A DNA stretch of 55,617 nucleotides from Promethearchaeota archaeon (lineage in GTDB: Archaea; Asgardarchaeota; Lokiarchaeia; Sigyniarchaeales; SOKP01), in assembly GCA_048938025.1 (NCBI GenBank), contig JBHLMP010000011.1, positions 25,277 to 80,893 of the forward strand, in the 5' to 3' direction. Both the position numbers and the translations under genes were made by a program. The notes beneath the pieces were generated by a model, which saw nothing but the letters and a program-made list of their open reading frames with translations, was not told the origin of the DNA and searched no databases. Positions 1 through 55,617 of the stretch are shown piece by piece; positions within the stretch are counted from its first letter, which is position 1; each line of letters begins with the position of its first letter.

Positions 1-74
1 ATAAATATGGTTTAAAAGAAAACCAGAAGTTAATTTTATGGGCAAGAGTTATAGGCGGTTTTTTAAAAACTTAG
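1..74 (+). CDS. C-terminus of ubiquitin-like protein with di-glycine and 4-aa pro-peptide (partial, runs off window start)
   Basis: Frame starting at nt 3 reads KYGLKENQKLILWARVIGG-FLKT* (TAG 72-74), aligning by eye with ubiquitin DYNIQKESTLHLVLRLRGG. Next to E2 and JAMM genes. Confidence 0.75.
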   Translation, partial: KYGLKENQKLILWARVIGGFLKT

Positions 75-83
75 TGTTTTTAT

Positions 84-530
84 TTAGTCGTCTATGATAT
101 TTATGTCATCATTTTCCTTTTTCTCAGTATCCTTATAGACATCTTCAATTGAATATTTTTTCCGAATTTCTTTAATATCATGCTTTTTAAAATATTTAGC
201 TGCTTCTAAACATTCTGAATAATCTAAGGGGTCATTGGGATTAGGATTCTCAACTATTATTTTTAAAGCTCTGATTGTAGTAACTAAATCAGATAATCGA
301 GACCGCTTTTTTAAAATATTTAAACATATATATCCCGTTCCTTATTGATTTGATAAGGTCAATTCAACGGGGTGAATATTAGGATGAAATATTTTTGTTA
401 ACCATGAGAAATCTATTCCCCCTGGATAAGGGAAGGAATGATTTATTTTTAGAAATATTCGATGAGAATTTATTGGTGCTAAATCTGATTTTTCCTGAAT
501 GAATCCTAATGCTTTTAAATTTAAAACTAA
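84..530 (-). pseudogene. Ubiquitin-conjugating E2 (UBC) homolog, N-terminally truncated with an internal stop
   Basis: Hand translation: ...FPYPGGIDFSWLTKIFHPNIHPVELTLSNQ*GTGYICLNILKKRSRLSDL...VENPNPNDPLDYSECLEAAKYF.... HPN at 378-386, catalytic Cys at 324-326, in-frame TAA at 342-344, no in-frame ATG upstream. Confidence 0.85.
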
Positions 531-1015
531 TTTTGTGCTAATATAGCATAACTTACTGATTTGTAACCTTTTTTTGAGTCATCATCTACTGAAAAAAATT
601 CAAATTCATCCTGGATGGGGTCAATAACTAATGCAACTTGATATGGTTTGGAAAAGAAATATTTTTGAGTTAATAAATCTGTAGGAGATAAGAAACATCC
701 TAAATTAGGATGTGAGTGCCACCATCCTATAACTCTTAATTTATCATTATTTTTTTTCTTCTTAATTCTTTGAAATTTTTTCTGATACATTCCTGCGGTA
801 CCTTCTATTTGAGAGGTATAAAATTTATCGCTATAAATCGCGCCAATAAGAAATAGGGACTCTTCAATCAAAATATAAACTTCTCCTTGCCATTTTAATA
901 CATTTCCAATAAGGTAGCCAAAAATTTCAGACTTAGAATTTTGGCATAAAAATTTAATTTCTTTAATAGTCGTTTCATACACATATACTGGAAATATAAA
1001 ATCTTTTAAACTCAT
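527..1015 (-). CDS. JAMM/MPN+ (Rpn11/Mov34-like) metalloprotease, deubiquitinase-like
   Basis: N-terminal E (SEIFG) plus WWHSHPNLGCFLSPTD = HxH-x7-S-x2-D JAMM motif; ALVIDP. Confidence 0.92.
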   Translation of the reverse strand: MSLKDFIFPVYVYETTIKEIKFLCQNSKSEIFGYLIGNVLKWQGEVYILIEESLFLIGAIYSDKFYTSQIEGTAGMYQKKFQRIKKKKNNDKLRVIGWWHSHPNLGCFLSPTDLLTQKYFFSKPYQVALVIDPIQDEFEFFSVDDDSKKGYKSVSYAILAQN

Positions 1016-1911
1016 TGATTCAGCTCATAAATCCTTTCTTTGTTGATTGTAATATATAACATTTCATAAATTATTGAATTAATTTTATCATTAGCTTCTT
1101 CGGAGGTTGCTGATATACCATATGTTTTCAGTCCAAAGGATTCTTCAATTTTATCTGGCTTAAAAGAAGCATTTTTTAAATCCTGAAAATTGGCAATAAT
1201 ATAAAAATCTGCTTTCTCTACTCTTGATTTTAAAAATAAATATAGATTTTTTGTCCTCCCTAAATTAATTGCCCCGGAATTAGTGACAAGGCATATAACA
1301 TCCATAGTATTTAAAAGATGACTGTAAACCTTTGGATGATCCACTAAATCTTGAATATTGATCTCTATTAAAGTACACTCCTTAATTTTTTCAAAATTGT
1401 ATAATTTAATAGTTTTTCGAACAATTTGATTCATATCCTCATCGATATCTATTATTAATTCTCCCGGAAATAAATTCATTATTGTAGTTTTACCCACACT
1501 ATCTTCACCAGTTAATAATATTTTAGGAGGAATGAAGATGTGATTCTCTACAAATTCATCGAATGCTTCAAACTTTGATACATCTGAATCCCAATTTTTT
1601 AAATCATCATAATACCGTTTTATAAACTCCTCTTTTAGTATTTTTAAGTTTTCTCTTATTTCCTCTTCGGGATCATAAATGTCTGCAATTATTATAAAAA
1701 TACAATATTTTTCATCATCATAAGAATAATTAATATTAAAATTTTTGAAATTTAATGCTCTTATTTCTCCCCCACCAATTTTATGAGAAATATCGAGAAT
1801 TGCTGAGAGAAATCCACTTATGAAATCTTCATCAATCATGGCATGACCAAGTAGATTATATGAATAGCAGAGGATACCTTTTGATAATATAATTAGTACT
1901 TTAGATATCAT
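1012..1911 (-). CDS. Longin-like domain fused to small GTPase-like domain
   Basis: N-terminal GILCYS...ISGFLSAI longin-like pattern; P-loop GEDSVGKTT, G4-like ANFQD, G5-like SAT. Start probably ATG 1911 (track gives TTG 1941). ATGA overlap with JAMM gene. Confidence 0.8.
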   Translation of the reverse strand: MISKVLIILSKGILCYSYNLLGHAMIDEDFISGFLSAILDISHKIGGGEIRALNFKNFNINYSYDDEKYCIFIIIADIYDPEEEIRENLKILKEEFIKRYYDDLKNWDSDVSKFEAFDEFVENHIFIPPKILLTGEDSVGKTTIMNLFPGELIIDIDEDMNQIVRKTIKLYNFEKIKECTLIEINIQDLVDHPKVYSHLLNTMDVICLVTNSGAINLGRTKNLYLFLKSRVEKADFYIIANFQDLKNASFKPDKIEESFGLKTYGISATSEEANDKINSIIYEMLYITINKERIYELNQ

Positions 1912-2027
1912 CGGAGATTTCAGATTTTTATAAATGAACAATTAATTTAATAATAGTGAGAATGATTATTTAAAATAATCATTTAAATTTCTTTCATAAA
2001 ATAAATTATTTCTAAAATTAATTAAAA

Positions 2028-2198
2028 TTGTGCTCAGATTTGAATGATAAAAAAAAAGATTCGTATGTTCATAATTCTCATCCGAGTATCATAGAAATCG
2101 AAGAACAAGAAATCGAAGAAGGAAAACCTCCTAATAGTAAAATAATCTATTATAAAATTATGAATGATTCAAACACAGATTTGAAAGAAAAAAAATAA
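2028..2198 (+). CDS. Possible small charged protein (56 aa, TTG start)
   Basis: Open frame MCSDLNDKKKDSYVHNSHPSIIEIEEQEIEEGKPPNSKIIYYK... fills the intergenic gap. No homology recognised. Confidence 0.25.
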   Translation: MCSDLNDKKKDSYVHNSHPSIIEIEEQEIEEGKPPNSKIIYYKIMNDSNTDLKEKK

Positions 2199-2201
2199 TT
2201 A

Positions 2202-4100
2202 TTACTTTATATCTTCAATCATAGCAAGAAATAAACTCGTTATTTTATCCCATTTTTGCCTTGTATCATGATCAACCGATGCTTTAGTAGTTAATTCTTT
2301 TCCCTTTTTTAGATACTTAACTGCTAATTCATAATTTTCAAGCTCTTTATAACAGATACCTAATTTTATATAGGATTGGTTAAGATACCATTCATCACTG
2401 GCTAATTCTATTACTTTTTGAAATTGCTCTATGGCTTCTTTATACATCTCAAAATACATTAAAATTTCTCCATAAGTATCTCGATAAATACTATTCTCTG
2501 GAGCAGCTTTAACGACATCTCGAATTAATTTTAATGCTTCATCTTCTTTATTTAAATACTGTAACCAATAAGCTTTATAACTAAGTAAATCATAATCTTT
2601 TGGATATTTTTGGAGCAAATTGTTAATGATCTCTAGACCTACGTCAAGTTTTTGCATTCTTTTGAAAACATAGGCCTCTATAATTTTAATATCCTTCTCA
2701 TCTTCGGGAAAAACCTTTAACATTTTAGCTAATAACTCAAGAATCTTATCATAGTGGCTAAAACTTAAAAGGACTTTAACTTTTGAATAATATAAATCAA
2801 TTTTATTTGGTTCTAGGCTGATTGCTTTATCAATTTTATTAATTTCTCCATGATGATTCTTAATCTCTTTAAAATCTTTTGTTAGAAGTACCTCGGAAAT
2901 GTTTTGCCAGATAATACCCTCCAATTTATCATAAGCTTCCTTTAATTCGCCTTTAGTCTCAAGTTTATATGCTAAAAAATTAATATATTCTGGTAAAAAT
3001 TCTCTTAATGATTTCTTTAAATCCTCATGAAATAATGTCTCGCTGATTTCATTTAAAATATTATTTAATGTGATTTTAATACTTGATAATCTTGTAAATA
3101 ATTTATTCATATAAGTAAATTCTCTTATATGATCTTCGGTGATTGCCCGTAAAATTGTTTCCAGCTTTTCATTTTCTTGAAAATAATAATAATTATTTGG
3201 TGCCAACTGTAATTTAAAGATTTTTACTGGATATATATTATTTTCAACAATTTGATCAATATAATAGGTTAGAGTGTTTTCTTTAATTTCGTAAGTTTTA
3301 GAAAAATCCTTTGAAGAAATATAATCCGGATATTGATTAGGATGATTTATTGAAAGAAATAGTAGAATTTTATGAAAATCTTCTTCATCCTTTAGCATTG
3401 ATTCAACCCTATTGTAATCTAAATTCAAGCTATTATTAAGGAATCTAAATTGAGTACGTACATCCTTAATATTATACTTTTCAAAAAAAATTATTGTCTT
3501 TTTCGTAATATCTTCAATCCTCTTACTTTCCTCTTCTAAAATTGTTTGTCTATCTAAATCATAGTATTTTAGGATCCTTGAGTACTCAGATTTACCTGAT
3601 TGAGTAATTCTATATTCTTTACTCTCGGCATCCTTTCTAATAAATTGGTTATTGATCATTAATCTAATTGTTTTCGATAGGGATGATTGGTTAATAGAAA
3701 GAGGTTCCTCTAAAAAATCAGACCACTTACAATAATTATTATTGTATAACATCCAAAGAATCCAATGGTCATAATTCCTACTTTTTAGAATTATTTTTTG
3801 AGGATAGTTTAGCTTTCTTTTTTCTTCTTTAGTTTTAGATAAAGTATGAAATCTTATCTTGCCTTCATTAGTGATTTTGTATCGGCCTTTTGATATTCTG
3901 GTTATGTATCCTTCACTTCTTAAAGTATTAAGATGTCGAGATAATGTCGATGTAGGAATTTCAAGTGGCTTTGGAAGAAAATCAGACCATTCGCATTCTT
4001 CGTTGTTATTTAACATCCAAAGAATAATATGTTCATAATTTTTTCTTTCTAAAGTTGGAGGGTTAATTACTTCTTCTGAAGGATAATTTATTGGTACCAT
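2202..4100 (-). CDS. Tandem winged-helix (ArsR/MarR-like) + TPR protein, putative regulator
   Basis: Internal repeat NYEHIILWMLNNNEECEWSDFL..STLSRHL / NYDHWILWMLYNNNYCKWSDFL..SSLSKTI; C-terminal TPR-like helices (YRDTYGEILMYFEMYKEAIEQFQKVIEL). Confidence 0.8.
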   Translation of the reverse strand: MVPINYPSEEVINPPTLERKNYEHIILWMLNNNEECEWSDFLPKPLEIPTSTLSRHLNTLRSEGYITRISKGRYKITNEGKIRFHTLSKTKEEKRKLNYPQKIILKSRNYDHWILWMLYNNNYCKWSDFLEEPLSINQSSLSKTIRLMINNQFIRKDAESKEYRITQSGKSEYSRILKYYDLDRQTILEEESKRIEDITKKTIIFFEKYNIKDVRTQFRFLNNSLNLDYNRVESMLKDEEDFHKILLFLSINHPNQYPDYISSKDFSKTYEIKENTLTYYIDQIVENNIYPVKIFKLQLAPNNYYYFQENEKLETILRAITEDHIREFTYMNKLFTRLSSIKITLNNILNEISETLFHEDLKKSLREFLPEYINFLAYKLETKGELKEAYDKLEGIIWQNISEVLLTKDFKEIKNHHGEINKIDKAISLEPNKIDLYYSKVKVLLSFSHYDKILELLAKMLKVFPEDEKDIKIIEAYVFKRMQKLDVGLEIINNLLQKYPKDYDLLSYKAYWLQYLNKEDEALKLIRDVVKAAPENSIYRDTYGEILMYFEMYKEAIEQFQKVIELASDEWYLNQSYIKLGICYKELENYELAVKYLKKGKELTTKASVDHDTRQKWDKITSLFLAMIEDIK

Positions 4101-4176
4101 TTTCTGTGAAACTATACTTCAAGAATTTTAAATGAAAATAAGTAATATTTCTATATATATTTATTTTCTTGTAAGC

Positions 4177-4204
4177 CCATGGTAGCTCGGAATTACCATG
4201 GTAG
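4177..4204. promoter_or_regulatory. Candidate operator: CCATGGTAG direct repeat with palindromic cores
   Basis: CCATGGTAG at 4177-4185 and 4196-4204; TACCATGGTA perfect palindrome at 4194-4203. GC-rich patch in an AT-rich divergent intergenic region. Confidence 0.45.
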
Positions 4205-4302
4205 TACAACAATGAAAACTATATTTGGAATTAAATCATCACTTTCTTTAGATCATCTATATGATGATATAATCAAATTTAAAGAAAAGAGAGGTTAAAA
4301 AA

Positions 4303-5391
4303 ATGAAAAAATCAATAAAACAATTAATTATCCTAGCTATTGTTGGAATTTGTATTTTTAATTTTGCATTGTTTTCTTTTATTAACATAAATTTTAAAAC
4401 AGAAAATGAAAATGGAAATTTGAAAATCTCTGCGCCCCCAATTTATATCGATGATACCGATCCAAGCTATAATTGGTCTATTGCTAAAGATGCGGGAATA
4501 TGTACGGGTGAAGGCACTTATTCTGAACCTTATCTGATAGAAGGCGTAGTAATAGATGGTACTGGATTAGATCTTAATTTAATAATGATAGAAAATTCTG
4601 ATGTATTCTTTAGGATTGAAAATTGTATTCTCCAAGATGTTGAGGGATTGAATTCGGCAATTAGATTATCTAATGTTGATAATGGACAATTAATAAATAA
4701 TAACTGTACCATAGGAGGTTTTATGTCTACTGGAATACGTTTAGACTATAGTAATAATATCACTATCTCGGGTACTATATGTAGACCACCGTCCCCCACC
4801 GACTACGGTGGCAACTATGGGATAGCTTTGAGAAATAGTATTAATAACACCGTTTCGGGAAACATTTTGGACTCAAACAATGGTGCTGGAATATATATAT
4901 ATAACTCTAATGATAACTTCATTTCGGGAAATACCATAACCGCCGCGTGGACTGCAGCGATAGATATAACTTATTATAGTATGTACAACACCCTTTCGGA
5001 TAACATCATAAGTGGTGGTGCTCATAATGGGATAAGGATGGGTAATAGTAATAATAACACAATTTTGAGAAATACCGTTAATGATTTTATCGAAGCAGGA
5101 ATATATGTACTTGATAGTCATTATTCCATAATCTCAGAAAACACCGCAAACAACAATGGACACGGGATTAAGTTAGAAAATAGTGATTACAACATCGTTA
5201 CGGGGAATAATTTGCGTGGAAATGATGTTTGTATTGAGGAGATCGATTGTGAAAATAATGTGCTTAGCGATAACACGTGTGGTGGTGAAGCAGAAGCTAT
5301 TCCTGGATACCTTCTATTTTGGGTACTTGGAGCGATCTTTGTAGGATCAGCAATTAATATACTTATTATAATAAAGAAAAAAAGGAAATAA
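4303..5391 (+). CDS. Secreted NosD/CASH parallel beta-helix surface protein with Loki-CTERM-like anchor
   Basis: Signal peptide; GEGTYSEPYLIE; repeated GIxLxxSxNNxIxGN units; C-terminal IPGY + TM + KKKRK. Confidence 0.88.
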   Translation: MKKSIKQLIILAIVGICIFNFALFSFININFKTENENGNLKISAPPIYIDDTDPSYNWSIAKDAGICTGEGTYSEPYLIEGVVIDGTGLDLNLIMIENSDVFFRIENCILQDVEGLNSAIRLSNVDNGQLINNNCTIGGFMSTGIRLDYSNNITISGTICRPPSPTDYGGNYGIALRNSINNTVSGNILDSNNGAGIYIYNSNDNFISGNTITAAWTAAIDITYYSMYNTLSDNIISGGAHNGIRMGNSNNNTILRNTVNDFIEAGIYVLDSHYSIISENTANNNGHGIKLENSDYNIVTGNNLRGNDVCIEEIDCENNVLSDNTCGGEAEAIPGYLLFWVLGAIFVGSAINILIIIKKKRK

Positions 5392-5564
5392 TTTCCTTTC
5401 TAATCTTATTTTTTTTTTTAATATAAGATTTGTTTTTATTTTTGTTTTTTGTTTAATTTTTTCAAAGGAGTTTTCATTGAAATCAGACTCTGAATTTACC
5501 TTTCTGTTTTCATTAATTTTTTTCTGTCTTCATCAAATCTATTTAATATATTTAAAAATATTTT

Positions 5565-6506
5565 TTATATACTGAAACCATCATCAAAATCATCATATTC
5601 TACCTCAAGACGTTTCTTCTCCTCTTCTTTCTTCTCTTTCTTAATTTCTTTACGCTCCTTATATTTCATTTCATCGTATCTTTTAATATAAATTTCTTCA
5701 TATTTTTCTCTCAAGGATTCAACATCTTCAACGCCTCCTATTTTGTCCTCCAGTCCATCTTCAAAAAAATAGTTCTTCTTGAATTTGTTTGCCGGTATCC
5801 CTGCATATATCCACTCTCTTTCCAAAACTTGCCCAACAGTAGTAACTGAATTTGCTGCTAATATGCATTTTTGACCAATTTTGGTACCGGGCATAACTAT
5901 TGAATGGGAACCAATTCTTACATCATCTTCAATAATAGTCTTCCTGATTATTAAGAGGTTGCCAATAATAACCGCGGATTGAATAATTGCACCTTGACCA
6001 CAAACTACATTTTTGCCAAATTCTATAAATTCGGTGTCAACCCATCCCTCGAAAAGTGAATTTGAGATTTTTGTCTTTACTCCAAAAACCTTAAAGCAAA
6101 TATTATCTAGTGTTCCAGGGAAAGGAAATCTATGCGCAAGCCAGATGGGCCATCTCTTAATCGTATTTCGAAGACTCCAGTACCGATAATCTTTATCTTC
6201 AGGAGTTCTTAAAAATACCCCTTCCCTTGGGTGATGAATAGCATTAACTATAACCAACAAAATCTTTGCAAAAAATATTGCCGCAAAAACAATTGTGATA
6301 TACATTAAGATAGCTAAAAGGGGTAGAAATGTATAAAAATGTATGGGTCTTGTGTCATTCCATAGCAACCGCCAATAAACCCAAAATTCTAAGAGCAGTG
6401 GAATTATACTTGCCCATATTAGGAAAAAATAAAAAATTAAATATCTTTTTTTCACTAAAACAGTTGGAGTAAAAGGTCCCAATCTCATCGTGTTTGGTAC
6501 AGACAT
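5565..6506 (-). CDS. Membrane LbH (hexapeptide) acyltransferase-like protein, module M3 (locus A)
   Basis: Two TM helices, PREG motif, hexapeptide repeats (IEDDVRIGSHSIVMPGTKIG), WIYAGIPA. Start at MSVP (6506) by analogy with paralog 16701..17549. Confidence 0.8.
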   Translation of the reverse strand: MSVPNTMRLGPFTPTVLVKKRYLIFYFFLIWASIIPLLLEFWVYWRLLWNDTRPIHFYTFLPLLAILMYITIVFAAIFFAKILLVIVNAIHHPREGVFLRTPEDKDYRYWSLRNTIKRWPIWLAHRFPFPGTLDNICFKVFGVKTKISNSLFEGWVDTEFIEFGKNVVCGQGAIIQSAVIIGNLLIIRKTIIEDDVRIGSHSIVMPGTKIGQKCILAANSVTTVGQVLEREWIYAGIPANKFKKNYFFEDGLEDKIGGVEDVESLREKYEEIYIKRYDEMKYKERKEIKKEKKEEEKKRLEVEYDDFDDGFSI

Positions 6507-6510
6507 ATTT

Positions 6511-8388
6511 TTACATTTCCTCACTTTCTTTATTTTCTTGGTTAATTTTCTTAGCTTTAATCAATTCTCTTTTATCTTCGTCTATATTTACTTCATGTTC
6601 AATTTCAAATTTCCTTTCTTCATCGACATCTCTCTTCATAAGAATTTCCCTATGAGATAATGCATATTTATTTGGTTTGAATTTAGTAGCAGGAATTCCT
6701 GTATAAATCCACCCAGGCTCAAGAACTTGATTAACTGTCGTTGTACAAGCCCCACCCACCATTGTCTCTTTACCTATAATTGTACCTGGTACGATCGTGG
6801 TATGTGTACCAATCATTACGTAATCATCTAATATTACACTTCGAATTAATAGATATTTCCCAACAATCATCGAAGACATTATCACAGCAGCTTGACCGAC
6901 TAAATTCTTTCTCCCAAATTTAATAAATTCACCATCACACCAAGTATCAGCAAGATGGCTTGAAGTGTCCATATCAACACCAAATGATTTGAAAGCTATT
7001 ACATCCGTCCATGGAAAAGGCGAATTTCGTAAAAACCATAAAGATAATTTCCTTAGCTCAGTTCTTATCATCCAGAATTCAAAATCATTATCCCCTATCT
7101 CCGCTTTAAACACCCCTTCTCTGGGTTTGTGTAGTAAATTTATCAGTATTAGGAATAATTTACTAAATAGGAGGCAGGATAAAATGAAAAAATATATTGA
7201 GCCAAATAACGCTAAAGGTAAAAATGAAAGAATTGCAACCCAATTTTCATCGAGAAGATACCAATACCAAAAAATAGCAACCATAAAACCTGAAAGAAAA
7301 AAGATTGGAAGATAGAGTGCTAAAAATTTAATATTTATTCTGCTTATTGCTGAACTTGTAGTAAAATCGATAGCTAAATCTTCATCCGTTAATGTATGAA
7401 TATCAATTTGATTGTCAGTTAATTCAGTTATTAGTTGACCTTTATCGTTGTCAGATTTATTATTATTTCTTTCCTCAGCTTTTAATTTTTTCAACAGCTT
7501 TTTATCTCTATATCCTTCAATATTTTCATTTTTCTCTAAATCATTTGGAGATATGTTTAAATATTGCATTATCTTTCTCTTGAATATCCTTCTTAATGGT
7601 AACCCCCAGTAAAAATTGTTACCTTGTGTCACAGTATGTTTTACGCCTGAAGCCCATGGGAGTAAATAAGAGTCATCATGAATTTCTGAACCAGGACCAA
7701 ATAGATTCGATGTCGCCGCCGTAACATTATTTCCTACTTTAATTTTAAAATATGAGATATTCCCGAATATCCCTTCCACCACATGAGTCCCAAAAGCTGA
7801 ATCCACTCCGATATAGCAGTTATCGCCAATTTCGAGAAACTTATCATTAACTATAGATTCTTCTATTGTAGTACCCTTCCCCATTTTGCTTGCCCCTATA
7901 AAATTATAAAACCATTTACTAAGCCAGCTAAAAACCCCTTTCGCGAAAGCATTCTTTCCGTATTTAATCATGAAGGATCTTATATGATAATATTTTGCAG
8001 CTTCACTTCTGATATTTCGTGGAATAATTCCTTCTTTTGATGGCGAGATTTTTTCAGTTATTTTCCATAATATACGAGTAGCTAGAGCTAAAAAAAATAA
8101 ATGGAGTAAATAGCATCCAATAAGAACTAAAGGCATAGCTAATAGAGATAATAAAGGTTTAATCTCTATGAAGAGTGATAAAAAATTATTAGTTTCTAAA
8201 ACGTTTGGAAGAAAAAATTGTAGAGCATAATAAAAAAAGAGTAATCCGGCAAATACCCATGATGTATAAAAAATAATGGCAAATAAAGTTATATATACGT
8301 GATAATGCATTTTAACTTCTTCTTTTATGACTTCATCCTCTGAGTCACTCTCTCCAGCTTCTTCGCTCATTTTCTCTCCTTTATTCAC
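6511..8388 (-). CDS. Membrane double-LbH acyltransferase-like protein, modules M1+M2 (locus A)
   Basis: Two TM-hairpin + LbH units joined by a charged linker; GTHVVEG in M1; WIYTGIPA in M2. Confidence 0.82.
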   Translation of the reverse strand: MNKGEKMSEEAGESDSEDEVIKEEVKMHYHVYITLFAIIFYTSWVFAGLLFFYYALQFFLPNVLETNNFLSLFIEIKPLLSLLAMPLVLIGCYLLHLFFLALATRILWKITEKISPSKEGIIPRNIRSEAAKYYHIRSFMIKYGKNAFAKGVFSWLSKWFYNFIGASKMGKGTTIEESIVNDKFLEIGDNCYIGVDSAFGTHVVEGIFGNISYFKIKVGNNVTAATSNLFGPGSEIHDDSYLLPWASGVKHTVTQGNNFYWGLPLRRIFKRKIMQYLNISPNDLEKNENIEGYRDKKLLKKLKAEERNNNKSDNDKGQLITELTDNQIDIHTLTDEDLAIDFTTSSAISRINIKFLALYLPIFFLSGFMVAIFWYWYLLDENWVAILSFLPLALFGSIYFFILSCLLFSKLFLILINLLHKPREGVFKAEIGDNDFEFWMIRTELRKLSLWFLRNSPFPWTDVIAFKSFGVDMDTSSHLADTWCDGEFIKFGRKNLVGQAAVIMSSMIVGKYLLIRSVILDDYVMIGTHTTIVPGTIIGKETMVGGACTTTVNQVLEPGWIYTGIPATKFKPNKYALSHREILMKRDVDEERKFEIEHEVNIDEDKRELIKAKKINQENKESEEM

Positions 8389-8515
8389 AATATTATGTAT
8401 AAAAAATATCTTTAAATCTTATTCTATTAAAATGTAATTGTTCTTTTATATACTTTAAAAGATATGTTTTTTTTCTTTTAAAGTATTACCTATGGAATAA
8501 ACTATAAAATAGCCT

Positions 8516-8911
8516 ATGATAAATAAATGTGAAAATTGTGGTTTATGTTGTTATGAAACAGAAATGATTTTATCTTCTCAAGATATTGAATTAATTCTTA
8601 GCAATAATCCAAAAGGCATAATGAAAGAAGATTTTGTATTTAAAAATAAAGATGGATTTTATCAATTAAAAAATCGCAATGGTCATTGTGTTTTTTTAAA
8701 CGGGACTTCAAAAACCTGTAAAATCTATAACATTCGTCCTCAAGGTTGCAAATTCTACCCCCTAATTTATGATTTCTATAAAAAAAAATGTATAATTGAT
8801 GAGGAGTGCCCAAGAATCCATTTATTCTATCAAAACAAAAATAAGTTAAAAAGTATATGTGATAATTTAAAGAAATTTGCAAGAAATCAATTAAACATTA
8901 ATTTAAATTAA
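8516..8911 (+). CDS. YkgJ family cysteine-cluster protein
   Basis: CENCGLCC...CVFL...CKIYNIRPQGCKFYP. Confidence 0.9.
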   Translation: MINKCENCGLCCYETEMILSSQDIELILSNNPKGIMKEDFVFKNKDGFYQLKNRNGHCVFLNGTSKTCKIYNIRPQGCKFYPLIYDFYKKKCIIDEECPRIHLFYQNKNKLKSICDNLKKFARNQLNINLN

Positions 8912-8926
8912 AATAATTCAAGATTT

Positions 8927-10687
8927 TTAAACAAGATCTTTTTTATCCTCTTCGATGTTAACTTCATGTTCAATTTCAAATTTTTTATGATCATCTACAT
9001 CTTTTATAACAATGAGATCTCTACGAGATTCGGCATATTTATTAGGTTTTAATTTTCTCACTGGAATTCCAAAATATACCCAGCCCGGTTCTAAAATTTG
9101 ATTATATACAGTATTTGACATAGCACCAACGAAAGTTTCTTTTCCAACAATTGTACCTGGGGCGATTGTGGTCTGTCCGCCAATAAGAACGTAATCACCA
9201 AATATTACCTTTTTGATAATCAAATATTTGCCAACAACCATGGAGGACATAATAGTAGCTGCTTGTCCAACTAAATTTCTTCGTCCGAATTGAATAAATT
9301 CTCCATCACACCATGAATCATATAAACCACTCGAAAAATTCATCTTTACTCCAAACCATCTAAATGCTAATACATCTGCCCATGGAAATGGCCAATTTCG
9401 CATGAGCCATAAAACTATTTTCTTTAATTCTGTTCTTAACATCCAGAATTCAAAATCAGTCTCCCCAATTTCAGCCTTGAAGACGCCTTCCTTAGGCTTG
9501 TGAATAAGATTTATCAGAATCAAGAAAAGCTTGCTAAAAAAAGAACAACCAAGTATAAAAGTTAAATGCATTATTATTATCATCGCTGGCAAAAATAAAA
9601 GCATTAAATATAAGTCTGTAACAAAATAAGTGTACATATAGAATAGCATTAAGACTAAAAATCCACTGAACCAGAATATTGGGATATATACTGCTAAAAA
9701 TTTTATATTAACTCTACTGATCGCACTACTCGTTGTGAAATTAAGCGATAAATCTTTATTATCATCATCTTCGTTCTGGTTTTGCGACCCGAACGATGGA
9801 GTATCAGTTGAATCTTCAACGTCCTCTAATTGTTTTAAACTTTCGGGATCTATTTTTAAATAGTTCTTGATTCTTCGTTTAAATATTTTCCGGAGGGGTT
9901 GTGCCCCTTGGGAAAAATAATAACCATTTCCTTTTATCACACTGTGTTTTGTTGCTGAAGCTAAAGGAAGTAAATAAGAATTATTATGTATTTCCGATCC
10001 TGAAGCAATTAGGTTCATTGCTGCTGCTGTAACATTATCTCCTACTTCAATTTTAAAGTATGAGATATTACCGAAGATTCCATCGACCATATGGGCCGCT
10101 AAAGCTGCATTTACGCCGATATAGCAGTTTTCGCCAATCTCGAGAAACTTATCATTAACTGCAGATTCTTCCAATGTAGTTCCTTTTCCAATTTGGCTTG
10201 ATTTTACAAAATTATAAAGCCAAGGCACTAGCCATGGAAAAAATCCTTTTGTGAAAGTATTTTTGGGGTATTTCATGAGAAAGGATCTTATATGATAATA
10301 GTTTAATGTCTTACTTGGGAAATTTCGAGGTATTATTCCTGATTTTGAAGGAGATCTTTTCTCTGTTAATCCCCAGAACCAGCGAGCAATTAAAGCAATT
10401 AAAAATAAATGAATTAAGTAGCATCCGACAATGACCAATGGCATAGATATTAATGCTAAAAGAGGTTTTAAATTGATAAAAAGTGAAAAGAAATTCGTGA
10501 TTTCTAAAAAGTAAGGTACAAAATAAAACAATGCATATATCATGAAGATTATTACTGGAACCAAATAAGATATTAAATAAATAGTAAAAAAAATAACTAA
10601 ATACCAGAAATATTGAAACTGGACATCTTCTTTTATTATATTCTTGATTGAAAGACTGGGCCTTACTTTTTCTTTTATTTTAGTCAT
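8927..10687 (-). CDS. Membrane double-LbH acyltransferase-like protein, modules M1+M2 (locus B)
   Basis: Clear paralog of 6511..8388 (NDKFLEIG, AHMVDGIFGNISYFKI, FTTSSAISR, FEIEHEVNI). Confidence 0.82.
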   Translation of the reverse strand: MTKIKEKVRPSLSIKNIIKEDVQFQYFWYLVIFFTIYLISYLVPVIIFMIYALFYFVPYFLEITNFFSLFINLKPLLALISMPLVIVGCYLIHLFLIALIARWFWGLTEKRSPSKSGIIPRNFPSKTLNYYHIRSFLMKYPKNTFTKGFFPWLVPWLYNFVKSSQIGKGTTLEESAVNDKFLEIGENCYIGVNAALAAHMVDGIFGNISYFKIEVGDNVTAAAMNLIASGSEIHNNSYLLPLASATKHSVIKGNGYYFSQGAQPLRKIFKRRIKNYLKIDPESLKQLEDVEDSTDTPSFGSQNQNEDDDNKDLSLNFTTSSAISRVNIKFLAVYIPIFWFSGFLVLMLFYMYTYFVTDLYLMLLFLPAMIIIMHLTFILGCSFFSKLFLILINLIHKPKEGVFKAEIGETDFEFWMLRTELKKIVLWLMRNWPFPWADVLAFRWFGVKMNFSSGLYDSWCDGEFIQFGRRNLVGQAATIMSSMVVGKYLIIKKVIFGDYVLIGGQTTIAPGTIVGKETFVGAMSNTVYNQILEPGWVYFGIPVRKLKPNKYAESRRDLIVIKDVDDHKKFEIEHEVNIEEDKKDLV

Positions 10688-10835
10688 AGAATACGTCTTA
10701 TATTAACAATTTTCAGATATATTTACTAGTTAAGTATTTGTTTCTAAAAAACTCTGATAATAATTAATAATATTTGTTATATTAAGTTGAATCTTTAGTT
10801 TATTTATTATAAAAATAATCATTAAGGAGATTATT

Positions 10836-12485
10836 TTGAAGTCTTTTGATTTTGATTTTGAAGTTCAAGATCTCTTTACTAAAAAATTCTCTAATCTCAA
10901 ACCTCTTAACTGGAAAAGTTGGCTTGAAATAGGCACCAAAGAGGAATATGAAGAGCTTGCCCTGGAACTTTCTGGATTATCTTCTGTTGGAAATGTTTTA
11001 GAGAGAATTAAACATGAAGAGACAGATTCCAGAAGTTTTTCAATCGATCTAGATTCTTTCTTAGGTACTTTGCAGGATAAAGATCCTCCAATTTTTTGCC
11101 ATACATCTGGAACAACAGATAGTAAATTATCCAATTTAAAATGGTTTCATATGTCTAGAGATATTATTGAAAAGCAATGGGCCCCAGGAATGCAAGCTAT
11201 TTTTGAATCAAGTGGTTTGGATTCTAAGTCATCAGCAATTATTTTTATACCATCTAGATTAAAATTCGATGGAATTAGGATAAGTGATGATACTACCTAT
11301 ATTTCATTATATTCCTCAGAATTTTCACAAAGAATTATGCTATCTGTTATTAAACCTTATTCATATACAATCTACGAATATAAAAATTCAAGAAATTTAG
11401 AAATTATTTCTAATATTCTACAGATGGAAAATATTGCAGCTATTTCTGCTCCTGCAATAACAATTCTAGGTTGGTCGGATATAAATAGACTTCAAAATGG
11501 TCTAAAAAATTCACTCAATTCAATAAATATGGATAATAATCCAATCTTAGAGGGATTTTTAAGCAAAATTAAAAGGGAAGGCTTGAGTTTTGTATCAAGA
11601 GAAATTCAAGAAAAATTGTCAGAAAAATTATCTAAGGCTACATTGATTTTTAGTACTAGTTCCCTCTCTAAATTAGATTGGAATTTAATTCGTAAATTTA
11701 TGAAGTGGGAAATAGGTAAAGAAAAATTTATAAATCTCTATGTAGCATCTGAGATTGGGCCTTTTGCGGCAAGTATCAATAAAGGAGATTTTGAGATCTC
11801 ACGTTTAAATAGAATGTATGTTTTTCCTTTGACATTGCCTGTTATTGAGAGTAAAGGTAAGAAGGAATTAATTTCGAGAAGCAAAAATAAACTTGGTAAG
11901 CTTCTTGTATCTAGATTGAATAATTCAAGAGTTCTAATCAATATTGATATAGGAGATATTATCTCTGTTAAGAACCAAGAAGCAATTCCTCAAATTGATG
12001 GTAAAATTTTAAGATCACAATTTCAATTAAAATATCCTATTAAGATCTCAAATCAAATTAAAATTAACTCAAACTATACTATCTACGCCGGAGATTACTT
12101 TTCGTTAACTGATTTTGAAATAGTTGAACCGCGTGTTCTATTAAATCGTTTGAGAGAACATTGTAAATTTACAACTGATTCATTAATATTAATTAAATTT
12201 ATTGAAAACGATAAAATTAAGTGGAAACTAATTATACCTTCAAGCAACAATACAAATTGCTCAGATGAAGACAAAGTGAGAGAATTTATCTTAAAATACC
12301 CAAAATTTGAGGATATGAAACCAGCAATTAAAGACCAAAGTATCCACTTTCAGTCAATAAATGATAATCCTGTAGATTTTCTAGCTCACCGCGATGAGAT
12401 GTTAATGAAAGTAAGAAATGGCAAAATTCCAAAGGGAATTCTTAAAAAATGGCCTTTGTATGTTATTGAACCTGAACAACCCTAA
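10836..12485 (+). CDS. GH3-like / ANL-superfamily adenylate-forming enzyme
   Basis: Three spaced motifs CHTSGTT...K, LYVASEIG and IDIGD correspond to GH3 SSGTS..K / YASSE / YRxGD. Confidence 0.72.
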   Translation: MKSFDFDFEVQDLFTKKFSNLKPLNWKSWLEIGTKEEYEELALELSGLSSVGNVLERIKHEETDSRSFSIDLDSFLGTLQDKDPPIFCHTSGTTDSKLSNLKWFHMSRDIIEKQWAPGMQAIFESSGLDSKSSAIIFIPSRLKFDGIRISDDTTYISLYSSEFSQRIMLSVIKPYSYTIYEYKNSRNLEIISNILQMENIAAISAPAITILGWSDINRLQNGLKNSLNSINMDNNPILEGFLSKIKREGLSFVSREIQEKLSEKLSKATLIFSTSSLSKLDWNLIRKFMKWEIGKEKFINLYVASEIGPFAASINKGDFEISRLNRMYVFPLTLPVIESKGKKELISRSKNKLGKLLVSRLNNSRVLINIDIGDIISVKNQEAIPQIDGKILRSQFQLKYPIKISNQIKINSNYTIYAGDYFSLTDFEIVEPRVLLNRLREHCKFTTDSLILIKFIENDKIKWKLIIPSSNNTNCSDEDKVREFILKYPKFEDMKPAIKDQSIHFQSINDNPVDFLAHRDEMLMKVRNGKIPKGILKKWPLYVIEPEQP

Positions 12486-12520
12486 TTAATTAAAAAAGAA
12501 AAAAATTAGATATTATAATT

Positions 12521-12928
12521 TTATTTCCAAATTACTAAAATACTTCCCGCAATTAAAAATGCAATAAGATAAACGATATATTCTAAAAGAAATAGTTTCA
12601 TACCTCTATCGTTAAAATTCGACTGATTTATACCTATAGTTGCAACGAATCCAATCCAAAGCAATAAACTGAGTAATAAAGCGGGACCAATCTCTGATAT
12701 TCCTATTAAGATCATAACAACATCAATTACAAGTACTGTAATAAAACTTAATGGAATCATAATTATTGTTTCTTTTATAATTTTAGATTTGGGCTCACCT
12801 TCTTTACCAACTAATTTAAGCCAGAGATTTCCGAATGCAGAAGGAAAATACCAAAAAAAGTGTATGGCAAAATAAATCAGAGCAACAATACTAACTGCTA
12901 ACCAATTAACTTCAAAAGCCATTTCCAC
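12521..12928 (-). CDS. DUF1761-like 4-TM membrane protein
   Basis: VNWLAV...FFWYFPSAFGNLW...LWIGF pattern. Confidence 0.75.
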   Translation of the reverse strand: MEMAFEVNWLAVSIVALIYFAIHFFWYFPSAFGNLWLKLVGKEGEPKSKIIKETIIMIPLSFITVLVIDVVMILIGISEIGPALLLSLLLWIGFVATIGINQSNFNDRGMKLFLLEYIVYLIAFLIAGSILVIWK

Positions 12929-13039
12929 ACCAAAAAATAAATTATTATTTTGAATTTATAATTTTTAAGGATTATATAATTAAGCTGTATTTATTTCTTT
13001 TTTATTTAAAATATAAATAAAAATTAAAATGAAGTCAAA

Positions 13040-13519
13040 ATGAAAGATAAATTTAATTTATTAGGCACTAAAATCTATGAGTTTAGTTTACCAAATTCTA
13101 GAGGTGAAACGATCAACATTAGAGATTTCGAAAACAAAAAAAATGTAATAATTGTATTATTTAGAGATATCAATTGACCTTTTTGTCGATGGCATGCTGC
13201 TAGATTAAGAAGAGACATTGAAAAATTTGAACAATTGGATGGGTTTTTGTATCCAATTTTGGTTGATAATGAAAAAAATGCTAAGAAAATGGAACAAAAA
13301 TATGCTAAAAAATACGCTATTTTCTATGATGAATCAAAAAAAGTTGCTAGCCTGCTGAAACAAGAAAAAAGATGGATTAAACTTGGTCGTATGCCGGGAT
13401 TATTAGTAGTTGATAAGAAAGGAATCATTCAGTACGCATATTACGGAAAAAATATGCATGATATCCCTGAAAACAATGAAATTTTGCAAGTTCTTGAAGA
13501 AATAAATAAAAATCAATGA
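13040..13519 (+). CDS. Peroxiredoxin-like (AhpC/TSA) selenoprotein, UxxC motif, 159 aa
   Basis: ATG 13040 gives MKDKFNLLGTKIYEFSLPNSRGETINIRDF...VLFRDIN-TGA(13175-13177)-PFCRWH, continuing in frame into the tracked 13235..13519 ORF (LLVVDKKGIIQYAYYG). TGA occupies the first Cys position of the CPFC motif. Confidence 0.85.
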
Positions 13520-13586
13520 TTTGGTAAGAATAAAATAAAAAAAGTGAGATTTTATTCTTTAAAGTTAGCCACACTTTACCAAATCA
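13517..13586 (+). promoter_or_regulatory. 3' stem-loop after selenoprotein gene (SECIS candidate or terminator)
   Basis: TGATTTGGTAA (13517-13527) pairs perfectly with TTACCAAATCA (13576-13586); inner GAATAAAAT/ATTTTATTC (13528-13536/13549-13557). Canonical GA/GA quartet not seen. Confidence 0.35.
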
Positions 13587-13641
13587 AAAAATATATTATA
13601 TTATAAAGAGATATTTCTATAAAATTAAATTCTAATCTTCT

Positions 13642-14112
13642 TTAATAGGATTTAAGTCCAACTGGTTTTCCAACTAGTTCAAACTTATAAATAATTTGAT
13701 CTTCAATTTTGAAATTATCCCATCCTCCTTTTTTCATGAATCCATGAGCTGAAAGAAAATTGGTAGAAAAGTTCTTTCTTGCAATTTGTAGCATCTCATT
13801 CATAATTTCATTTTTTATTTCTTTTTCTTTAATGATTTTTAATACTCCCTGCATCGAAATAAAATAATAACTGCTTAAATCAGGTTTAAAATTTTCGATT
13901 GAAACACATACATTGGGATTTTTTGAGAGGATTTCTTTCTTTTTACCATAATCAGTAAAATGAAAGTATAGGGTATTATCTATAGAAACATATTGAAAGG
14001 GAGAGATATAAGGAAATTTATCATCAATGAAAGCAATTCTACATAAAGTATTAGAATTAATTGCTTCTCTTATTTCTTCTTCACTCATTTTTGGTAATTT
14101 AACTATCTTCAT
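13642..14112 (-). CDS. Pyridoxamine 5'-phosphate oxidase-like (NimA-type) flavin-binding protein
   Basis: CRIAF...PYISP...LYFH...GKKKEILSKNPNVC. Confidence 0.85.
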   Translation of the reverse strand: MKIVKLPKMSEEEIREAINSNTLCRIAFIDDKFPYISPFQYVSIDNTLYFHFTDYGKKKEILSKNPNVCVSIENFKPDLSSYYFISMQGVLKIIKEKEIKNEIMNEMLQIARKNFSTNFLSAHGFMKKGGWDNFKIEDQIIYKFELVGKPVGLKSY

Positions 14113-14202
14113 TTATCGATACACAGTTTCTAATTTTGTTTTAAGTAAAAAAAAAATTTTATTAAATTTATATTTGATTCCCTAAGTCTTAATGAGAAAT
14201 AA

Positions 14203-15099
14203 TCAATTTTTAAGAAATCTTTCATCATTAGTAATTATTTCTAATGCTTTCAACGCACTAATCTCTTTGTCTTTTATTTCCAGCATAAGATCGAAATTAA
14301 AGTTTTTTGTAAGTTTAATGAAATTTTTAAAATGCTTTAAATCTATGGTGTCAGCATGAGTTGGTTTACTTTTAATAGGATGTTCAGAGCTATAATGAAC
14401 AATTGGGATTCCATCCGTTTCTTTCCATGTATTTGAAATATTTTCAAAAGCTTCTTTTATTTGCTCTCCTGAATTGTTACATTGATGGTGATAAATATCA
14501 AAAATAATGGGGGTGCCTGTTTTCTCATTTATCTCTAAACAGTTATTAAGGCTATAACTCTTGTCATCATTTTCAATAACTAAACGATTTTTTATCTTAT
14601 TGTCAAGTTTAAAATATCTACTGATGAAGCGTTTCATACTCGCATTTTTATCTCCATAAACGCCTCCCACATGGATTTGAACTTTTGCTGTAGAATCGAG
14701 ATTCATCGAATCTAATACATCCACATGATAAATTAATTCTTTTAGACTATTTTCATAAACTTTCTTGGTGATAGAATTTAAAACTGTATATTGTCCGGGA
14801 TGCATAGTAATTCTCATTTTATTTTTCATGATAAAAGCGCCTAAATCTTCAAATGTAGTTTTAAAATGTTCCTTCCATTCAAAATCTAAAACAGGATGAG
14901 AAGCGAACGGAATTAAATCAGAAGTAATTCTAAAAAAGAGAATTTTATTGTTTCTATTAAATTCTAAAATCTTTTGTAAACAATTCAAATTCTCTTCAAT
15001 TATTTTCTTAAGTCTTTCTTTTGAATAATTTTTTAATCGAAATGTACGACTACTGCGACAGTCCAAAGTTAGATTAATGCAAGGATACCCAAGTTTCAT
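14203..15099 (-). CDS. uvsE: UV DNA damage repair endonuclease
   Basis: MKLGYPCIN, FFRITSDLIPFASHP, MHPGQY, IHVGG, IENDD, DIYHH, MLEIKDKE. Confidence 0.95.
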   Translation of the reverse strand: MKLGYPCINLTLDCRSSRTFRLKNYSKERLKKIIEENLNCLQKILEFNRNNKILFFRITSDLIPFASHPVLDFEWKEHFKTTFEDLGAFIMKNKMRITMHPGQYTVLNSITKKVYENSLKELIYHVDVLDSMNLDSTAKVQIHVGGVYGDKNASMKRFISRYFKLDNKIKNRLVIENDDKSYSLNNCLEINEKTGTPIIFDIYHHQCNNSGEQIKEAFENISNTWKETDGIPIVHYSSEHPIKSKPTHADTIDLKHFKNFIKLTKNFNFDLMLEIKDKEISALKALEIITNDERFLKN

Positions 15100-15315
15100 T
15101 TTATAATGGTATAAGATTCATTTATCTTAATTTTTAATTAATTTCTAAATTGCAGAGTAAAAAATTTAGTTATAATAAATTATAATTTGAATTCACCAAT
15201 AAAATTGAGAATTTAATAAAAAAAATATTATAATCGATAAACAAAACTATTTTAATGGTATCTTTATTTTTCGAGCTTAAGTTTGAATGAATTATTATTA
15301 ATTAAGGTATGAAAT

Positions 15316-15846
15316 TTGAGCAAACAAATTTATAAGTGGCATATAATTGGAATTGTTTTTATAATTCTAGTTGGCTCTTTCTTTCATTTTATTTTTGAAT
15401 TATCAGGGGAAAATTTAATTATCGCTGGAATAGCAGCTGTAAATGAAAGTGTCTGGGAGCATTTAAAGTTAGGATACTGGCCCTTAGTATTTTTTTCTCT
15501 AATTGAATATCGATTTATAAAAGATGATGCTAAAAATTTGGGGATAGCTAAATTAATGGGAGCTCTAACTATTATAGCTACAATTCTCGTAATATTTTAT
15601 TCCTATACGGCTATTATTGGGGAAGAAATTTTATTCATTGATATTCTAAGTTTTATCTTAGGAGTTATTTTTGGACAAATTGTAAGCTATAAATTAATGA
15701 GTAGCTCAAAATTACCACAATGGACTAATATACTTTCTTGGATACTTTTTGTAGGGTTAGGATTTCTTTTTATATTATTCACGTTTTACCCACCAAAATT
15801 ACCAATTTTCAAAGATGGTGTTACTGGTGGATATGGAATAGTATAA
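15316..15846 (+). CDS. DUF6512-like membrane protein
   Basis: GSFFHFIFE, VNESVWEHLKL, FTFYPP motifs; multi-TM. Confidence 0.7.
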   Translation: MSKQIYKWHIIGIVFIILVGSFFHFIFELSGENLIIAGIAAVNESVWEHLKLGYWPLVFFSLIEYRFIKDDAKNLGIAKLMGALTIIATILVIFYSYTAIIGEEILFIDILSFILGVIFGQIVSYKLMSSSKLPQWTNILSWILFVGLGFLFILFTFYPPKLPIFKDGVTGGYGIV

Positions 15847-15863
15847 ATTAAGAGTAATTCCAT

Positions 15864-16649
15864 TTACCTTAAGTAAAATTCCTTTCTTCTATCATTAATG
15901 ATATCATTGAATTTATTTAGTTTCTTATTTCTTGCTTTTTTTATATCTATTACCACCAAATTCATAGATACTCTATCTGGTGGGGCTGATGATAAGATTT
16001 TTCCATCATAGGAAGTAATCTGACTCTCTCCTGTGAATTTAAAGTTATCTTCGCCTCTAATCTCCTGTCCAATTCGGTTAGCTGTCACAGCATAAACTCG
16101 GTTTTCTAAACACCGTGTAATCATTGCTTTTTGGCAATAAGGAAGAACTAGATTTGCTGGATGAGCAATTATATCGGTCCCAAGAATAGCTAGAGTTCGT
16201 GTTGTTTCAGGAAATATCCAATCAAAGCAAATCATTATGCCGATGTTTACTCCATTAATTTCATATACTTTTAACGGTTTATCACCAGGATTAAACCATA
16301 ATTTTTCTTTATAATATAAGTGAAGTTTTCGATACACTCCTAACAATTCAGAATCAGAAACTATCATAGCAGAATTGAATATTTTATCTTTATCTTTTTC
16401 TATGAACCCTCCAACTATAATAGCCGAAGTCATTTTAGATAAATCCTTTAGAAAATGAGCAGTCTGTCCATCTGATCCTTCTGATAATGATTCAGCTTCC
16501 TTTTTTGAAATAAATGTATAACCTGTAGCAAATAATTCGGGTAAAACTAATAAGTCTGCTTTTACATTAGAGATGAGTTCCCTAACTTGTTCAAAATTTT
16601 TTTCTTTTTCTCCAAAAATAGGAGATGTTTGAATATATCCAACTTTCAT
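15864..16649 (-). CDS. Carbon-nitrogen hydrolase (nitrilase superfamily)
   Basis: E-K-C triad: LPELFATGY, YRKLHL, MICFDWIFPE. Confidence 0.93.
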   Translation of the reverse strand: MKVGYIQTSPIFGEKEKNFEQVRELISNVKADLLVLPELFATGYTFISKKEAESLSEGSDGQTAHFLKDLSKMTSAIIVGGFIEKDKDKIFNSAMIVSDSELLGVYRKLHLYYKEKLWFNPGDKPLKVYEINGVNIGIMICFDWIFPETTRTLAILGTDIIAHPANLVLPYCQKAMITRCLENRVYAVTANRIGQEIRGEDNFKFTGESQITSYDGKILSSAPPDRVSMNLVVIDIKKARNKKLNKFNDIINDRRKEFYLR

Positions 16650-16700
16650 CTTTAATCAAGATTTTTTATGATTAGTTAAAAATTAGGTGATAAGGTTATA

Positions 16701-17549
16701 TCATTTAATTTTTTTGTCTTTATCTTTCCTTACAGTATATAAATCTTCATACTGAGCAGTTGATTTTGCATATTCTTTAAACTGCCTTTCAATAATTTCT
16801 TCTAAACCATCTTCAAAGAATACATTCTTTTTGAATTTCTTTGCGGGGGCGCCTACATAAATATAATTCTCATCTAATACCTGACCTACAGTAGTCATTG
16901 AACTCCCTGCTAGAATAGAATTCTTTTTGATATAGGTTCCAGGCATTACCACGCTATGAGCACCGACCATTACATTATCTTCTAAAACGGTTTTTCTTAA
17001 TATAAATAAATTTCCGATAATAAGTGCTGATTGGATAAGAGCCGATTGGCCAATTGTCACGTTTTTACCAAAATCTATAAATTCTGTATCAATAAAACCC
17101 TCAAAAAGAGAATTTGAATATTTAGTTTTAATCCCAAATAATTTTAAACATATATTATCCATAAATGGGAAGGGAAATTTGTGAGATAACCATAATGGCC
17201 ATTTTTTTATAACACATCTTAAACACCAATATCGATAATCTTTATCAGAAGGATGTCTAAGAAAAACTCCTTCTCGAGGTTTATGAATTAGATTAGTAAT
17301 AACTAGAAAAATTTTCGCAAAAATTAGTGAAATCGCTATAGACGTTATATACATAACAAAAGTTAAAAGTGGTAAAAGAATTAAGAAGTGAATAAATCTA
17401 GGCTCGTAGAGCTTCCATAATAACCAAAATTCAAACTGAATTGAGAATATACTAATCCAAATAAGAAAGATATAAAAAATTAGGTATCTCTTTTTAACTA
17501 ATAGAAGTGTTGTATGTGGTCCACATTTTAAACTTGCAGGTACTGACAT
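16701..17549 (-). CDS. Membrane LbH acyltransferase-like protein, module M3 (locus C)
   Basis: Paralog of 5565..6506 (MSVP...LVKKRYLIFY, PREGVFLR, DKDYRYW, SNSLFEG, FFEDGLE). Confidence 0.82.
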   Translation of the reverse strand: MSVPASLKCGPHTTLLLVKKRYLIFYIFLIWISIFSIQFEFWLLWKLYEPRFIHFLILLPLLTFVMYITSIAISLIFAKIFLVITNLIHKPREGVFLRHPSDKDYRYWCLRCVIKKWPLWLSHKFPFPFMDNICLKLFGIKTKYSNSLFEGFIDTEFIDFGKNVTIGQSALIQSALIIGNLFILRKTVLEDNVMVGAHSVVMPGTYIKKNSILAGSSMTTVGQVLDENYIYVGAPAKKFKKNVFFEDGLEEIIERQFKEYAKSTAQYEDLYTVRKDKDKKIK

Positions 17550-17555
17550 GATATC

Positions 17556-18485
17556 TTATTTCTCCTTATTATTATTTAGAAATTCTTTTTTATCTTCATC
17601 AATATTTACTTCTTGTTTAACTTGATACTTAATTTCTTCATCTACATGCTTTTCATAAATTATTTCACGACTTTGTTCAGCATACTTGTTTGGTTTTAAT
17701 TTCCTGGCAAATTGACCCAAATAAATCCACCCCGCTTCTATCAATTGATTAGGAATAGTCGTGCTGAATGCACCAATTACAGACTCTTTACCCATTTTAG
17801 TACCAGGGGCTATATTTGAAACACCTCCAACAACCGTATGATCTCCAAGGATTACCGTTTTAATTATTAAATACTTTCCAACAATCATTGAACCCATTAT
17901 CACGCTTCCTTGTCCACAAGTCACGTTTCTACCAAATCTTATGAATCCTCCGCTTGCCCAAGCATCTTGCATATGGCTAGAAAAGTCGACATGAATACCC
18001 ACCCATCTGAAACCCCACATTACAATCCAAGGTAAAGGTCCATTATTCATAAACCAAAGAACTAGTTTTTTTAGTTCTAGACGTACTCTCCAGAATTCAT
18101 AATCCAAATCGCCCTCTTTAGCCCTGAAAATGCCTTCTTTAGGTTTATGAACCATATTTATTATTAGAAGGAAAGCTTTTGTGAAGATTGCAATACCAAA
18201 TACAAAAATAAAATATAAAATGAATAACCATATAGGGATTAAGAACATATTTATGTACCACGGGATATATCTTGAAATATCAAAAAATACAGCTACAGCC
18301 ATATATCCAGAAATCCACAGGATAGGGAGATATAAAGCGAGGAATTTATAACCTATTTTGCTTATAGCATTAGTAGTTACAAAATCAATAGTATAATCTG
18401 GCTTTTCACTATTTTCCTTATTTAAGTCAAATTTTTCTAGCGCGTCGCTCATTTTTACTTTCTTAATTAATTTTTTTTTTTTCAT
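17556..18485 (-). CDS. Membrane LbH module M2 (locus C); probably the 3' half of a frameshifted M1+M2 gene
   Basis: Matches the second half of the 625/586-aa paralogs (IDFVTTNAISK, PKEGIF, QEVNIDEDK). Overlaps upstream ORF across A12 at 18471-18482; alternative start MSD at 18452. Confidence 0.78.
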   Translation of the reverse strand: MKKKKLIKKVKMSDALEKFDLNKENSEKPDYTIDFVTTNAISKIGYKFLALYLPILWISGYMAVAVFFDISRYIPWYINMFLIPIWLFILYFIFVFGIAIFTKAFLLIINMVHKPKEGIFRAKEGDLDYEFWRVRLELKKLVLWFMNNGPLPWIVMWGFRWVGIHVDFSSHMQDAWASGGFIRFGRNVTCGQGSVIMGSMIVGKYLIIKTVILGDHTVVGGVSNIAPGTKMGKESVIGAFSTTIPNQLIEAGWIYLGQFARKLKPNKYAEQSREIIYEKHVDEEIKYQVKQEVNIDEDKKEFLNNNKEK

Positions 18486-19374
18486 TTTGCTTTAAATTTT
18501 TCATTAACTCTTCTGCTTTTTTTAGGTCATCTTCTGTAATCTGTAGGTATTCCATAAGCCTTTTCTTAAAGATCTTCCTTAGCGGCGCTCCAAAATAATA
18601 ATTATTTCCTTTCAAAACATTATATTTTGTTGCTCCTGTCATTGGTAACCACCATGAATTATCTCCAGTATCCACACCAGGACCAAAACAATTAAACCCA
18701 GCAGACGTAACATTATTCCCAATTTTTACTTTAGCAAATGAAATATTACCAAAAATACCATCTACAGCGTGAGAACTAATAGCTGGATTTGTGCCAATGT
18801 ATGAATTTTTTCCAACTTCTATAAATCGATCTCCAGCAAGTTGTTCCTCAATAACAGATCCTTTCCCTATTTTATTAGTACCTACAAAATTAAACATCCA
18901 TCTTAACAACCATGGAAAAGGACCTCGAGAAAAGGCATTTTTGGGATATTTGATAATAAAACTCCTGAAGTGGTATAAATCCAGAGTCTTACTGGGGATA
19001 TTTCGAGGAATAATTCCTGATTTGGAAGGAGACTTTTTTTCTGAGTAGTTCCAAAACCAACGAGTTATTAGAGCTACAATAAACAAATGTATTAAATAAC
19101 ATATTACGATAACAAATGGTATTGTTATGGAGGCTATAAGAGAAGGTAAATTAGTAAAAATTGACATAAAATTTTTTATTTCCAAGAAATAAGGTAAATA
19201 AAAAAGCATAATAAATATCATAAAAATTATACTTGGGATTAAAAAGGAGCAAAAATAGATAATATAAAATGCTGGTAACCATAAATGCAATTTTAAATTA
19301 ATTTCTTCTTTAATAATAGTATTTTCAGAAGGCTCTTTTTGGGCCAAACTTTTTGATTCCAACTTTTTTCCCAT
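18463..19374 (-). CDS. Membrane LbH module M1 (locus C); probably the 5' half of a frameshifted M1+M2 gene
   Basis: Matches the first half of the paralogs (SPSKSGIIPRN, SSHAVDGIFGNISF, PLRKIFK). Confidence 0.78.
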   Translation of the reverse strand: MGKKLESKSLAQKEPSENTIIKEEINLKLHLWLPAFYIIYFCSFLIPSIIFMIFIMLFYLPYFLEIKNFMSIFTNLPSLIASITIPFVIVICYLIHLFIVALITRWFWNYSEKKSPSKSGIIPRNIPSKTLDLYHFRSFIIKYPKNAFSRGPFPWLLRWMFNFVGTNKIGKGSVIEEQLAGDRFIEVGKNSYIGTNPAISSHAVDGIFGNISFAKVKIGNNVTSAGFNCFGPGVDTGDNSWWLPMTGATKYNVLKGNNYYFGAPLRKIFKKRLMEYLQITEDDLKKAEELMKNLKQNEKKKIN

Positions 19375-19539
19375 TAATGGTATGTGTTTCTTTTTCCAGT
19401 GCTTTTCTTATATGTTTCTTGATCATATACTCTTGCATATTTAAAAATTTTCAGATTAAAAATCATAGGATAAGTGGAAAAAAAATAAATATTAATTATA
19501 GTAAAGAATGTAATAGATATTTATAAACAAAAAAAAGAG

Positions 19540-20352
19540 ATGAAAAGATCGATGGATTATATTAGTCAAATAATAGATGATATTAAGGAGGAACTCGCTA
19601 GCCCAGAACCATCTAGTACTCGCATTATAACCCATTTAATTGATTTACGGACTAAAAAGAAATTTCAGCAACTTTCTGAATCTCAATTTTTCGATATTGT
19701 AGGAGAAACTTTCAAAATGAATCCCGATTTTTTTATGAAAGAACTTTATAATCCTTTTTGGAGTAAAATGGGTAAAATTTATGGAGATAAAAATTTAGCG
19801 GAGATGGAAAGATATATTATAGAAAAGTTTTGTTTATATGAGGAAGAACAAATACTTTATGAATGTAAAGGGAATATAAAGCTAACCGAAGTAATAACAC
19901 AGAACTCAGGAAAATGGACTTCTCAGCCACTTAAAATTTCAATAAATTCCGGGGACCTTTTTTTTACAAATTACAGAATAATTGCTCATGGTATATTTAA
20001 AATAAGTGGTGGCCAAAAAGTAAACTCTTTTTGGGATTATATTCCTTTAATAGAAGATTTAGTAGATCATTTTACCTACTTCCCATTTTCGGGTAGATCC
20101 AGACGGGCTAAAGAAAAAAAACACATTATTGATGGTTCTATATATCAAGAATTACCTTGTTATGGATATCAATTCCCAATTAAAAATCATACTGGATTAA
20201 GTAAGAACGATCTGTCATACAGTGTCAGGTATCATTTTAAGATCGATAATCGCAGATGTATTTTTAGTATAAAGGCTCCTAAATCTTCAAATAAAGAAAA
20301 ATCTGTCATCATTATGCATGATATTTTCGATATTTTAAGCAAGGTAAAATAA
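19540..20352 (+). CDS. Hypothetical protein, possible PH/GRAM-like domain
   Basis: 270-aa ORF; EQILYEC...GDLFFTNYRII resembles the GRAM/PH strand pattern. Confidence 0.6.
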   Translation: MKRSMDYISQIIDDIKEELASPEPSSTRIITHLIDLRTKKKFQQLSESQFFDIVGETFKMNPDFFMKELYNPFWSKMGKIYGDKNLAEMERYIIEKFCLYEEEQILYECKGNIKLTEVITQNSGKWTSQPLKISINSGDLFFTNYRIIAHGIFKISGGQKVNSFWDYIPLIEDLVDHFTYFPFSGRSRRAKEKKHIIDGSIYQELPCYGYQFPIKNHTGLSKNDLSYSVRYHFKIDNRRCIFSIKAPKSSNKEKSVIIMHDIFDILSKVK

Positions 20353-20363
20353 ATGAAAAAAAA

Positions 20364-21200
20364 TTAACCTTTTTTTTTTGGAAACCATGGAATAAAAGTG
20401 CTGGTTCTTCTTTTATATTGAGCAAATTCATCGTCTCCTTCATGAATTTTGTTTAGCAGTCGTACTCCTGATACATTTATTATTTGGAAAGTAATATAGG
20501 CAGGTGCAAAAATAGTGATAAATCCCCAGGGTACTCCTAAAGCAATGATAAAAATTCCCCACCACATTGTTGTCTCCCCGAAATAATTGGGATGTTGCGT
20601 ATATTTCCATAAACCTTCGTCCATTACTTTTTTGGTTCTGTTAGGATTGTTTAGGAATTTATAGAGTTGATAATCTCCGACTGTTTCAAAATAAAATCCT
20701 ATAATCCATATTAGGGTACCAATCCATAATGTTAATCCTGTGAGATCTAATAAATTATCAACTTGAGGACTTTCAATGATATTAATCCATAATACGGAAA
20801 AAGCAACAATGAAAACGACTAATCCTTGGAACAAATATATTTTAGTTAAACTCTTAAGAGCTACACTTTTACCACTTTCTTTCCATCGTTCTCTCATTGC
20901 AGCATAACGCCGATCTTCTGGTTTTCCTCGATTTCTAATAAATACATAAGTACTAAGCCTTATCGCCCATAATAAAACTAATATTGTTACAATTAACTGG
21001 CGAATTAAAAAAGTCTCATTTAAAACAGAATAGAAGTATAAGCTTGTAAAGGCGACTACAAAATAAGCAGGTCCATAAAAAATATCCATTATTGCATTAT
21101 TTTTTTTAATTGTACCAACAAGAAAAGCCACAAGAATGTAAATAAAAAGCGCTAACGCCGCATAGCCAACTAATAATAACGAATTGTTAATAAAAATCAT
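20364..21200 (-). CDS. DUF1295 / steroid 5-alpha-reductase-like membrane protein
   Basis: EDRRY, FETVGDYQL, GLWKYTQHPNYFGE. Confidence 0.92.
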   Translation of the reverse strand: MIFINNSLLLVGYAALALFIYILVAFLVGTIKKNNAIMDIFYGPAYFVVAFTSLYFYSVLNETFLIRQLIVTILVLLWAIRLSTYVFIRNRGKPEDRRYAAMRERWKESGKSVALKSLTKIYLFQGLVVFIVAFSVLWINIIESPQVDNLLDLTGLTLWIGTLIWIIGFYFETVGDYQLYKFLNNPNRTKKVMDEGLWKYTQHPNYFGETTMWWGIFIIALGVPWGFITIFAPAYITFQIINVSGVRLLNKIHEGDDEFAQYKRRTSTFIPWFPKKKG

Positions 21201-21658
21201 ATTTATTTCTCTCTAAACTAAAAAATATGTTTTAATTTTATTATAATAATTGATAAACGATTTTCCCCCATTTAAATTTTTTATTTATTTTTTATTAATT
21301 GAATTTGACTTTATGTAAAAATTAGAAAACATCTAATCAGTTTTTTCTTTAAATGTATTGAAAATATGTATAATATGTATCTTAACGACAATATTTCGAC
21401 AAAAAATAAAGAAAAACTTATTCCAAATAAACGTTAAAAATTTATTTTAAAATTAACGTTAATATCATAGATTCTAAAAAACATTTAATTAAAGAATTAA
21501 AAGAGGTTAATCAATCGATTAATAAAGTTCAAGCATTAATTTTATATTGTATAAAATCATTAAGTTATAGGTAGGTTAAGGCAATTTAAATTCTACTTTA
21601 ATAGTTTAAGCCGACTAAATCTAAATTATAAATAAGCTCATAATATTGGAGGAAAATA

Positions 21659-23899
21659 ATGACCAATAATTCATTCTCATTAACAGATTTGTACCCAAAA
21701 TATGTGATAAATTCAAAAGGCGAAAAGAAGAAATTCGATGAGAGTAATATCGCTAAAGTGTTAAACAAAGAGACAGGATTGGACATGCACATTGCAGAAA
21801 AAGTAGCTGAAGACGCAATAAGAAAAATAATAGGTCTTGGAATGGACGAGATTACGACTAATTATATTAGAGAATTAGTTTGTGTAGAATTAACGCAACG
21901 CGGTCTAAATAAATATAGAAATTTATTTGCGAGAGCTATTAATTTGGAAAGCGTTGGATTCAAACTTGATGAAGAATTTATTAATAATTATAAAGGAAAG
22001 CAACCAGAATGGGGGCCTTTGGGATATATTACATATAAAAGAACATATGCTAGAATAATTGAAGATAAAAACAGAAAAGAGGAATTTTGGGAAACTATTA
22101 GGCGAGTTGTGGAAGGATGTTATTCAGTTCAAAAAGAACATTGCTTAAAATTAAGTTTACCCTGGTCTGACTCAAAAGCTCAACGATCAGCTAGAACTAT
22201 GTTTGAAAAGATATGGAATTTCAAATTTTTACCACCGGGTCGAGGATTATGGATGATGGGTACAAGTTTTGTATGGAAAAATGGATCAATGTCTCTTAAT
22301 AATTGCGGTTTCGCATCTACAGAGGATATTGCTTTAAAACATTCAAAAGCATTTGAGTTTGTAATGGATGCCTTAATGCTTGGTGTGGGAGTAGGTTTTG
22401 ATACTAAAGGGGCAGATAAAATTACAATTAAAAAACCTAAAGAAGGAAATTTTGAGTTCCAAATCCCTGACAGTAGAGAAGGATGGGTAGAATCTTTAAA
22501 ATTAATGTTAGAAGCTTATTTCTTAGGAAAGCAAGTACCGATATTTGACTTTAGCTTAATCAGACCTGCTGGTGACCCTATACGAGGTTTTGGGGGGGTT
22601 GCTAGCGGACCAGGGCCATTAAAAGCAATGTTAGAGGAAGTTCAAAAAATATTACAATTGAGAATAGATCAAAAAATAACATCTGTTGATATTGTAGATA
22701 TCATGAACCACATAGGAAAATGCGTTGTTGCTGGAAATGTACGTAGGAGCGCTGAAATCGCCCTAGGTGATCCTGCTGATCTTGATTTTGTAACATGTAA
22801 GCAAGATGAAAAAGCACTATATTCTCATAGATGGGCAAGTAATAATTCTGTTTTTGCTGTTAGGGGATTGGATTATTCATTTATAGCCAATCAGATTGCT
22901 GTTAATGGAGAACCTGGAGTTTTTTGGCTTGAAAATGCTAAAAATTATGGAAGAATGGGAGATCCACCAAATTACAAAGATAAGAAAGCAGCAGGAGTAA
23001 ATCCGTGTGGAGAACAAACTTTAGAATCATTTGAATTATGCTGTCTTGTTGAAACATTTCCTTCAAGGCATGAGACATATGAGGAATATCAAGAAACGTT
23101 AAAATATGCCTATTTATATTCTAAATCAGTTACCCTTGTTAACACTCATTGGCAAGAAACTAATGCTGTGATGTTAAAAAATAGACGAATGGGTATTTCA
23201 CAAACTGGAATAATCGAAGCATTTGTAAGACATGGAAGAAGAAAAATAATAGAATGGTGTGGTAGAGCATATAATTATTTACAAGAGTTAGATGAACAAT
23301 ATTCGGGATGGCTTTGTATACCACGCTCGATTAAAATAACAACGGTAAAACCTAGTGGGACTGTTAGTCTTCTTCCAGGAGTACCTCCTGGGATTCATTA
23401 TCCCCATTCAGAATATTATATAAGAAGAATTCGTCTTTCTAAAAATTCTGATCTTATTGAACCTATTCGAAATGCTGGATATAAAATTGAAGATGATTCA
23501 TATTCTCCTAATACATTGGTTGCTGAATTTCCTATTCATGAAAAGTATTTTGATAGGTCAAAAAATGAAGTTTCTATATGGGAACAGGCAGAAAATGCAG
23601 CTGCTTATCAAAAATATTGGTCGGATAATCAAGTATCAATAACGATTACATTTAAAGAAGAAGAGGCAGATCAAATTAAACATGTTCTTGAATGTTACGA
23701 AGATAAATTAAAAAGCGTCAGTTTTTTACCAATTAAGGAACATGGATATAAGCAAGCACCATATGAAGAAATAACAAAAGAAAGATATGAGGATATAGTA
23801 TCGAACCTCAAGCCTTTAGATTTAGATAACACAAAAGATAGAGCAATTGGAGAAAAGTTTTGTGATAGTGAAGTATGCGAAGTTCGGTTTGATCTTTAA
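21659..23899 (+). CDS. nrdJ: Class II (B12-dependent) ribonucleotide reductase with N-terminal ATP-cone
   Basis: KRTYAR, PPGRGLW, LNNC, GNVRRSA, NPCGEQ, TVKPSGT, C-terminal CDSEVC; ATP-cone-like first ~95 aa. Confidence 0.93.
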   Translation: MTNNSFSLTDLYPKYVINSKGEKKKFDESNIAKVLNKETGLDMHIAEKVAEDAIRKIIGLGMDEITTNYIRELVCVELTQRGLNKYRNLFARAINLESVGFKLDEEFINNYKGKQPEWGPLGYITYKRTYARIIEDKNRKEEFWETIRRVVEGCYSVQKEHCLKLSLPWSDSKAQRSARTMFEKIWNFKFLPPGRGLWMMGTSFVWKNGSMSLNNCGFASTEDIALKHSKAFEFVMDALMLGVGVGFDTKGADKITIKKPKEGNFEFQIPDSREGWVESLKLMLEAYFLGKQVPIFDFSLIRPAGDPIRGFGGVASGPGPLKAMLEEVQKILQLRIDQKITSVDIVDIMNHIGKCVVAGNVRRSAEIALGDPADLDFVTCKQDEKALYSHRWASNNSVFAVRGLDYSFIANQIAVNGEPGVFWLENAKNYGRMGDPPNYKDKKAAGVNPCGEQTLESFELCCLVETFPSRHETYEEYQETLKYAYLYSKSVTLVNTHWQETNAVMLKNRRMGISQTGIIEAFVRHGRRKIIEWCGRAYNYLQELDEQYSGWLCIPRSIKITTVKPSGTVSLLPGVPPGIHYPHSEYYIRRIRLSKNSDLIEPIRNAGYKIEDDSYSPNTLVAEFPIHEKYFDRSKNEVSIWEQAENAAAYQKYWSDNQVSITITFKEEEADQIKHVLECYEDKLKSVSFLPIKEHGYKQAPYEEITKERYEDIVSNLKPLDLDNTKDRAIGEKFCDSEVCEVRFDL

Positions 23900-23922
23900 A
23901 ATTTATTTTTTTATGCATTAAT

Positions 23923-25041
23923 TTAACTTTTCTCAGCTCGAGCTAATTCTGCTTTTTTGTCCATAATTGCTAAATAGGTATTATATGAATTCTTAGGTGG
24001 AATTGTTTCTTGCTCTTTTTTACGAAGAGATATTGCTTCTGACGTACATGTTGGTACACAAACACCGCACCCTATGCATCTTGCTTTATTTATATGGGAT
24101 ATATTATTTTCTAGCGTTATGGCGTCCATATTACAACGTTCTTCACAGATGCCACAACCTGTACATAAATCTTCGTCTACTTCAGCATAATAATTAGATG
24201 CAAATAATTGAGCGGGTTCTGCTAATCTTTTTTGATTTACAAGGACTTCGCAACAACAACCGCAACATGTGCAAATGCTTCGTGGTCGCTGAGAGTTTGC
24301 GGGTTGTATAACTAAGCCATCTTCTTCAGCTTTTTTTAAAATTTTTAGCGCTTCTTCTTTTGAAATTTCTTTGCCTAAACCTCTCTCTATATACATCTCT
24401 GCAGCTGTCCTGAAGGAAAAACATGACTCTCGAAGATTCGTTTTCTTACATGACTCTCCAATAAGGTCTTTACTCTTTCTACAGACACATTCAGCTAAGG
24501 ATATTGGACCATCAATATTCTCAATAATCGCTCTTAAATCATCATAAGTAGAAATAGATTGTTCATATTCAAAGCTTTGTTCTATTGGTATAGTACGTAT
24601 TTGCGGAATCCCAGATTTGTTGAATTCTTTATCCCAAAATGCTTCTTCAAAATATTTGTATATATCTTTAACAAAATCTTCTGTCAATCGATTTAATTGA
24701 TATTCAAACATCCCAACTACTATTGGTGCAGATGCATAATATTTTACTTCTACATCACCTTCTTTTCTTTTTCCCATATTAATAGCGCCTTTTTGATACA
24801 TCTCATCTAACTTCCGTTCAAGTTCTTCTATTGAAATACCCCTTTTTTTCACTCTTCTATAAATTACTTTTAATGGCTCAGGTTGAAAATTAAGGTTTGT
24901 CGCAATTTTCGCTTCATCTGGAGTAAAAAGATGAGATAAAATACGTAATTCTACTCCAGATTCCGTTGTAGGATATCCAACTGGCATCTTATCGAGATGC
25001 TGCTGCAATTCTCTATAAACATCTAAATTTTCTTGATTCAT
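23923..25041 (-). CDS. 4Fe-4S dicluster protein with N-terminal HTH-like region
   Basis: CVCR, CTCCGCCC, and two ferredoxin motifs (CTGCGICEERC, CIGCGVCVPTC). Confidence 0.85.
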   Translation of the reverse strand: MNQENLDVYRELQQHLDKMPVGYPTTESGVELRILSHLFTPDEAKIATNLNFQPEPLKVIYRRVKKRGISIEELERKLDEMYQKGAINMGKRKEGDVEVKYYASAPIVVGMFEYQLNRLTEDFVKDIYKYFEEAFWDKEFNKSGIPQIRTIPIEQSFEYEQSISTYDDLRAIIENIDGPISLAECVCRKSKDLIGESCKKTNLRESCFSFRTAAEMYIERGLGKEISKEEALKILKKAEEDGLVIQPANSQRPRSICTCCGCCCEVLVNQKRLAEPAQLFASNYYAEVDEDLCTGCGICEERCNMDAITLENNISHINKARCIGCGVCVPTCTSEAISLRKKEQETIPPKNSYNTYLAIMDKKAELARAEKS

Positions 25042-25324
25042 AATAAATACTTATATTTTTTTCAAAATAAAATTAATTAAAAGGATATTTTATCTATATA
25101 AATATCAATTCTGGTAATTATTTTCACTTTTTCATTTTTTTATTCTCATTCTAAATATAATACATACTATTCTAGGTTCTTAACTTAAAGTTGAACTAAA
25201 TTTAGCTTATGGTATAAGGAATTACCTTTTTTAAAAAAAAAGCTTTTTCTCATTTAGATTTTGAATTTTATAAGGGTTAATCAATAAAAGATTAAAGTAA
25301 AAATTATATAGTATCCAAAAGAAA

Positions 25325-25343
25325 ATTACATTAACAATGTAAT
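25325..25343. promoter_or_regulatory. Inverted repeat ATTACATT-aac-AATGTAAT upstream of the 25381 gene
   Basis: Perfect 8-bp arms about 40-55 nt before the start codon. AT-rich background lowers significance. Confidence 0.25.
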
Positions 25344-25380
25344 ATTTTAATAATCAAAAAATTGAAAAATGTGATAATTC

Positions 25381-26247
25381 ATGGCAAAAAAAAAAGAAGA
25401 GCCAAAATCAGAAAAAACAAAAAAAGCCGAAACTAAACCAAAAGAACCCCCAAAACCAAAAAGAATCGTACATAAAAAGGTTAAAGTTAATTTTTGGAGG
25501 ACTAGATTACATGATGAAGAATTAGGAATCCACCAACAACTTAAATATCAAGCAAAAACGCGTTATTTCTCTAAAAACTTTGATATTGAAGGTCTTGTCG
25601 AATTTGATGGAGAAAAGAAATATATTATTGCCTTTAGCAAGGATGACTGGGAAGAAAATCCAACAATGGAGAAAAGACTTGTTTGTCGACTTTTTACTAT
25701 AATGGAGGAATCAATGGATGCCACTCCGAAAGGGGGAAATTTTAAGGCCGGTTTAGAACTCAGCGTTACTCACTCATTAATTCAAAGTTATGAAATTAAA
25801 CATCCAGCACCAGTCTTTTTTCTGCAGTTACCTGGTACTCTTGCATTAGTTCGCGTAGTTAGGGGGTGGAGAATTGTTGGAACAAGATGGACCTATCCAT
25901 TACTTCCAGAAGAATCAGGGGACAAGTTACAGATAATAATGGCCAAAGGAATTGTAGGACCTGGGAGAAATTATTGGATTTATCTCGGGAACAAAAAGAT
26001 AGCTAGAATTGATGGACAAGTAGTACAAAAGAATTTTGAAATCGAAATTTATGATGAGACTTATGCAAAAGATAAGTCATTTGTAATGTATCTTACTTTA
26101 TTTGGATGCGTTTGTAATTTTATGAAAGGCGCTGAAAAAATGATTAAAGAATTATATAAAAAGATGAAGAATACAGCAACTTCAGATTATAAACCACCAA
26201 AACAAGAAATAGATCTGTTCAAAAACCCAAGAATGATGAGACGTTAG
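25381..26247 (+). CDS. Hypothetical protein, possible Tubby/LURP-one-like fold
   Basis: Lys/Glu/Pro-rich N-terminus; beta-rich core ending YWIYLGNKKIARIDG...FEIEIYD plus a hydrophobic helix. Confidence 0.6.
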   Translation: MAKKKEEPKSEKTKKAETKPKEPPKPKRIVHKKVKVNFWRTRLHDEELGIHQQLKYQAKTRYFSKNFDIEGLVEFDGEKKYIIAFSKDDWEENPTMEKRLVCRLFTIMEESMDATPKGGNFKAGLELSVTHSLIQSYEIKHPAPVFFLQLPGTLALVRVVRGWRIVGTRWTYPLLPEESGDKLQIIMAKGIVGPGRNYWIYLGNKKIARIDGQVVQKNFEIEIYDETYAKDKSFVMYLTLFGCVCNFMKGAEKMIKELYKKMKNTATSDYKPPKQEIDLFKNPRMMRR

Positions 26248-26343
26248 AACAAACATTTTGAAATCTTAACACTATAAAAATATATATATTAAAATTCTTT
26301 AAAAAAAAATATAAAAATTACTTTTTATTTATTATTTTTTAAT

Positions 26344-27111
26344 TTAAGCTTTAAGCTTGTTTTTCCATTCTTGGTATCCTCGTGTCTCCTTGCCTCTATA
26401 GATTGCTTTTTGTCCAGTTTCTTTCTTATATATGTCTCTTAATGTTCTTTCATCAGAATTCTTTATCGCGTCCTTTTTAATCTGTTCTTCTATCTCAATT
26501 TCTTCTTCTATTTCTTTAACGTGTCTTAGAACCCAGAAAACACCATGATTCCAAATAAAAAATCCTAAAAAGATCATAGCAACAATAATAAAAAGAATCG
26601 CCCCTACCCACATAATCCACATTCCAGCTGTAAACTCATCTACCATAAAGCCCCAAACTTTTTTTACAAGTGTAAGAAATGTGGTCGGGAGCAACCCGAT
26701 AATAAGACTTATAATTGTTATATATAGCCCCATCAGAGCGACTCCTACAAGCATTCGCAACCCGTAATAATCTTGCCATTTACTTGCAATTGCTCGATCC
26801 TTAAACATAAATCCGCATAAACGTACCATTCCTCCACGGAAGAGAGTATAAAAGAGAACTAATAAGAATAAATGACCAGTAACTGCTCCAGCAATGATAG
26901 CAATCTGATACCCAAGATCATATCCTACAAAGGTATCCCACGCACCACCTTCGAATAAAAATCCTATAATTACTCCCCATACACCTAATACTAATACTAC
27001 AGTGGCAAGTATAAGTCCATAATAAACGATTTTTGCAAATCTTAAATCCCAAGTACTATATGCATCTAGCGGGTCTTCTCTATCAGGTGCTTTTCTAGCT
27101 GCTCTTGGCAT
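26344..27111 (-). CDS. Hypothetical 4-TM membrane protein with acidic coiled C-terminus
   Basis: Hydrophobic segments; KEIEEEIEIEEQ tail. Confidence 0.75.
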   Translation of the reverse strand: MPRAARKAPDREDPLDAYSTWDLRFAKIVYYGLILATVVLVLGVWGVIIGFLFEGGAWDTFVGYDLGYQIAIIAGAVTGHLFLLVLFYTLFRGGMVRLCGFMFKDRAIASKWQDYYGLRMLVGVALMGLYITIISLIIGLLPTTFLTLVKKVWGFMVDEFTAGMWIMWVGAILFIIVAMIFLGFFIWNHGVFWVLRHVKEIEEEIEIEEQIKKDAIKNSDERTLRDIYKKETGQKAIYRGKETRGYQEWKNKLKA

Positions 27112-27248
27112 AGTTTTCTCATCTACTAATAATATTTTTTTTTAGGTTTTCAAATTTCTATAATTTAATATTTAGTTATACTCTTATTTATTTTTAATAG
27201 TTTATTGATATTTAGAAAATATTTTACATTTAATGCACTTTTGAAAAG

Positions 27249-27725
27249 TTAAAACTTTCGTGCCGATTGGCAATATGGACAGGTGGGAAAATCTTCTTCT
27301 AATTCTTCTCCACAGAATGAACAATAAATTTTTTCTTTTTCTACTTCTTCTTCTTTTTTCTTTTTATCAGGTTTCTTTTTTGCCGGTTTTTTCTTGACAG
27401 GCTCCATTTTAACGACTTCTTCTTCTGGGCCTTTCTCTTCTTCTACTTTTTCAAGTACCCTCTCTTTTGGGGTCATGGCTTCACGTTTCTTTTCTGGCTT
27501 TTCAAAGGGTTTATCAGAATATGTTAATTTTGAAAAGCAATCTGAGCAATAAATTTTAGGTCTATAAGCAAGATAAATTAGATATGCAATTCCTGCAATA
27601 CCAAGTGTAATAACGGCACATATTATCCATACTGTTTTTGCCATGCTACTTAATGGTTTTCTACTTGCTTGCTCGACTTCTTTCTTACATACCTCACAAT
27701 ATGCATATTTGATTTTTTTTGGCAT
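27249..27725 (-). CDS. LITAF-like zinc-ribbon membrane protein with C-terminal zinc ribbon
   Basis: CEVC - hydrophobic stretch - CSDC; C-terminal CSFC...CPYC. Confidence 0.7.
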   Translation of the reverse strand: MPKKIKYAYCEVCKKEVEQASRKPLSSMAKTVWIICAVITLGIAGIAYLIYLAYRPKIYCSDCFSKLTYSDKPFEKPEKKREAMTPKERVLEKVEEEKGPEEEVVKMEPVKKKPAKKKPDKKKKEEEVEKEKIYCSFCGEELEEDFPTCPYCQSARKF

Positions 27726-27852
27726 TTTTCCCCATCATTTAACATTTAAAATGTGCTTTTTTTATACTAGATTATATTAATTAAAAAAAGTTTTTAATAC
27801 CTAATAATCAAGTTCTTTTAATAAATGTTATATAATTTTATATGAATTAATC

Positions 27853-29166
27853 GTGGAAGAAAATTCATTTTACATTGAAACATATGGATGCACATCAAAT
27901 AAAGCAGACTCTTATATAATTTCTAATGCCCTAAAAAAATCAAATTATACACAAACAAGCTTAGAAGATGCTCAATTTGTAATAATAAATACATGTGCCG
28001 TCAAGGAGCAGACTGAGAATAAAATTAAAGCACGTTTAAAAAATTTATACGATTTATTTTATAAGAATCCTAATAAACATATTATAATTGCTGGATGTTT
28101 ACCTTACATAGCAAATAATTATATCGAGATTATTAAGAAAATTGTTCCAAACTTTTCTGCAATTATAGATTTGGATAATATTCACGAAATTCCAAGAATA
28201 TTTCAAGAAATTAAGAAGGGAAAGAAAAATCTAATTTTTAAATCGAAACAACCGATAGATAAAGCAGAATTTTATATCGATCATGAACCAGGCAAAATTA
28301 CAGGAATTATTCCAATTTCAGAGGGGTGTTCAGGCTCATGTACTTATTGTTGTGTTAAAAACGCACGAGGGAAGTTAAATTGCTACAACCCAAAAAGAAT
28401 TGTTGAAAATATCGAATATCAATTAAATCAGGAAATTAAACAAGTATATTTGACTTCACAAGATTGTAGTACGTATAGATATAATGGAACTAACTTGCTT
28501 GATTTAGTTAGACAAATCGTTGATTTAAATTTTAAGTTTTTTCTGAGAATTGGGATGATAAATCCAAGTTTTTTAATTGAAAATATTTATCAGTTAGTTT
28601 CAATTTTTAAATTAAAAAAAGTATACCAATTTCTACACATTCCAATTCAATCCGGTAGTAATAGAATTTTAAAAATAATGCAAAGAAAATATCTCATTCC
28701 TGAGATTATCCATAAAATTGGAATTTTAAGAGACAGTTTCCCTAATTTAACTATATCAACTGATATTATCTGTGGGTTTCCAGGTGAAACTGAAGATGAT
28801 TTCGATGGATCTATTGACTTTATAAAATGGTTAAAACCAGAAATTTTGAATATCTCAAAATTTACTCCTCGTCCTGGAACAAAAGCGAAAGATATGAAGC
28901 AGTTAGATAGTAAAATAATAAAAGAAAGATCCATGAGATTGACAAGAGTCTTCCGTAACAGCTTGGTTGATATGAATAAAAAATGGAAAGATTGGAAGGG
29001 AGAGGTTTTGGTTTTACATGAGGGTACAGAACGAAATCAAGCTTTTGGAAGAAACCTCGCTTACAAAAATATATTTATAAATAATTATAATAGCGATTTT
29101 GGCATATTTGTTAAAGTTAAAATAGAAAAAGTTGATGGGTTTAATCTATTTGGAAAACTTATTTAA
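27853..29166 (+). CDS. mtaB: tRNA t6A37 methylthiotransferase (archaeal/eukaryotic MtaB type)
   Basis: TYGC..N, NTCAVK, AGC, GCSGSCTYC radical SAM motif, HIPIQSGS, FTPRPGT, TRAM-like end. Confidence 0.85.
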   Translation: MEENSFYIETYGCTSNKADSYIISNALKKSNYTQTSLEDAQFVIINTCAVKEQTENKIKARLKNLYDLFYKNPNKHIIIAGCLPYIANNYIEIIKKIVPNFSAIIDLDNIHEIPRIFQEIKKGKKNLIFKSKQPIDKAEFYIDHEPGKITGIIPISEGCSGSCTYCCVKNARGKLNCYNPKRIVENIEYQLNQEIKQVYLTSQDCSTYRYNGTNLLDLVRQIVDLNFKFFLRIGMINPSFLIENIYQLVSIFKLKKVYQFLHIPIQSGSNRILKIMQRKYLIPEIIHKIGILRDSFPNLTISTDIICGFPGETEDDFDGSIDFIKWLKPEILNISKFTPRPGTKAKDMKQLDSKIIKERSMRLTRVFRNSLVDMNKKWKDWKGEVLVLHEGTERNQAFGRNLAYKNIFINNYNSDFGIFVKVKIEKVDGFNLFGKLI

Positions 29167-29240
29167 TAAAAAAATATGGTGTTATAAGTAGATAATTATT
29201 CCTTATCACCAGTAAATATAGAATCTATTTGATAAATCTT

Positions 29241-30413
29241 ATGTCTAAAAAATTATTTTGGGAGAATGCATATGATACTAAATTTAGCTCTAAGATAGTA
29301 TCAATCAAAGAAAAGGGTATTACATTTGACAAAACTTTGTTTTATCCTGAAAGTGGAAATCAGTTAAGTGACCATGGATATTTGAAAATTAATGATCATA
29401 GATTTAAAGTTGAAAAAGTGACTAAGGAGGGAGTTGATATATTACATCATATTTCTCCTGATTTTAAAAAGAAAATTAATATTGGAGATAAAGTTGATGG
29501 AGAAATTGATTGGGAATTTCGATATGGTTTGATGAAAGCTCATTCTTCTCAACACATTTTATCTGCAATAATTAAGAATAAATACGATATTGATACTGTC
29601 CGTGCTAATCTTAATTTTGAAGACGTTAATTTACAATTATCTCAAGAGATAAGTTATGAACAATTAAAAGAAGTATTACTGGATGTAAATACAATTTGTA
29701 CTTCAAATAACCTTAAAATCAATTCGAAAGTAGTTCCATATGAAGATGCTGAAAAAAGATCTGAAGAAATTAGAAGTATAATTCCTAATGAATCTCAGGT
29801 TCGATTAGTGGAAATTGAAGGGTTGGATTTAGTTTGTTGTGGAGGAACTCATGTTAAGAATACGTCTGAAATTGGAGAAATCTTTATTTATGATTTTAGA
29901 AAAGGAACTGGGATAAAATATTATGTAGGAAATAAAGCTTTACAGGCGAATTCGATTAATAACATTGATATGATTAACTTAAGCAATCAATTAAATACTC
30001 CAATTAGAAATCTTAAAAAAATAATTGAAAAACGTTTAGAAAACATCGAATACTTTCGAGAGCATTTAAAAAAATTATCAACTAAATTACTAGAGTTGAT
30101 TTCAAAAACACCTTTAAAAATTATTAACAAGATCTCACTTTTTTATATTGATTTTGATATTGACATAAAACTTCTTAGTAGTATGTTAAATCTATTTCCA
30201 CAAGATTCAATCATTATCGTAAGGATAGAATCCAATAAATTAAGAATTCTATCTACAAGTGAAAAAATAGATGCTAATGAAATCTTGAAAAAATTAATTA
30301 AGGTGTATGGTGGAAAAGGAGGAGGTAATAATAAATCAGCTCAAGCTTTTTTAGAAAAAATTCCGAAAGATCTCTTATCTAAGTTAGAATCAATTATCTC
30401 AAATTCTATTTAA
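29241..30413 (+). CDS. alaX: Alanyl-tRNA editing protein (AlaX-L type, with DHHA1 domain)
   Basis: FYPESGNQLSD, HSSQH, CGGTH, GGKGGG; start probably ATG 29241. Confidence 0.88.
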   Translation: MSKKLFWENAYDTKFSSKIVSIKEKGITFDKTLFYPESGNQLSDHGYLKINDHRFKVEKVTKEGVDILHHISPDFKKKINIGDKVDGEIDWEFRYGLMKAHSSQHILSAIIKNKYDIDTVRANLNFEDVNLQLSQEISYEQLKEVLLDVNTICTSNNLKINSKVVPYEDAEKRSEEIRSIIPNESQVRLVEIEGLDLVCCGGTHVKNTSEIGEIFIYDFRKGTGIKYYVGNKALQANSINNIDMINLSNQLNTPIRNLKKIIEKRLENIEYFREHLKKLSTKLLELISKTPLKIINKISLFYIDFDIDIKLLSSMLNLFPQDSIIIVRIESNKLRILSTSEKIDANEILKKLIKVYGGKGGGNNKSAQAFLEKIPKDLLSKLESIISNSI

Positions 30414-30467
30414 AGATATAATTTATTTTATTTGTTAAAAAAATTGAATATTATATTTTAATCATGC

Positions 30468-31355
30468 CTACTTTATGTTATATTTTTCTAACAATGCTGT
30501 TAATCTAGACCTATGGAACTTTAATCCGAGTTCATCTGGATTTTCTCCAAATGCTAAAGCCATTAATTCAGTTAGATATAAGATGGGAATATCAAAGGTT
30601 TTATTTGACTGAGTTCCCGCTTTCTTTTGATTCGTATCCATTTGTTGAAAGCAAGCAGGGCAAATAACTACAAATGCTTCTGCTCCAGCATCAAGAGCAC
30701 TAGTGAATTTATTAGCTAAGACTTGCATCGATGGTTCTTCTTCCATGTTTCCTACTCCTGCCCCACAACAAAGCATTTCCTCAGTATATTCTACTGGAGT
30801 TGCCCCTGTGGCAGCAACTAACTCTCTTAACTTTACTGGTTCCATAGGATCATCAGTTTGCATAATTTCAGAAGGTCTATTATAGTGGCATCCTGTATGA
30901 CATGCTATTTTTAATCCTGATAAATCACGAACGATATTTTTCTTGATTTTTTCATCTCCTACCTCATGTAAAACTTCGACAAAATGTTTAACATTGATAG
31001 TTCCTTTAAATTCCCGACCAACTGTTTTTAAAATTTTATTTATCTTTCCTTTTTCGTGATCATCATGAGTTAATTCATGATTTACCGCTTTTAGTGTTTG
31101 AAAGCAACCATTACATAAAGATACTATACTTTTTCCTTCTTCTTCAGCTATAGTAAGATTGCGTGCCCCCATTGCTAACCAACTAGTATGATCAACAGCA
31201 TTAAATCCAACTGGATCTGGACAACAAGCAAATGGAGCATCAGATGTCTTTATTCCTAATTTATCAAATACTTTTCTTGCTGAAGCTTCTATAAAAGGAA
31301 TCCGGTTTCCAATTGTGCACCCTTGGAACATCTTATATTCTTCTGCTTTTGCCAT
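30468..31355 (-). CDS. hdrB: Heterodisulfide reductase subunit B
   Basis: FQGC, CCPDP, CNGCF, HTGCHYNRP, CCGAG, CPACFQQMD. Confidence 0.9.
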   Translation of the reverse strand: MAKAEEYKMFQGCTIGNRIPFIEASARKVFDKLGIKTSDAPFACCPDPVGFNAVDHTSWLAMGARNLTIAEEEGKSIVSLCNGCFQTLKAVNHELTHDDHEKGKINKILKTVGREFKGTINVKHFVEVLHEVGDEKIKKNIVRDLSGLKIACHTGCHYNRPSEIMQTDDPMEPVKLRELVAATGATPVEYTEEMLCCGAGVGNMEEEPSMQVLANKFTSALDAGAEAFVVICPACFQQMDTNQKKAGTQSNKTFDIPILYLTELMALAFGENPDELGLKFHRSRLTALLEKYNIK

Positions 31356-31487
31356 TTTTCTCTTCCATTCTTCGTTATTAATTATTTTATTTAATATAGA
31401 GTAAATTAAAAAATTTGTTAATTCAAATATGTTTAAGTATATTTACAAAATAAAAAAGAAGAAATTATTTTTACTCTGATTTTTATA

Positions 31488-31919
31488 TTAATCTTTCTTT
31501 AATTTTATTCGTCCAATAATCGTTAATATAACACCTAAGAAACCATAACTACCATGAATAGTTTCTGATACAATTTGGTCCAGTTCCTCGAGAATTGAAC
31601 CTTCAATTATACCTGTGATTAGGAATATTAATAAACTAATCAATCCCATACCCGCCCCGATTCCAATAATAAATTTACCTAATCTATAATGGTCCATCGC
31701 TACGATTATAGAACCTATAATAACAGAAATTCCTCCTCCTAAAGCAATGTATGCTAGAATTTGAATAACAAGGGATACAATCTTAGCAACATCTTCTCCA
31801 ACGTCAGCCTCTATATAACTAAAAAGCGTTTCAAAAAATGCAACACTCCCTATAACAGAACCGATAATCATTAAAATTCCGCCAATTATACAAAGCAAAA
31901 TCCATCCAAAATTTTTCAT
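31488..31919 (-). CDS. Hypothetical membrane protein (paralog of 32834..33376)
   Basis: Gly-rich TM helices; shared HYRLGKFxIGxG. Confidence 0.75.
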   Translation of the reverse strand: MKNFGWILLCIIGGILMIIGSVIGSVAFFETLFSYIEADVGEDVAKIVSLVIQILAYIALGGGISVIIGSIIVAMDHYRLGKFIIGIGAGMGLISLLIFLITGIIEGSILEELDQIVSETIHGSYGFLGVILTIIGRIKLKKD

Positions 31920-31997
31920 AATATTTTAGACCTTTTTTTAAATTGATTATAGATTAATATTTATTTTTCTAATATTTATAAGTTCTAAGTATTTAAT

Positions 31998-32813
31998 TTA
32001 GATAATAATTCTAGAAGGGTGAGTATAAATATTCATTCTTGCTCCCCTTACAAATCCTATCAATGTAATTCCGTAAGCAAAAGCTAACCTAATACCAGAT
32101 TCTATGGCAGCAGATAGGGAGGCCACAATCGGAATCTTTGCCCGTATTGCTTTCAATACCGAATCTCCTGTTAATCTGCCTGTTGATACCAATATTAGAT
32201 TTTGAAAATTATGCTCTTTTAACAATAAATCCCCTATGACTTTATCAATTGCGTTGTGTCTACCAATATCTTCTTTAACACTTATTAAATTGCCTTTTAA
32301 ATCAAATATAGCTGCACCATGACATCCGCCAGTTTCTCGATATAATTTTGTTTTTGTATACATTTCTTTAATAGCAGAATAGATTATATCTGATTTAATT
32401 TTAAGAGTTGATTTTTCCTTAAGAGATTCTTTTACTTTATACTTCTCCAGACTGTTCTTTATAACATTTCTCCATGGAGATGAAATCCCACAGGTTGTAT
32501 CAACAACTCTACTAACAGGATTAATCTCAAGATCTTTCACTTTGAAGTCGATTGAATCATCTAATTCAATAAATACTTTTTTTTCTAACTCTTCTATATT
32601 AATAGATTTTATATCTTTAATTGAATTAATAATTCCTATAGAGTATAAAAATCCAACACTCAATTCTTTAAGATCCTTTGGCAAACAAATAATATTAACT
32701 AAAGATTCGGAGTTTACAATTAAATCTATAGGGCTTTCAATAAGAATTAAATCTTCTTCTTCACTTTTTTGGTTTTTCTTTATCCGAGTGATATTTATTT
32801 TACGCTGATACAA
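31998..32813 (-). CDS. fdhD: Formate dehydrogenase accessory sulfurtransferase
   Basis: TCG, TGGCHGAA, EDIGRHNAIDK, STGR, GITLIGFVR. Confidence 0.93.
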   Translation of the reverse strand: MYQRKINITRIKKNQKSEEEDLILIESPIDLIVNSESLVNIICLPKDLKELSVGFLYSIGIINSIKDIKSINIEELEKKVFIELDDSIDFKVKDLEINPVSRVVDTTCGISSPWRNVIKNSLEKYKVKESLKEKSTLKIKSDIIYSAIKEMYTKTKLYRETGGCHGAAIFDLKGNLISVKEDIGRHNAIDKVIGDLLLKEHNFQNLILVSTGRLTGDSVLKAIRAKIPIVASLSAAIESGIRLAFAYGITLIGFVRGARMNIYTHPSRIII

Positions 32814-32833
32814 AATTCTAACCTAATGAGGAA

Positions 32834-33376
32834 TTAATCAGGAGAATTATTATAAGATTCATCAAAAATTTCCTCCTCTACATCTAGTTCGACTTCCTTC
32901 TTTGCTTTTTTAGGTTTTTTGGGTTTCTTTATTGCCATTCGTCCTATTATGGCTACAACAACACCTGTAAATGCTAATCCTGTATTATAAGTGAATTGAT
33001 CATACAACCTATCTAAATAAGTTAATACTTCTGGATCTGTAATTAATCCTGGGAAGAGATCAACAACACGAACTATAATCCAGATTATAAGAGCTAGTGA
33101 ACCAAAAGTTAAACCAAGGCCTATAAGAAACTTCCCTAATCTATAATGATTAAATAAAATAAATATTGTTCCAACAATGATTGCATAACCCCCTGTATAT
33201 GCAATAACTCTTAATACGACTATAGTAGCTTTTAATAATGGAATAATTTCGGAAGGAACTTCAGTAGAAACATAATCATATAAAAACTCATAAACACCTA
33301 TACTACCAATTGCGGAACTAATAATCATACATATTCCGCCTAGAAATAACAATATACTTCCTGTTATATTTTTCAT
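32834..33376 (-). CDS. Hypothetical membrane protein (paralog of 31488..31919)
   Basis: GGICMIISSAIGS...HYRLGKFLIGLG; basic then acidic tail. Confidence 0.75.
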   Translation of the reverse strand: MKNITGSILLFLGGICMIISSAIGSIGVYEFLYDYVSTEVPSEIIPLLKATIVVLRVIAYTGGYAIIVGTIFILFNHYRLGKFLIGLGLTFGSLALIIWIIVRVVDLFPGLITDPEVLTYLDRLYDQFTYNTGLAFTGVVVAIIGRMAIKKPKKPKKAKKEVELDVEEEIFDESYNNSPD

Positions 33377-33432
33377 TTAACCAACACACCATCCTAAACA
33401 ATTTTTAACTAATATTATAAAAAATTATAATT

Positions 33433-34242
33433 TTATGTGGCAATATATAGTTTGCCAGTTGATTCTTTACTTACAGAATGATCTCCGCTATACTCAATAA
33501 ACTTGCCTGTGATTTTTTCTCCATTCGGTAATTCAATTTCTTTAACTTCACCTATTTTTTTAAAGGAGGGAAGTCTTCTTGTAACTTTACCTTTAATAAT
33601 AATGATGCCTCGTGCTTGGTCGGCTCCAGCACATCTGTCGCAATCACCTTCTACAACAATAGTACCACCATGATTATGAACCCCCAGAAATGCCCCTGCA
33701 CTTCCACAATATAACATTGGCCATCTATTGGTTGGTTTTGAACTTCGTGCCCAGAGCATTGATTCATTTCCTACTTTACCTTTTACCTTTATAACTCCAT
33801 TTTTCATGCCCTGCCAATTCCCTCTATACGCTGCCCCGACATAGTGACCTGCATCTCCCATTATTTCTAATTCACCACCTTGCAGCATAGCTCCTGCCCA
33901 GTCATCAGCGTTTCCATTCACTAAAATTTTTCCCCCAGTCATATTATTACCCACATGCATTCCGACATTACCGTTTATAACTATTTCACCACCACTCATT
34001 TGCTCTCCAATTCTTTTCACGTTTGATAGATCTCCATCAATAACTATAGTTATATCATTAATATTACCTGATTTTCCAGAAACACTAAAATAATCTCCTA
34101 GAACAAGATTTTCATTTCCATGATATAAAGGTAACTTTTTAATTTCGTCATGAGTCTTTCCAGCAAAATTATCTGGTGTTATATTTTCTGCTTCTAAAGG
34201 GAATTTTGGTTGCTTCTTTAATGTTAATTTTATCTCAGCCAT
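33433..34242 (-). CDS. fwdC: Formylmethanofuran dehydrogenase subunit C
   Basis: PLEAENITPD, GxxMxGG beta-helix repeats, GAAYRG. Confidence 0.93.
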   Translation of the reverse strand: MAEIKLTLKKQPKFPLEAENITPDNFAGKTHDEIKKLPLYHGNENLVLGDYFSVSGKSGNINDITIVIDGDLSNVKRIGEQMSGGEIVINGNVGMHVGNNMTGGKILVNGNADDWAGAMLQGGELEIMGDAGHYVGAAYRGNWQGMKNGVIKVKGKVGNESMLWARSSKPTNRWPMLYCGSAGAFLGVHNHGGTIVVEGDCDRCAGADQARGIIIIKGKVTRRLPSFKKIGEVKEIELPNGEKITGKFIEYSGDHSVSKESTGKLYIAT

Positions 34243-34245
34243 TAC

Positions 34246-35574
34246 TTAGTCTCCTTTTTTTTCCTTTACTTTCTCAATTAATTTTTCCAATATCTCTTTA
34301 TCAGATAAACACTCTCCAGGAGCATCTTTCACTTTTCTTAATCTTATGGGGACTTTATCCATGCGGTAAGCAGTTCCTTCACATTCAATTCCTGCAATCG
34401 CAGCTGGGAAATTAATATCAGCATTCGCAGAAGTTGGTGTTTCGTGGGGCTCAATAGAAATTAAAGGATGCTTAAATAAATTTTTAACGGAAGCAGCAGG
34501 AAAATTACTAGCAGGATCGGATGCTACTATTAAGGAAGCATCAACTTCGTCTCTCATTAAAAGATCTACTGATGAAAATTCTCCTGGATTATATCGAGGA
34601 TAACCTTTTGAGAAATCAATAGAATAAGCATAACCCGTATTCCAAGCAAAAACAGTATTCGCTCCAGTTACATTATAATGGCCTCGCATAGGCATTAGTA
34701 AAAATTTAGTATGATCATTTAGTTCTCTAACCAAGGAAATGGCAGCATCTATGTTCCTATGGTGAGCTAATGAGTGAGTTAATCCCATACCGAAAAATAT
34801 AACTCCAAAGTTACATGTTTTTAAAGTTTTGACTAATTCTTTGATCTTTTCCATTGGAACACCTGAGATTTCCTTTTCATCTAATTCTACTCCTCTTACC
34901 ATTGCTCTAATAGCATTTAATAATTCGTAATCTTCGCTAGGTTTAATTTGGAGATATAGATTTGCTATTTGGGCAGTGTGAGTGTTCCTTGGATCAACAA
35001 CAACAATAAATCTGTCATTTCTACCATCTTTTCTAAAATACCCCCTTACAAACTCGCTATATCTTCCAAGATGACGTGGATGAGCATGAACTGGATTAGA
35101 TCCCCAAAAGATCACAAGATCTGCCCTATTTTTAAATTCACCCAGAGTTGCCATGGGAGCTCCAACATCTTGGATTGCTAATAAACTAGGGCCATGACAA
35201 ACCGAAGCTGTGTTATCTAAAATCCCACCTAACAATTCTGCTAGCTCGACACCCTTACTTTGAGCTTCGCATTCTGTGCTAGAAAAACCATAAAGTAAGG
35301 GTCTTTTGGCATTAATTAAAATTTCTGCGGCTTTATTAAATGCTTCATCCCAAGATACTTCTTTAAATGAATCATTGTCTCTGATTCGAGGTTTATTATA
35401 TCTATGACCACTTGGATTTGATGAAAAGAATTTTTTTGTGCCAATTTGACAACCATTCCTTACTTCCACAATCGTGTCTTCTTTACTATCTATATCAACT
35501 TCTAAATCATCGCATAAAGTTCCGCAAAAGGGACAGACAACATCTAAAACAGTCCTAAGTTTCCTTTCCACCAT
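34246..35574 (-). CDS. fwdB: Formylmethanofuran dehydrogenase subunit B (Cys form)
   Basis: CPFCGTLCDD, VCHGPS, KNRAD, HAHPRH, MRGHYNV, AYRMD. Confidence 0.95.
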   Translation of the reverse strand: MVERKLRTVLDVVCPFCGTLCDDLEVDIDSKEDTIVEVRNGCQIGTKKFFSSNPSGHRYNKPRIRDNDSFKEVSWDEAFNKAAEILINAKRPLLYGFSSTECEAQSKGVELAELLGGILDNTASVCHGPSLLAIQDVGAPMATLGEFKNRADLVIFWGSNPVHAHPRHLGRYSEFVRGYFRKDGRNDRFIVVVDPRNTHTAQIANLYLQIKPSEDYELLNAIRAMVRGVELDEKEISGVPMEKIKELVKTLKTCNFGVIFFGMGLTHSLAHHRNIDAAISLVRELNDHTKFLLMPMRGHYNVTGANTVFAWNTGYAYSIDFSKGYPRYNPGEFSSVDLLMRDEVDASLIVASDPASNFPAASVKNLFKHPLISIEPHETPTSANADINFPAAIAGIECEGTAYRMDKVPIRLRKVKDAPGECLSDKEILEKLIEKVKEKKGD

Positions 35575-35576
35575 TA

Positions 35577-35972
35577 TTATGCCACCTTTAACATTTTAAT
35601 TAAATCAAGAGCATCTAAAACCTTACCATTTTTAACTACTTCTACTTTTGCTTTCATACCTTTGTAGGTTGGGGTACCACATGATTGTGTATCGGGATTT
35701 ACAACTTGGTTAGCCCAAGGTCCTAGAGGTATAAATATTATACCTGGATGGGGTCCTTCTTCAGTAATAGTAGAATAGACCATAACTTCTCCATAATCAG
35801 TAATAACTTTAACAGGAGTTCCTACAAGACAGTCTAATTTCTTAAAATCTTCTTTATCGAATGTGCAGATTGCAGCTGCTCTTACACTTTCCTTAGTTGT
35901 TTTACCACCTTCGAGTGCAACTCCCTGATTAATTGTTCTTCCAGTCAGTAAAATCAAGTTGTTTAAACTCAT
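35577..35972 (-). CDS. fwdD: Formylmethanofuran dehydrogenase subunit D
   Basis: LLTGRTINQG, FIPLGPWAN, GTPTYKG; start MSLNN at 35972 overlaps fwdF stop (ATGA). Confidence 0.92.
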   Translation of the reverse strand: MSLNNLILLTGRTINQGVALEGGKTTKESVRAAAICTFDKEDFKKLDCLVGTPVKVITDYGEVMVYSTITEEGPHPGIIFIPLGPWANQVVNPDTQSCGTPTYKGMKAKVEVVKNGKVLDALDLIKMLKVA

Positions 35973-36694
35973 TTTTCTTTCTCCTCTTTTTCTCTCTCTC
36001 TTAAAGTCTTTAATCTTACTAATAAAGGTTTCCAAAACATTTCACTAAATTCTCCAGAGGTTTTAACATCTGTTATTTCTAACTTGACTGCACCTGTTGG
36101 ACATCCATTATCACAAGCTCCACAAAATACGCATTTTTCCTCATCTACAACTACATTTGGGACTGTTTCCCACCCTTTATCAGATTTTTCTGGGACTGAA
36201 ATTGCACCAGAGGGGCAAACTTCATAACATGTCTGGCATCCACCAGGACATTCCTCATCAACAATTCTTATTTTACCATCATTATATTGTTTAGCAATCC
36301 TCTTGATCCCTTTATAGTTCTCGATCTTTTTCGCTTCAAATTCAAGTTTAGGCACTACTTTTTCCTTTACAATTTGGATGTCTTCTAACTCAACTACTTC
36401 ACCATCTTTTTTCAAGGTAAGAGCACTAAAAGGGCACATATAGACACAAGTTCCACAAAATACGCACTTTTTGGGATCATATACTTCTGGTATAATATCT
36501 TCTTGCGTAGGAAATCTGCGTGAAGTTCCTACAGGTCCTCTTGAAATTGCTTCTTTAGGACAAACACGGGCGCAAGTTCCGCATCCCACACATTTAGTTC
36601 TGTCTAAAATTAATTCTAAACTTTCTGTTAAGAATTGTACTTTTACATGTTCTGTTTCTTTACTAATTGTTCTTGATATTTTTGGAAATGACAT
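35969..36694 (-). CDS. fwdF: Polyferredoxin, FwdF-like
   Basis: Four CxxCxxCxxxCP-type motifs within the fwd cluster; start probably MSFPK at 36694. Confidence 0.8.
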   Translation of the reverse strand: MSFPKISRTISKETEHVKVQFLTESLELILDRTKCVGCGTCARVCPKEAISRGPVGTSRRFPTQEDIIPEVYDPKKCVFCGTCVYMCPFSALTLKKDGEVVELEDIQIVKEKVVPKLEFEAKKIENYKGIKRIAKQYNDGKIRIVDEECPGGCQTCYEVCPSGAISVPEKSDKGWETVPNVVVDEEKCVFCGACDNGCPTGAVKLEITDVKTSGEFSEMFWKPLLVRLKTLREREKEEKEK

Positions 36695-36704
36695 ATTTTT
36701 TACC

Positions 36705-36962
36705 TCATGTACTTTCAACTAAATGTAATTCAATAGCAGAAACTGGACAAAATTTAACACAAACACCACATCCATCACAATTAACATCTCTCCCCTCGAC
36801 ATAGATGTCATATGCCATTCCATTTTTGACTAGAACTACCGCATTTTCTGCAGTTAAATAACCTTTTTCCTTTAATTGCTGAAAGTTGAGAGGACAACTG
36901 ACTACACAGTCATTACAGCCAATACAGATGTTTTTATTAATTTTCAGTCTGTATATTTGCAT
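36705..36962 (-). CDS. fwdG: 2[4Fe-4S] ferredoxin, FwdG-like
   Basis: CIGCNDCVVSCPLN...CDGCGVCVKFCPVSAI, 85 aa, first gene of the fwd cluster. Confidence 0.75.
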   Translation of the reverse strand: MQIYRLKINKNICIGCNDCVVSCPLNFQQLKEKGYLTAENAVVLVKNGMAYDIYVEGRDVNCDGCGVCVKFCPVSAIELHLVEST

Positions 36963-37223
36963 TTTTTTCCCTCATTGTTGAATGAAACGGTGAAAAGCAT
37001 TTAAAATAGCGTAGAACATTTGAAGATTTATAGACGTTTTATAATATCCGTCAATATATTAAATTTTATATTTAACTTAAATTGTAGAAAGTATATTTTT
37101 TTAAAAAATTTGTTATAGGAATTAGTAAGTCATAAATTAATATAAAATTCTAAACTTAATTGTTAAATTTAAAATAAACATTTTAACTTGAAATAAAAAA
37201 GCAGAAAAATTGAGTTTAACAAC

Positions 37224-37739
37224 TTAATCGTCATTAGAACCAATAGGCTCCGAATAAGGGAGATTTTTTATTTCCATTGAAGTTCCGGTAGCTTTAATTA
37301 GTTTTCTGAAATCAGATCCAGGGATTTGTAAAGTTTCAGTATTAATATTTGGATGACAACAGATGATTTCTGCATTCCATACATTCTTATCAACCATGAA
37401 AATGACCTTATTATCAATATCATTTACTAACCCAATAGGCGAAACAGCACCAGCAGTAATACCTAATATCTCAGTCAGATCTTCAGGTCCAGCAAAACGA
37501 ACTTTTGGAGCATTGATCAATTTACGAAATTTGTTTAAATCTAATCGCTTTTCATGAGGTATGGTAACTAAATAGAGTTGTCCAGTTTTCTTATTTTTAA
37601 GAAATAAATTTTTACAATGAGTTCCCGAGATGTGTCCACAATGTATTCTTGCTTCTGGCACAGTAAACACCGCCGGATGAGTGTGTAGGACGTATTGAAT
37701 ATTATTCTCTTCTAACCATCGCTTTAATGAATCTTCCAT
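37224..37739 (-). CDS. proX: Prolyl-tRNA editing protein (YbaK/ProX family)
   Basis: HPAVFT, HCKNLFLK, GAVSPIG, HPNINT. Confidence 0.9.
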   Translation of the reverse strand: MEDSLKRWLEENNIQYVLHTHPAVFTVPEARIHCGHISGTHCKNLFLKNKKTGQLYLVTIPHEKRLDLNKFRKLINAPKVRFAGPEDLTEILGITAGAVSPIGLVNDIDNKVIFMVDKNVWNAEIICCHPNINTETLQIPGSDFRKLIKATGTSMEIKNLPYSEPIGSNDD

Positions 37740-37801
37740 TTTTCTTCCATTTAAATAAAAACATATCTGTGTTATAAGGTTTAACTATCGTTTAAAATTG
37801 C

Positions 37802-38455
37802 TTATAGGTCAATTTCTAATATTCCTTCATAATTAGATAATGAGATTATCTTATGCTGATCAATATAAGTACTAAACCCATTATTTTTGTCGCTAACTAA
37901 ACTACTTACTAAAACAGGAATTTTTCTTTTCTTTACAAATTTTTTAAGCATACTTAACATTCTTGGATAATTTTCCTCTGAGAAATGATAAATCCATATA
38001 AAAAAATCAATTTTTTCAGAAGGGATAGTATCAGCATATTTAAAATCCATGCAGATCATTATTTTAAATTTTTTACCAATTAAATCAAATATTTCATGCT
38101 TTTCACCAGGTAATATCCCGTTATTCTTTTCTGAATCGTCAGGATATACTTTTATCTGATATTTATTTATTGGTATGAGTTCACAAATATTATATAATCT
38201 ATTCTCAATTTTTTTTAATGAATTAATTAAGAGGATTTTATTATTTGGTATTTTTAACTTTTTTTTAGCTTTCTCAGATTTTTCCGCCCAATCTTGGACA
38301 TTGGCTTTATTATCAAGAACTAATGAGCCTGTTAAAGCATATTCAGCCAGAATCAACAAATCTCCTTTACTGGTATTAATTAATTGTTGAATTATTTTTA
38401 AGTTATAATCAATATTCCCACGGATAATTTTTGGCTGTAATAATGATATTCTCAT
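37802..38455 (-). CDS. Short carbon-nitrogen hydrolase family protein
   Basis: DLLILAEY, QIK, MICMDF triad-like motifs. Confidence 0.75.
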   Translation of the reverse strand: MRISLLQPKIIRGNIDYNLKIIQQLINTSKGDLLILAEYALTGSLVLDNKANVQDWAEKSEKAKKKLKIPNNKILLINSLKKIENRLYNICELIPINKYQIKVYPDDSEKNNGILPGEKHEIFDLIGKKFKIMICMDFKYADTIPSEKIDFFIWIYHFSEENYPRMLSMLKKFVKKRKIPVLVSSLVSDKNNGFSTYIDQHKIISLSNYEGILEIDL

Positions 38456-38498
38456 TTTGATTCCTTAAAAATGAATAATTAAAACCTTTAATTAGAAC

Positions 38499-38686
38499 TT
38501 ATAAGGAATATTTTTAAATATTTACCTATATAATTCTCATTACTATTAAATAAGTTATTCTTAAAAATAAAATAATACTGAGGTATTTTTATATGAATAA
38601 TGGAGTTTTTACCTTTCTTGTCGGTGGGAAAGTGGGAGAAGGTGTAAAAAAAAGCTGGCTCAGTAGCAGCACATATTTTTTCAAGT
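38499..38686 (+). pseudogene. korA 5' remnant #1 with upstream promoter motif
   Basis: ATG 38593: MNNGVFTFLVGGKVGEGVKK/(extra A)AGSVAAHIFSS vs intact MEKNIFTFIIGGKAGEGVKKAGSVAAHIFSS; TTATAAGnnATAnnTTTAAAT motif at 38499. Confidence 0.88.
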
Positions 38687-38708
38687 ATATCTCGTTCCCG
38701 AGATATAC
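38685..38708. repeat. Perfect 10-bp inverted repeat at the korA'/proX' junction
   Basis: GTATATCTCG-ttcc-CGAGATATAC. Confidence 0.85.
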
Positions 38709-38856
38709 CCACAATGTACTCTTGCTTCTGGCACAGTGAACACTGCTGGATGAGTGTGTAAGATGTATTGAATATTATGATCCGCTAACCATTGCTTTAA
38801 TGATTCTTCCATTTTCCTTACATTAAAATAAAAACATATCTGCATTATAAGGTTTA
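38694..38856 (-). pseudogene. proX 5' remnant with promoter
   Basis: Diverged copy of 37621-37783; encodes MEESLKQWLADHNIQYILHTHPAVFTVPEARVHCGYISGT (32/40 aa identical by hand count), then truncated. Confidence 0.9.
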
Positions 38857-38973
38857 TTCTACGTAATTGGTATTTTAGGATCTATAAATTCATAATAATA
38901 AAAATTTTTAAATTAATCCCCTTTTATTTCATAAATTTTAAAACTATTAATCTATTTGTAATTTGTTTAGATA

Positions 38974-40191
38974 ATGGCAAGCACTACTGAAAAGTCAAAA
39001 TTTCTTCAACAATTTGTAATATTGATGACAATCTTTATTGATGCTACTGGATATGCAATGGTAATACCTCTTCTTTCTTTTTATACTGTTTCATTTAATC
39101 TAGGAGCTTTTGGTTTAGGTATTCTAATGAATGTGTTTGCTTTAATGCAATTTATATTTTCTCCTATAATGGGACGATTGTCAGATAAATATGGTCGGCG
39201 ATTACTTCTCTTAATCTCAATTTCATTATCTAGTGCAAGTTTTTTTATGTTTACTATTGCAACTTCATATTATATCCTTCTAATTTCACGTATGTTCTCT
39301 GGTATGGCGACAGAAATATCAATCGCTCAAGCTTATATGGCAGATATTACTATTAACCAGAAAAGGACATCTGGTTTAGGCAAGGTAAGGGCTGCTTTTT
39401 CTGCTGGAGTTGTTGTGGGACCTTCTATTGGAGGATTCCTAAGTGTATTTGGCTATTGGGCTCCAGGAGTTATAGCTATAGGATTAACCTTATTAAACTT
39501 GATTTTTGTTTATTTTTTCCTTCCAGAACCTAAAAGAATTAGCATTTCTAATAATATTTTTAAAAGTTCTAGCTTCTTAACCAATTTAAAAAATTCTTTG
39601 AAAAAACCATTATTACCATCATTACTGGTTGTATTCTTTATTATGACATTATCTTTTGCTGCGATTCCTGTATTAATGCCTTTTTTAACGTTTGCATTTT
39701 TTAATTTTAATGAGATCCAATTATCTTTTGTTTTCATCTATATTGGAGCTCTACAACTAATAATGCAAGGATTCTTAATCGGAAAATTATCTGAGAAGAT
39801 GGGAGAGGGATTATTAATTATATTTGGTTTACTTTCTGTTCTTATTGGTATGTTAATCATGCCAACTATCCCCAATCTTATTTTATTCTTTACTTTGGTC
39901 GCAATGCTATCATTAGGATCAGGACTTGTAAGAACTGCAATTCCAAGTATCATTTCAAAAATCTCTAGTGAAGACGAACAAGGTGGATTTTTAGGAGTCA
40001 CTCAATCTGTGGCTAGTTTTGCTTTAATTCCAGGTCCCTTATTTGCTGGTTTTTTCTATGAATATTTTGGATTAAGTACACCATTTTATTTTAGTGCGAT
40101 TTTGTTACTTATTGCTTTTTTAATGAGTATCAACTTATATTTAAGATTAAGAAAAAGGATAAATGAAGAAGCATTTGTAAAGTTTCCTTAA
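38974..40191 (+). CDS. MFS transporter (TetA/DHA1-like)
   Basis: GRLSDKYGRR motif A, AQAYMADIT, GPSIGG; about 12 TM. Confidence 0.93.
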   Translation: MASTTEKSKFLQQFVILMTIFIDATGYAMVIPLLSFYTVSFNLGAFGLGILMNVFALMQFIFSPIMGRLSDKYGRRLLLLISISLSSASFFMFTIATSYYILLISRMFSGMATEISIAQAYMADITINQKRTSGLGKVRAAFSAGVVVGPSIGGFLSVFGYWAPGVIAIGLTLLNLIFVYFFLPEPKRISISNNIFKSSSFLTNLKNSLKKPLLPSLLVVFFIMTLSFAAIPVLMPFLTFAFFNFNEIQLSFVFIYIGALQLIMQGFLIGKLSEKMGEGLLIIFGLLSVLIGMLIMPTIPNLILFFTLVAMLSLGSGLVRTAIPSIISKISSEDEQGGFLGVTQSVASFALIPGPLFAGFFYEYFGLSTPFYFSAILLLIAFLMSINLYLRLRKRINEEAFVKFP

Positions 40192-40207
40192 AGAGCGCTT
40201 TTAAAAC

Positions 40208-40523
40208 TTATAAGACATATTTTTAAATAATTTATATAATATTTTACTTTATCTTGTTAATAAATCACAATTAATAAATGAATTTAATATGAAAAATGAT
40301 ATTTTTACTTTTCTTGTAGGCGGTTAATTGTAAATTTTGATAAAAGAAGCTGTGAAACTCATATTAATGATATTGATGAAGGAGACATTGTAATTTTTAA
40401 TTCAGATGAGCAAGAGGATGTGAAAGGGATTGGAGTACCATTAAGCTCGATAGCTAAAAAATATCCACTTAAAAGCTTAATGTATGGTGTTGGAGCTGTG
40501 GCTGTCTTATCTTCTGTAATTGG
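40208..40523 (+). pseudogene. korA 5' remnant #2 with internal deletion
   Basis: ATG 40289 MKNDIFTFLVGG joined to sequence matching korA ~43545-43743 (about 175 nt deleted); same upstream TTATAAG motif at 40208. Confidence 0.9.
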
Positions 40524-40636
40524 AAATTTTTTATATGAATTCTTAGGTCCTAATTTAATTTGAAATCATGAAATAAGATGCAATGAATTATTTTATGGTT
40601 CAACAAAATTCCCTTTTTTTATAGTACTTATATAAT

Positions 40637-41146
40637 TTAGAGATTAAAATAAAACACTGTTGGAAAAAACCCAATTATAAAAGACCCAAGATTAGCTAAT
40701 AAAGTATACATAAATATTTTTATTGAATTTGTTGTTCGTACAATTTCAAGAACAATTTTGAAAATATATAGAAATAGGAAGAACTCCAACATTATTGGTA
40801 TTAATTCAATTAAAATGTAAAAGAAAATCCAGTATTGAGGCACAATGAATACAGCAATCCATAATGCTAACAACTGTGTAGTTGGAAAAGTGAAAAGATT
40901 TACAGCTGCCACAGATCTAAACAGATCTTTCCTATTTTCGATTTTATGTTTTGTTAACGCAGATAATATGCAATATTCTAGTACTATATTAATATTTAAT
41001 ATAAAAAATAGGATTATAACGAGTTCTTCGAAATTCATTGTAATGTCATATAATATGGTTCCATCTGCATTTACGAAAGGAATTATAATAATGAATATAA
41101 TTAAAATAAACGATGCATAAACCATGGCTTTTAATAATTTCATCAA
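40637..41146 (-). CDS. Hypothetical membrane protein
   Basis: Multi-TM; NLFTFP / ELIPIMLE / ANLGSF pattern. Confidence 0.7.
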   Translation of the reverse strand: MMKLLKAMVYASFILIIFIIIIPFVNADGTILYDITMNFEELVIILFFILNINIVLEYCILSALTKHKIENRKDLFRSVAAVNLFTFPTTQLLALWIAVFIVPQYWIFFYILIELIPIMLEFFLFLYIFKIVLEIVRTTNSIKIFMYTLLANLGSFIIGFFPTVFYFNL

Positions 41147-41317
41147 GACTAAAAGGGAAAAGCATATTTATAAATGTTTGGTAATATTGTAATTAATTTT
41201 GAAGAAATTGAATCATATAATATCAAAATGAATGATTTAAAATTAAATATAAACTAATTCTTTCAAACATTTTACATGTTTAATATTTTTTATATTCTTG
41301 ATATTTTTAGCTATTGG

Positions 41318-43078
41318 TTAATAATCGATATAGACCGGATATAAGTCTAGTCTCTCAATGGCATTGGGAACCCAACCTTTAACATAATTCTGATAGACAT
41401 CATAATTTTTGCCTGTCGCGATCCAAACATGGAAGTAGAGTTCTTCCACTAATTTCCTTTGAATCTCATTATAAATCATTTGTCTGGTAGTTATATCGAT
41501 TGTTAGCTCGCCTTCAAGCATTAATTGCTCTAATTCATAATCATAAGTATTGACCCAAAATTCTGATCTGTTACTATATAATGGAGTGACATAATTTTCC
41601 GGATCGATATAATCAGGAACCCTTCCTAGCATATACATCGGAATCATGTCTCTTCTCAAGCTTCCTATATTATTTTCCATACAAGTAATAACATCCCAGA
41701 ATGGGACTTGTATTACCGGGACATTCATTCCTAGGTATCTTAGATTCTCTGAAATATGGAATGCGAAATCTCTATGGGTTATTTCTTCCGTTTGGGCTGT
41801 AATATTCCATCCAAATCCCCATCCTCCAACATCTGCTACAGCAAGCCATTCAACGTCCGCAGTAAAGGTTGTTCCATATCCCATGGATTGCATTATCGAC
41901 TGGGCGTATGTACGGTTGAGCAATGGATAATTGAACGAAAAATTTGACATTGGAATCCCTTCTGGGATTGGAGATTTCAGTCTGTAACCTTCACTTGCCA
42001 TAACTACATCGATTAAATATGAATAATTAATCGCATACGAGATTGCTTTCCTGAAGGTGGTATTAACCATATAACCATTGAACCCAAGATACTCAGTATT
42101 TACAGTAGGTCCTGCTTCTAAGAGGGTTATGTCAGGATCAGCTTCGAATATCTCTAAGAATTCTGCTTCTGGTTCATCATACAAGTCAATATCACCATTT
42201 AATATCGCTGTATTCAAGGCAATATCATCTTCAATAATCCAGAAAGTTAATTCTTCAATTTTTGGACTTAAATATTTAGGCGTCTGCCAATAATCAAGAT
42301 TAGCAGAAAATTTCACTTCAACATCTGTAGTATAATAATCGAGCATAAAAGGACCGGTTCCAATTAATTTGTCATCATCAGCATATGTTAGGTAGTCAAG
42401 TTCTTTCCCTTGGGCTTTTGCAGACGTAGGTGAATGAAAAAAACAAGAATGAAAAGCTAACTGATTAATAAAAGACGCCTTAGGAAAATTCATCTTAATT
42501 CTTACAATATAAGTGTCTTCTACTATTGTTTCATTAATAACAGGGATACCTCCTTGGTCAAATAGTAGATATACTTTGGTTACTTGGGTTGTTGTTGGAA
42601 GTGATACATTAAATGGAGAAGGTAAATATTGGTTGCCTGAATAGTTCATGAAATACATCAATCTATCAAAATTCCACTTAACGGTTGCTGCATTGAAATT
42701 AGTACCGTCTTGGAACTTAACTCCTTGTCTAAGAGGGATCACTAATTCAGGTTTATCAGGAGTACCTTCTACTGTTGGAAGAGTTGTTGATAGTACCGGA
42801 AGTAAGGGAGATCCAGGATTTGTTACATCGAATTTATATAAACCTTCACAAATTTGGGAAATTACATCTTCACTATTGTTATCATAACATAGATGTGGAT
42901 CCATATCTATAGGACCTGCTTTTGTTGCAAAGATAAATGATCTAAGTCGAGGAGGGGCGTATGTTCTAATTTCATAAGGAGGTATAATAATCAATAAAAA
43001 TACAAAGAGTACCACGTTTAAAATTATTGATACCCAAAATATAGTTCCAATTGGTTCTCTTTCTTTAAATTTCGCCAT
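41318..43078 (-). CDS. ABC transporter substrate-binding protein, family 5 (orphan)
   Basis: N-terminal TM; DMDPH, LRQGVKFQDG, VKWNFDR, IGTGPF, FRKAISYAIN. Confidence 0.9.
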   Translation of the reverse strand: MAKFKEREPIGTIFWVSIILNVVLFVFLLIIIPPYEIRTYAPPRLRSFIFATKAGPIDMDPHLCYDNNSEDVISQICEGLYKFDVTNPGSPLLPVLSTTLPTVEGTPDKPELVIPLRQGVKFQDGTNFNAATVKWNFDRLMYFMNYSGNQYLPSPFNVSLPTTTQVTKVYLLFDQGGIPVINETIVEDTYIVRIKMNFPKASFINQLAFHSCFFHSPTSAKAQGKELDYLTYADDDKLIGTGPFMLDYYTTDVEVKFSANLDYWQTPKYLSPKIEELTFWIIEDDIALNTAILNGDIDLYDEPEAEFLEIFEADPDITLLEAGPTVNTEYLGFNGYMVNTTFRKAISYAINYSYLIDVVMASEGYRLKSPIPEGIPMSNFSFNYPLLNRTYAQSIMQSMGYGTTFTADVEWLAVADVGGWGFGWNITAQTEEITHRDFAFHISENLRYLGMNVPVIQVPFWDVITCMENNIGSLRRDMIPMYMLGRVPDYIDPENYVTPLYSNRSEFWVNTYDYELEQLMLEGELTIDITTRQMIYNEIQRKLVEELYFHVWIATGKNYDVYQNYVKGWVPNAIERLDLYPVYIDY

Positions 43079-43333
43079 AGATACAAAGAATATAAATTAA
43101 ATAAAAATTAAAATTTTATAATTAATATTACCACATTTAATTTTAAAAAAAATTTCATTTTAGAGTAAATGTGTAGGCAAATTGTGACACTTTTAACATT
43201 ATCAAGATTAAAAATTTTTTAGGATTGAATTGAAATTTTATAAGCCATACATTTAAATTATTTTAGGAAAGTTTACTTCTTAACAAAAAAAATTGGATGT
43301 TTTTAACCAATTTGAAGGAAGGTTAACTATTTC

Positions 43334-44989
43334 ATGGAAAAAAATATTTTTACTTTTATTATAGGTGGAAAAGCAGGAGAAGGTGTAAAGAAAGCTGGTT
43401 CAGTAGCAGCTCACATTTTTTCTAGCTTGGGAAGACGAGTTTTTCAAATGGATGACTATATGAGTTTAATTAGAGGAGGTCATAATTTCTCAGTTGTTAG
43501 TACTTCTCAAAAATGGATAAGTAGCCATTATATGAAAGCTGATTTAATTGTAAATTTTGATAAAAGAAGCTGTGAAACTCATATTAATGATATTGATGAA
43601 GGAGGCATCGTAATTTTTAATTCAGATGAGCAAGAGGATGCGAAAGGGATTGGAATACCATTAAGTTCTATAGCTAAAAAATATCCTCTTAAAAGCTTAA
43701 TGTATGGAGTAGGGGCTGTCGCGGTTTTAGCTTCTGTTATAGGCATTAAAAAAGAAGAAATGAATCAAATCATAAAAACTGAATATCCAAGTGGTATTAA
43801 GGATAATATCTCTTTTGCAAGTGAAATATATGATATCATAAATCCTAAATTGGGAAATAAATTTCCTTTAGAAAGAGGAGATTATAAGAGACCAATCATA
43901 ACAGGTAATGAAGCAATAAGTTTGGGTGCTATTGCTGGTGGTTTAGATACTTATTATGGATATCCTATGACTCCAGCCTCATCAATTTTACATTTTTTAG
44001 CTGACCAAGCAGAAAATTTTGGTTTAGCAGTTGTTCATGCTGAAAGTGAAATTGCTGTGATAAATATGGCTATTGGTTCTGCATTTACAGGGGCAAAATC
44101 TATGGTTGGCACAAGTGGAGGGGGCTTTTCTCTTATGACAGAAGGTTTTTCTTTAGCAGGTATGACAGAAACTCCCTTATTAGTTATTCTTTCTCAAAGA
44201 CCTGGACCTGCAACTGGTGTACCTACTTATACAGAGCAAGCAGATTTAAACTTTGCTTTATCAGCTGGTCATGGAGATTTCCTGCGAATTGTAGCATCTC
44301 CAGGGACCATAGAAGAAGCATACTACTTAACAGCAGAGATGCTAGACCTTGTGTGGAAATTTCAAACACCAGGAATTTTGCTTACTGAAAAACATTTATC
44401 AGAAAGTAGTATAACTGTGGATCTTGAAATTGAAAAGGCTAAATGGGCTGAACCTAGAAGGTTTCAAGATGGAGAATATAAGAGATATCTTGATACGGAA
44501 GATGGAATTTCTCCTATGTTATTTCCTCCGCTAAAAGAAGTTATAAAATGGAACAGTTATGAACACGATGAATTTGGAATTACAACTGAAAATGCTAATA
44601 TGATTGAAAAGATGCATGATAAAAGAAAAAAGAAAATTATAGTAATTCAAGACTATTTGAAAAACTTAAATACTGTCAATATTTATGGAAATGGGGAACC
44701 AATAATATTCACTTATGGATCTACTACAATGAGTGTTTTAGAAGCACTTAAATATGGTAATATTGAAGCAACTGTAGTTCAACCAATATATTTAAGGCCT
44801 CTACCTATTTGGAATCTAAAAGATTATACAGATAAAGAAAATATAGTTGTAGAAATGAGTTCAACGGGTCAGTTTGCTACATTGCTTAGAGAAAAAGTAG
44901 GTATCTCTCCTAAAGCAGAGTTAAAGCAATATAACGGAAGACCATTTGATCCTATTGACTTATCTAATAAAATAAAAGAGGTGCTTTAA
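43334..44989 (+). CDS. korA: 2-oxoacid:ferredoxin oxidoreductase alpha subunit (gamma-alpha fusion)
   Basis: GGKAGEG, IRGGHN, YPMTPAS, ESEIA, TSGGG, QRPGPATG. Confidence 0.93.
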   Translation: MEKNIFTFIIGGKAGEGVKKAGSVAAHIFSSLGRRVFQMDDYMSLIRGGHNFSVVSTSQKWISSHYMKADLIVNFDKRSCETHINDIDEGGIVIFNSDEQEDAKGIGIPLSSIAKKYPLKSLMYGVGAVAVLASVIGIKKEEMNQIIKTEYPSGIKDNISFASEIYDIINPKLGNKFPLERGDYKRPIITGNEAISLGAIAGGLDTYYGYPMTPASSILHFLADQAENFGLAVVHAESEIAVINMAIGSAFTGAKSMVGTSGGGFSLMTEGFSLAGMTETPLLVILSQRPGPATGVPTYTEQADLNFALSAGHGDFLRIVASPGTIEEAYYLTAEMLDLVWKFQTPGILLTEKHLSESSITVDLEIEKAKWAEPRRFQDGEYKRYLDTEDGISPMLFPPLKEVIKWNSYEHDEFGITTENANMIEKMHDKRKKKIIVIQDYLKNLNTVNIYGNGEPIIFTYGSTTMSVLEALKYGNIEATVVQPIYLRPLPIWNLKDYTDKENIVVEMSSTGQFATLLREKVGISPKAELKQYNGRPFDPIDLSNKIKEVL

Positions 44990-44993
44990 TAAA

Positions 44994-45833
44994 GTGGATA
45001 ATCTTAAAACTAATGCTGAAATTACTTGGTGTCCAGGATGTGGTAATTTTGGGATATTTACAGCAATTAGGAATGCTATTCCAATGTTAGAAGATAGAGG
45101 AATTTCAAGAGAAAAGATTATAATGACAGCTGGGATTGGATGCCATGCAAAGATATTCGATTATTTAAATATAAGTGGTTTTTATGGGCTACATGGGAGA
45201 AATACTTCAAATTCTGAAGGGATTAAAATTGCAAATCCAGATCTCAAAATAATTAACTTTTCTGGAGATGCAAATGGATTAGCGGAAGGATTAGCACATA
45301 CAATGTTCGCAGCTAAAAGAAATCAAGATATGACCTATATTTTACATAATAATAGCGTATATGCTTTAACAACTGGTCAATTTTCACCTTTAGCAGAAAA
45401 AGGTTGGAAAGGACCCTCTACCCCCAAAGGAAGCTACGAAGAACCATTTAATCCAATATCTTTATTGGTTGAGGCAGGTGCTACATTTGTTGCAAGAGGT
45501 TTTGCTGGAGATGTAAAACATCTCACCGACCTAATAGTACAAGGAATTGAGCATGAAGGCTTTTCCTTTATAGAGGTACTACAACCTGCCGTTCCGTACC
45601 ATAACTGGAAAGAATATAGAGAGCAGGTTGAATATCTTGAGAAAGTGCCAGAAAATTATTTTGAAGCTATAAAAACTGCAAAAGAAAAACATAAATTTAC
45701 AATAGGGGTATTTTATAGGACTGTTAGACCAGTTTATCATAATGAGTTATATGGAGATCATAACCCTATAAATAACAGACTATTTAGAGATATACGATTA
45801 GATAAAATTCGGAAAATTCTTGAATCTAAATAA
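44994..45833 (+). CDS. korB: 2-oxoacid:ferredoxin oxidoreductase beta subunit
   Basis: WCPGCG, GIGC, LHGR, SGD...NNSVYALTTGQ TPP motif. Confidence 0.93.
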   Translation: MDNLKTNAEITWCPGCGNFGIFTAIRNAIPMLEDRGISREKIIMTAGIGCHAKIFDYLNISGFYGLHGRNTSNSEGIKIANPDLKIINFSGDANGLAEGLAHTMFAAKRNQDMTYILHNNSVYALTTGQFSPLAEKGWKGPSTPKGSYEEPFNPISLLVEAGATFVARGFAGDVKHLTDLIVQGIEHEGFSFIEVLQPAVPYHNWKEYREQVEYLEKVPENYFEAIKTAKEKHKFTIGVFYRTVRPVYHNELYGDHNPINNRLFRDIRLDKIRKILESK

Positions 45834-45958
45834 TGGATAATCATTTCATTAGAGAATAAAAGTTATAATTACAATACTCTTTTTTATTTTTGTTTTGTAA
45901 GTGTGATAATTTTTATATAAGAAAAAGTCATATTCATTTCATTAAGGGTGATGTAAAA

Positions 45959-47386
45959 TTGAACAATAGTGAAATTATATCAGAATTGGAAAAAACAGTT
46001 GGAGAGAGATATATCTCAGATCGACCTGAGTTAACATATCTCTATCATTATGACTTTATTACAGCTGAACCAGAAGGTAGGTGTGATATTGTGATTATTC
46101 CTGGTTCTGCTGAAGAAGTGCAAGAAATTGTCAAGATTGCAAATAAGTATAAAATTCCTCTTGTACCTTGGGTTTCTGGGATAAATTTTGGCTCTATAGC
46201 AACCCCGAGAAAAGGAGGAATTGTAGTCGATTTGAGAAGGTTAAATCAGGTACTTGAAGTGAATGAAGATGATATGTATGCGGTTGTCGAAGGTGGAATA
46301 ACATGGGCAGATTTACAAGGGTATCTGGAAAAGAACCATCCAGATCTGAGAGCGGGAATAACATGGTCACCTCCTGGAACAGGTGTTATTCCTTCATGCT
46401 TATGCTATGGTATGTATGATCTTGGTATGATTGGCGGTTCTGGTGCTGAGTTTATAAACGGTTTAGAAGTTGTACTAGGGTCGGGCGAATTAGTGAAAGT
46501 TGGTTCATGTAGCCTCTCTAATTATTGGTATGGAAGGCAACCTTTACCAGATTTAGCAGGACTTTTTATTGGATGGGAAGGCACTACCGGCATAGTAACT
46601 AAAGCATCTATAAAATTATGGCCAAAATTACCTTTCAGGGAAGATTATACTGGAATTGGTTTGACAATTGATAATTCATATCCTACTCTACTCAAACTTT
46701 CAAAAGCGGGCTTGGGAATTTGTGATATTCTATTTGTAAATTTTGGATGGGGTCAATCAATTCAAGAATTGTATGAAAAAGATGCTGTTATGGATGCCGT
46801 TAAAGAAAATATGCCTGACTTTATTTCACTTATAACAACCCAAGCTTATACTGAAAAACAGCATGAAGCGCAATGTGAAGCTATTAAAAATATTTGTAAG
46901 GAAGGAAAAGTAAGATTATTATCTGCTTCAGAAGGTGCAGAAGCAGTAACACCTCCTCCCGTACAATACTGGAATTTTTGGAATTTTACAAGAGGCGGTG
47001 GCGGACAATGGATTGGTAGTTATTGTTCTATTCGAGATGTTGTAAAATACTATAATATATCCAGAAAAATATGTCTTAAATATGGAAAACCACCTCAGTT
47101 TTATAGCCGAATATTGTTTGGTGGTCATTATGTAGTTGCAAGGAGTAATGTGAATTTCAATAAAAATGATCCTGAAGATATAGAAATTGCCAGAAAAATA
47201 TTAAAAGAAATTCATGATGAAGTTCAAAAGTTAGATGGGGTTGTTATGTATAAACCCCCTCTATGGGCAGTAAAATATTACAAAGATAAAACTCTTCCAG
47301 CAACCACCAAGCTTATCAATAGCATTAAAAAACTAGTAGATCCAAATAATATAATGAATCCTGGTCAAGGAATTGGAGATGATTAG
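45959..47386 (+). CDS. FAD-binding oxidoreductase (GlcD / D-lactate dehydrogenase-like, VAO family)
   Basis: PGSAEEVQEIV, VDLRRLN, GWEGTTGIVTK, DPNNIMNPG; start probably TTG 45959. Confidence 0.88.
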   Translation: MNNSEIISELEKTVGERYISDRPELTYLYHYDFITAEPEGRCDIVIIPGSAEEVQEIVKIANKYKIPLVPWVSGINFGSIATPRKGGIVVDLRRLNQVLEVNEDDMYAVVEGGITWADLQGYLEKNHPDLRAGITWSPPGTGVIPSCLCYGMYDLGMIGGSGAEFINGLEVVLGSGELVKVGSCSLSNYWYGRQPLPDLAGLFIGWEGTTGIVTKASIKLWPKLPFREDYTGIGLTIDNSYPTLLKLSKAGLGICDILFVNFGWGQSIQELYEKDAVMDAVKENMPDFISLITTQAYTEKQHEAQCEAIKNICKEGKVRLLSASEGAEAVTPPPVQYWNFWNFTRGGGGQWIGSYCSIRDVVKYYNISRKICLKYGKPPQFYSRILFGGHYVVARSNVNFNKNDPEDIEIARKILKEIHDEVQKLDGVVMYKPPLWAVKYYKDKTLPATTKLINSIKKLVDPNNIMNPGQGIGDD

Positions 47387-47387
47387 T

Positions 47388-48641
47388 ATGGCAAAAAAGA
47401 AAAGAGAGAAAAGGATGAAATATATAACTGGACAAGGTATCTCAAAAGCACGATTAGCATATGAAATTCATGATCTTAAAAGATACCAGAGATTAGAAGA
47501 TTATAAAGATGTGTTTTATCAATGTGGTAAATGTGGTACTTGTAGAACCGTTTATAAGGATGCATATTGGTCTCGCGTTTGTCCTTCTGGAGAATTTGGA
47601 AAGTTTGAAGCATATTATCTCGGTGGAAAAAATCTTTTAGCATGGGCATTAACGTCTGGAAAATTAAATTGGACTAACGAGATTGCTGAGATTTTTTATC
47701 AATGTTCAGTTTGCATGGCATGTATTCAACAGTGTCAAATACCAGAAATTCATAGTTTTGCTGGTGAATGGTTAATGGCTATGAGAGAAGAAGCTGTCAA
47801 ATTGGGGTACGGACCTATGCCTGAACAAAATCGATATACTGAACATATAATGAAAGAGAAAAATCCTTACATGGAAAAACATGAAGATCGACTAAAATGG
47901 CTACCATCTCATATTAAGATGTCTCCTGATGCAAAATTAGCTTACTTTGTTGGTTGTACATCAAGTTATAGAGAACAAAATGTTGCTATTGCTACAGCAG
48001 AGATATTAAATGCTTTAAATGTTGATTTTAAAATTCTTAAAGATGAAGGATGTTGTGGATCACCTGTTTATATGACAGGTCAAGTAGAAAAAGCTAAAGA
48101 TTTAGCTGAAAAAAACATTAACTATTTTAAAGACGCTGGAATCGAAAGTATTATAACATCTTGTGCTGGATGTTATCGAACTTGGAAAGACACTTATCCC
48201 AATAAATTCGGCTTAGTTCATGGAATAAACGTTAAACATTTACCTGAATTTATACGAAATAAATTAAAAAATGGTGAATTGAAATTTATCAAAGAATTGA
48301 ACATGAAAGTTACATACCATGATCCTTGTCATATAGGACGTCATATGGGAATTTATAAAGCGCCTAGGGATGTATTAGAAAAAATACCTGGTGTTGAATT
48401 AGTAGAAATGATACGAAATAGACATAATGCATGGTGTTGCGGCTCAGGAGGAGGTGTGAGGTCAGCATTTAAAGATTTATCAGCTTTTGCAGCAAAAGAA
48501 AGGATAAAGGAAGCAAAAGAAACAACTGCTGAAGCTATCATTTCTTGCTGTCCTTTCTGTCTAAATCAATTTAAAAACAACATTGAGAATAATGATATTC
48601 AAGCGTTTGACCTCTCAGAATTGATAAAGAAAGCAATATAA
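47388..48641 (+). CDS. Fe-S oxidoreductase with CCG domains (GlcF/HdrD-like)
   Basis: CGKCGTC, CSVCMAC, CCG x2, YHDPCHIGR, CPFC; start probably MAKK 47388. Confidence 0.9.
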   Translation: MAKKKREKRMKYITGQGISKARLAYEIHDLKRYQRLEDYKDVFYQCGKCGTCRTVYKDAYWSRVCPSGEFGKFEAYYLGGKNLLAWALTSGKLNWTNEIAEIFYQCSVCMACIQQCQIPEIHSFAGEWLMAMREEAVKLGYGPMPEQNRYTEHIMKEKNPYMEKHEDRLKWLPSHIKMSPDAKLAYFVGCTSSYREQNVAIATAEILNALNVDFKILKDEGCCGSPVYMTGQVEKAKDLAEKNINYFKDAGIESIITSCAGCYRTWKDTYPNKFGLVHGINVKHLPEFIRNKLKNGELKFIKELNMKVTYHDPCHIGRHMGIYKAPRDVLEKIPGVELVEMIRNRHNAWCCGSGGGVRSAFKDLSAFAAKERIKEAKETTAEAIISCCPFCLNQFKNNIENNDIQAFDLSELIKKAI

Positions 48642-48723
48642 TAAATTTAAATATTTTTTTCGTAATTATTCTTAAATCATTTAAAGCCTTTAATCCTAAT
48701 TTTTTTAAAAAGAAGAACTAAAA

Positions 48724-49803
48724 TTACATTTTAAAGGGTAATTTTGTATTATGCGGAATAGTGTCGATATATTTCTTTCTAAATTCTTCATTTAACATAG
48801 GACATTCTTTCTTAACCCAATTTTCAGAAAACATAGAATGACTCCACATTCTTTCTAAAATTTCTTTTAGAGGTTCTTTCCTTACATTTCCAAATGTGAG
48901 TGGCATAAAACAACAAGGCATAACATCACCATATGGAGAAATATAAAAATAGACATTATCTGATAACCCTCTACACTTACTACTCGATTGAGTTTGAAAA
49001 TAGAAATCTCTACATACATATGGAAAGTCTACTATTTTCCTAACTTTCCTCTCTTCTTCACGGCTTAATTTAACCTCAGGATTATGTAACCATCTTCCTG
49101 TTGCTGTAGGTAATAAATATCGTACTCCATTTGCACCCAATTTTTTTGATAATTTTATCACATCTTCAAACTCACCATTAGCTAGATTTTCCTTTGTTAT
49201 ATATGTCGATAAAGCGCATTTTAATCTTACATCTAAAGCATTTTTTATACCTTGAACCGCATTGTTAAATAATCCTTTCATACCTCGTAATTTATCATGT
49301 TTTTCTGGAATTGGGCTGTCTATACTAACATAAAGCAATTCCAAGCCACTATCCCTCAATTGTTTCGCATAATCTTTCGTGATTTTAATCCCATTTGTAT
49401 CACAGAACACGTATACTGATCTTTCTGAAGCATACTTTATTAATTCCATTAAATCCGAACGCATTGTAGGTTCCCCTCCAAAAAAATTAATGACAAACGC
49501 TTTAGTAGACTGATCTAGTATATCCTTAATTTCATCAGTTGTAAGTTCTCGAGGGGGTTCATTTTTATAATTCCCTACACAACAATGTGGACATCTAAGT
49601 TGACAATTATATGTTATTCCAAACATAAGATAAAAAACATCGGCTCCTCCTCTAACTCCTCCTCTCTCTTCATTAAACCACTTTTCCATTCTCGGTTGAT
49701 CATAAGTTAGCGGTATTTTATAGTCTTCCCATAACTCTCTGTCTTCAGTAAATCTTTCATCTTCTTCTTCTATTTCCATATAAATTGCCTTTTGTTCAAT
49801 CAA
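48724..49803 (-). CDS. Radical SAM protein with SPASM/twitch domain
   Basis: CQLRCPHC, FFGGEP, GDVMPCC...FGNVR. Confidence 0.9.
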   Translation of the reverse strand: MIEQKAIYMEIEEEDERFTEDRELWEDYKIPLTYDQPRMEKWFNEERGGVRGGADVFYLMFGITYNCQLRCPHCCVGNYKNEPPRELTTDEIKDILDQSTKAFVINFFGGEPTMRSDLMELIKYASERSVYVFCDTNGIKITKDYAKQLRDSGLELLYVSIDSPIPEKHDKLRGMKGLFNNAVQGIKNALDVRLKCALSTYITKENLANGEFEDVIKLSKKLGANGVRYLLPTATGRWLHNPEVKLSREEERKVRKIVDFPYVCRDFYFQTQSSSKCRGLSDNVYFYISPYGDVMPCCFMPLTFGNVRKEPLKEILERMWSHSMFSENWVKKECPMLNEEFRKKYIDTIPHNTKLPFKM

Positions 49804-50118
49804 TTAAATTGGAGTATTAATTAATGGTAAAATTGATTTTTTAATATTTAAAACTTACTTGACTTTCCATGCAAATCAAAGTTGGCGATGATACCATTTC
49901 CATTTATTAAATCCCAATTTTATCAAAATCATTATATTTCCAGAGATGAATATTACAAATTTTAATATTGATAAATTGGTGTGGAAAATCTTATACTATC
50001 ATAAATTGGTAATTTAAAAATAAATTTCTTTTAACTTAACTAACAAAACTGTCAAAAGATTTAAATATTTGATTTGATCTGTAAGTAATGTAAACCTTTT
50101 AAAAAATGGATATACATT

Positions 50119-50805
50119 ATGAAAAATCATATAAAAATTGTAATTATTTGTCTTGCTTGTTTAATGGCATTCTCAGCTTTAACTCCAATGGTATATGGAG
50201 GTATAACAATAGATGATACAACCTTTCCTGCTGATGTTGGCAAAAGATATGTATGGAGATACACACATCCTTCTGTCCCTTCTGGCTTTAAATTTGGTTT
50301 TACAGCTGATTCAATAACTCAAGGGACCCATAATTTTGTAGAGTCATTAATTGTATATGCTACAATAGAAATGTATATCCCTGTCAATAATACAGGATGG
50401 ACAATCCTTATCCCTAGTGAATTTTATTTAGCTGCCAATGAAACTCAAGGTTATCTTTACTTTAACAATACAATTTCCGGGTGGCCGTTTGTAATAACCA
50501 CACCCATAAATTTAACATTAGTAGGTGAAGTTATAGTTAATTTCTCGGATTATGATTTTTATTCTATTGATAAAAATACAATTATTTTTGAGTATCGTAG
50601 TATAAGAGAAGAATATACTTTTAAAAATAATGGTTTTTTATCTGTTGCAGAAGCATACCATTATGAAGAATTGATGTATAAGCTTGTTTATGGTGTTGGG
50701 GGAGATAAAGCGATTCCTTTTAATAATTACTTTATTGTACCGGCTTTTGTTACTATAGCTATTATATCCATATTCGTTAAAAAGCGGTGTTCACAAATTA
50801 AATAA
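50119..50805 (+). CDS. Secreted/surface hypothetical protein with C-terminal membrane anchor
   Basis: Signal peptide; several N-x-S/T sequons; IPFNNY + TM + KKR tail. Confidence 0.75.
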   Translation: MKNHIKIVIICLACLMAFSALTPMVYGGITIDDTTFPADVGKRYVWRYTHPSVPSGFKFGFTADSITQGTHNFVESLIVYATIEMYIPVNNTGWTILIPSEFYLAANETQGYLYFNNTISGWPFVITTPINLTLVGEVIVNFSDYDFYSIDKNTIIFEYRSIREEYTFKNNGFLSVAEAYHYEELMYKLVYGVGGDKAIPFNNYFIVPAFVTIAIISIFVKKRCSQIK

Positions 50806-51052
50806 GAACTACACGTAAAAATTAAAAATAAAATTATGGTCTCTTTTTTTTATTTCTAAAACTAAATTCAAGGCATTTTAAAGAACTTAAAAATTTATGG
50901 GAATGAGGAACCTTAAGAGAGTGTTAATTAAACTAAAAAAAAAAATCAATATTCCTCTTCCTATTTGATTTTAACATTACACTTATTAATTCTTACACGA
51001 ACTTTTAATTAAGTATATATTTTCTTATGAAATTTTTAGTTAGAAGATAAGT

Positions 51053-52207
51053 ATGGAAATAACTAGAAGCGAAGATTGTCTAATATTTAATGGTCTTACA
51101 CCTGAAATTACTAAGCTGGATAAAGTCTATGATGCTATCGCAGAATTCATGAATAAAAAACAAGCGAATGATCCATCCGATAGATTTAATTTTATTGTGT
51201 TTCAAGAAGATGGTCCAAATTATTTAAATAATTTTACTTTATACCCTGAATATATTATAAACACACTAAAATCGTTAAATGCCACATTAACTAGAGCTAA
51301 TGTAGCGGGAGGAATTTTTGTGGCTGTAACATTCATAATTGATGTATTTAAGAAAATTTCTGATAAATTTTTTCGTTTACTTATTCTAGTGGATAAAGGT
51401 TCTCGAAGAATTCCACCCCAATTTGTTCCAGTTTTGGAAGATCTAATTGATAAAGTTAAAGATATGCCTTTTTTCATAGATGTTATACGTATTGATGACT
51501 ATGATCTCCAAGAAGGAGGAAAACTGAATAAATTAACTAAAGCTTGTAAGGGTAAGTTATATGAAATTGATAGAATTCGAGATCTTTTCCCGTTATTAGA
51601 AAAACTTTCAGAAAAGAAATATATTAAAATACCTGAATTTTATTTTAAACCAAGTGCTCCCTACATTCCAGATGAAAACCAGCCGTTTTATATTAATCTA
51701 GCTGATGCTCCAATAGAGGTACTGGAAACATCTACATGTTCTATTTGCTTTCAAAAAGATAATTATAATATTGTACAATGTCCATCATGTGAAACTTTAG
51801 CACATAAGACATGTTGGGCTCAATGGGCTAAAACTACTAATATTGGAATTCCTCATGTCTTTAGATGTCATAATTGTTTTAATATATTAAAACTTGATAG
51901 GGATTTTGTTCATGATGTTCAAGCAGGGAAAATACCTACGGCAGAAAAATTAAAAGAAATAAAAGCGCGAAATATTGTTGAATATTTACAGGATTTAGAA
52001 GCTGAGAAAAAACCAGAAATTATTCAAGTTCCAGATCCAATGGCATTAGAAGGGGTTGCTACTGAATATATTGAAGATATTCCTCTGGAAAATCATAAAA
52101 ATGAAAGAAAACAGTCTAGTATAAATGTTATTATTTGTCCTAATTGTAGTAAGATAACTACAAGTATGAAAAAAAATTGCCCTTACTGTGGATTTGAATT
52201 ATTTTAA
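51053..52207 (+). CDS. vWA-like domain + C4HC3 RING/PHD-like finger + zinc ribbon
   Basis: DRFNFIVF...RLLILVD...IDVI vWA-like strands; CSIC-x10-CPSC-x4-HKTC(WAQW)...CHNC; C-terminal CPNC...CPYC. Confidence 0.75.
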   Translation: MEITRSEDCLIFNGLTPEITKLDKVYDAIAEFMNKKQANDPSDRFNFIVFQEDGPNYLNNFTLYPEYIINTLKSLNATLTRANVAGGIFVAVTFIIDVFKKISDKFFRLLILVDKGSRRIPPQFVPVLEDLIDKVKDMPFFIDVIRIDDYDLQEGGKLNKLTKACKGKLYEIDRIRDLFPLLEKLSEKKYIKIPEFYFKPSAPYIPDENQPFYINLADAPIEVLETSTCSICFQKDNYNIVQCPSCETLAHKTCWAQWAKTTNIGIPHVFRCHNCFNILKLDRDFVHDVQAGKIPTAEKLKEIKARNIVEYLQDLEAEKKPEIIQVPDPMALEGVATEYIEDIPLENHKNERKQSSINVIICPNCSKITTSMKKNCPYCGFELF

Positions 52208-52242
52208 AGGAATTTACAGGTTTCTTGCATTTTTATTAATTT

Positions 52243-53604
52243 TCAAACATACTCTATCCGTCCGATTGCTCTGAATGGTAATTCACCATGGAATTTGTCA
52301 TAATCAAAAATTCTTCTTCCATCTATGAGATTTGGGGTTTTCATTTTATTCTTAAAATCGTTGGGAGTTAATTTTTTGAACTCATCCCATTCAGTGATTA
52401 AGAAAGCACATTCAGATTCTTTTAATGCTTTTTCTATATTTTCAGCATATTGAATTTTATCTCCCAACTCTTTTTTAGCTGTTTCATTTGCTTTAGGGTC
52501 ATAACCAACAATGTTAGTAATATTTCTTTTTAATAATTCATTAACAATCCTAATACTTGGTGCTCCTCTCATATCGTCCGTGCCTGGCTTAAATGAAAGA
52601 CCTAATAAGGTTACTCTCCTCCCTGCTAATTTACCAGCTAAATCTTCAGCAATATCAATAATTTTAATTGCCTGATCATCATTTATATCCAGAACTGCTT
52701 CTAATAATCTAGAATGATATCCTTTGGCTTTCGCCCATGCTTTAATAGCATTTACATCCTTATGAAAGCAAGCACCACCAAAACCTACACCGGCACCTAA
52801 GAATCTTGGATTAATTCTATAATCTAATCCAACACCTTTCATAACTTGGACAATATCAACATTGGGAACCAATTGGGCAAAATTAGCAAATTCATTAGCA
52901 TAACTAATTTTTGTAGATAAAAGGCAATTATTACCATATTTAACTAATTCAGCACTTTCTAAATTCATTCTTAAGATTGGACAATTTTTTAAATGATCTC
53001 CGTAGAAATAATCATAGAATTCTTGAAGCATCGCTCCACTCTTTTCATCAAATTCTCCGATAATGATTCTATCTGGATGCAAAGTATCTTCAATAGATCG
53101 ACCTTCAGCTAAAAATTCTGGTTGCATACATAATCCAAAATCTTTCCCTGGTTCCTTTCCAGATATTTCTGTAATAATTTTTCCTACTAAATTTCTCGTG
53201 GTTCCAGGAACGACAGTAGATCGAACAACTACCAAATGATATTGATCTTTTTTCTTCAAACTTTCTCCTATTTCTCTTGCTGTACTCTCAATGAAACTTA
53301 GATCAATACTTTTATCTTCTCTCATTGGAGTTCCTTGAGTAATCATTGAAATATCTGTCTCAAGTACTGCTTTAATGGGATCTAATGAGCAAGTTAACAA
53401 TTCTGGTTTTGTTTTCTTGATCTCATCCAAAATTTCTTGGAGATTCGCTTCATAAAAAGGGGCTATTCCAGAATTGATCATTTCCGCTTTTTTTTGATTG
53501 TGAGTTGAAGCAATAACTTTAATATCTTTTTGAGCAAAACAGGCTGCACTACATAAACCAATGAAACCCGTTCCTAAGATACTTATTGAATATTTATAGA
53601 CCAT
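52243..53604 (-). CDS. ugd: UDP-glucose/GDP-mannose 6-dehydrogenase
   Basis: GTGFIG, RSTVVPGT, PEFLAEG, GFGGACFHKD, FKPGTDDMR, DGRR. Confidence 0.93.
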   Translation of the reverse strand: MVYKYSISILGTGFIGLCSAACFAQKDIKVIASTHNQKKAEMINSGIAPFYEANLQEILDEIKKTKPELLTCSLDPIKAVLETDISMITQGTPMREDKSIDLSFIESTAREIGESLKKKDQYHLVVVRSTVVPGTTRNLVGKIITEISGKEPGKDFGLCMQPEFLAEGRSIEDTLHPDRIIIGEFDEKSGAMLQEFYDYFYGDHLKNCPILRMNLESAELVKYGNNCLLSTKISYANEFANFAQLVPNVDIVQVMKGVGLDYRINPRFLGAGVGFGGACFHKDVNAIKAWAKAKGYHSRLLEAVLDINDDQAIKIIDIAEDLAGKLAGRRVTLLGLSFKPGTDDMRGAPSIRIVNELLKRNITNIVGYDPKANETAKKELGDKIQYAENIEKALKESECAFLITEWDEFKKLTPNDFKNKMKTPNLIDGRRIFDYDKFHGELPFRAIGRIEYV

Positions 53605-53788
53605 TATTTATTTCATTCTCTGTCAATTCTAATTATTAACTAAAATAAAGAATTCTAATTAAAATTTTTTTAAATAATTTCTCAAAATAGATTGATAAAA
53701 CGGATTACAAAAAAAAAATTTCAATATTAAATAAATTGCAAAATTCAATAATCTTGATTTATTTTATTATAAAGATTTTTTAAAAAAA

Positions 53789-55429
53789 TTATCTTTCAAA
53801 TTTTTTCCCATCAGTGTAATTTCCTGGATCTGAAGCATTATTTGGATCAAATTCGTATTTGATTGCTTTCATCCATGTGTGGTAATTACTTGTAATCGGT
53901 CCAAAAAGATCGCATTGATGTATGGTTCCTTCCATATCCCCTATACCCAAACCAATTCCAAGAGGATGTATTTTATTTGCCTCTATTACCGAATTAAGGT
54001 AATGAATCGCAGCTTTACGAGAGGTTTCGTCTGTAATATCGTACATAAATAACTCTTCTAAATGAGAAAATGTTCCTCCTTCATAGGGATTCCCCCAAAC
54101 ATTATCTGCTCCATCATCAACTAATCCCCCAGTATCAATCGCTTTTTGTTTTAATCTTTCTCCGATTTTAGCACCCTCGACGCACCAATCCCAACTTCCC
54201 AGAGCACCTAAAGATGTATGAAAACCTCCACCTGCTCTAAATACTCCTCTCGTTGTATTACATTGCCTCACTATTGCCATAAAAGCTAAAGCTTTCATCG
54301 GCTTAATTTGTGTAATGGGATTATATTCGCCATTTGTTTTTTCGACTATGTGATTCAACACTTTTTGCCGGTACTCAAATTCTTTTTCATTATCAGCCAC
54401 AATAATTACTATCAATTCGTGACCTCCTCTATGAGCTAAATCTTGAAAAATTTTTTCTGTATACATTGTTGTATTATTAGGAGCAGATGCTAAAGCCAAA
54501 TCGAATCCTTGTATTCTACAAAGACCCCAACATATCTCTGAATAAGCTAATAAATAACCTGCCTCTTTGAAATCTTCCCAGTCGTCCCAAATAATGTGAT
54601 AAGCGTCGCAATTCTTTGGCATCCTATTTTTAACTAAGCTGTAATTTGGAGAACGACCTTGAATTTTCAGCATTTTTGGCCCAGGCCAATCGTAAATCTT
54701 TATAGCCGCCTTTGTAAAAACGCCCATACCTCCAAATGCTCCAAAATAACCTCTATATACTCCACGTATGCTTGGTCCTGGACCATCAGCAAGAAACCAT
54801 TCAGAAGCGTCAATTTCCTTGTTAGGATCCTCAGCACCCTCAAATGAACCCCAAGAACCTATTCTGCATACATTACCTTCAGGCATAACCCATTCTGCTC
54901 CGACAATGTTTCTATTAGAAAATCCTGTTGAAATTCCGGTCCAACCTTGCCCGCACATACTTGTGACTGTTACTAATTGGGATCCATTCGCACCACAACC
55001 AGCAATGTGACAGTTTAATCCTAATTTAAAAAGTTCCGTTTGAAGTTGACCGCTAATCACATAAGGTTCGACCACGGCAATCATATTTTTTGGATCGATG
55101 TCTAAAATTTTATTCATTCTTCGACAATCTAATATTATAACCATATCTTCCCGTCCAGCACAATTATGAGCACCCCAACCAGTACTTTGTGCTTTAAACT
55201 GCAACCCATTTTCATTGCAGTATTTCACAATTTTCACGATCTCGTCTGTAGTAGAAGGTAAGACAACGCATATTGGGCGATTCGTAAATTTAGATTCTCC
55301 CTCTGTCGCAAGATCTGCAAGATATTGATATGCATAGTTGTCTAATAAATAATCATCAGAGTTAGCGAATTTATTACCTACAATACTTTGCATTGCGATT
55401 AAAACTTCATTTCTGTCTATTCTACTCAT
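53789..55429 (-). CDS. FAD-binding oxidoreductase (VAO / GlcD-like family)
   Basis: VVLPSTTDEIVKIV, LDCRRMNKI, GVFTK, FDPNNASDPG. Confidence 0.85.
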   Translation of the reverse strand: MSRIDRNEVLIAMQSIVGNKFANSDDYLLDNYAYQYLADLATEGESKFTNRPICVVLPSTTDEIVKIVKYCNENGLQFKAQSTGWGAHNCAGREDMVIILDCRRMNKILDIDPKNMIAVVEPYVISGQLQTELFKLGLNCHIAGCGANGSQLVTVTSMCGQGWTGISTGFSNRNIVGAEWVMPEGNVCRIGSWGSFEGAEDPNKEIDASEWFLADGPGPSIRGVYRGYFGAFGGMGVFTKAAIKIYDWPGPKMLKIQGRSPNYSLVKNRMPKNCDAYHIIWDDWEDFKEAGYLLAYSEICWGLCRIQGFDLALASAPNNTTMYTEKIFQDLAHRGGHELIVIIVADNEKEFEYRQKVLNHIVEKTNGEYNPITQIKPMKALAFMAIVRQCNTTRGVFRAGGGFHTSLGALGSWDWCVEGAKIGERLKQKAIDTGGLVDDGADNVWGNPYEGGTFSHLEELFMYDITDETSRKAAIHYLNSVIEANKIHPLGIGLGIGDMEGTIHQCDLFGPITSNYHTWMKAIKYEFDPNNASDPGNYTDGKKFER

Positions 55430-55617
55430 TTTTTCATCAACTCCAATACTAATTGATTGATATCTCTATATTGAAGATCTTTCCCCATGTCTGAGATTGC
55501 ATCTTCAAAATTAGTCTTACAAAATGGACAGGCACTAATGATAAATTTCTCAGTATCTCTTTCTTTTGAAGCTTCTTTTAGAACAAATTCCGCCTCTTCA
55601 AGACGATTTTTTGCCGC
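55426..55617 (-). CDS. C-terminus of CCG-domain Fe-S oxidoreductase (partial)
   Basis: Hand translation AAKNRLEEAE...IISACPFCKTNFEDA...DINQLVLELMKK*; stop overlaps the next ATG. Confidence 0.8.
   Translation of the reverse strand, partial: AAKNRLEEAEFVLKEASKERDTEKFIISACPFCKTNFEDAISDMGKDLQYRDINQLVLELMKK

Follow-up and report, generated by a model that had tools for sequence, protein, structure and literature searches.

The window analysed here is a stretch of 55,617 nucleotides from a Promethearchaeota archaeon. Six ORFs on its minus strand encode eight modules of three subtypes, M1, M2 and M3, distributed over three loci. Locus A consists of A12 (6511..8388, 625 aa), a fused M1-M2 subunit, and, directly behind it, of the M3 subunit A3 (5565..6524, 319 aa as listed). 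Locus B is a fused M1-M2 subunit, B12 (8927..10687, 586 aa), without an M3 gene of its own. At locus C, lone M1, M2 and M3 subunits are encoded by C1 (18463..19374, 303 aa), C2 (17556..18485, 309 aa) and C3 (16701..17549, 282 aa), the last starting 6 nt past the end of C2. The original prediction of eight modules in six ORFs was reproduced in its coordinates, strand and fixed M1>M2>M3 order. The M1-M2 fusion it assigned to all three loci was found in A and B but not in C, where C1 and C2 are separate ORFs that overlap by 23 nt. This split is not a frameshift artefact, because 10 of the 15 canonical loci examined in relatives have the same three-gene arrangement. Within sets, ORFs overlap (by 23 nt) or nearly touch (gaps of about 4-6 nt). 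The start of A3 is probably an ATG that lies six codons into the ORF listed with a GTG start, since orthologues start with MSVPN. On A12, the M1 HMM matched residues 16-325 (522 bits) and the M2 HMM residues 333-619 (493 bits); the same two HMMs gave 529 and 540 bits on B12. The M3 HMM scored 573 bits on A3, and C1, C2 and C3 respectively obtained 431, 371 and 480 bits with the M1, M2 and M3 HMMs.

All eight modules contain two hydrophobic helices, forming a membrane hairpin, followed by a hexapeptide-repeat region (LbH). Between hairpin and short LbH lies a helical linker of about 70 residues, opening with a K-P-x-E-G motif. In each of the eight, the two hairpin flanks hold 5 to 8 Lys and Arg residues, versus 0 to 2 in the inter-helix loop. 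The AF2 model of A12 has, in each half, two long helices, two shorter ones, and then strands; folded by itself, the protein has a low pLDDT of 52.4, and its LbH parts are below 50. By BLASTP, identity is 46-56% within the M1 group (A1, B1, C1), 47-63% within the M2 group (A2, B2, C2) and 60% for the M3 pair (A3, C3). M2 and M3 share 31-42% identity, and M1 only about 17-27% with either of them. The motifs singled out at the outset (KEG/REG/KSG type and aromatic-x-G-x-P) are conserved: the one that follows the second helix reads H-K-P-K/R-E-G in M2 and M3 and S-P-S-K-x-G in M1, and the LbH ends on aromatic-x-G-x-P (WIYxGxPA or YYWGxPL). The Hexapep model PF00132 (cut-off 27 bits) was passed by A12 (31.2 bits), A3 (36.3), B12 (35.2) and C3 (30.3), while C2 scored 20.6 bits, below the cut-off, and C1 gave no match to this model; C1 and C2 are linked to the LbH superfamily via the M1 and M2 profiles.

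We built a profile from 34 modules and searched it against 1.84 billion protein representatives, which yielded 11210 hits with E≤1e-3, of which 123 had E≤1e-30. Among the best 150 were true Pls/PosA synthetases, with E-values of 7e-37 to 2e-28; these 150 included eight proteins of 1320-2000 aa, each matched in three stretches. Five of the six long hits checked exceeded the TIGR02353 cut-off of 423.1 bits, with scores of 471-605, as well as that of the A-domain model TIGR01733; the sixth, P0232, had 252 bits on TIGR02353 and lay under both cut-offs. Pls modules align from profile position ~24-45 to ~250 of 289, and adding hairpin and linker to an LbH-only profile gained 8-21 bits per Pls module. 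Scores of individual Pls modules were 21-68 bits, versus 51.6 bits for the best soluble LbH protein of the PDB, a galactoside acetyltransferase. The two kinds of match are set apart by coverage and not by score: those of soluble LbH proteins span just the last 60-100 profile positions. In hhalign comparisons, Asgard and Pls modules aligned over 208 columns at about 20% identity (Prob 99.8%, E 4.7e-28), with hairpin, linker and LbH collinear. With the non-LbH part only, 144 columns aligned (Prob 87%, E 4.1e-6), against 0.2-0.5% for reversed controls (E 0.31 for the 0.2% one). A plain HMM of hairpin and linker only gave true Pls proteins at most 6 bits, not above the level of unrelated ORFs of the genome. 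The expected likeness to the Pls/PosA terminal region beyond hexapeptide repeats is thus borne out by profile hits, collinear alignment and the non-LbH comparison, and the profile alignments identify the modules as distant homologues of Pls/PosA C1/C2/C3, hairpin and linker included.

None of the six proteins reaches the TIGR02353 cut-off of 423.1 bits (A12 45.1, A3 36.5, B12 38.0, C1 13.7, C2 26.6, C3 31.3), and neither does any of the 14 matches in the whole genome. Such weak matches are non-specific, as they also occur in 14 of 14 control genomes. The match of A3 (residues 80-252 versus profile 55-217) takes in part of the hairpin. Three tandem modules in one chain were not found in the window, where a complete set is made of two or three proteins. 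The absence of a fused A-T didomain, also part of the original prediction, was confirmed: Pfam and NCBIfam models detected no A or T domain in the six proteins, none was seen in the Asgard relatives found, and neither single-sequence nor profile search returned longer relatives with extra fused domains. There is no one-to-one correspondence between M1/M2/M3 and Pls C1/C2/C3, and similarity within the Asgard or the Pls lineage exceeds similarity between them. This pattern hints that the two triplications were independent, or that copies were homogenised. Related to the chain-building part of bacterial polylysine synthetases, the Asgard family is split and free-standing, and lies outside TIGR02353.

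The subtypes were also proposed to form one six-helix pseudo-trimer, M1-M2 plus M3, and both structure prediction and natural fusions agree with this. The complex model of A12 with A3 has ipSAE values of 0.81, 0.82 and 0.77, the best of three controls being at 0.00; contact agreement between runs is at least 70%, and partner pLDDT at least 74. Of 80 solved complexes, 58 pass the mark applied to complex models, as do 2 of 110 mismatched pairs; as LbH trimers abound among solved structures, the A12-A3 pass may reflect likeness and not binding. In the model, A3 touches both M1 (residues 63-296) and M2 (333-565) of A12, through helix-helix contacts (86 with 37) and contacts from beta-helix to beta-helix (223 with 186-188). 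The modelled interface contains the invariant L242-L243-P244 of A12 and, on the A3 side, G205, which is invariant, and H207, found in at least 90% of sequences. M1, M2 and M3 are accordingly modelled, and predicted, to make up a single assembly.

The genome carries 17 modules in total, those outside the window being on contigs C10 (three), C7 (three), C43 (two) and C82 (one). M1 relatives (E≤1e-25) were detected in 24 of the 25 genomes from this family, in both genomes of a sister family and in none of 124 others of the phylum; among the genomes searched, the range is one order of Promethearchaeota. Of the 27 genomes in these two families, 26 have both M1 and M3. B12 has orthologues of ~585 aa and ~70% identity in many Promethearchaeota MAGs, and an adjacent M3 gene was absent from the three B-type loci examined. 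In a census of 26 loci, which leans towards M3-bearing ones because loci were chosen via M3 hits, 19 had three modules and seven (including locus B) one or two. The order was M1>M2>M3 in 15, of which five had M1 fused to M2 and 10 were fully split; four others were cyclically permuted (M3-M1 plus a third module). One Promethearchaeota MAG encodes a single 797-aa chain, M3-M1-M2 (P0121). The fusions seen, M1-M2, M3-M1 and M3-M1-M2, combine unlike subtypes only, never two alike.

Three neighbouring genes were analysed. A gene for a CxxCxxCC protein (8516..8911, plus strand; PF03692, 52 bits) is divergent from A12. Its homologue lies beside the A-type M1-M2 gene in four of four A-type loci (the window, L075, L077 and L078), and it is a conserved neighbour of this type. 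A carbon-nitrogen hydrolase gene (15864..16649, minus strand; PF00795, 132 bits) is on the strand of C3 and begins 51 nt beyond its end. In L026, L031 and L075, though not in L077, the C-type M3 gene is likewise followed by a homologue, and the gene is possibly an operon member with C3. The third gene (10836..12485, plus strand), divergent from B12 across a 148-nt spacer, encodes a protein of 549 aa, for which no Pfam or NCBIfam match (E≤0.1), PF00501 and PF03321 included, and no PDB sequence hit was found. In Foldseek, its AF2 model (pLDDT 89.5) had 210 matches with E≤1e-3. BT_0428, PaaK1 and GH3 enzymes came first, with E-values of 2e-12 to 1e-8 and a probability of 1.00; for PaaK1, BT_0428 and GH3.15 / JAR1, the range was 2e-12 to 7e-11. 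The predicted structure has the two-domain adenylate-forming fold and Ser/Thr/Gly phosphate loop of the PaaK/GH3 clade of ANL enzymes, the P-loop S91-G92-T93 being invariant in 17 orthologues. Alike in fold and S-G-T loop, the protein shares just 9-13% identity with PaaK/GH3 structures, and TM-scores of 0.36-0.51 are expected for a hinged two-domain enzyme, yet are weaker evidence.

Of the GH3-like partner enzyme suggested in the original prediction, the fold stood, and the linkage to the modules turned out to be loose. Among the 17 family genomes carrying the gene, 11 have a module gene no more than about 3 kb away from it. It was not found in 9 of 25 family genomes, nor in the two sister-family genomes, both of which have modules, and it is present in three of six genomes of family f19 without M1. 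The genes found next to it most consistently are not LbH genes but encode DUF6512 and DUF1761 membrane proteins. Synteny with modules is seen only in two genera that are close relatives, and it may just reflect common descent. On contig C11, a second, more distant membrane LbH protein gene is directly followed by one for a LuxE-family adenylating enzyme.

We propose that the six ORFs probably encode subunits of membrane LbH acyltransferases built from three unlike modules, with a Pls/PosA-type architecture. One M1, one M2 and one M3 would pack into a pseudo-threefold head carried by a membrane base of six helices, locus A giving M1-M2 plus M3, and locus C the three as separate proteins; locus B, with M1-M2 alone, would borrow a third module or assemble otherwise. 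The beta-helices would lie on the cytoplasmic side, as the Lys- and Arg-rich hairpin flanks suggest, and would take up, at their interfaces, an acyl or aminoacyl group bound as a pantetheine thioester. The group would then be handed to an acceptor within the membrane base, or threaded through it, the acceptor being possibly a lipid or glycan, or an exported chain still being extended. We know of no catalytic residue described for a Pls-type domain. In this draft genome (96.7% complete), the two Pfam models for carrier protein (PF00550) and PPTase (PF01648) had no match, while in control searches they matched in 11 and 10 of 14 genomes, respectively. The donor is therefore more likely acyl-CoA than a carrier-bound residue, and a CoA-thioester-using heteromeric membrane acyltransferase is the most likely reading. 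The genome has 17 AMP-binding genes; the paralogous locus on contig C10 adjoins an acyl-CoA dehydrogenase gene, and the module on contig C82 a CoA-binding ADP-forming ligase subunit gene.

The sets might instead be carrier-free polymerases which, like Pls, extrude a poly(amino acid) or other amide-linked chain through their six membrane helices. The monomer would be activated in trans by a separate adenylating enzyme, e.g. the PaaK/GH3-fold neighbour, and would arrive as an adenylate or CoA thioester and not on a T domain. The characterised relatives found with the hairpin-linker-LbH design are amino-acid polymerases (PMC10522769). The adenylating enzyme gene 148 nt from B12, its proximity to modules in 11 of 17 genomes and the LbH-LuxE pair of contig C11 are consistent with this, and so is a bacterial three-module locus (L163) adjoining an ORF that weakly matches our own A-T profile (41 bits); the hydrolase encoded after C3 could trim an amide polymer. 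However, the Asgard relatives found have no fused A or T domain, carrier and PPTase matches are lacking from the genome, and the modules are no nearer to Pls than to one another. The adenylating gene, moreover, was not found in 9 of 25 and 2 of 2 genomes, is present in M1-less f19 members, and keeps closer company with DUF6512/DUF1761 genes; its synteny with modules holds in the two genera only. We thus consider a polymerase unlikely. That carrier-free heterotrimers enable this order of Asgard archaea to make and export a polymer with amide or ester links, or an envelope component bearing many acyl groups, is, in our opinion, doubtful. It is similarly with little confidence that we suggest that stand-alone adenylating or CoA-ligating enzymes feed the sets, each paralogous set (five or more per genome) having its own product or chain length.

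A different possibility is that M1, M2 and M3 are paralogues from tandem duplication, each forming an independent, membrane-anchored homotrimer with its own substrate, the fused forms giving mixed oligomers. Soluble LbH enzymes form homotrimers, and relatives with one module are common in bacteria and other archaea; of the 80 loci retrieved using the bacterial three-module alignment, 79 had one module in the matching ORF. The same genome also has a lone module on contig C82, a pair on contig C43, and locus B without M3. Independent action nevertheless accords poorly with an M1>M2>M3 order that 19 of 26 loci keep, either as such or cyclically permuted, with genes overlapping by 23 nt or abutting within ~4-6 nt, with fusions that never pair the same subtype and include a complete M3-M1-M2 chain, with the retention of M1 alongside M3 in 26 of 27 genomes despite ~17-27% identity to M2/M3, and with the A12-A3 heteromer model (0.81, controls 0.00). 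Taken together, these data make it quite improbable. The modules could also be devoid of acyltransferase activity, as gamma-carbonic-anhydrase-like proteins or structural membrane-attached beta-helix scaffolds, in line with weak gamma-carbonic-anhydrase matches (NF050158, 17-29 bits; PDB 3r1w, 3tio and 9qez). We judge this very improbable, as the NF050158 scores are far under the 250-bit cut-off, the matches are limited to the last turns of the beta-helix, and the G-x-P-A-K/R ending, typical of CoA-dependent hexapeptide transferases, is kept in the modules and in Pls.

To our knowledge, how the Pls/PosA terminal domain joins chains and exports them is unsolved. The 2023 PosA paper states that an experimental structure of this domain does not exist (PMC10522769). 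We also searched the PDB, using a Pls-family protein and the module profile as queries; the domain was not covered by any of the 60 best matches listed for each, which were only A-domain and generic LbH chains. The Asgard family is a natural dissection of the Pls domain into small subunits free of A-T machinery, which are simpler targets for structure determination and reconstitution. Its sets show that strong divergence between positions is possible (M1 versus M2 and M3), and that the cyclic order of modules matters. The architecture is also found in single-module proteins of many bacteria and marine archaea, and multi-module forms occur in separate groups, namely bacterial free proteins, Asgard split sets and NRPS-fused Pls. 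Asgard archaea, of which very few members are cultured, are the closest prokaryotic relatives of eukaryotes. For their biology, this is an expanded, lineage-restricted membrane enzyme family, which may bear on envelope or lipid chemistry. If the polymer reading were true, it would be a modular, NRPS-independent route to membrane-extruded polymers in these archaea.

Among known systems, the soluble hexapeptide acyltransferases (PF00132), i.e. galactoside and maltose acetyltransferases, LpxA/LpxD, DapH and streptogramin acetyltransferases, share with the Asgard modules the LbH signature and the G-x-P-A ending. Soluble LbH trimers have a trimeric packing with conserved interface residues, which the predicted Asgard model may share. 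Unlike the Asgard modules, the soluble enzymes lack a membrane hairpin and linker. Further relatives are free three-module bacterial proteins of 650-800 aa, comprising clusters P0176, P0177, P0201, P0205 and P0230, whose named members come from Elusimicrobiota MAGs, and also L163 from a Propionivibrio MAG; they are called 'hypothetical protein' or 'acetyltransferase-like isoleucine patch superfamily enzyme' at the source. They score 148-203 bits on the Asgard profile, in three stretches, and 157-184 bits on TIGR02353, in two or three; the linker of P0176 is seen by the non-LbH profile (21 bits). Like the Asgard sets, they are Pls-like three-module bodies without A-T domains, but each is a single chain, nearer to TIGR02353 and without a subtype as divergent as M1. 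At the sequence level, this bacterial family is an intermediate that links the Asgard modules and Pls.

Pls is described as a single synthetase gene, whereas the Asgard genome has many paralogous module sets; likewise, the Pls domain is one chain and an Asgard set two or three proteins. Both have three hairpin-linker-LbH modules, with the LbH domains predicted to be cytoplasmic in the Asgard sets as in Pls, a basic-x-G motif after the second helix and a W/Y-x-G-x-P-A ending. The PosA paper describes a model of the PosA terminal domain with a pseudo-threefold assembly (PMC10522769). The AF2 secondary structure of A12 agrees with that model, and a pseudo-threefold assembly is predicted for both PosA and Asgard A12-A3.

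The six minus-strand ORFs of the original prediction were confirmed at their coordinates: A12 (6511-8388) and A3 (5565-6524) at locus A, B12 (8927-10687) at locus B, and C1 (18463-19374), C2 (17556-18485) and C3 (16701-17549) at locus C. A hydropathy scan placed two membrane helices at the start of all eight modules; beyond these heads the signal came only from hydrophobic turns of the left-handed beta-helix (LbH), with no further membrane helices. The Pfam Hexapep model scored over its cut-off in A12, A3, B12 and C3, was sub-threshold in C2 and gave no match in C1. By pairwise BLASTP, the eight modules sorted into three subtypes, as had been claimed: identity was 46-56% among M1 modules, 47-63% among M2 modules and 60% for M3, compared with 31-42% between M2 and M3, and about 17-27% between M1 and M2 or M3. 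Relatives keep the motifs proposed from the sequence, K/R-E-G or K-S-G after helix 2, and aromatic-x-G-x-P closing the beta-helix. The M1-M2 fusion claimed for locus C, on the other hand, did not hold, as C1 (M1) and C2 (M2) are two separate genes overlapping by 23 nt. The same three-gene layout in relatives shows this split to be natural rather than introduced by assembly. In the AF2 prediction of A12, which is a fused M1-M2 protein, a pair of long helices, a pair of shorter ones and strands follow each other twice; modelled alone, the protein reached a pLDDT of 52.4, with low-confidence strands. This pattern agrees with the PosA model, in which two helices lie between each hairpin and its own beta-helix (PMC10522769).

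The order of the modules was compared in a census of 26 loci, from the same genome and seven relatives. Fifteen of the 26 displayed the order M1>M2>M3 that had been predicted as fixed (5 with M1-M2 fused, 10 fully split), in a sample that is biased because the relatives' loci were picked via M3 matches. At 4 loci the three modules were cyclically permuted (M3-M1 and a third module); 6 loci had two modules and 1 had a single one. Fusions joined different subtypes every time, and a 797-aa Promethearchaeota protein carries all three, in the order M3-M1-M2. The genomic layout is thus independent support for a three-module complex. Locus B, with M1-M2 only, is an exception to this picture: the B12-type protein forms a conserved orthologue group, and the adjacent M3 gene was absent in 3 of 3 cases.

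Multimer modelling of A12 with A3 was in line with the proposed assembly (ipSAE 0.81, 0.82 and 0.77, against 0.00 for the best of three controls). At least 70% of the contacts agreed between runs, and the partner pLDDT was at least 74. Among solved complexes, 58 of 80 reach the mark used, as do 2 of 110 mismatched pairs, a calibration that is rough when own alignments are used. In the model, A3 contacts the two halves of A12, within the membrane (A12 residues 85-90 with A3 33-44) as well as along the beta-helices (A12 192, 223 and 241-244 with A3 180-188, 209 and 227), and the predicted surface contains conserved residues of both chains. As LbH trimers are common among solved structures, the score indicates at least likeness to such trimers and is no proof of binding; everything said here on assembly is prediction.

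Further module sets were found in the same genome: M3-M1 fused plus a third module on contig C10 and likewise on contig C7, two modules on contig C43 and one on contig C82, which brings the genome to 17 modules altogether. With B12 as query, 463 relatives were found at E<=1e-5 (8000 candidates scored). Among the 120 listed, all those with a named source were Asgard MAGs, and annotations were 'hypothetical protein', 'acyltransferase' or 'acetyltransferase-like isoleucine patch superfamily enzyme'. The M1-M2 alignment, searched against species-representative genomes, gave 76 distinct loci, the titles of which were mostly Promethearchaeota/Promethearchaeia MAGs, with some other Asgard and about 12 entitled just 'uncultured archaeon'. 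Across 151 genomes sampled in the phylum, strong M3 matches were present in 25/25 genomes of the window's family and 2/2 of the sister family, and M1 at E<=1e-25 in 24/25 and 2/2, respectively, compared with 0/124 genomes of other families; as kin, these genomes do not count as independent events. In plasmids, tblastn of B12 matched 7 records, each of generic LbH type and covering 14-16% of the query, and phmmer of B12 against the PDB returned soluble LbH chains only. Among the genomes searched, the modules form a large, lineage-restricted family. The 20 sequencing runs listed were all DNA, from metagenomes of sediment, seawater, mangrove and marsh, with no RNA run among them.

Divergent from B12 lies a gene (10836-12485) for a 549-aa protein without family match by sequence, and with none in the PDB at E<=10. 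Its model (pLDDT 89.5) resembled PaaK-type ligases and GH3 amido synthetases in a fold search (E 2e-12 to 1e-8), so that the label 'GH3-like' is correct at the fold level. The gene was present in 16/25 genomes of the family, 0/2 of the sister family and 3/6 of a family without M1. Of the 17 family genomes having it, 11, all from two related genera, had a module gene no more than about 3 kb away; in the others, it was on another contig (5) or its position was indeterminate (1). At 22 fetched loci, the commonest immediate neighbours were DUF6512, a membrane protein encoded directly upstream in 10 (an eleventh has a truncated copy), and DUF1761, a membrane protein encoded downstream in 5; an LbH module fell inside the 1.5-kb flank at 1/22 loci only. 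The link with LbH genes is therefore loose, and the proposal of an obligate PaaK/GH3-like partner is weakened by this patchy distribution and by the steadier DUF6512 and DUF1761 neighbours. The PaaK/GH3-fold gene, DUF6512 and DUF1761 may rather form a unit of their own. In the window, the DUF companions are at 12521-12928 and 15316-15846, with DUF6512 about 2.8 kb off.

Two other neighbours recur. A gene for a CxxCxxCC (PF03692) cysteine-rich protein (8516-8911, plus strand) stands beside the A-type M1-M2 gene in 4/4 A-type loci examined, and a carbon-nitrogen hydrolase gene (15864-16649, minus strand) lies 51 nt downstream from C3, with a homologue behind the C-type M3 gene at loci L026, L031 and L075, not at L077. 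A 94-aa ORF (13235-13519, plus strand) looks like a truncated peroxiredoxin gene: its matches to AhpC/TSA and Redoxin are confined to their C-terminal portion (positions 64-123 of a 124-position profile). Convergent with A3, a gene (4303-5391, plus strand) encodes a 362-aa NosD-like right-handed beta-helix protein that has a hydrophobic segment at either terminus and is probably a surface protein; the same-genus genome L010 did not conserve it at the same position. A 632-aa protein (2202-4100, minus strand) combines two N-terminal winged-helix (MarR/HTH_34-like) units with TPR repeats in its C-terminal half. Elsewhere in the genome, on contig C11 (35044-37416; locus L086, 2045-4417), an LbH protein of 371 aa with a membrane anchor, more distantly related and with its hexapeptide part C-terminal, is preceded by a family-2 glycosyltransferase and followed 73 nt downstream by a LuxE-family acyl-protein synthetase, a second pairing of a membrane LbH protein with an adenylating enzyme.

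How might such modules work? In all eight, the stretches on either side of the hairpin, toward the N-terminus and toward the LbH, hold 5-8 lysines and arginines, and the inter-helix loop holds 0-2. By the positive-inside rule, these basic flanks would orient the beta-helices toward the cytoplasm, the side required also for the A, T and C parts of Pls. The acyl groups used by LbH transferases come from pantetheine thioesters; in Pls, the T domain supplies them. In the 96.7%-complete draft genome, neither a PP-binding domain nor a phosphopantetheinyl transferase was found (two Pfam families searched), and the same carrier and transferase searches gave matches in 11/14 and 10/14 control genomes. 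The economical inference is hence that the donor would be an acyl-CoA or aminoacyl-CoA. CoA-metabolism genes adjoin two paralogous loci, and the genome holds 17 AMP-binding ligase genes. As to the acceptor or product, a lipid, a glycan or a growing exported chain would all be compatible.

We compared the modules with Pls/PosA synthetases, using a profile built from 34 modules (M2, M3 and paralogues) and searched against 1.84 billion representatives. Among the top 150 were eight proteins of 1320-2000 aa with three matched stretches each, and 5/6 of the long matches tested were bona fide Pls/PosA (TIGR02353 471-605 bits), which also pass the cut-off of the A-domain model. The likeness to Pls extends, as claimed, beyond hexapeptide repeats. 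For nine Pls-family proteins, 19/27 modules aligned from profile position 8-82 to about 228-269 of 289, and the others only from about position 114-142, i.e. linker tail and beta-helix. Adding hairpin and linker to an LbH-only profile raised the score by 8-21 bits per Pls module. With hhalign, Asgard modules matched the 27 Pls modules at 99.8% (E 4.7e-28, 208 collinear columns), the K-P-x-E-G motif of the former aligning with the k-k-p-G motif of the latter. The non-LbH part by itself gave 87% (E 4.1e-6, 144 columns) in profile-profile comparison, against 0.2-0.5% for reversed controls. An intermediate group of free-standing three-module bacterial proteins (650-685 aa, some from Elusimicrobiota MAGs) bridges Asgard modules and Pls. 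We conclude that the Asgard modules are homologous along their entire length to those of Pls/PosA, although the relation is distant, with an identity of about 20%.

Two variants were noted among the profile matches. P0232 (1696 aa), the sixth long match tested, is Pls-like in reversed order, with the three-module region (323-1021) before the adenylation domain (1116-1551); it scored under the cut-off of both TIGR02353 (252 bits) and the A-domain model. P0191 (960 aa) has three modules behind an N-terminal extension of about 280 residues, and the name given by one source, 'short-subunit dehydrogenase/acetyltransferase-like' enzyme, points to fusion of a dehydrogenase with a Pls-like body.

This kinship has its limits. 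A direct TIGR02353 scan gave low scores: the six proteins reached 14-45 bits for a cut-off of 423, and equally weak matches occurred in 14/14 control genomes. A plain HMM of hairpin-plus-linker did not detect any Pls-family protein, even with filters off; profile-profile comparison alone did. Per-module Pls scores did not exceed that of the top-scoring soluble LbH in the PDB, the difference being in match length. In agreement with the absence of a fused A-T didomain in the original prediction, longer relatives with fused A-T were found neither with B12 alone (none at E<=0.001, 6671 candidates) nor with a 46-row M1-M2 alignment (none at E<=10 among 4246 candidates), both searches being word-seeded and weak evidence.

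A one-to-one pairing of M1, M2 and M3 with C1, C2 and C3 of Pls was sought and not found. Modules are more similar within the Asgard or the Pls lineage than between lineages, which suggests either separate triplications from a single-module ancestor or homogenised copies. Relatives with a single module are frequent in Proteobacteria, Myxococcota, Bdellovibrionota, Planctomycetota and marine Thermoplasmatota; at the fetched loci, 79/80 had one module per matching ORF, and 1/80 a three-module ORF. At the one locus examined (L176, 4851-8710, Proteobacteria MAG), a single-module relative (218 aa) comes after a ThiF-family adenylyltransferase and an Acg/Rv1355c-like FMN oxidoreductase and is followed by an EDSAP-1 PEP-CTERM protein, with the XrtA-system protein PrsT near.

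The PosA survey covers full-length homologues only (1100-1800 aa) and reports them from 'a few species' of archaea (PMC10522769). Beyond that paper, whose supplementary tables may name archaea, we found no free, split, archaeal or Asgard forms described in the literature, and nothing relevant on a solved Pls membrane domain or on TIGR02353; no chain with a Pls-type membrane domain was among the 60 best matches listed in either PDB search. Compared with the Pls/PosA family, the window proteins are under the TIGR02353 cut-off, do not form one chain and are without A-T. For these reasons they are not members of that family, but LbH superfamily proteins homologous to the Pls-type module.
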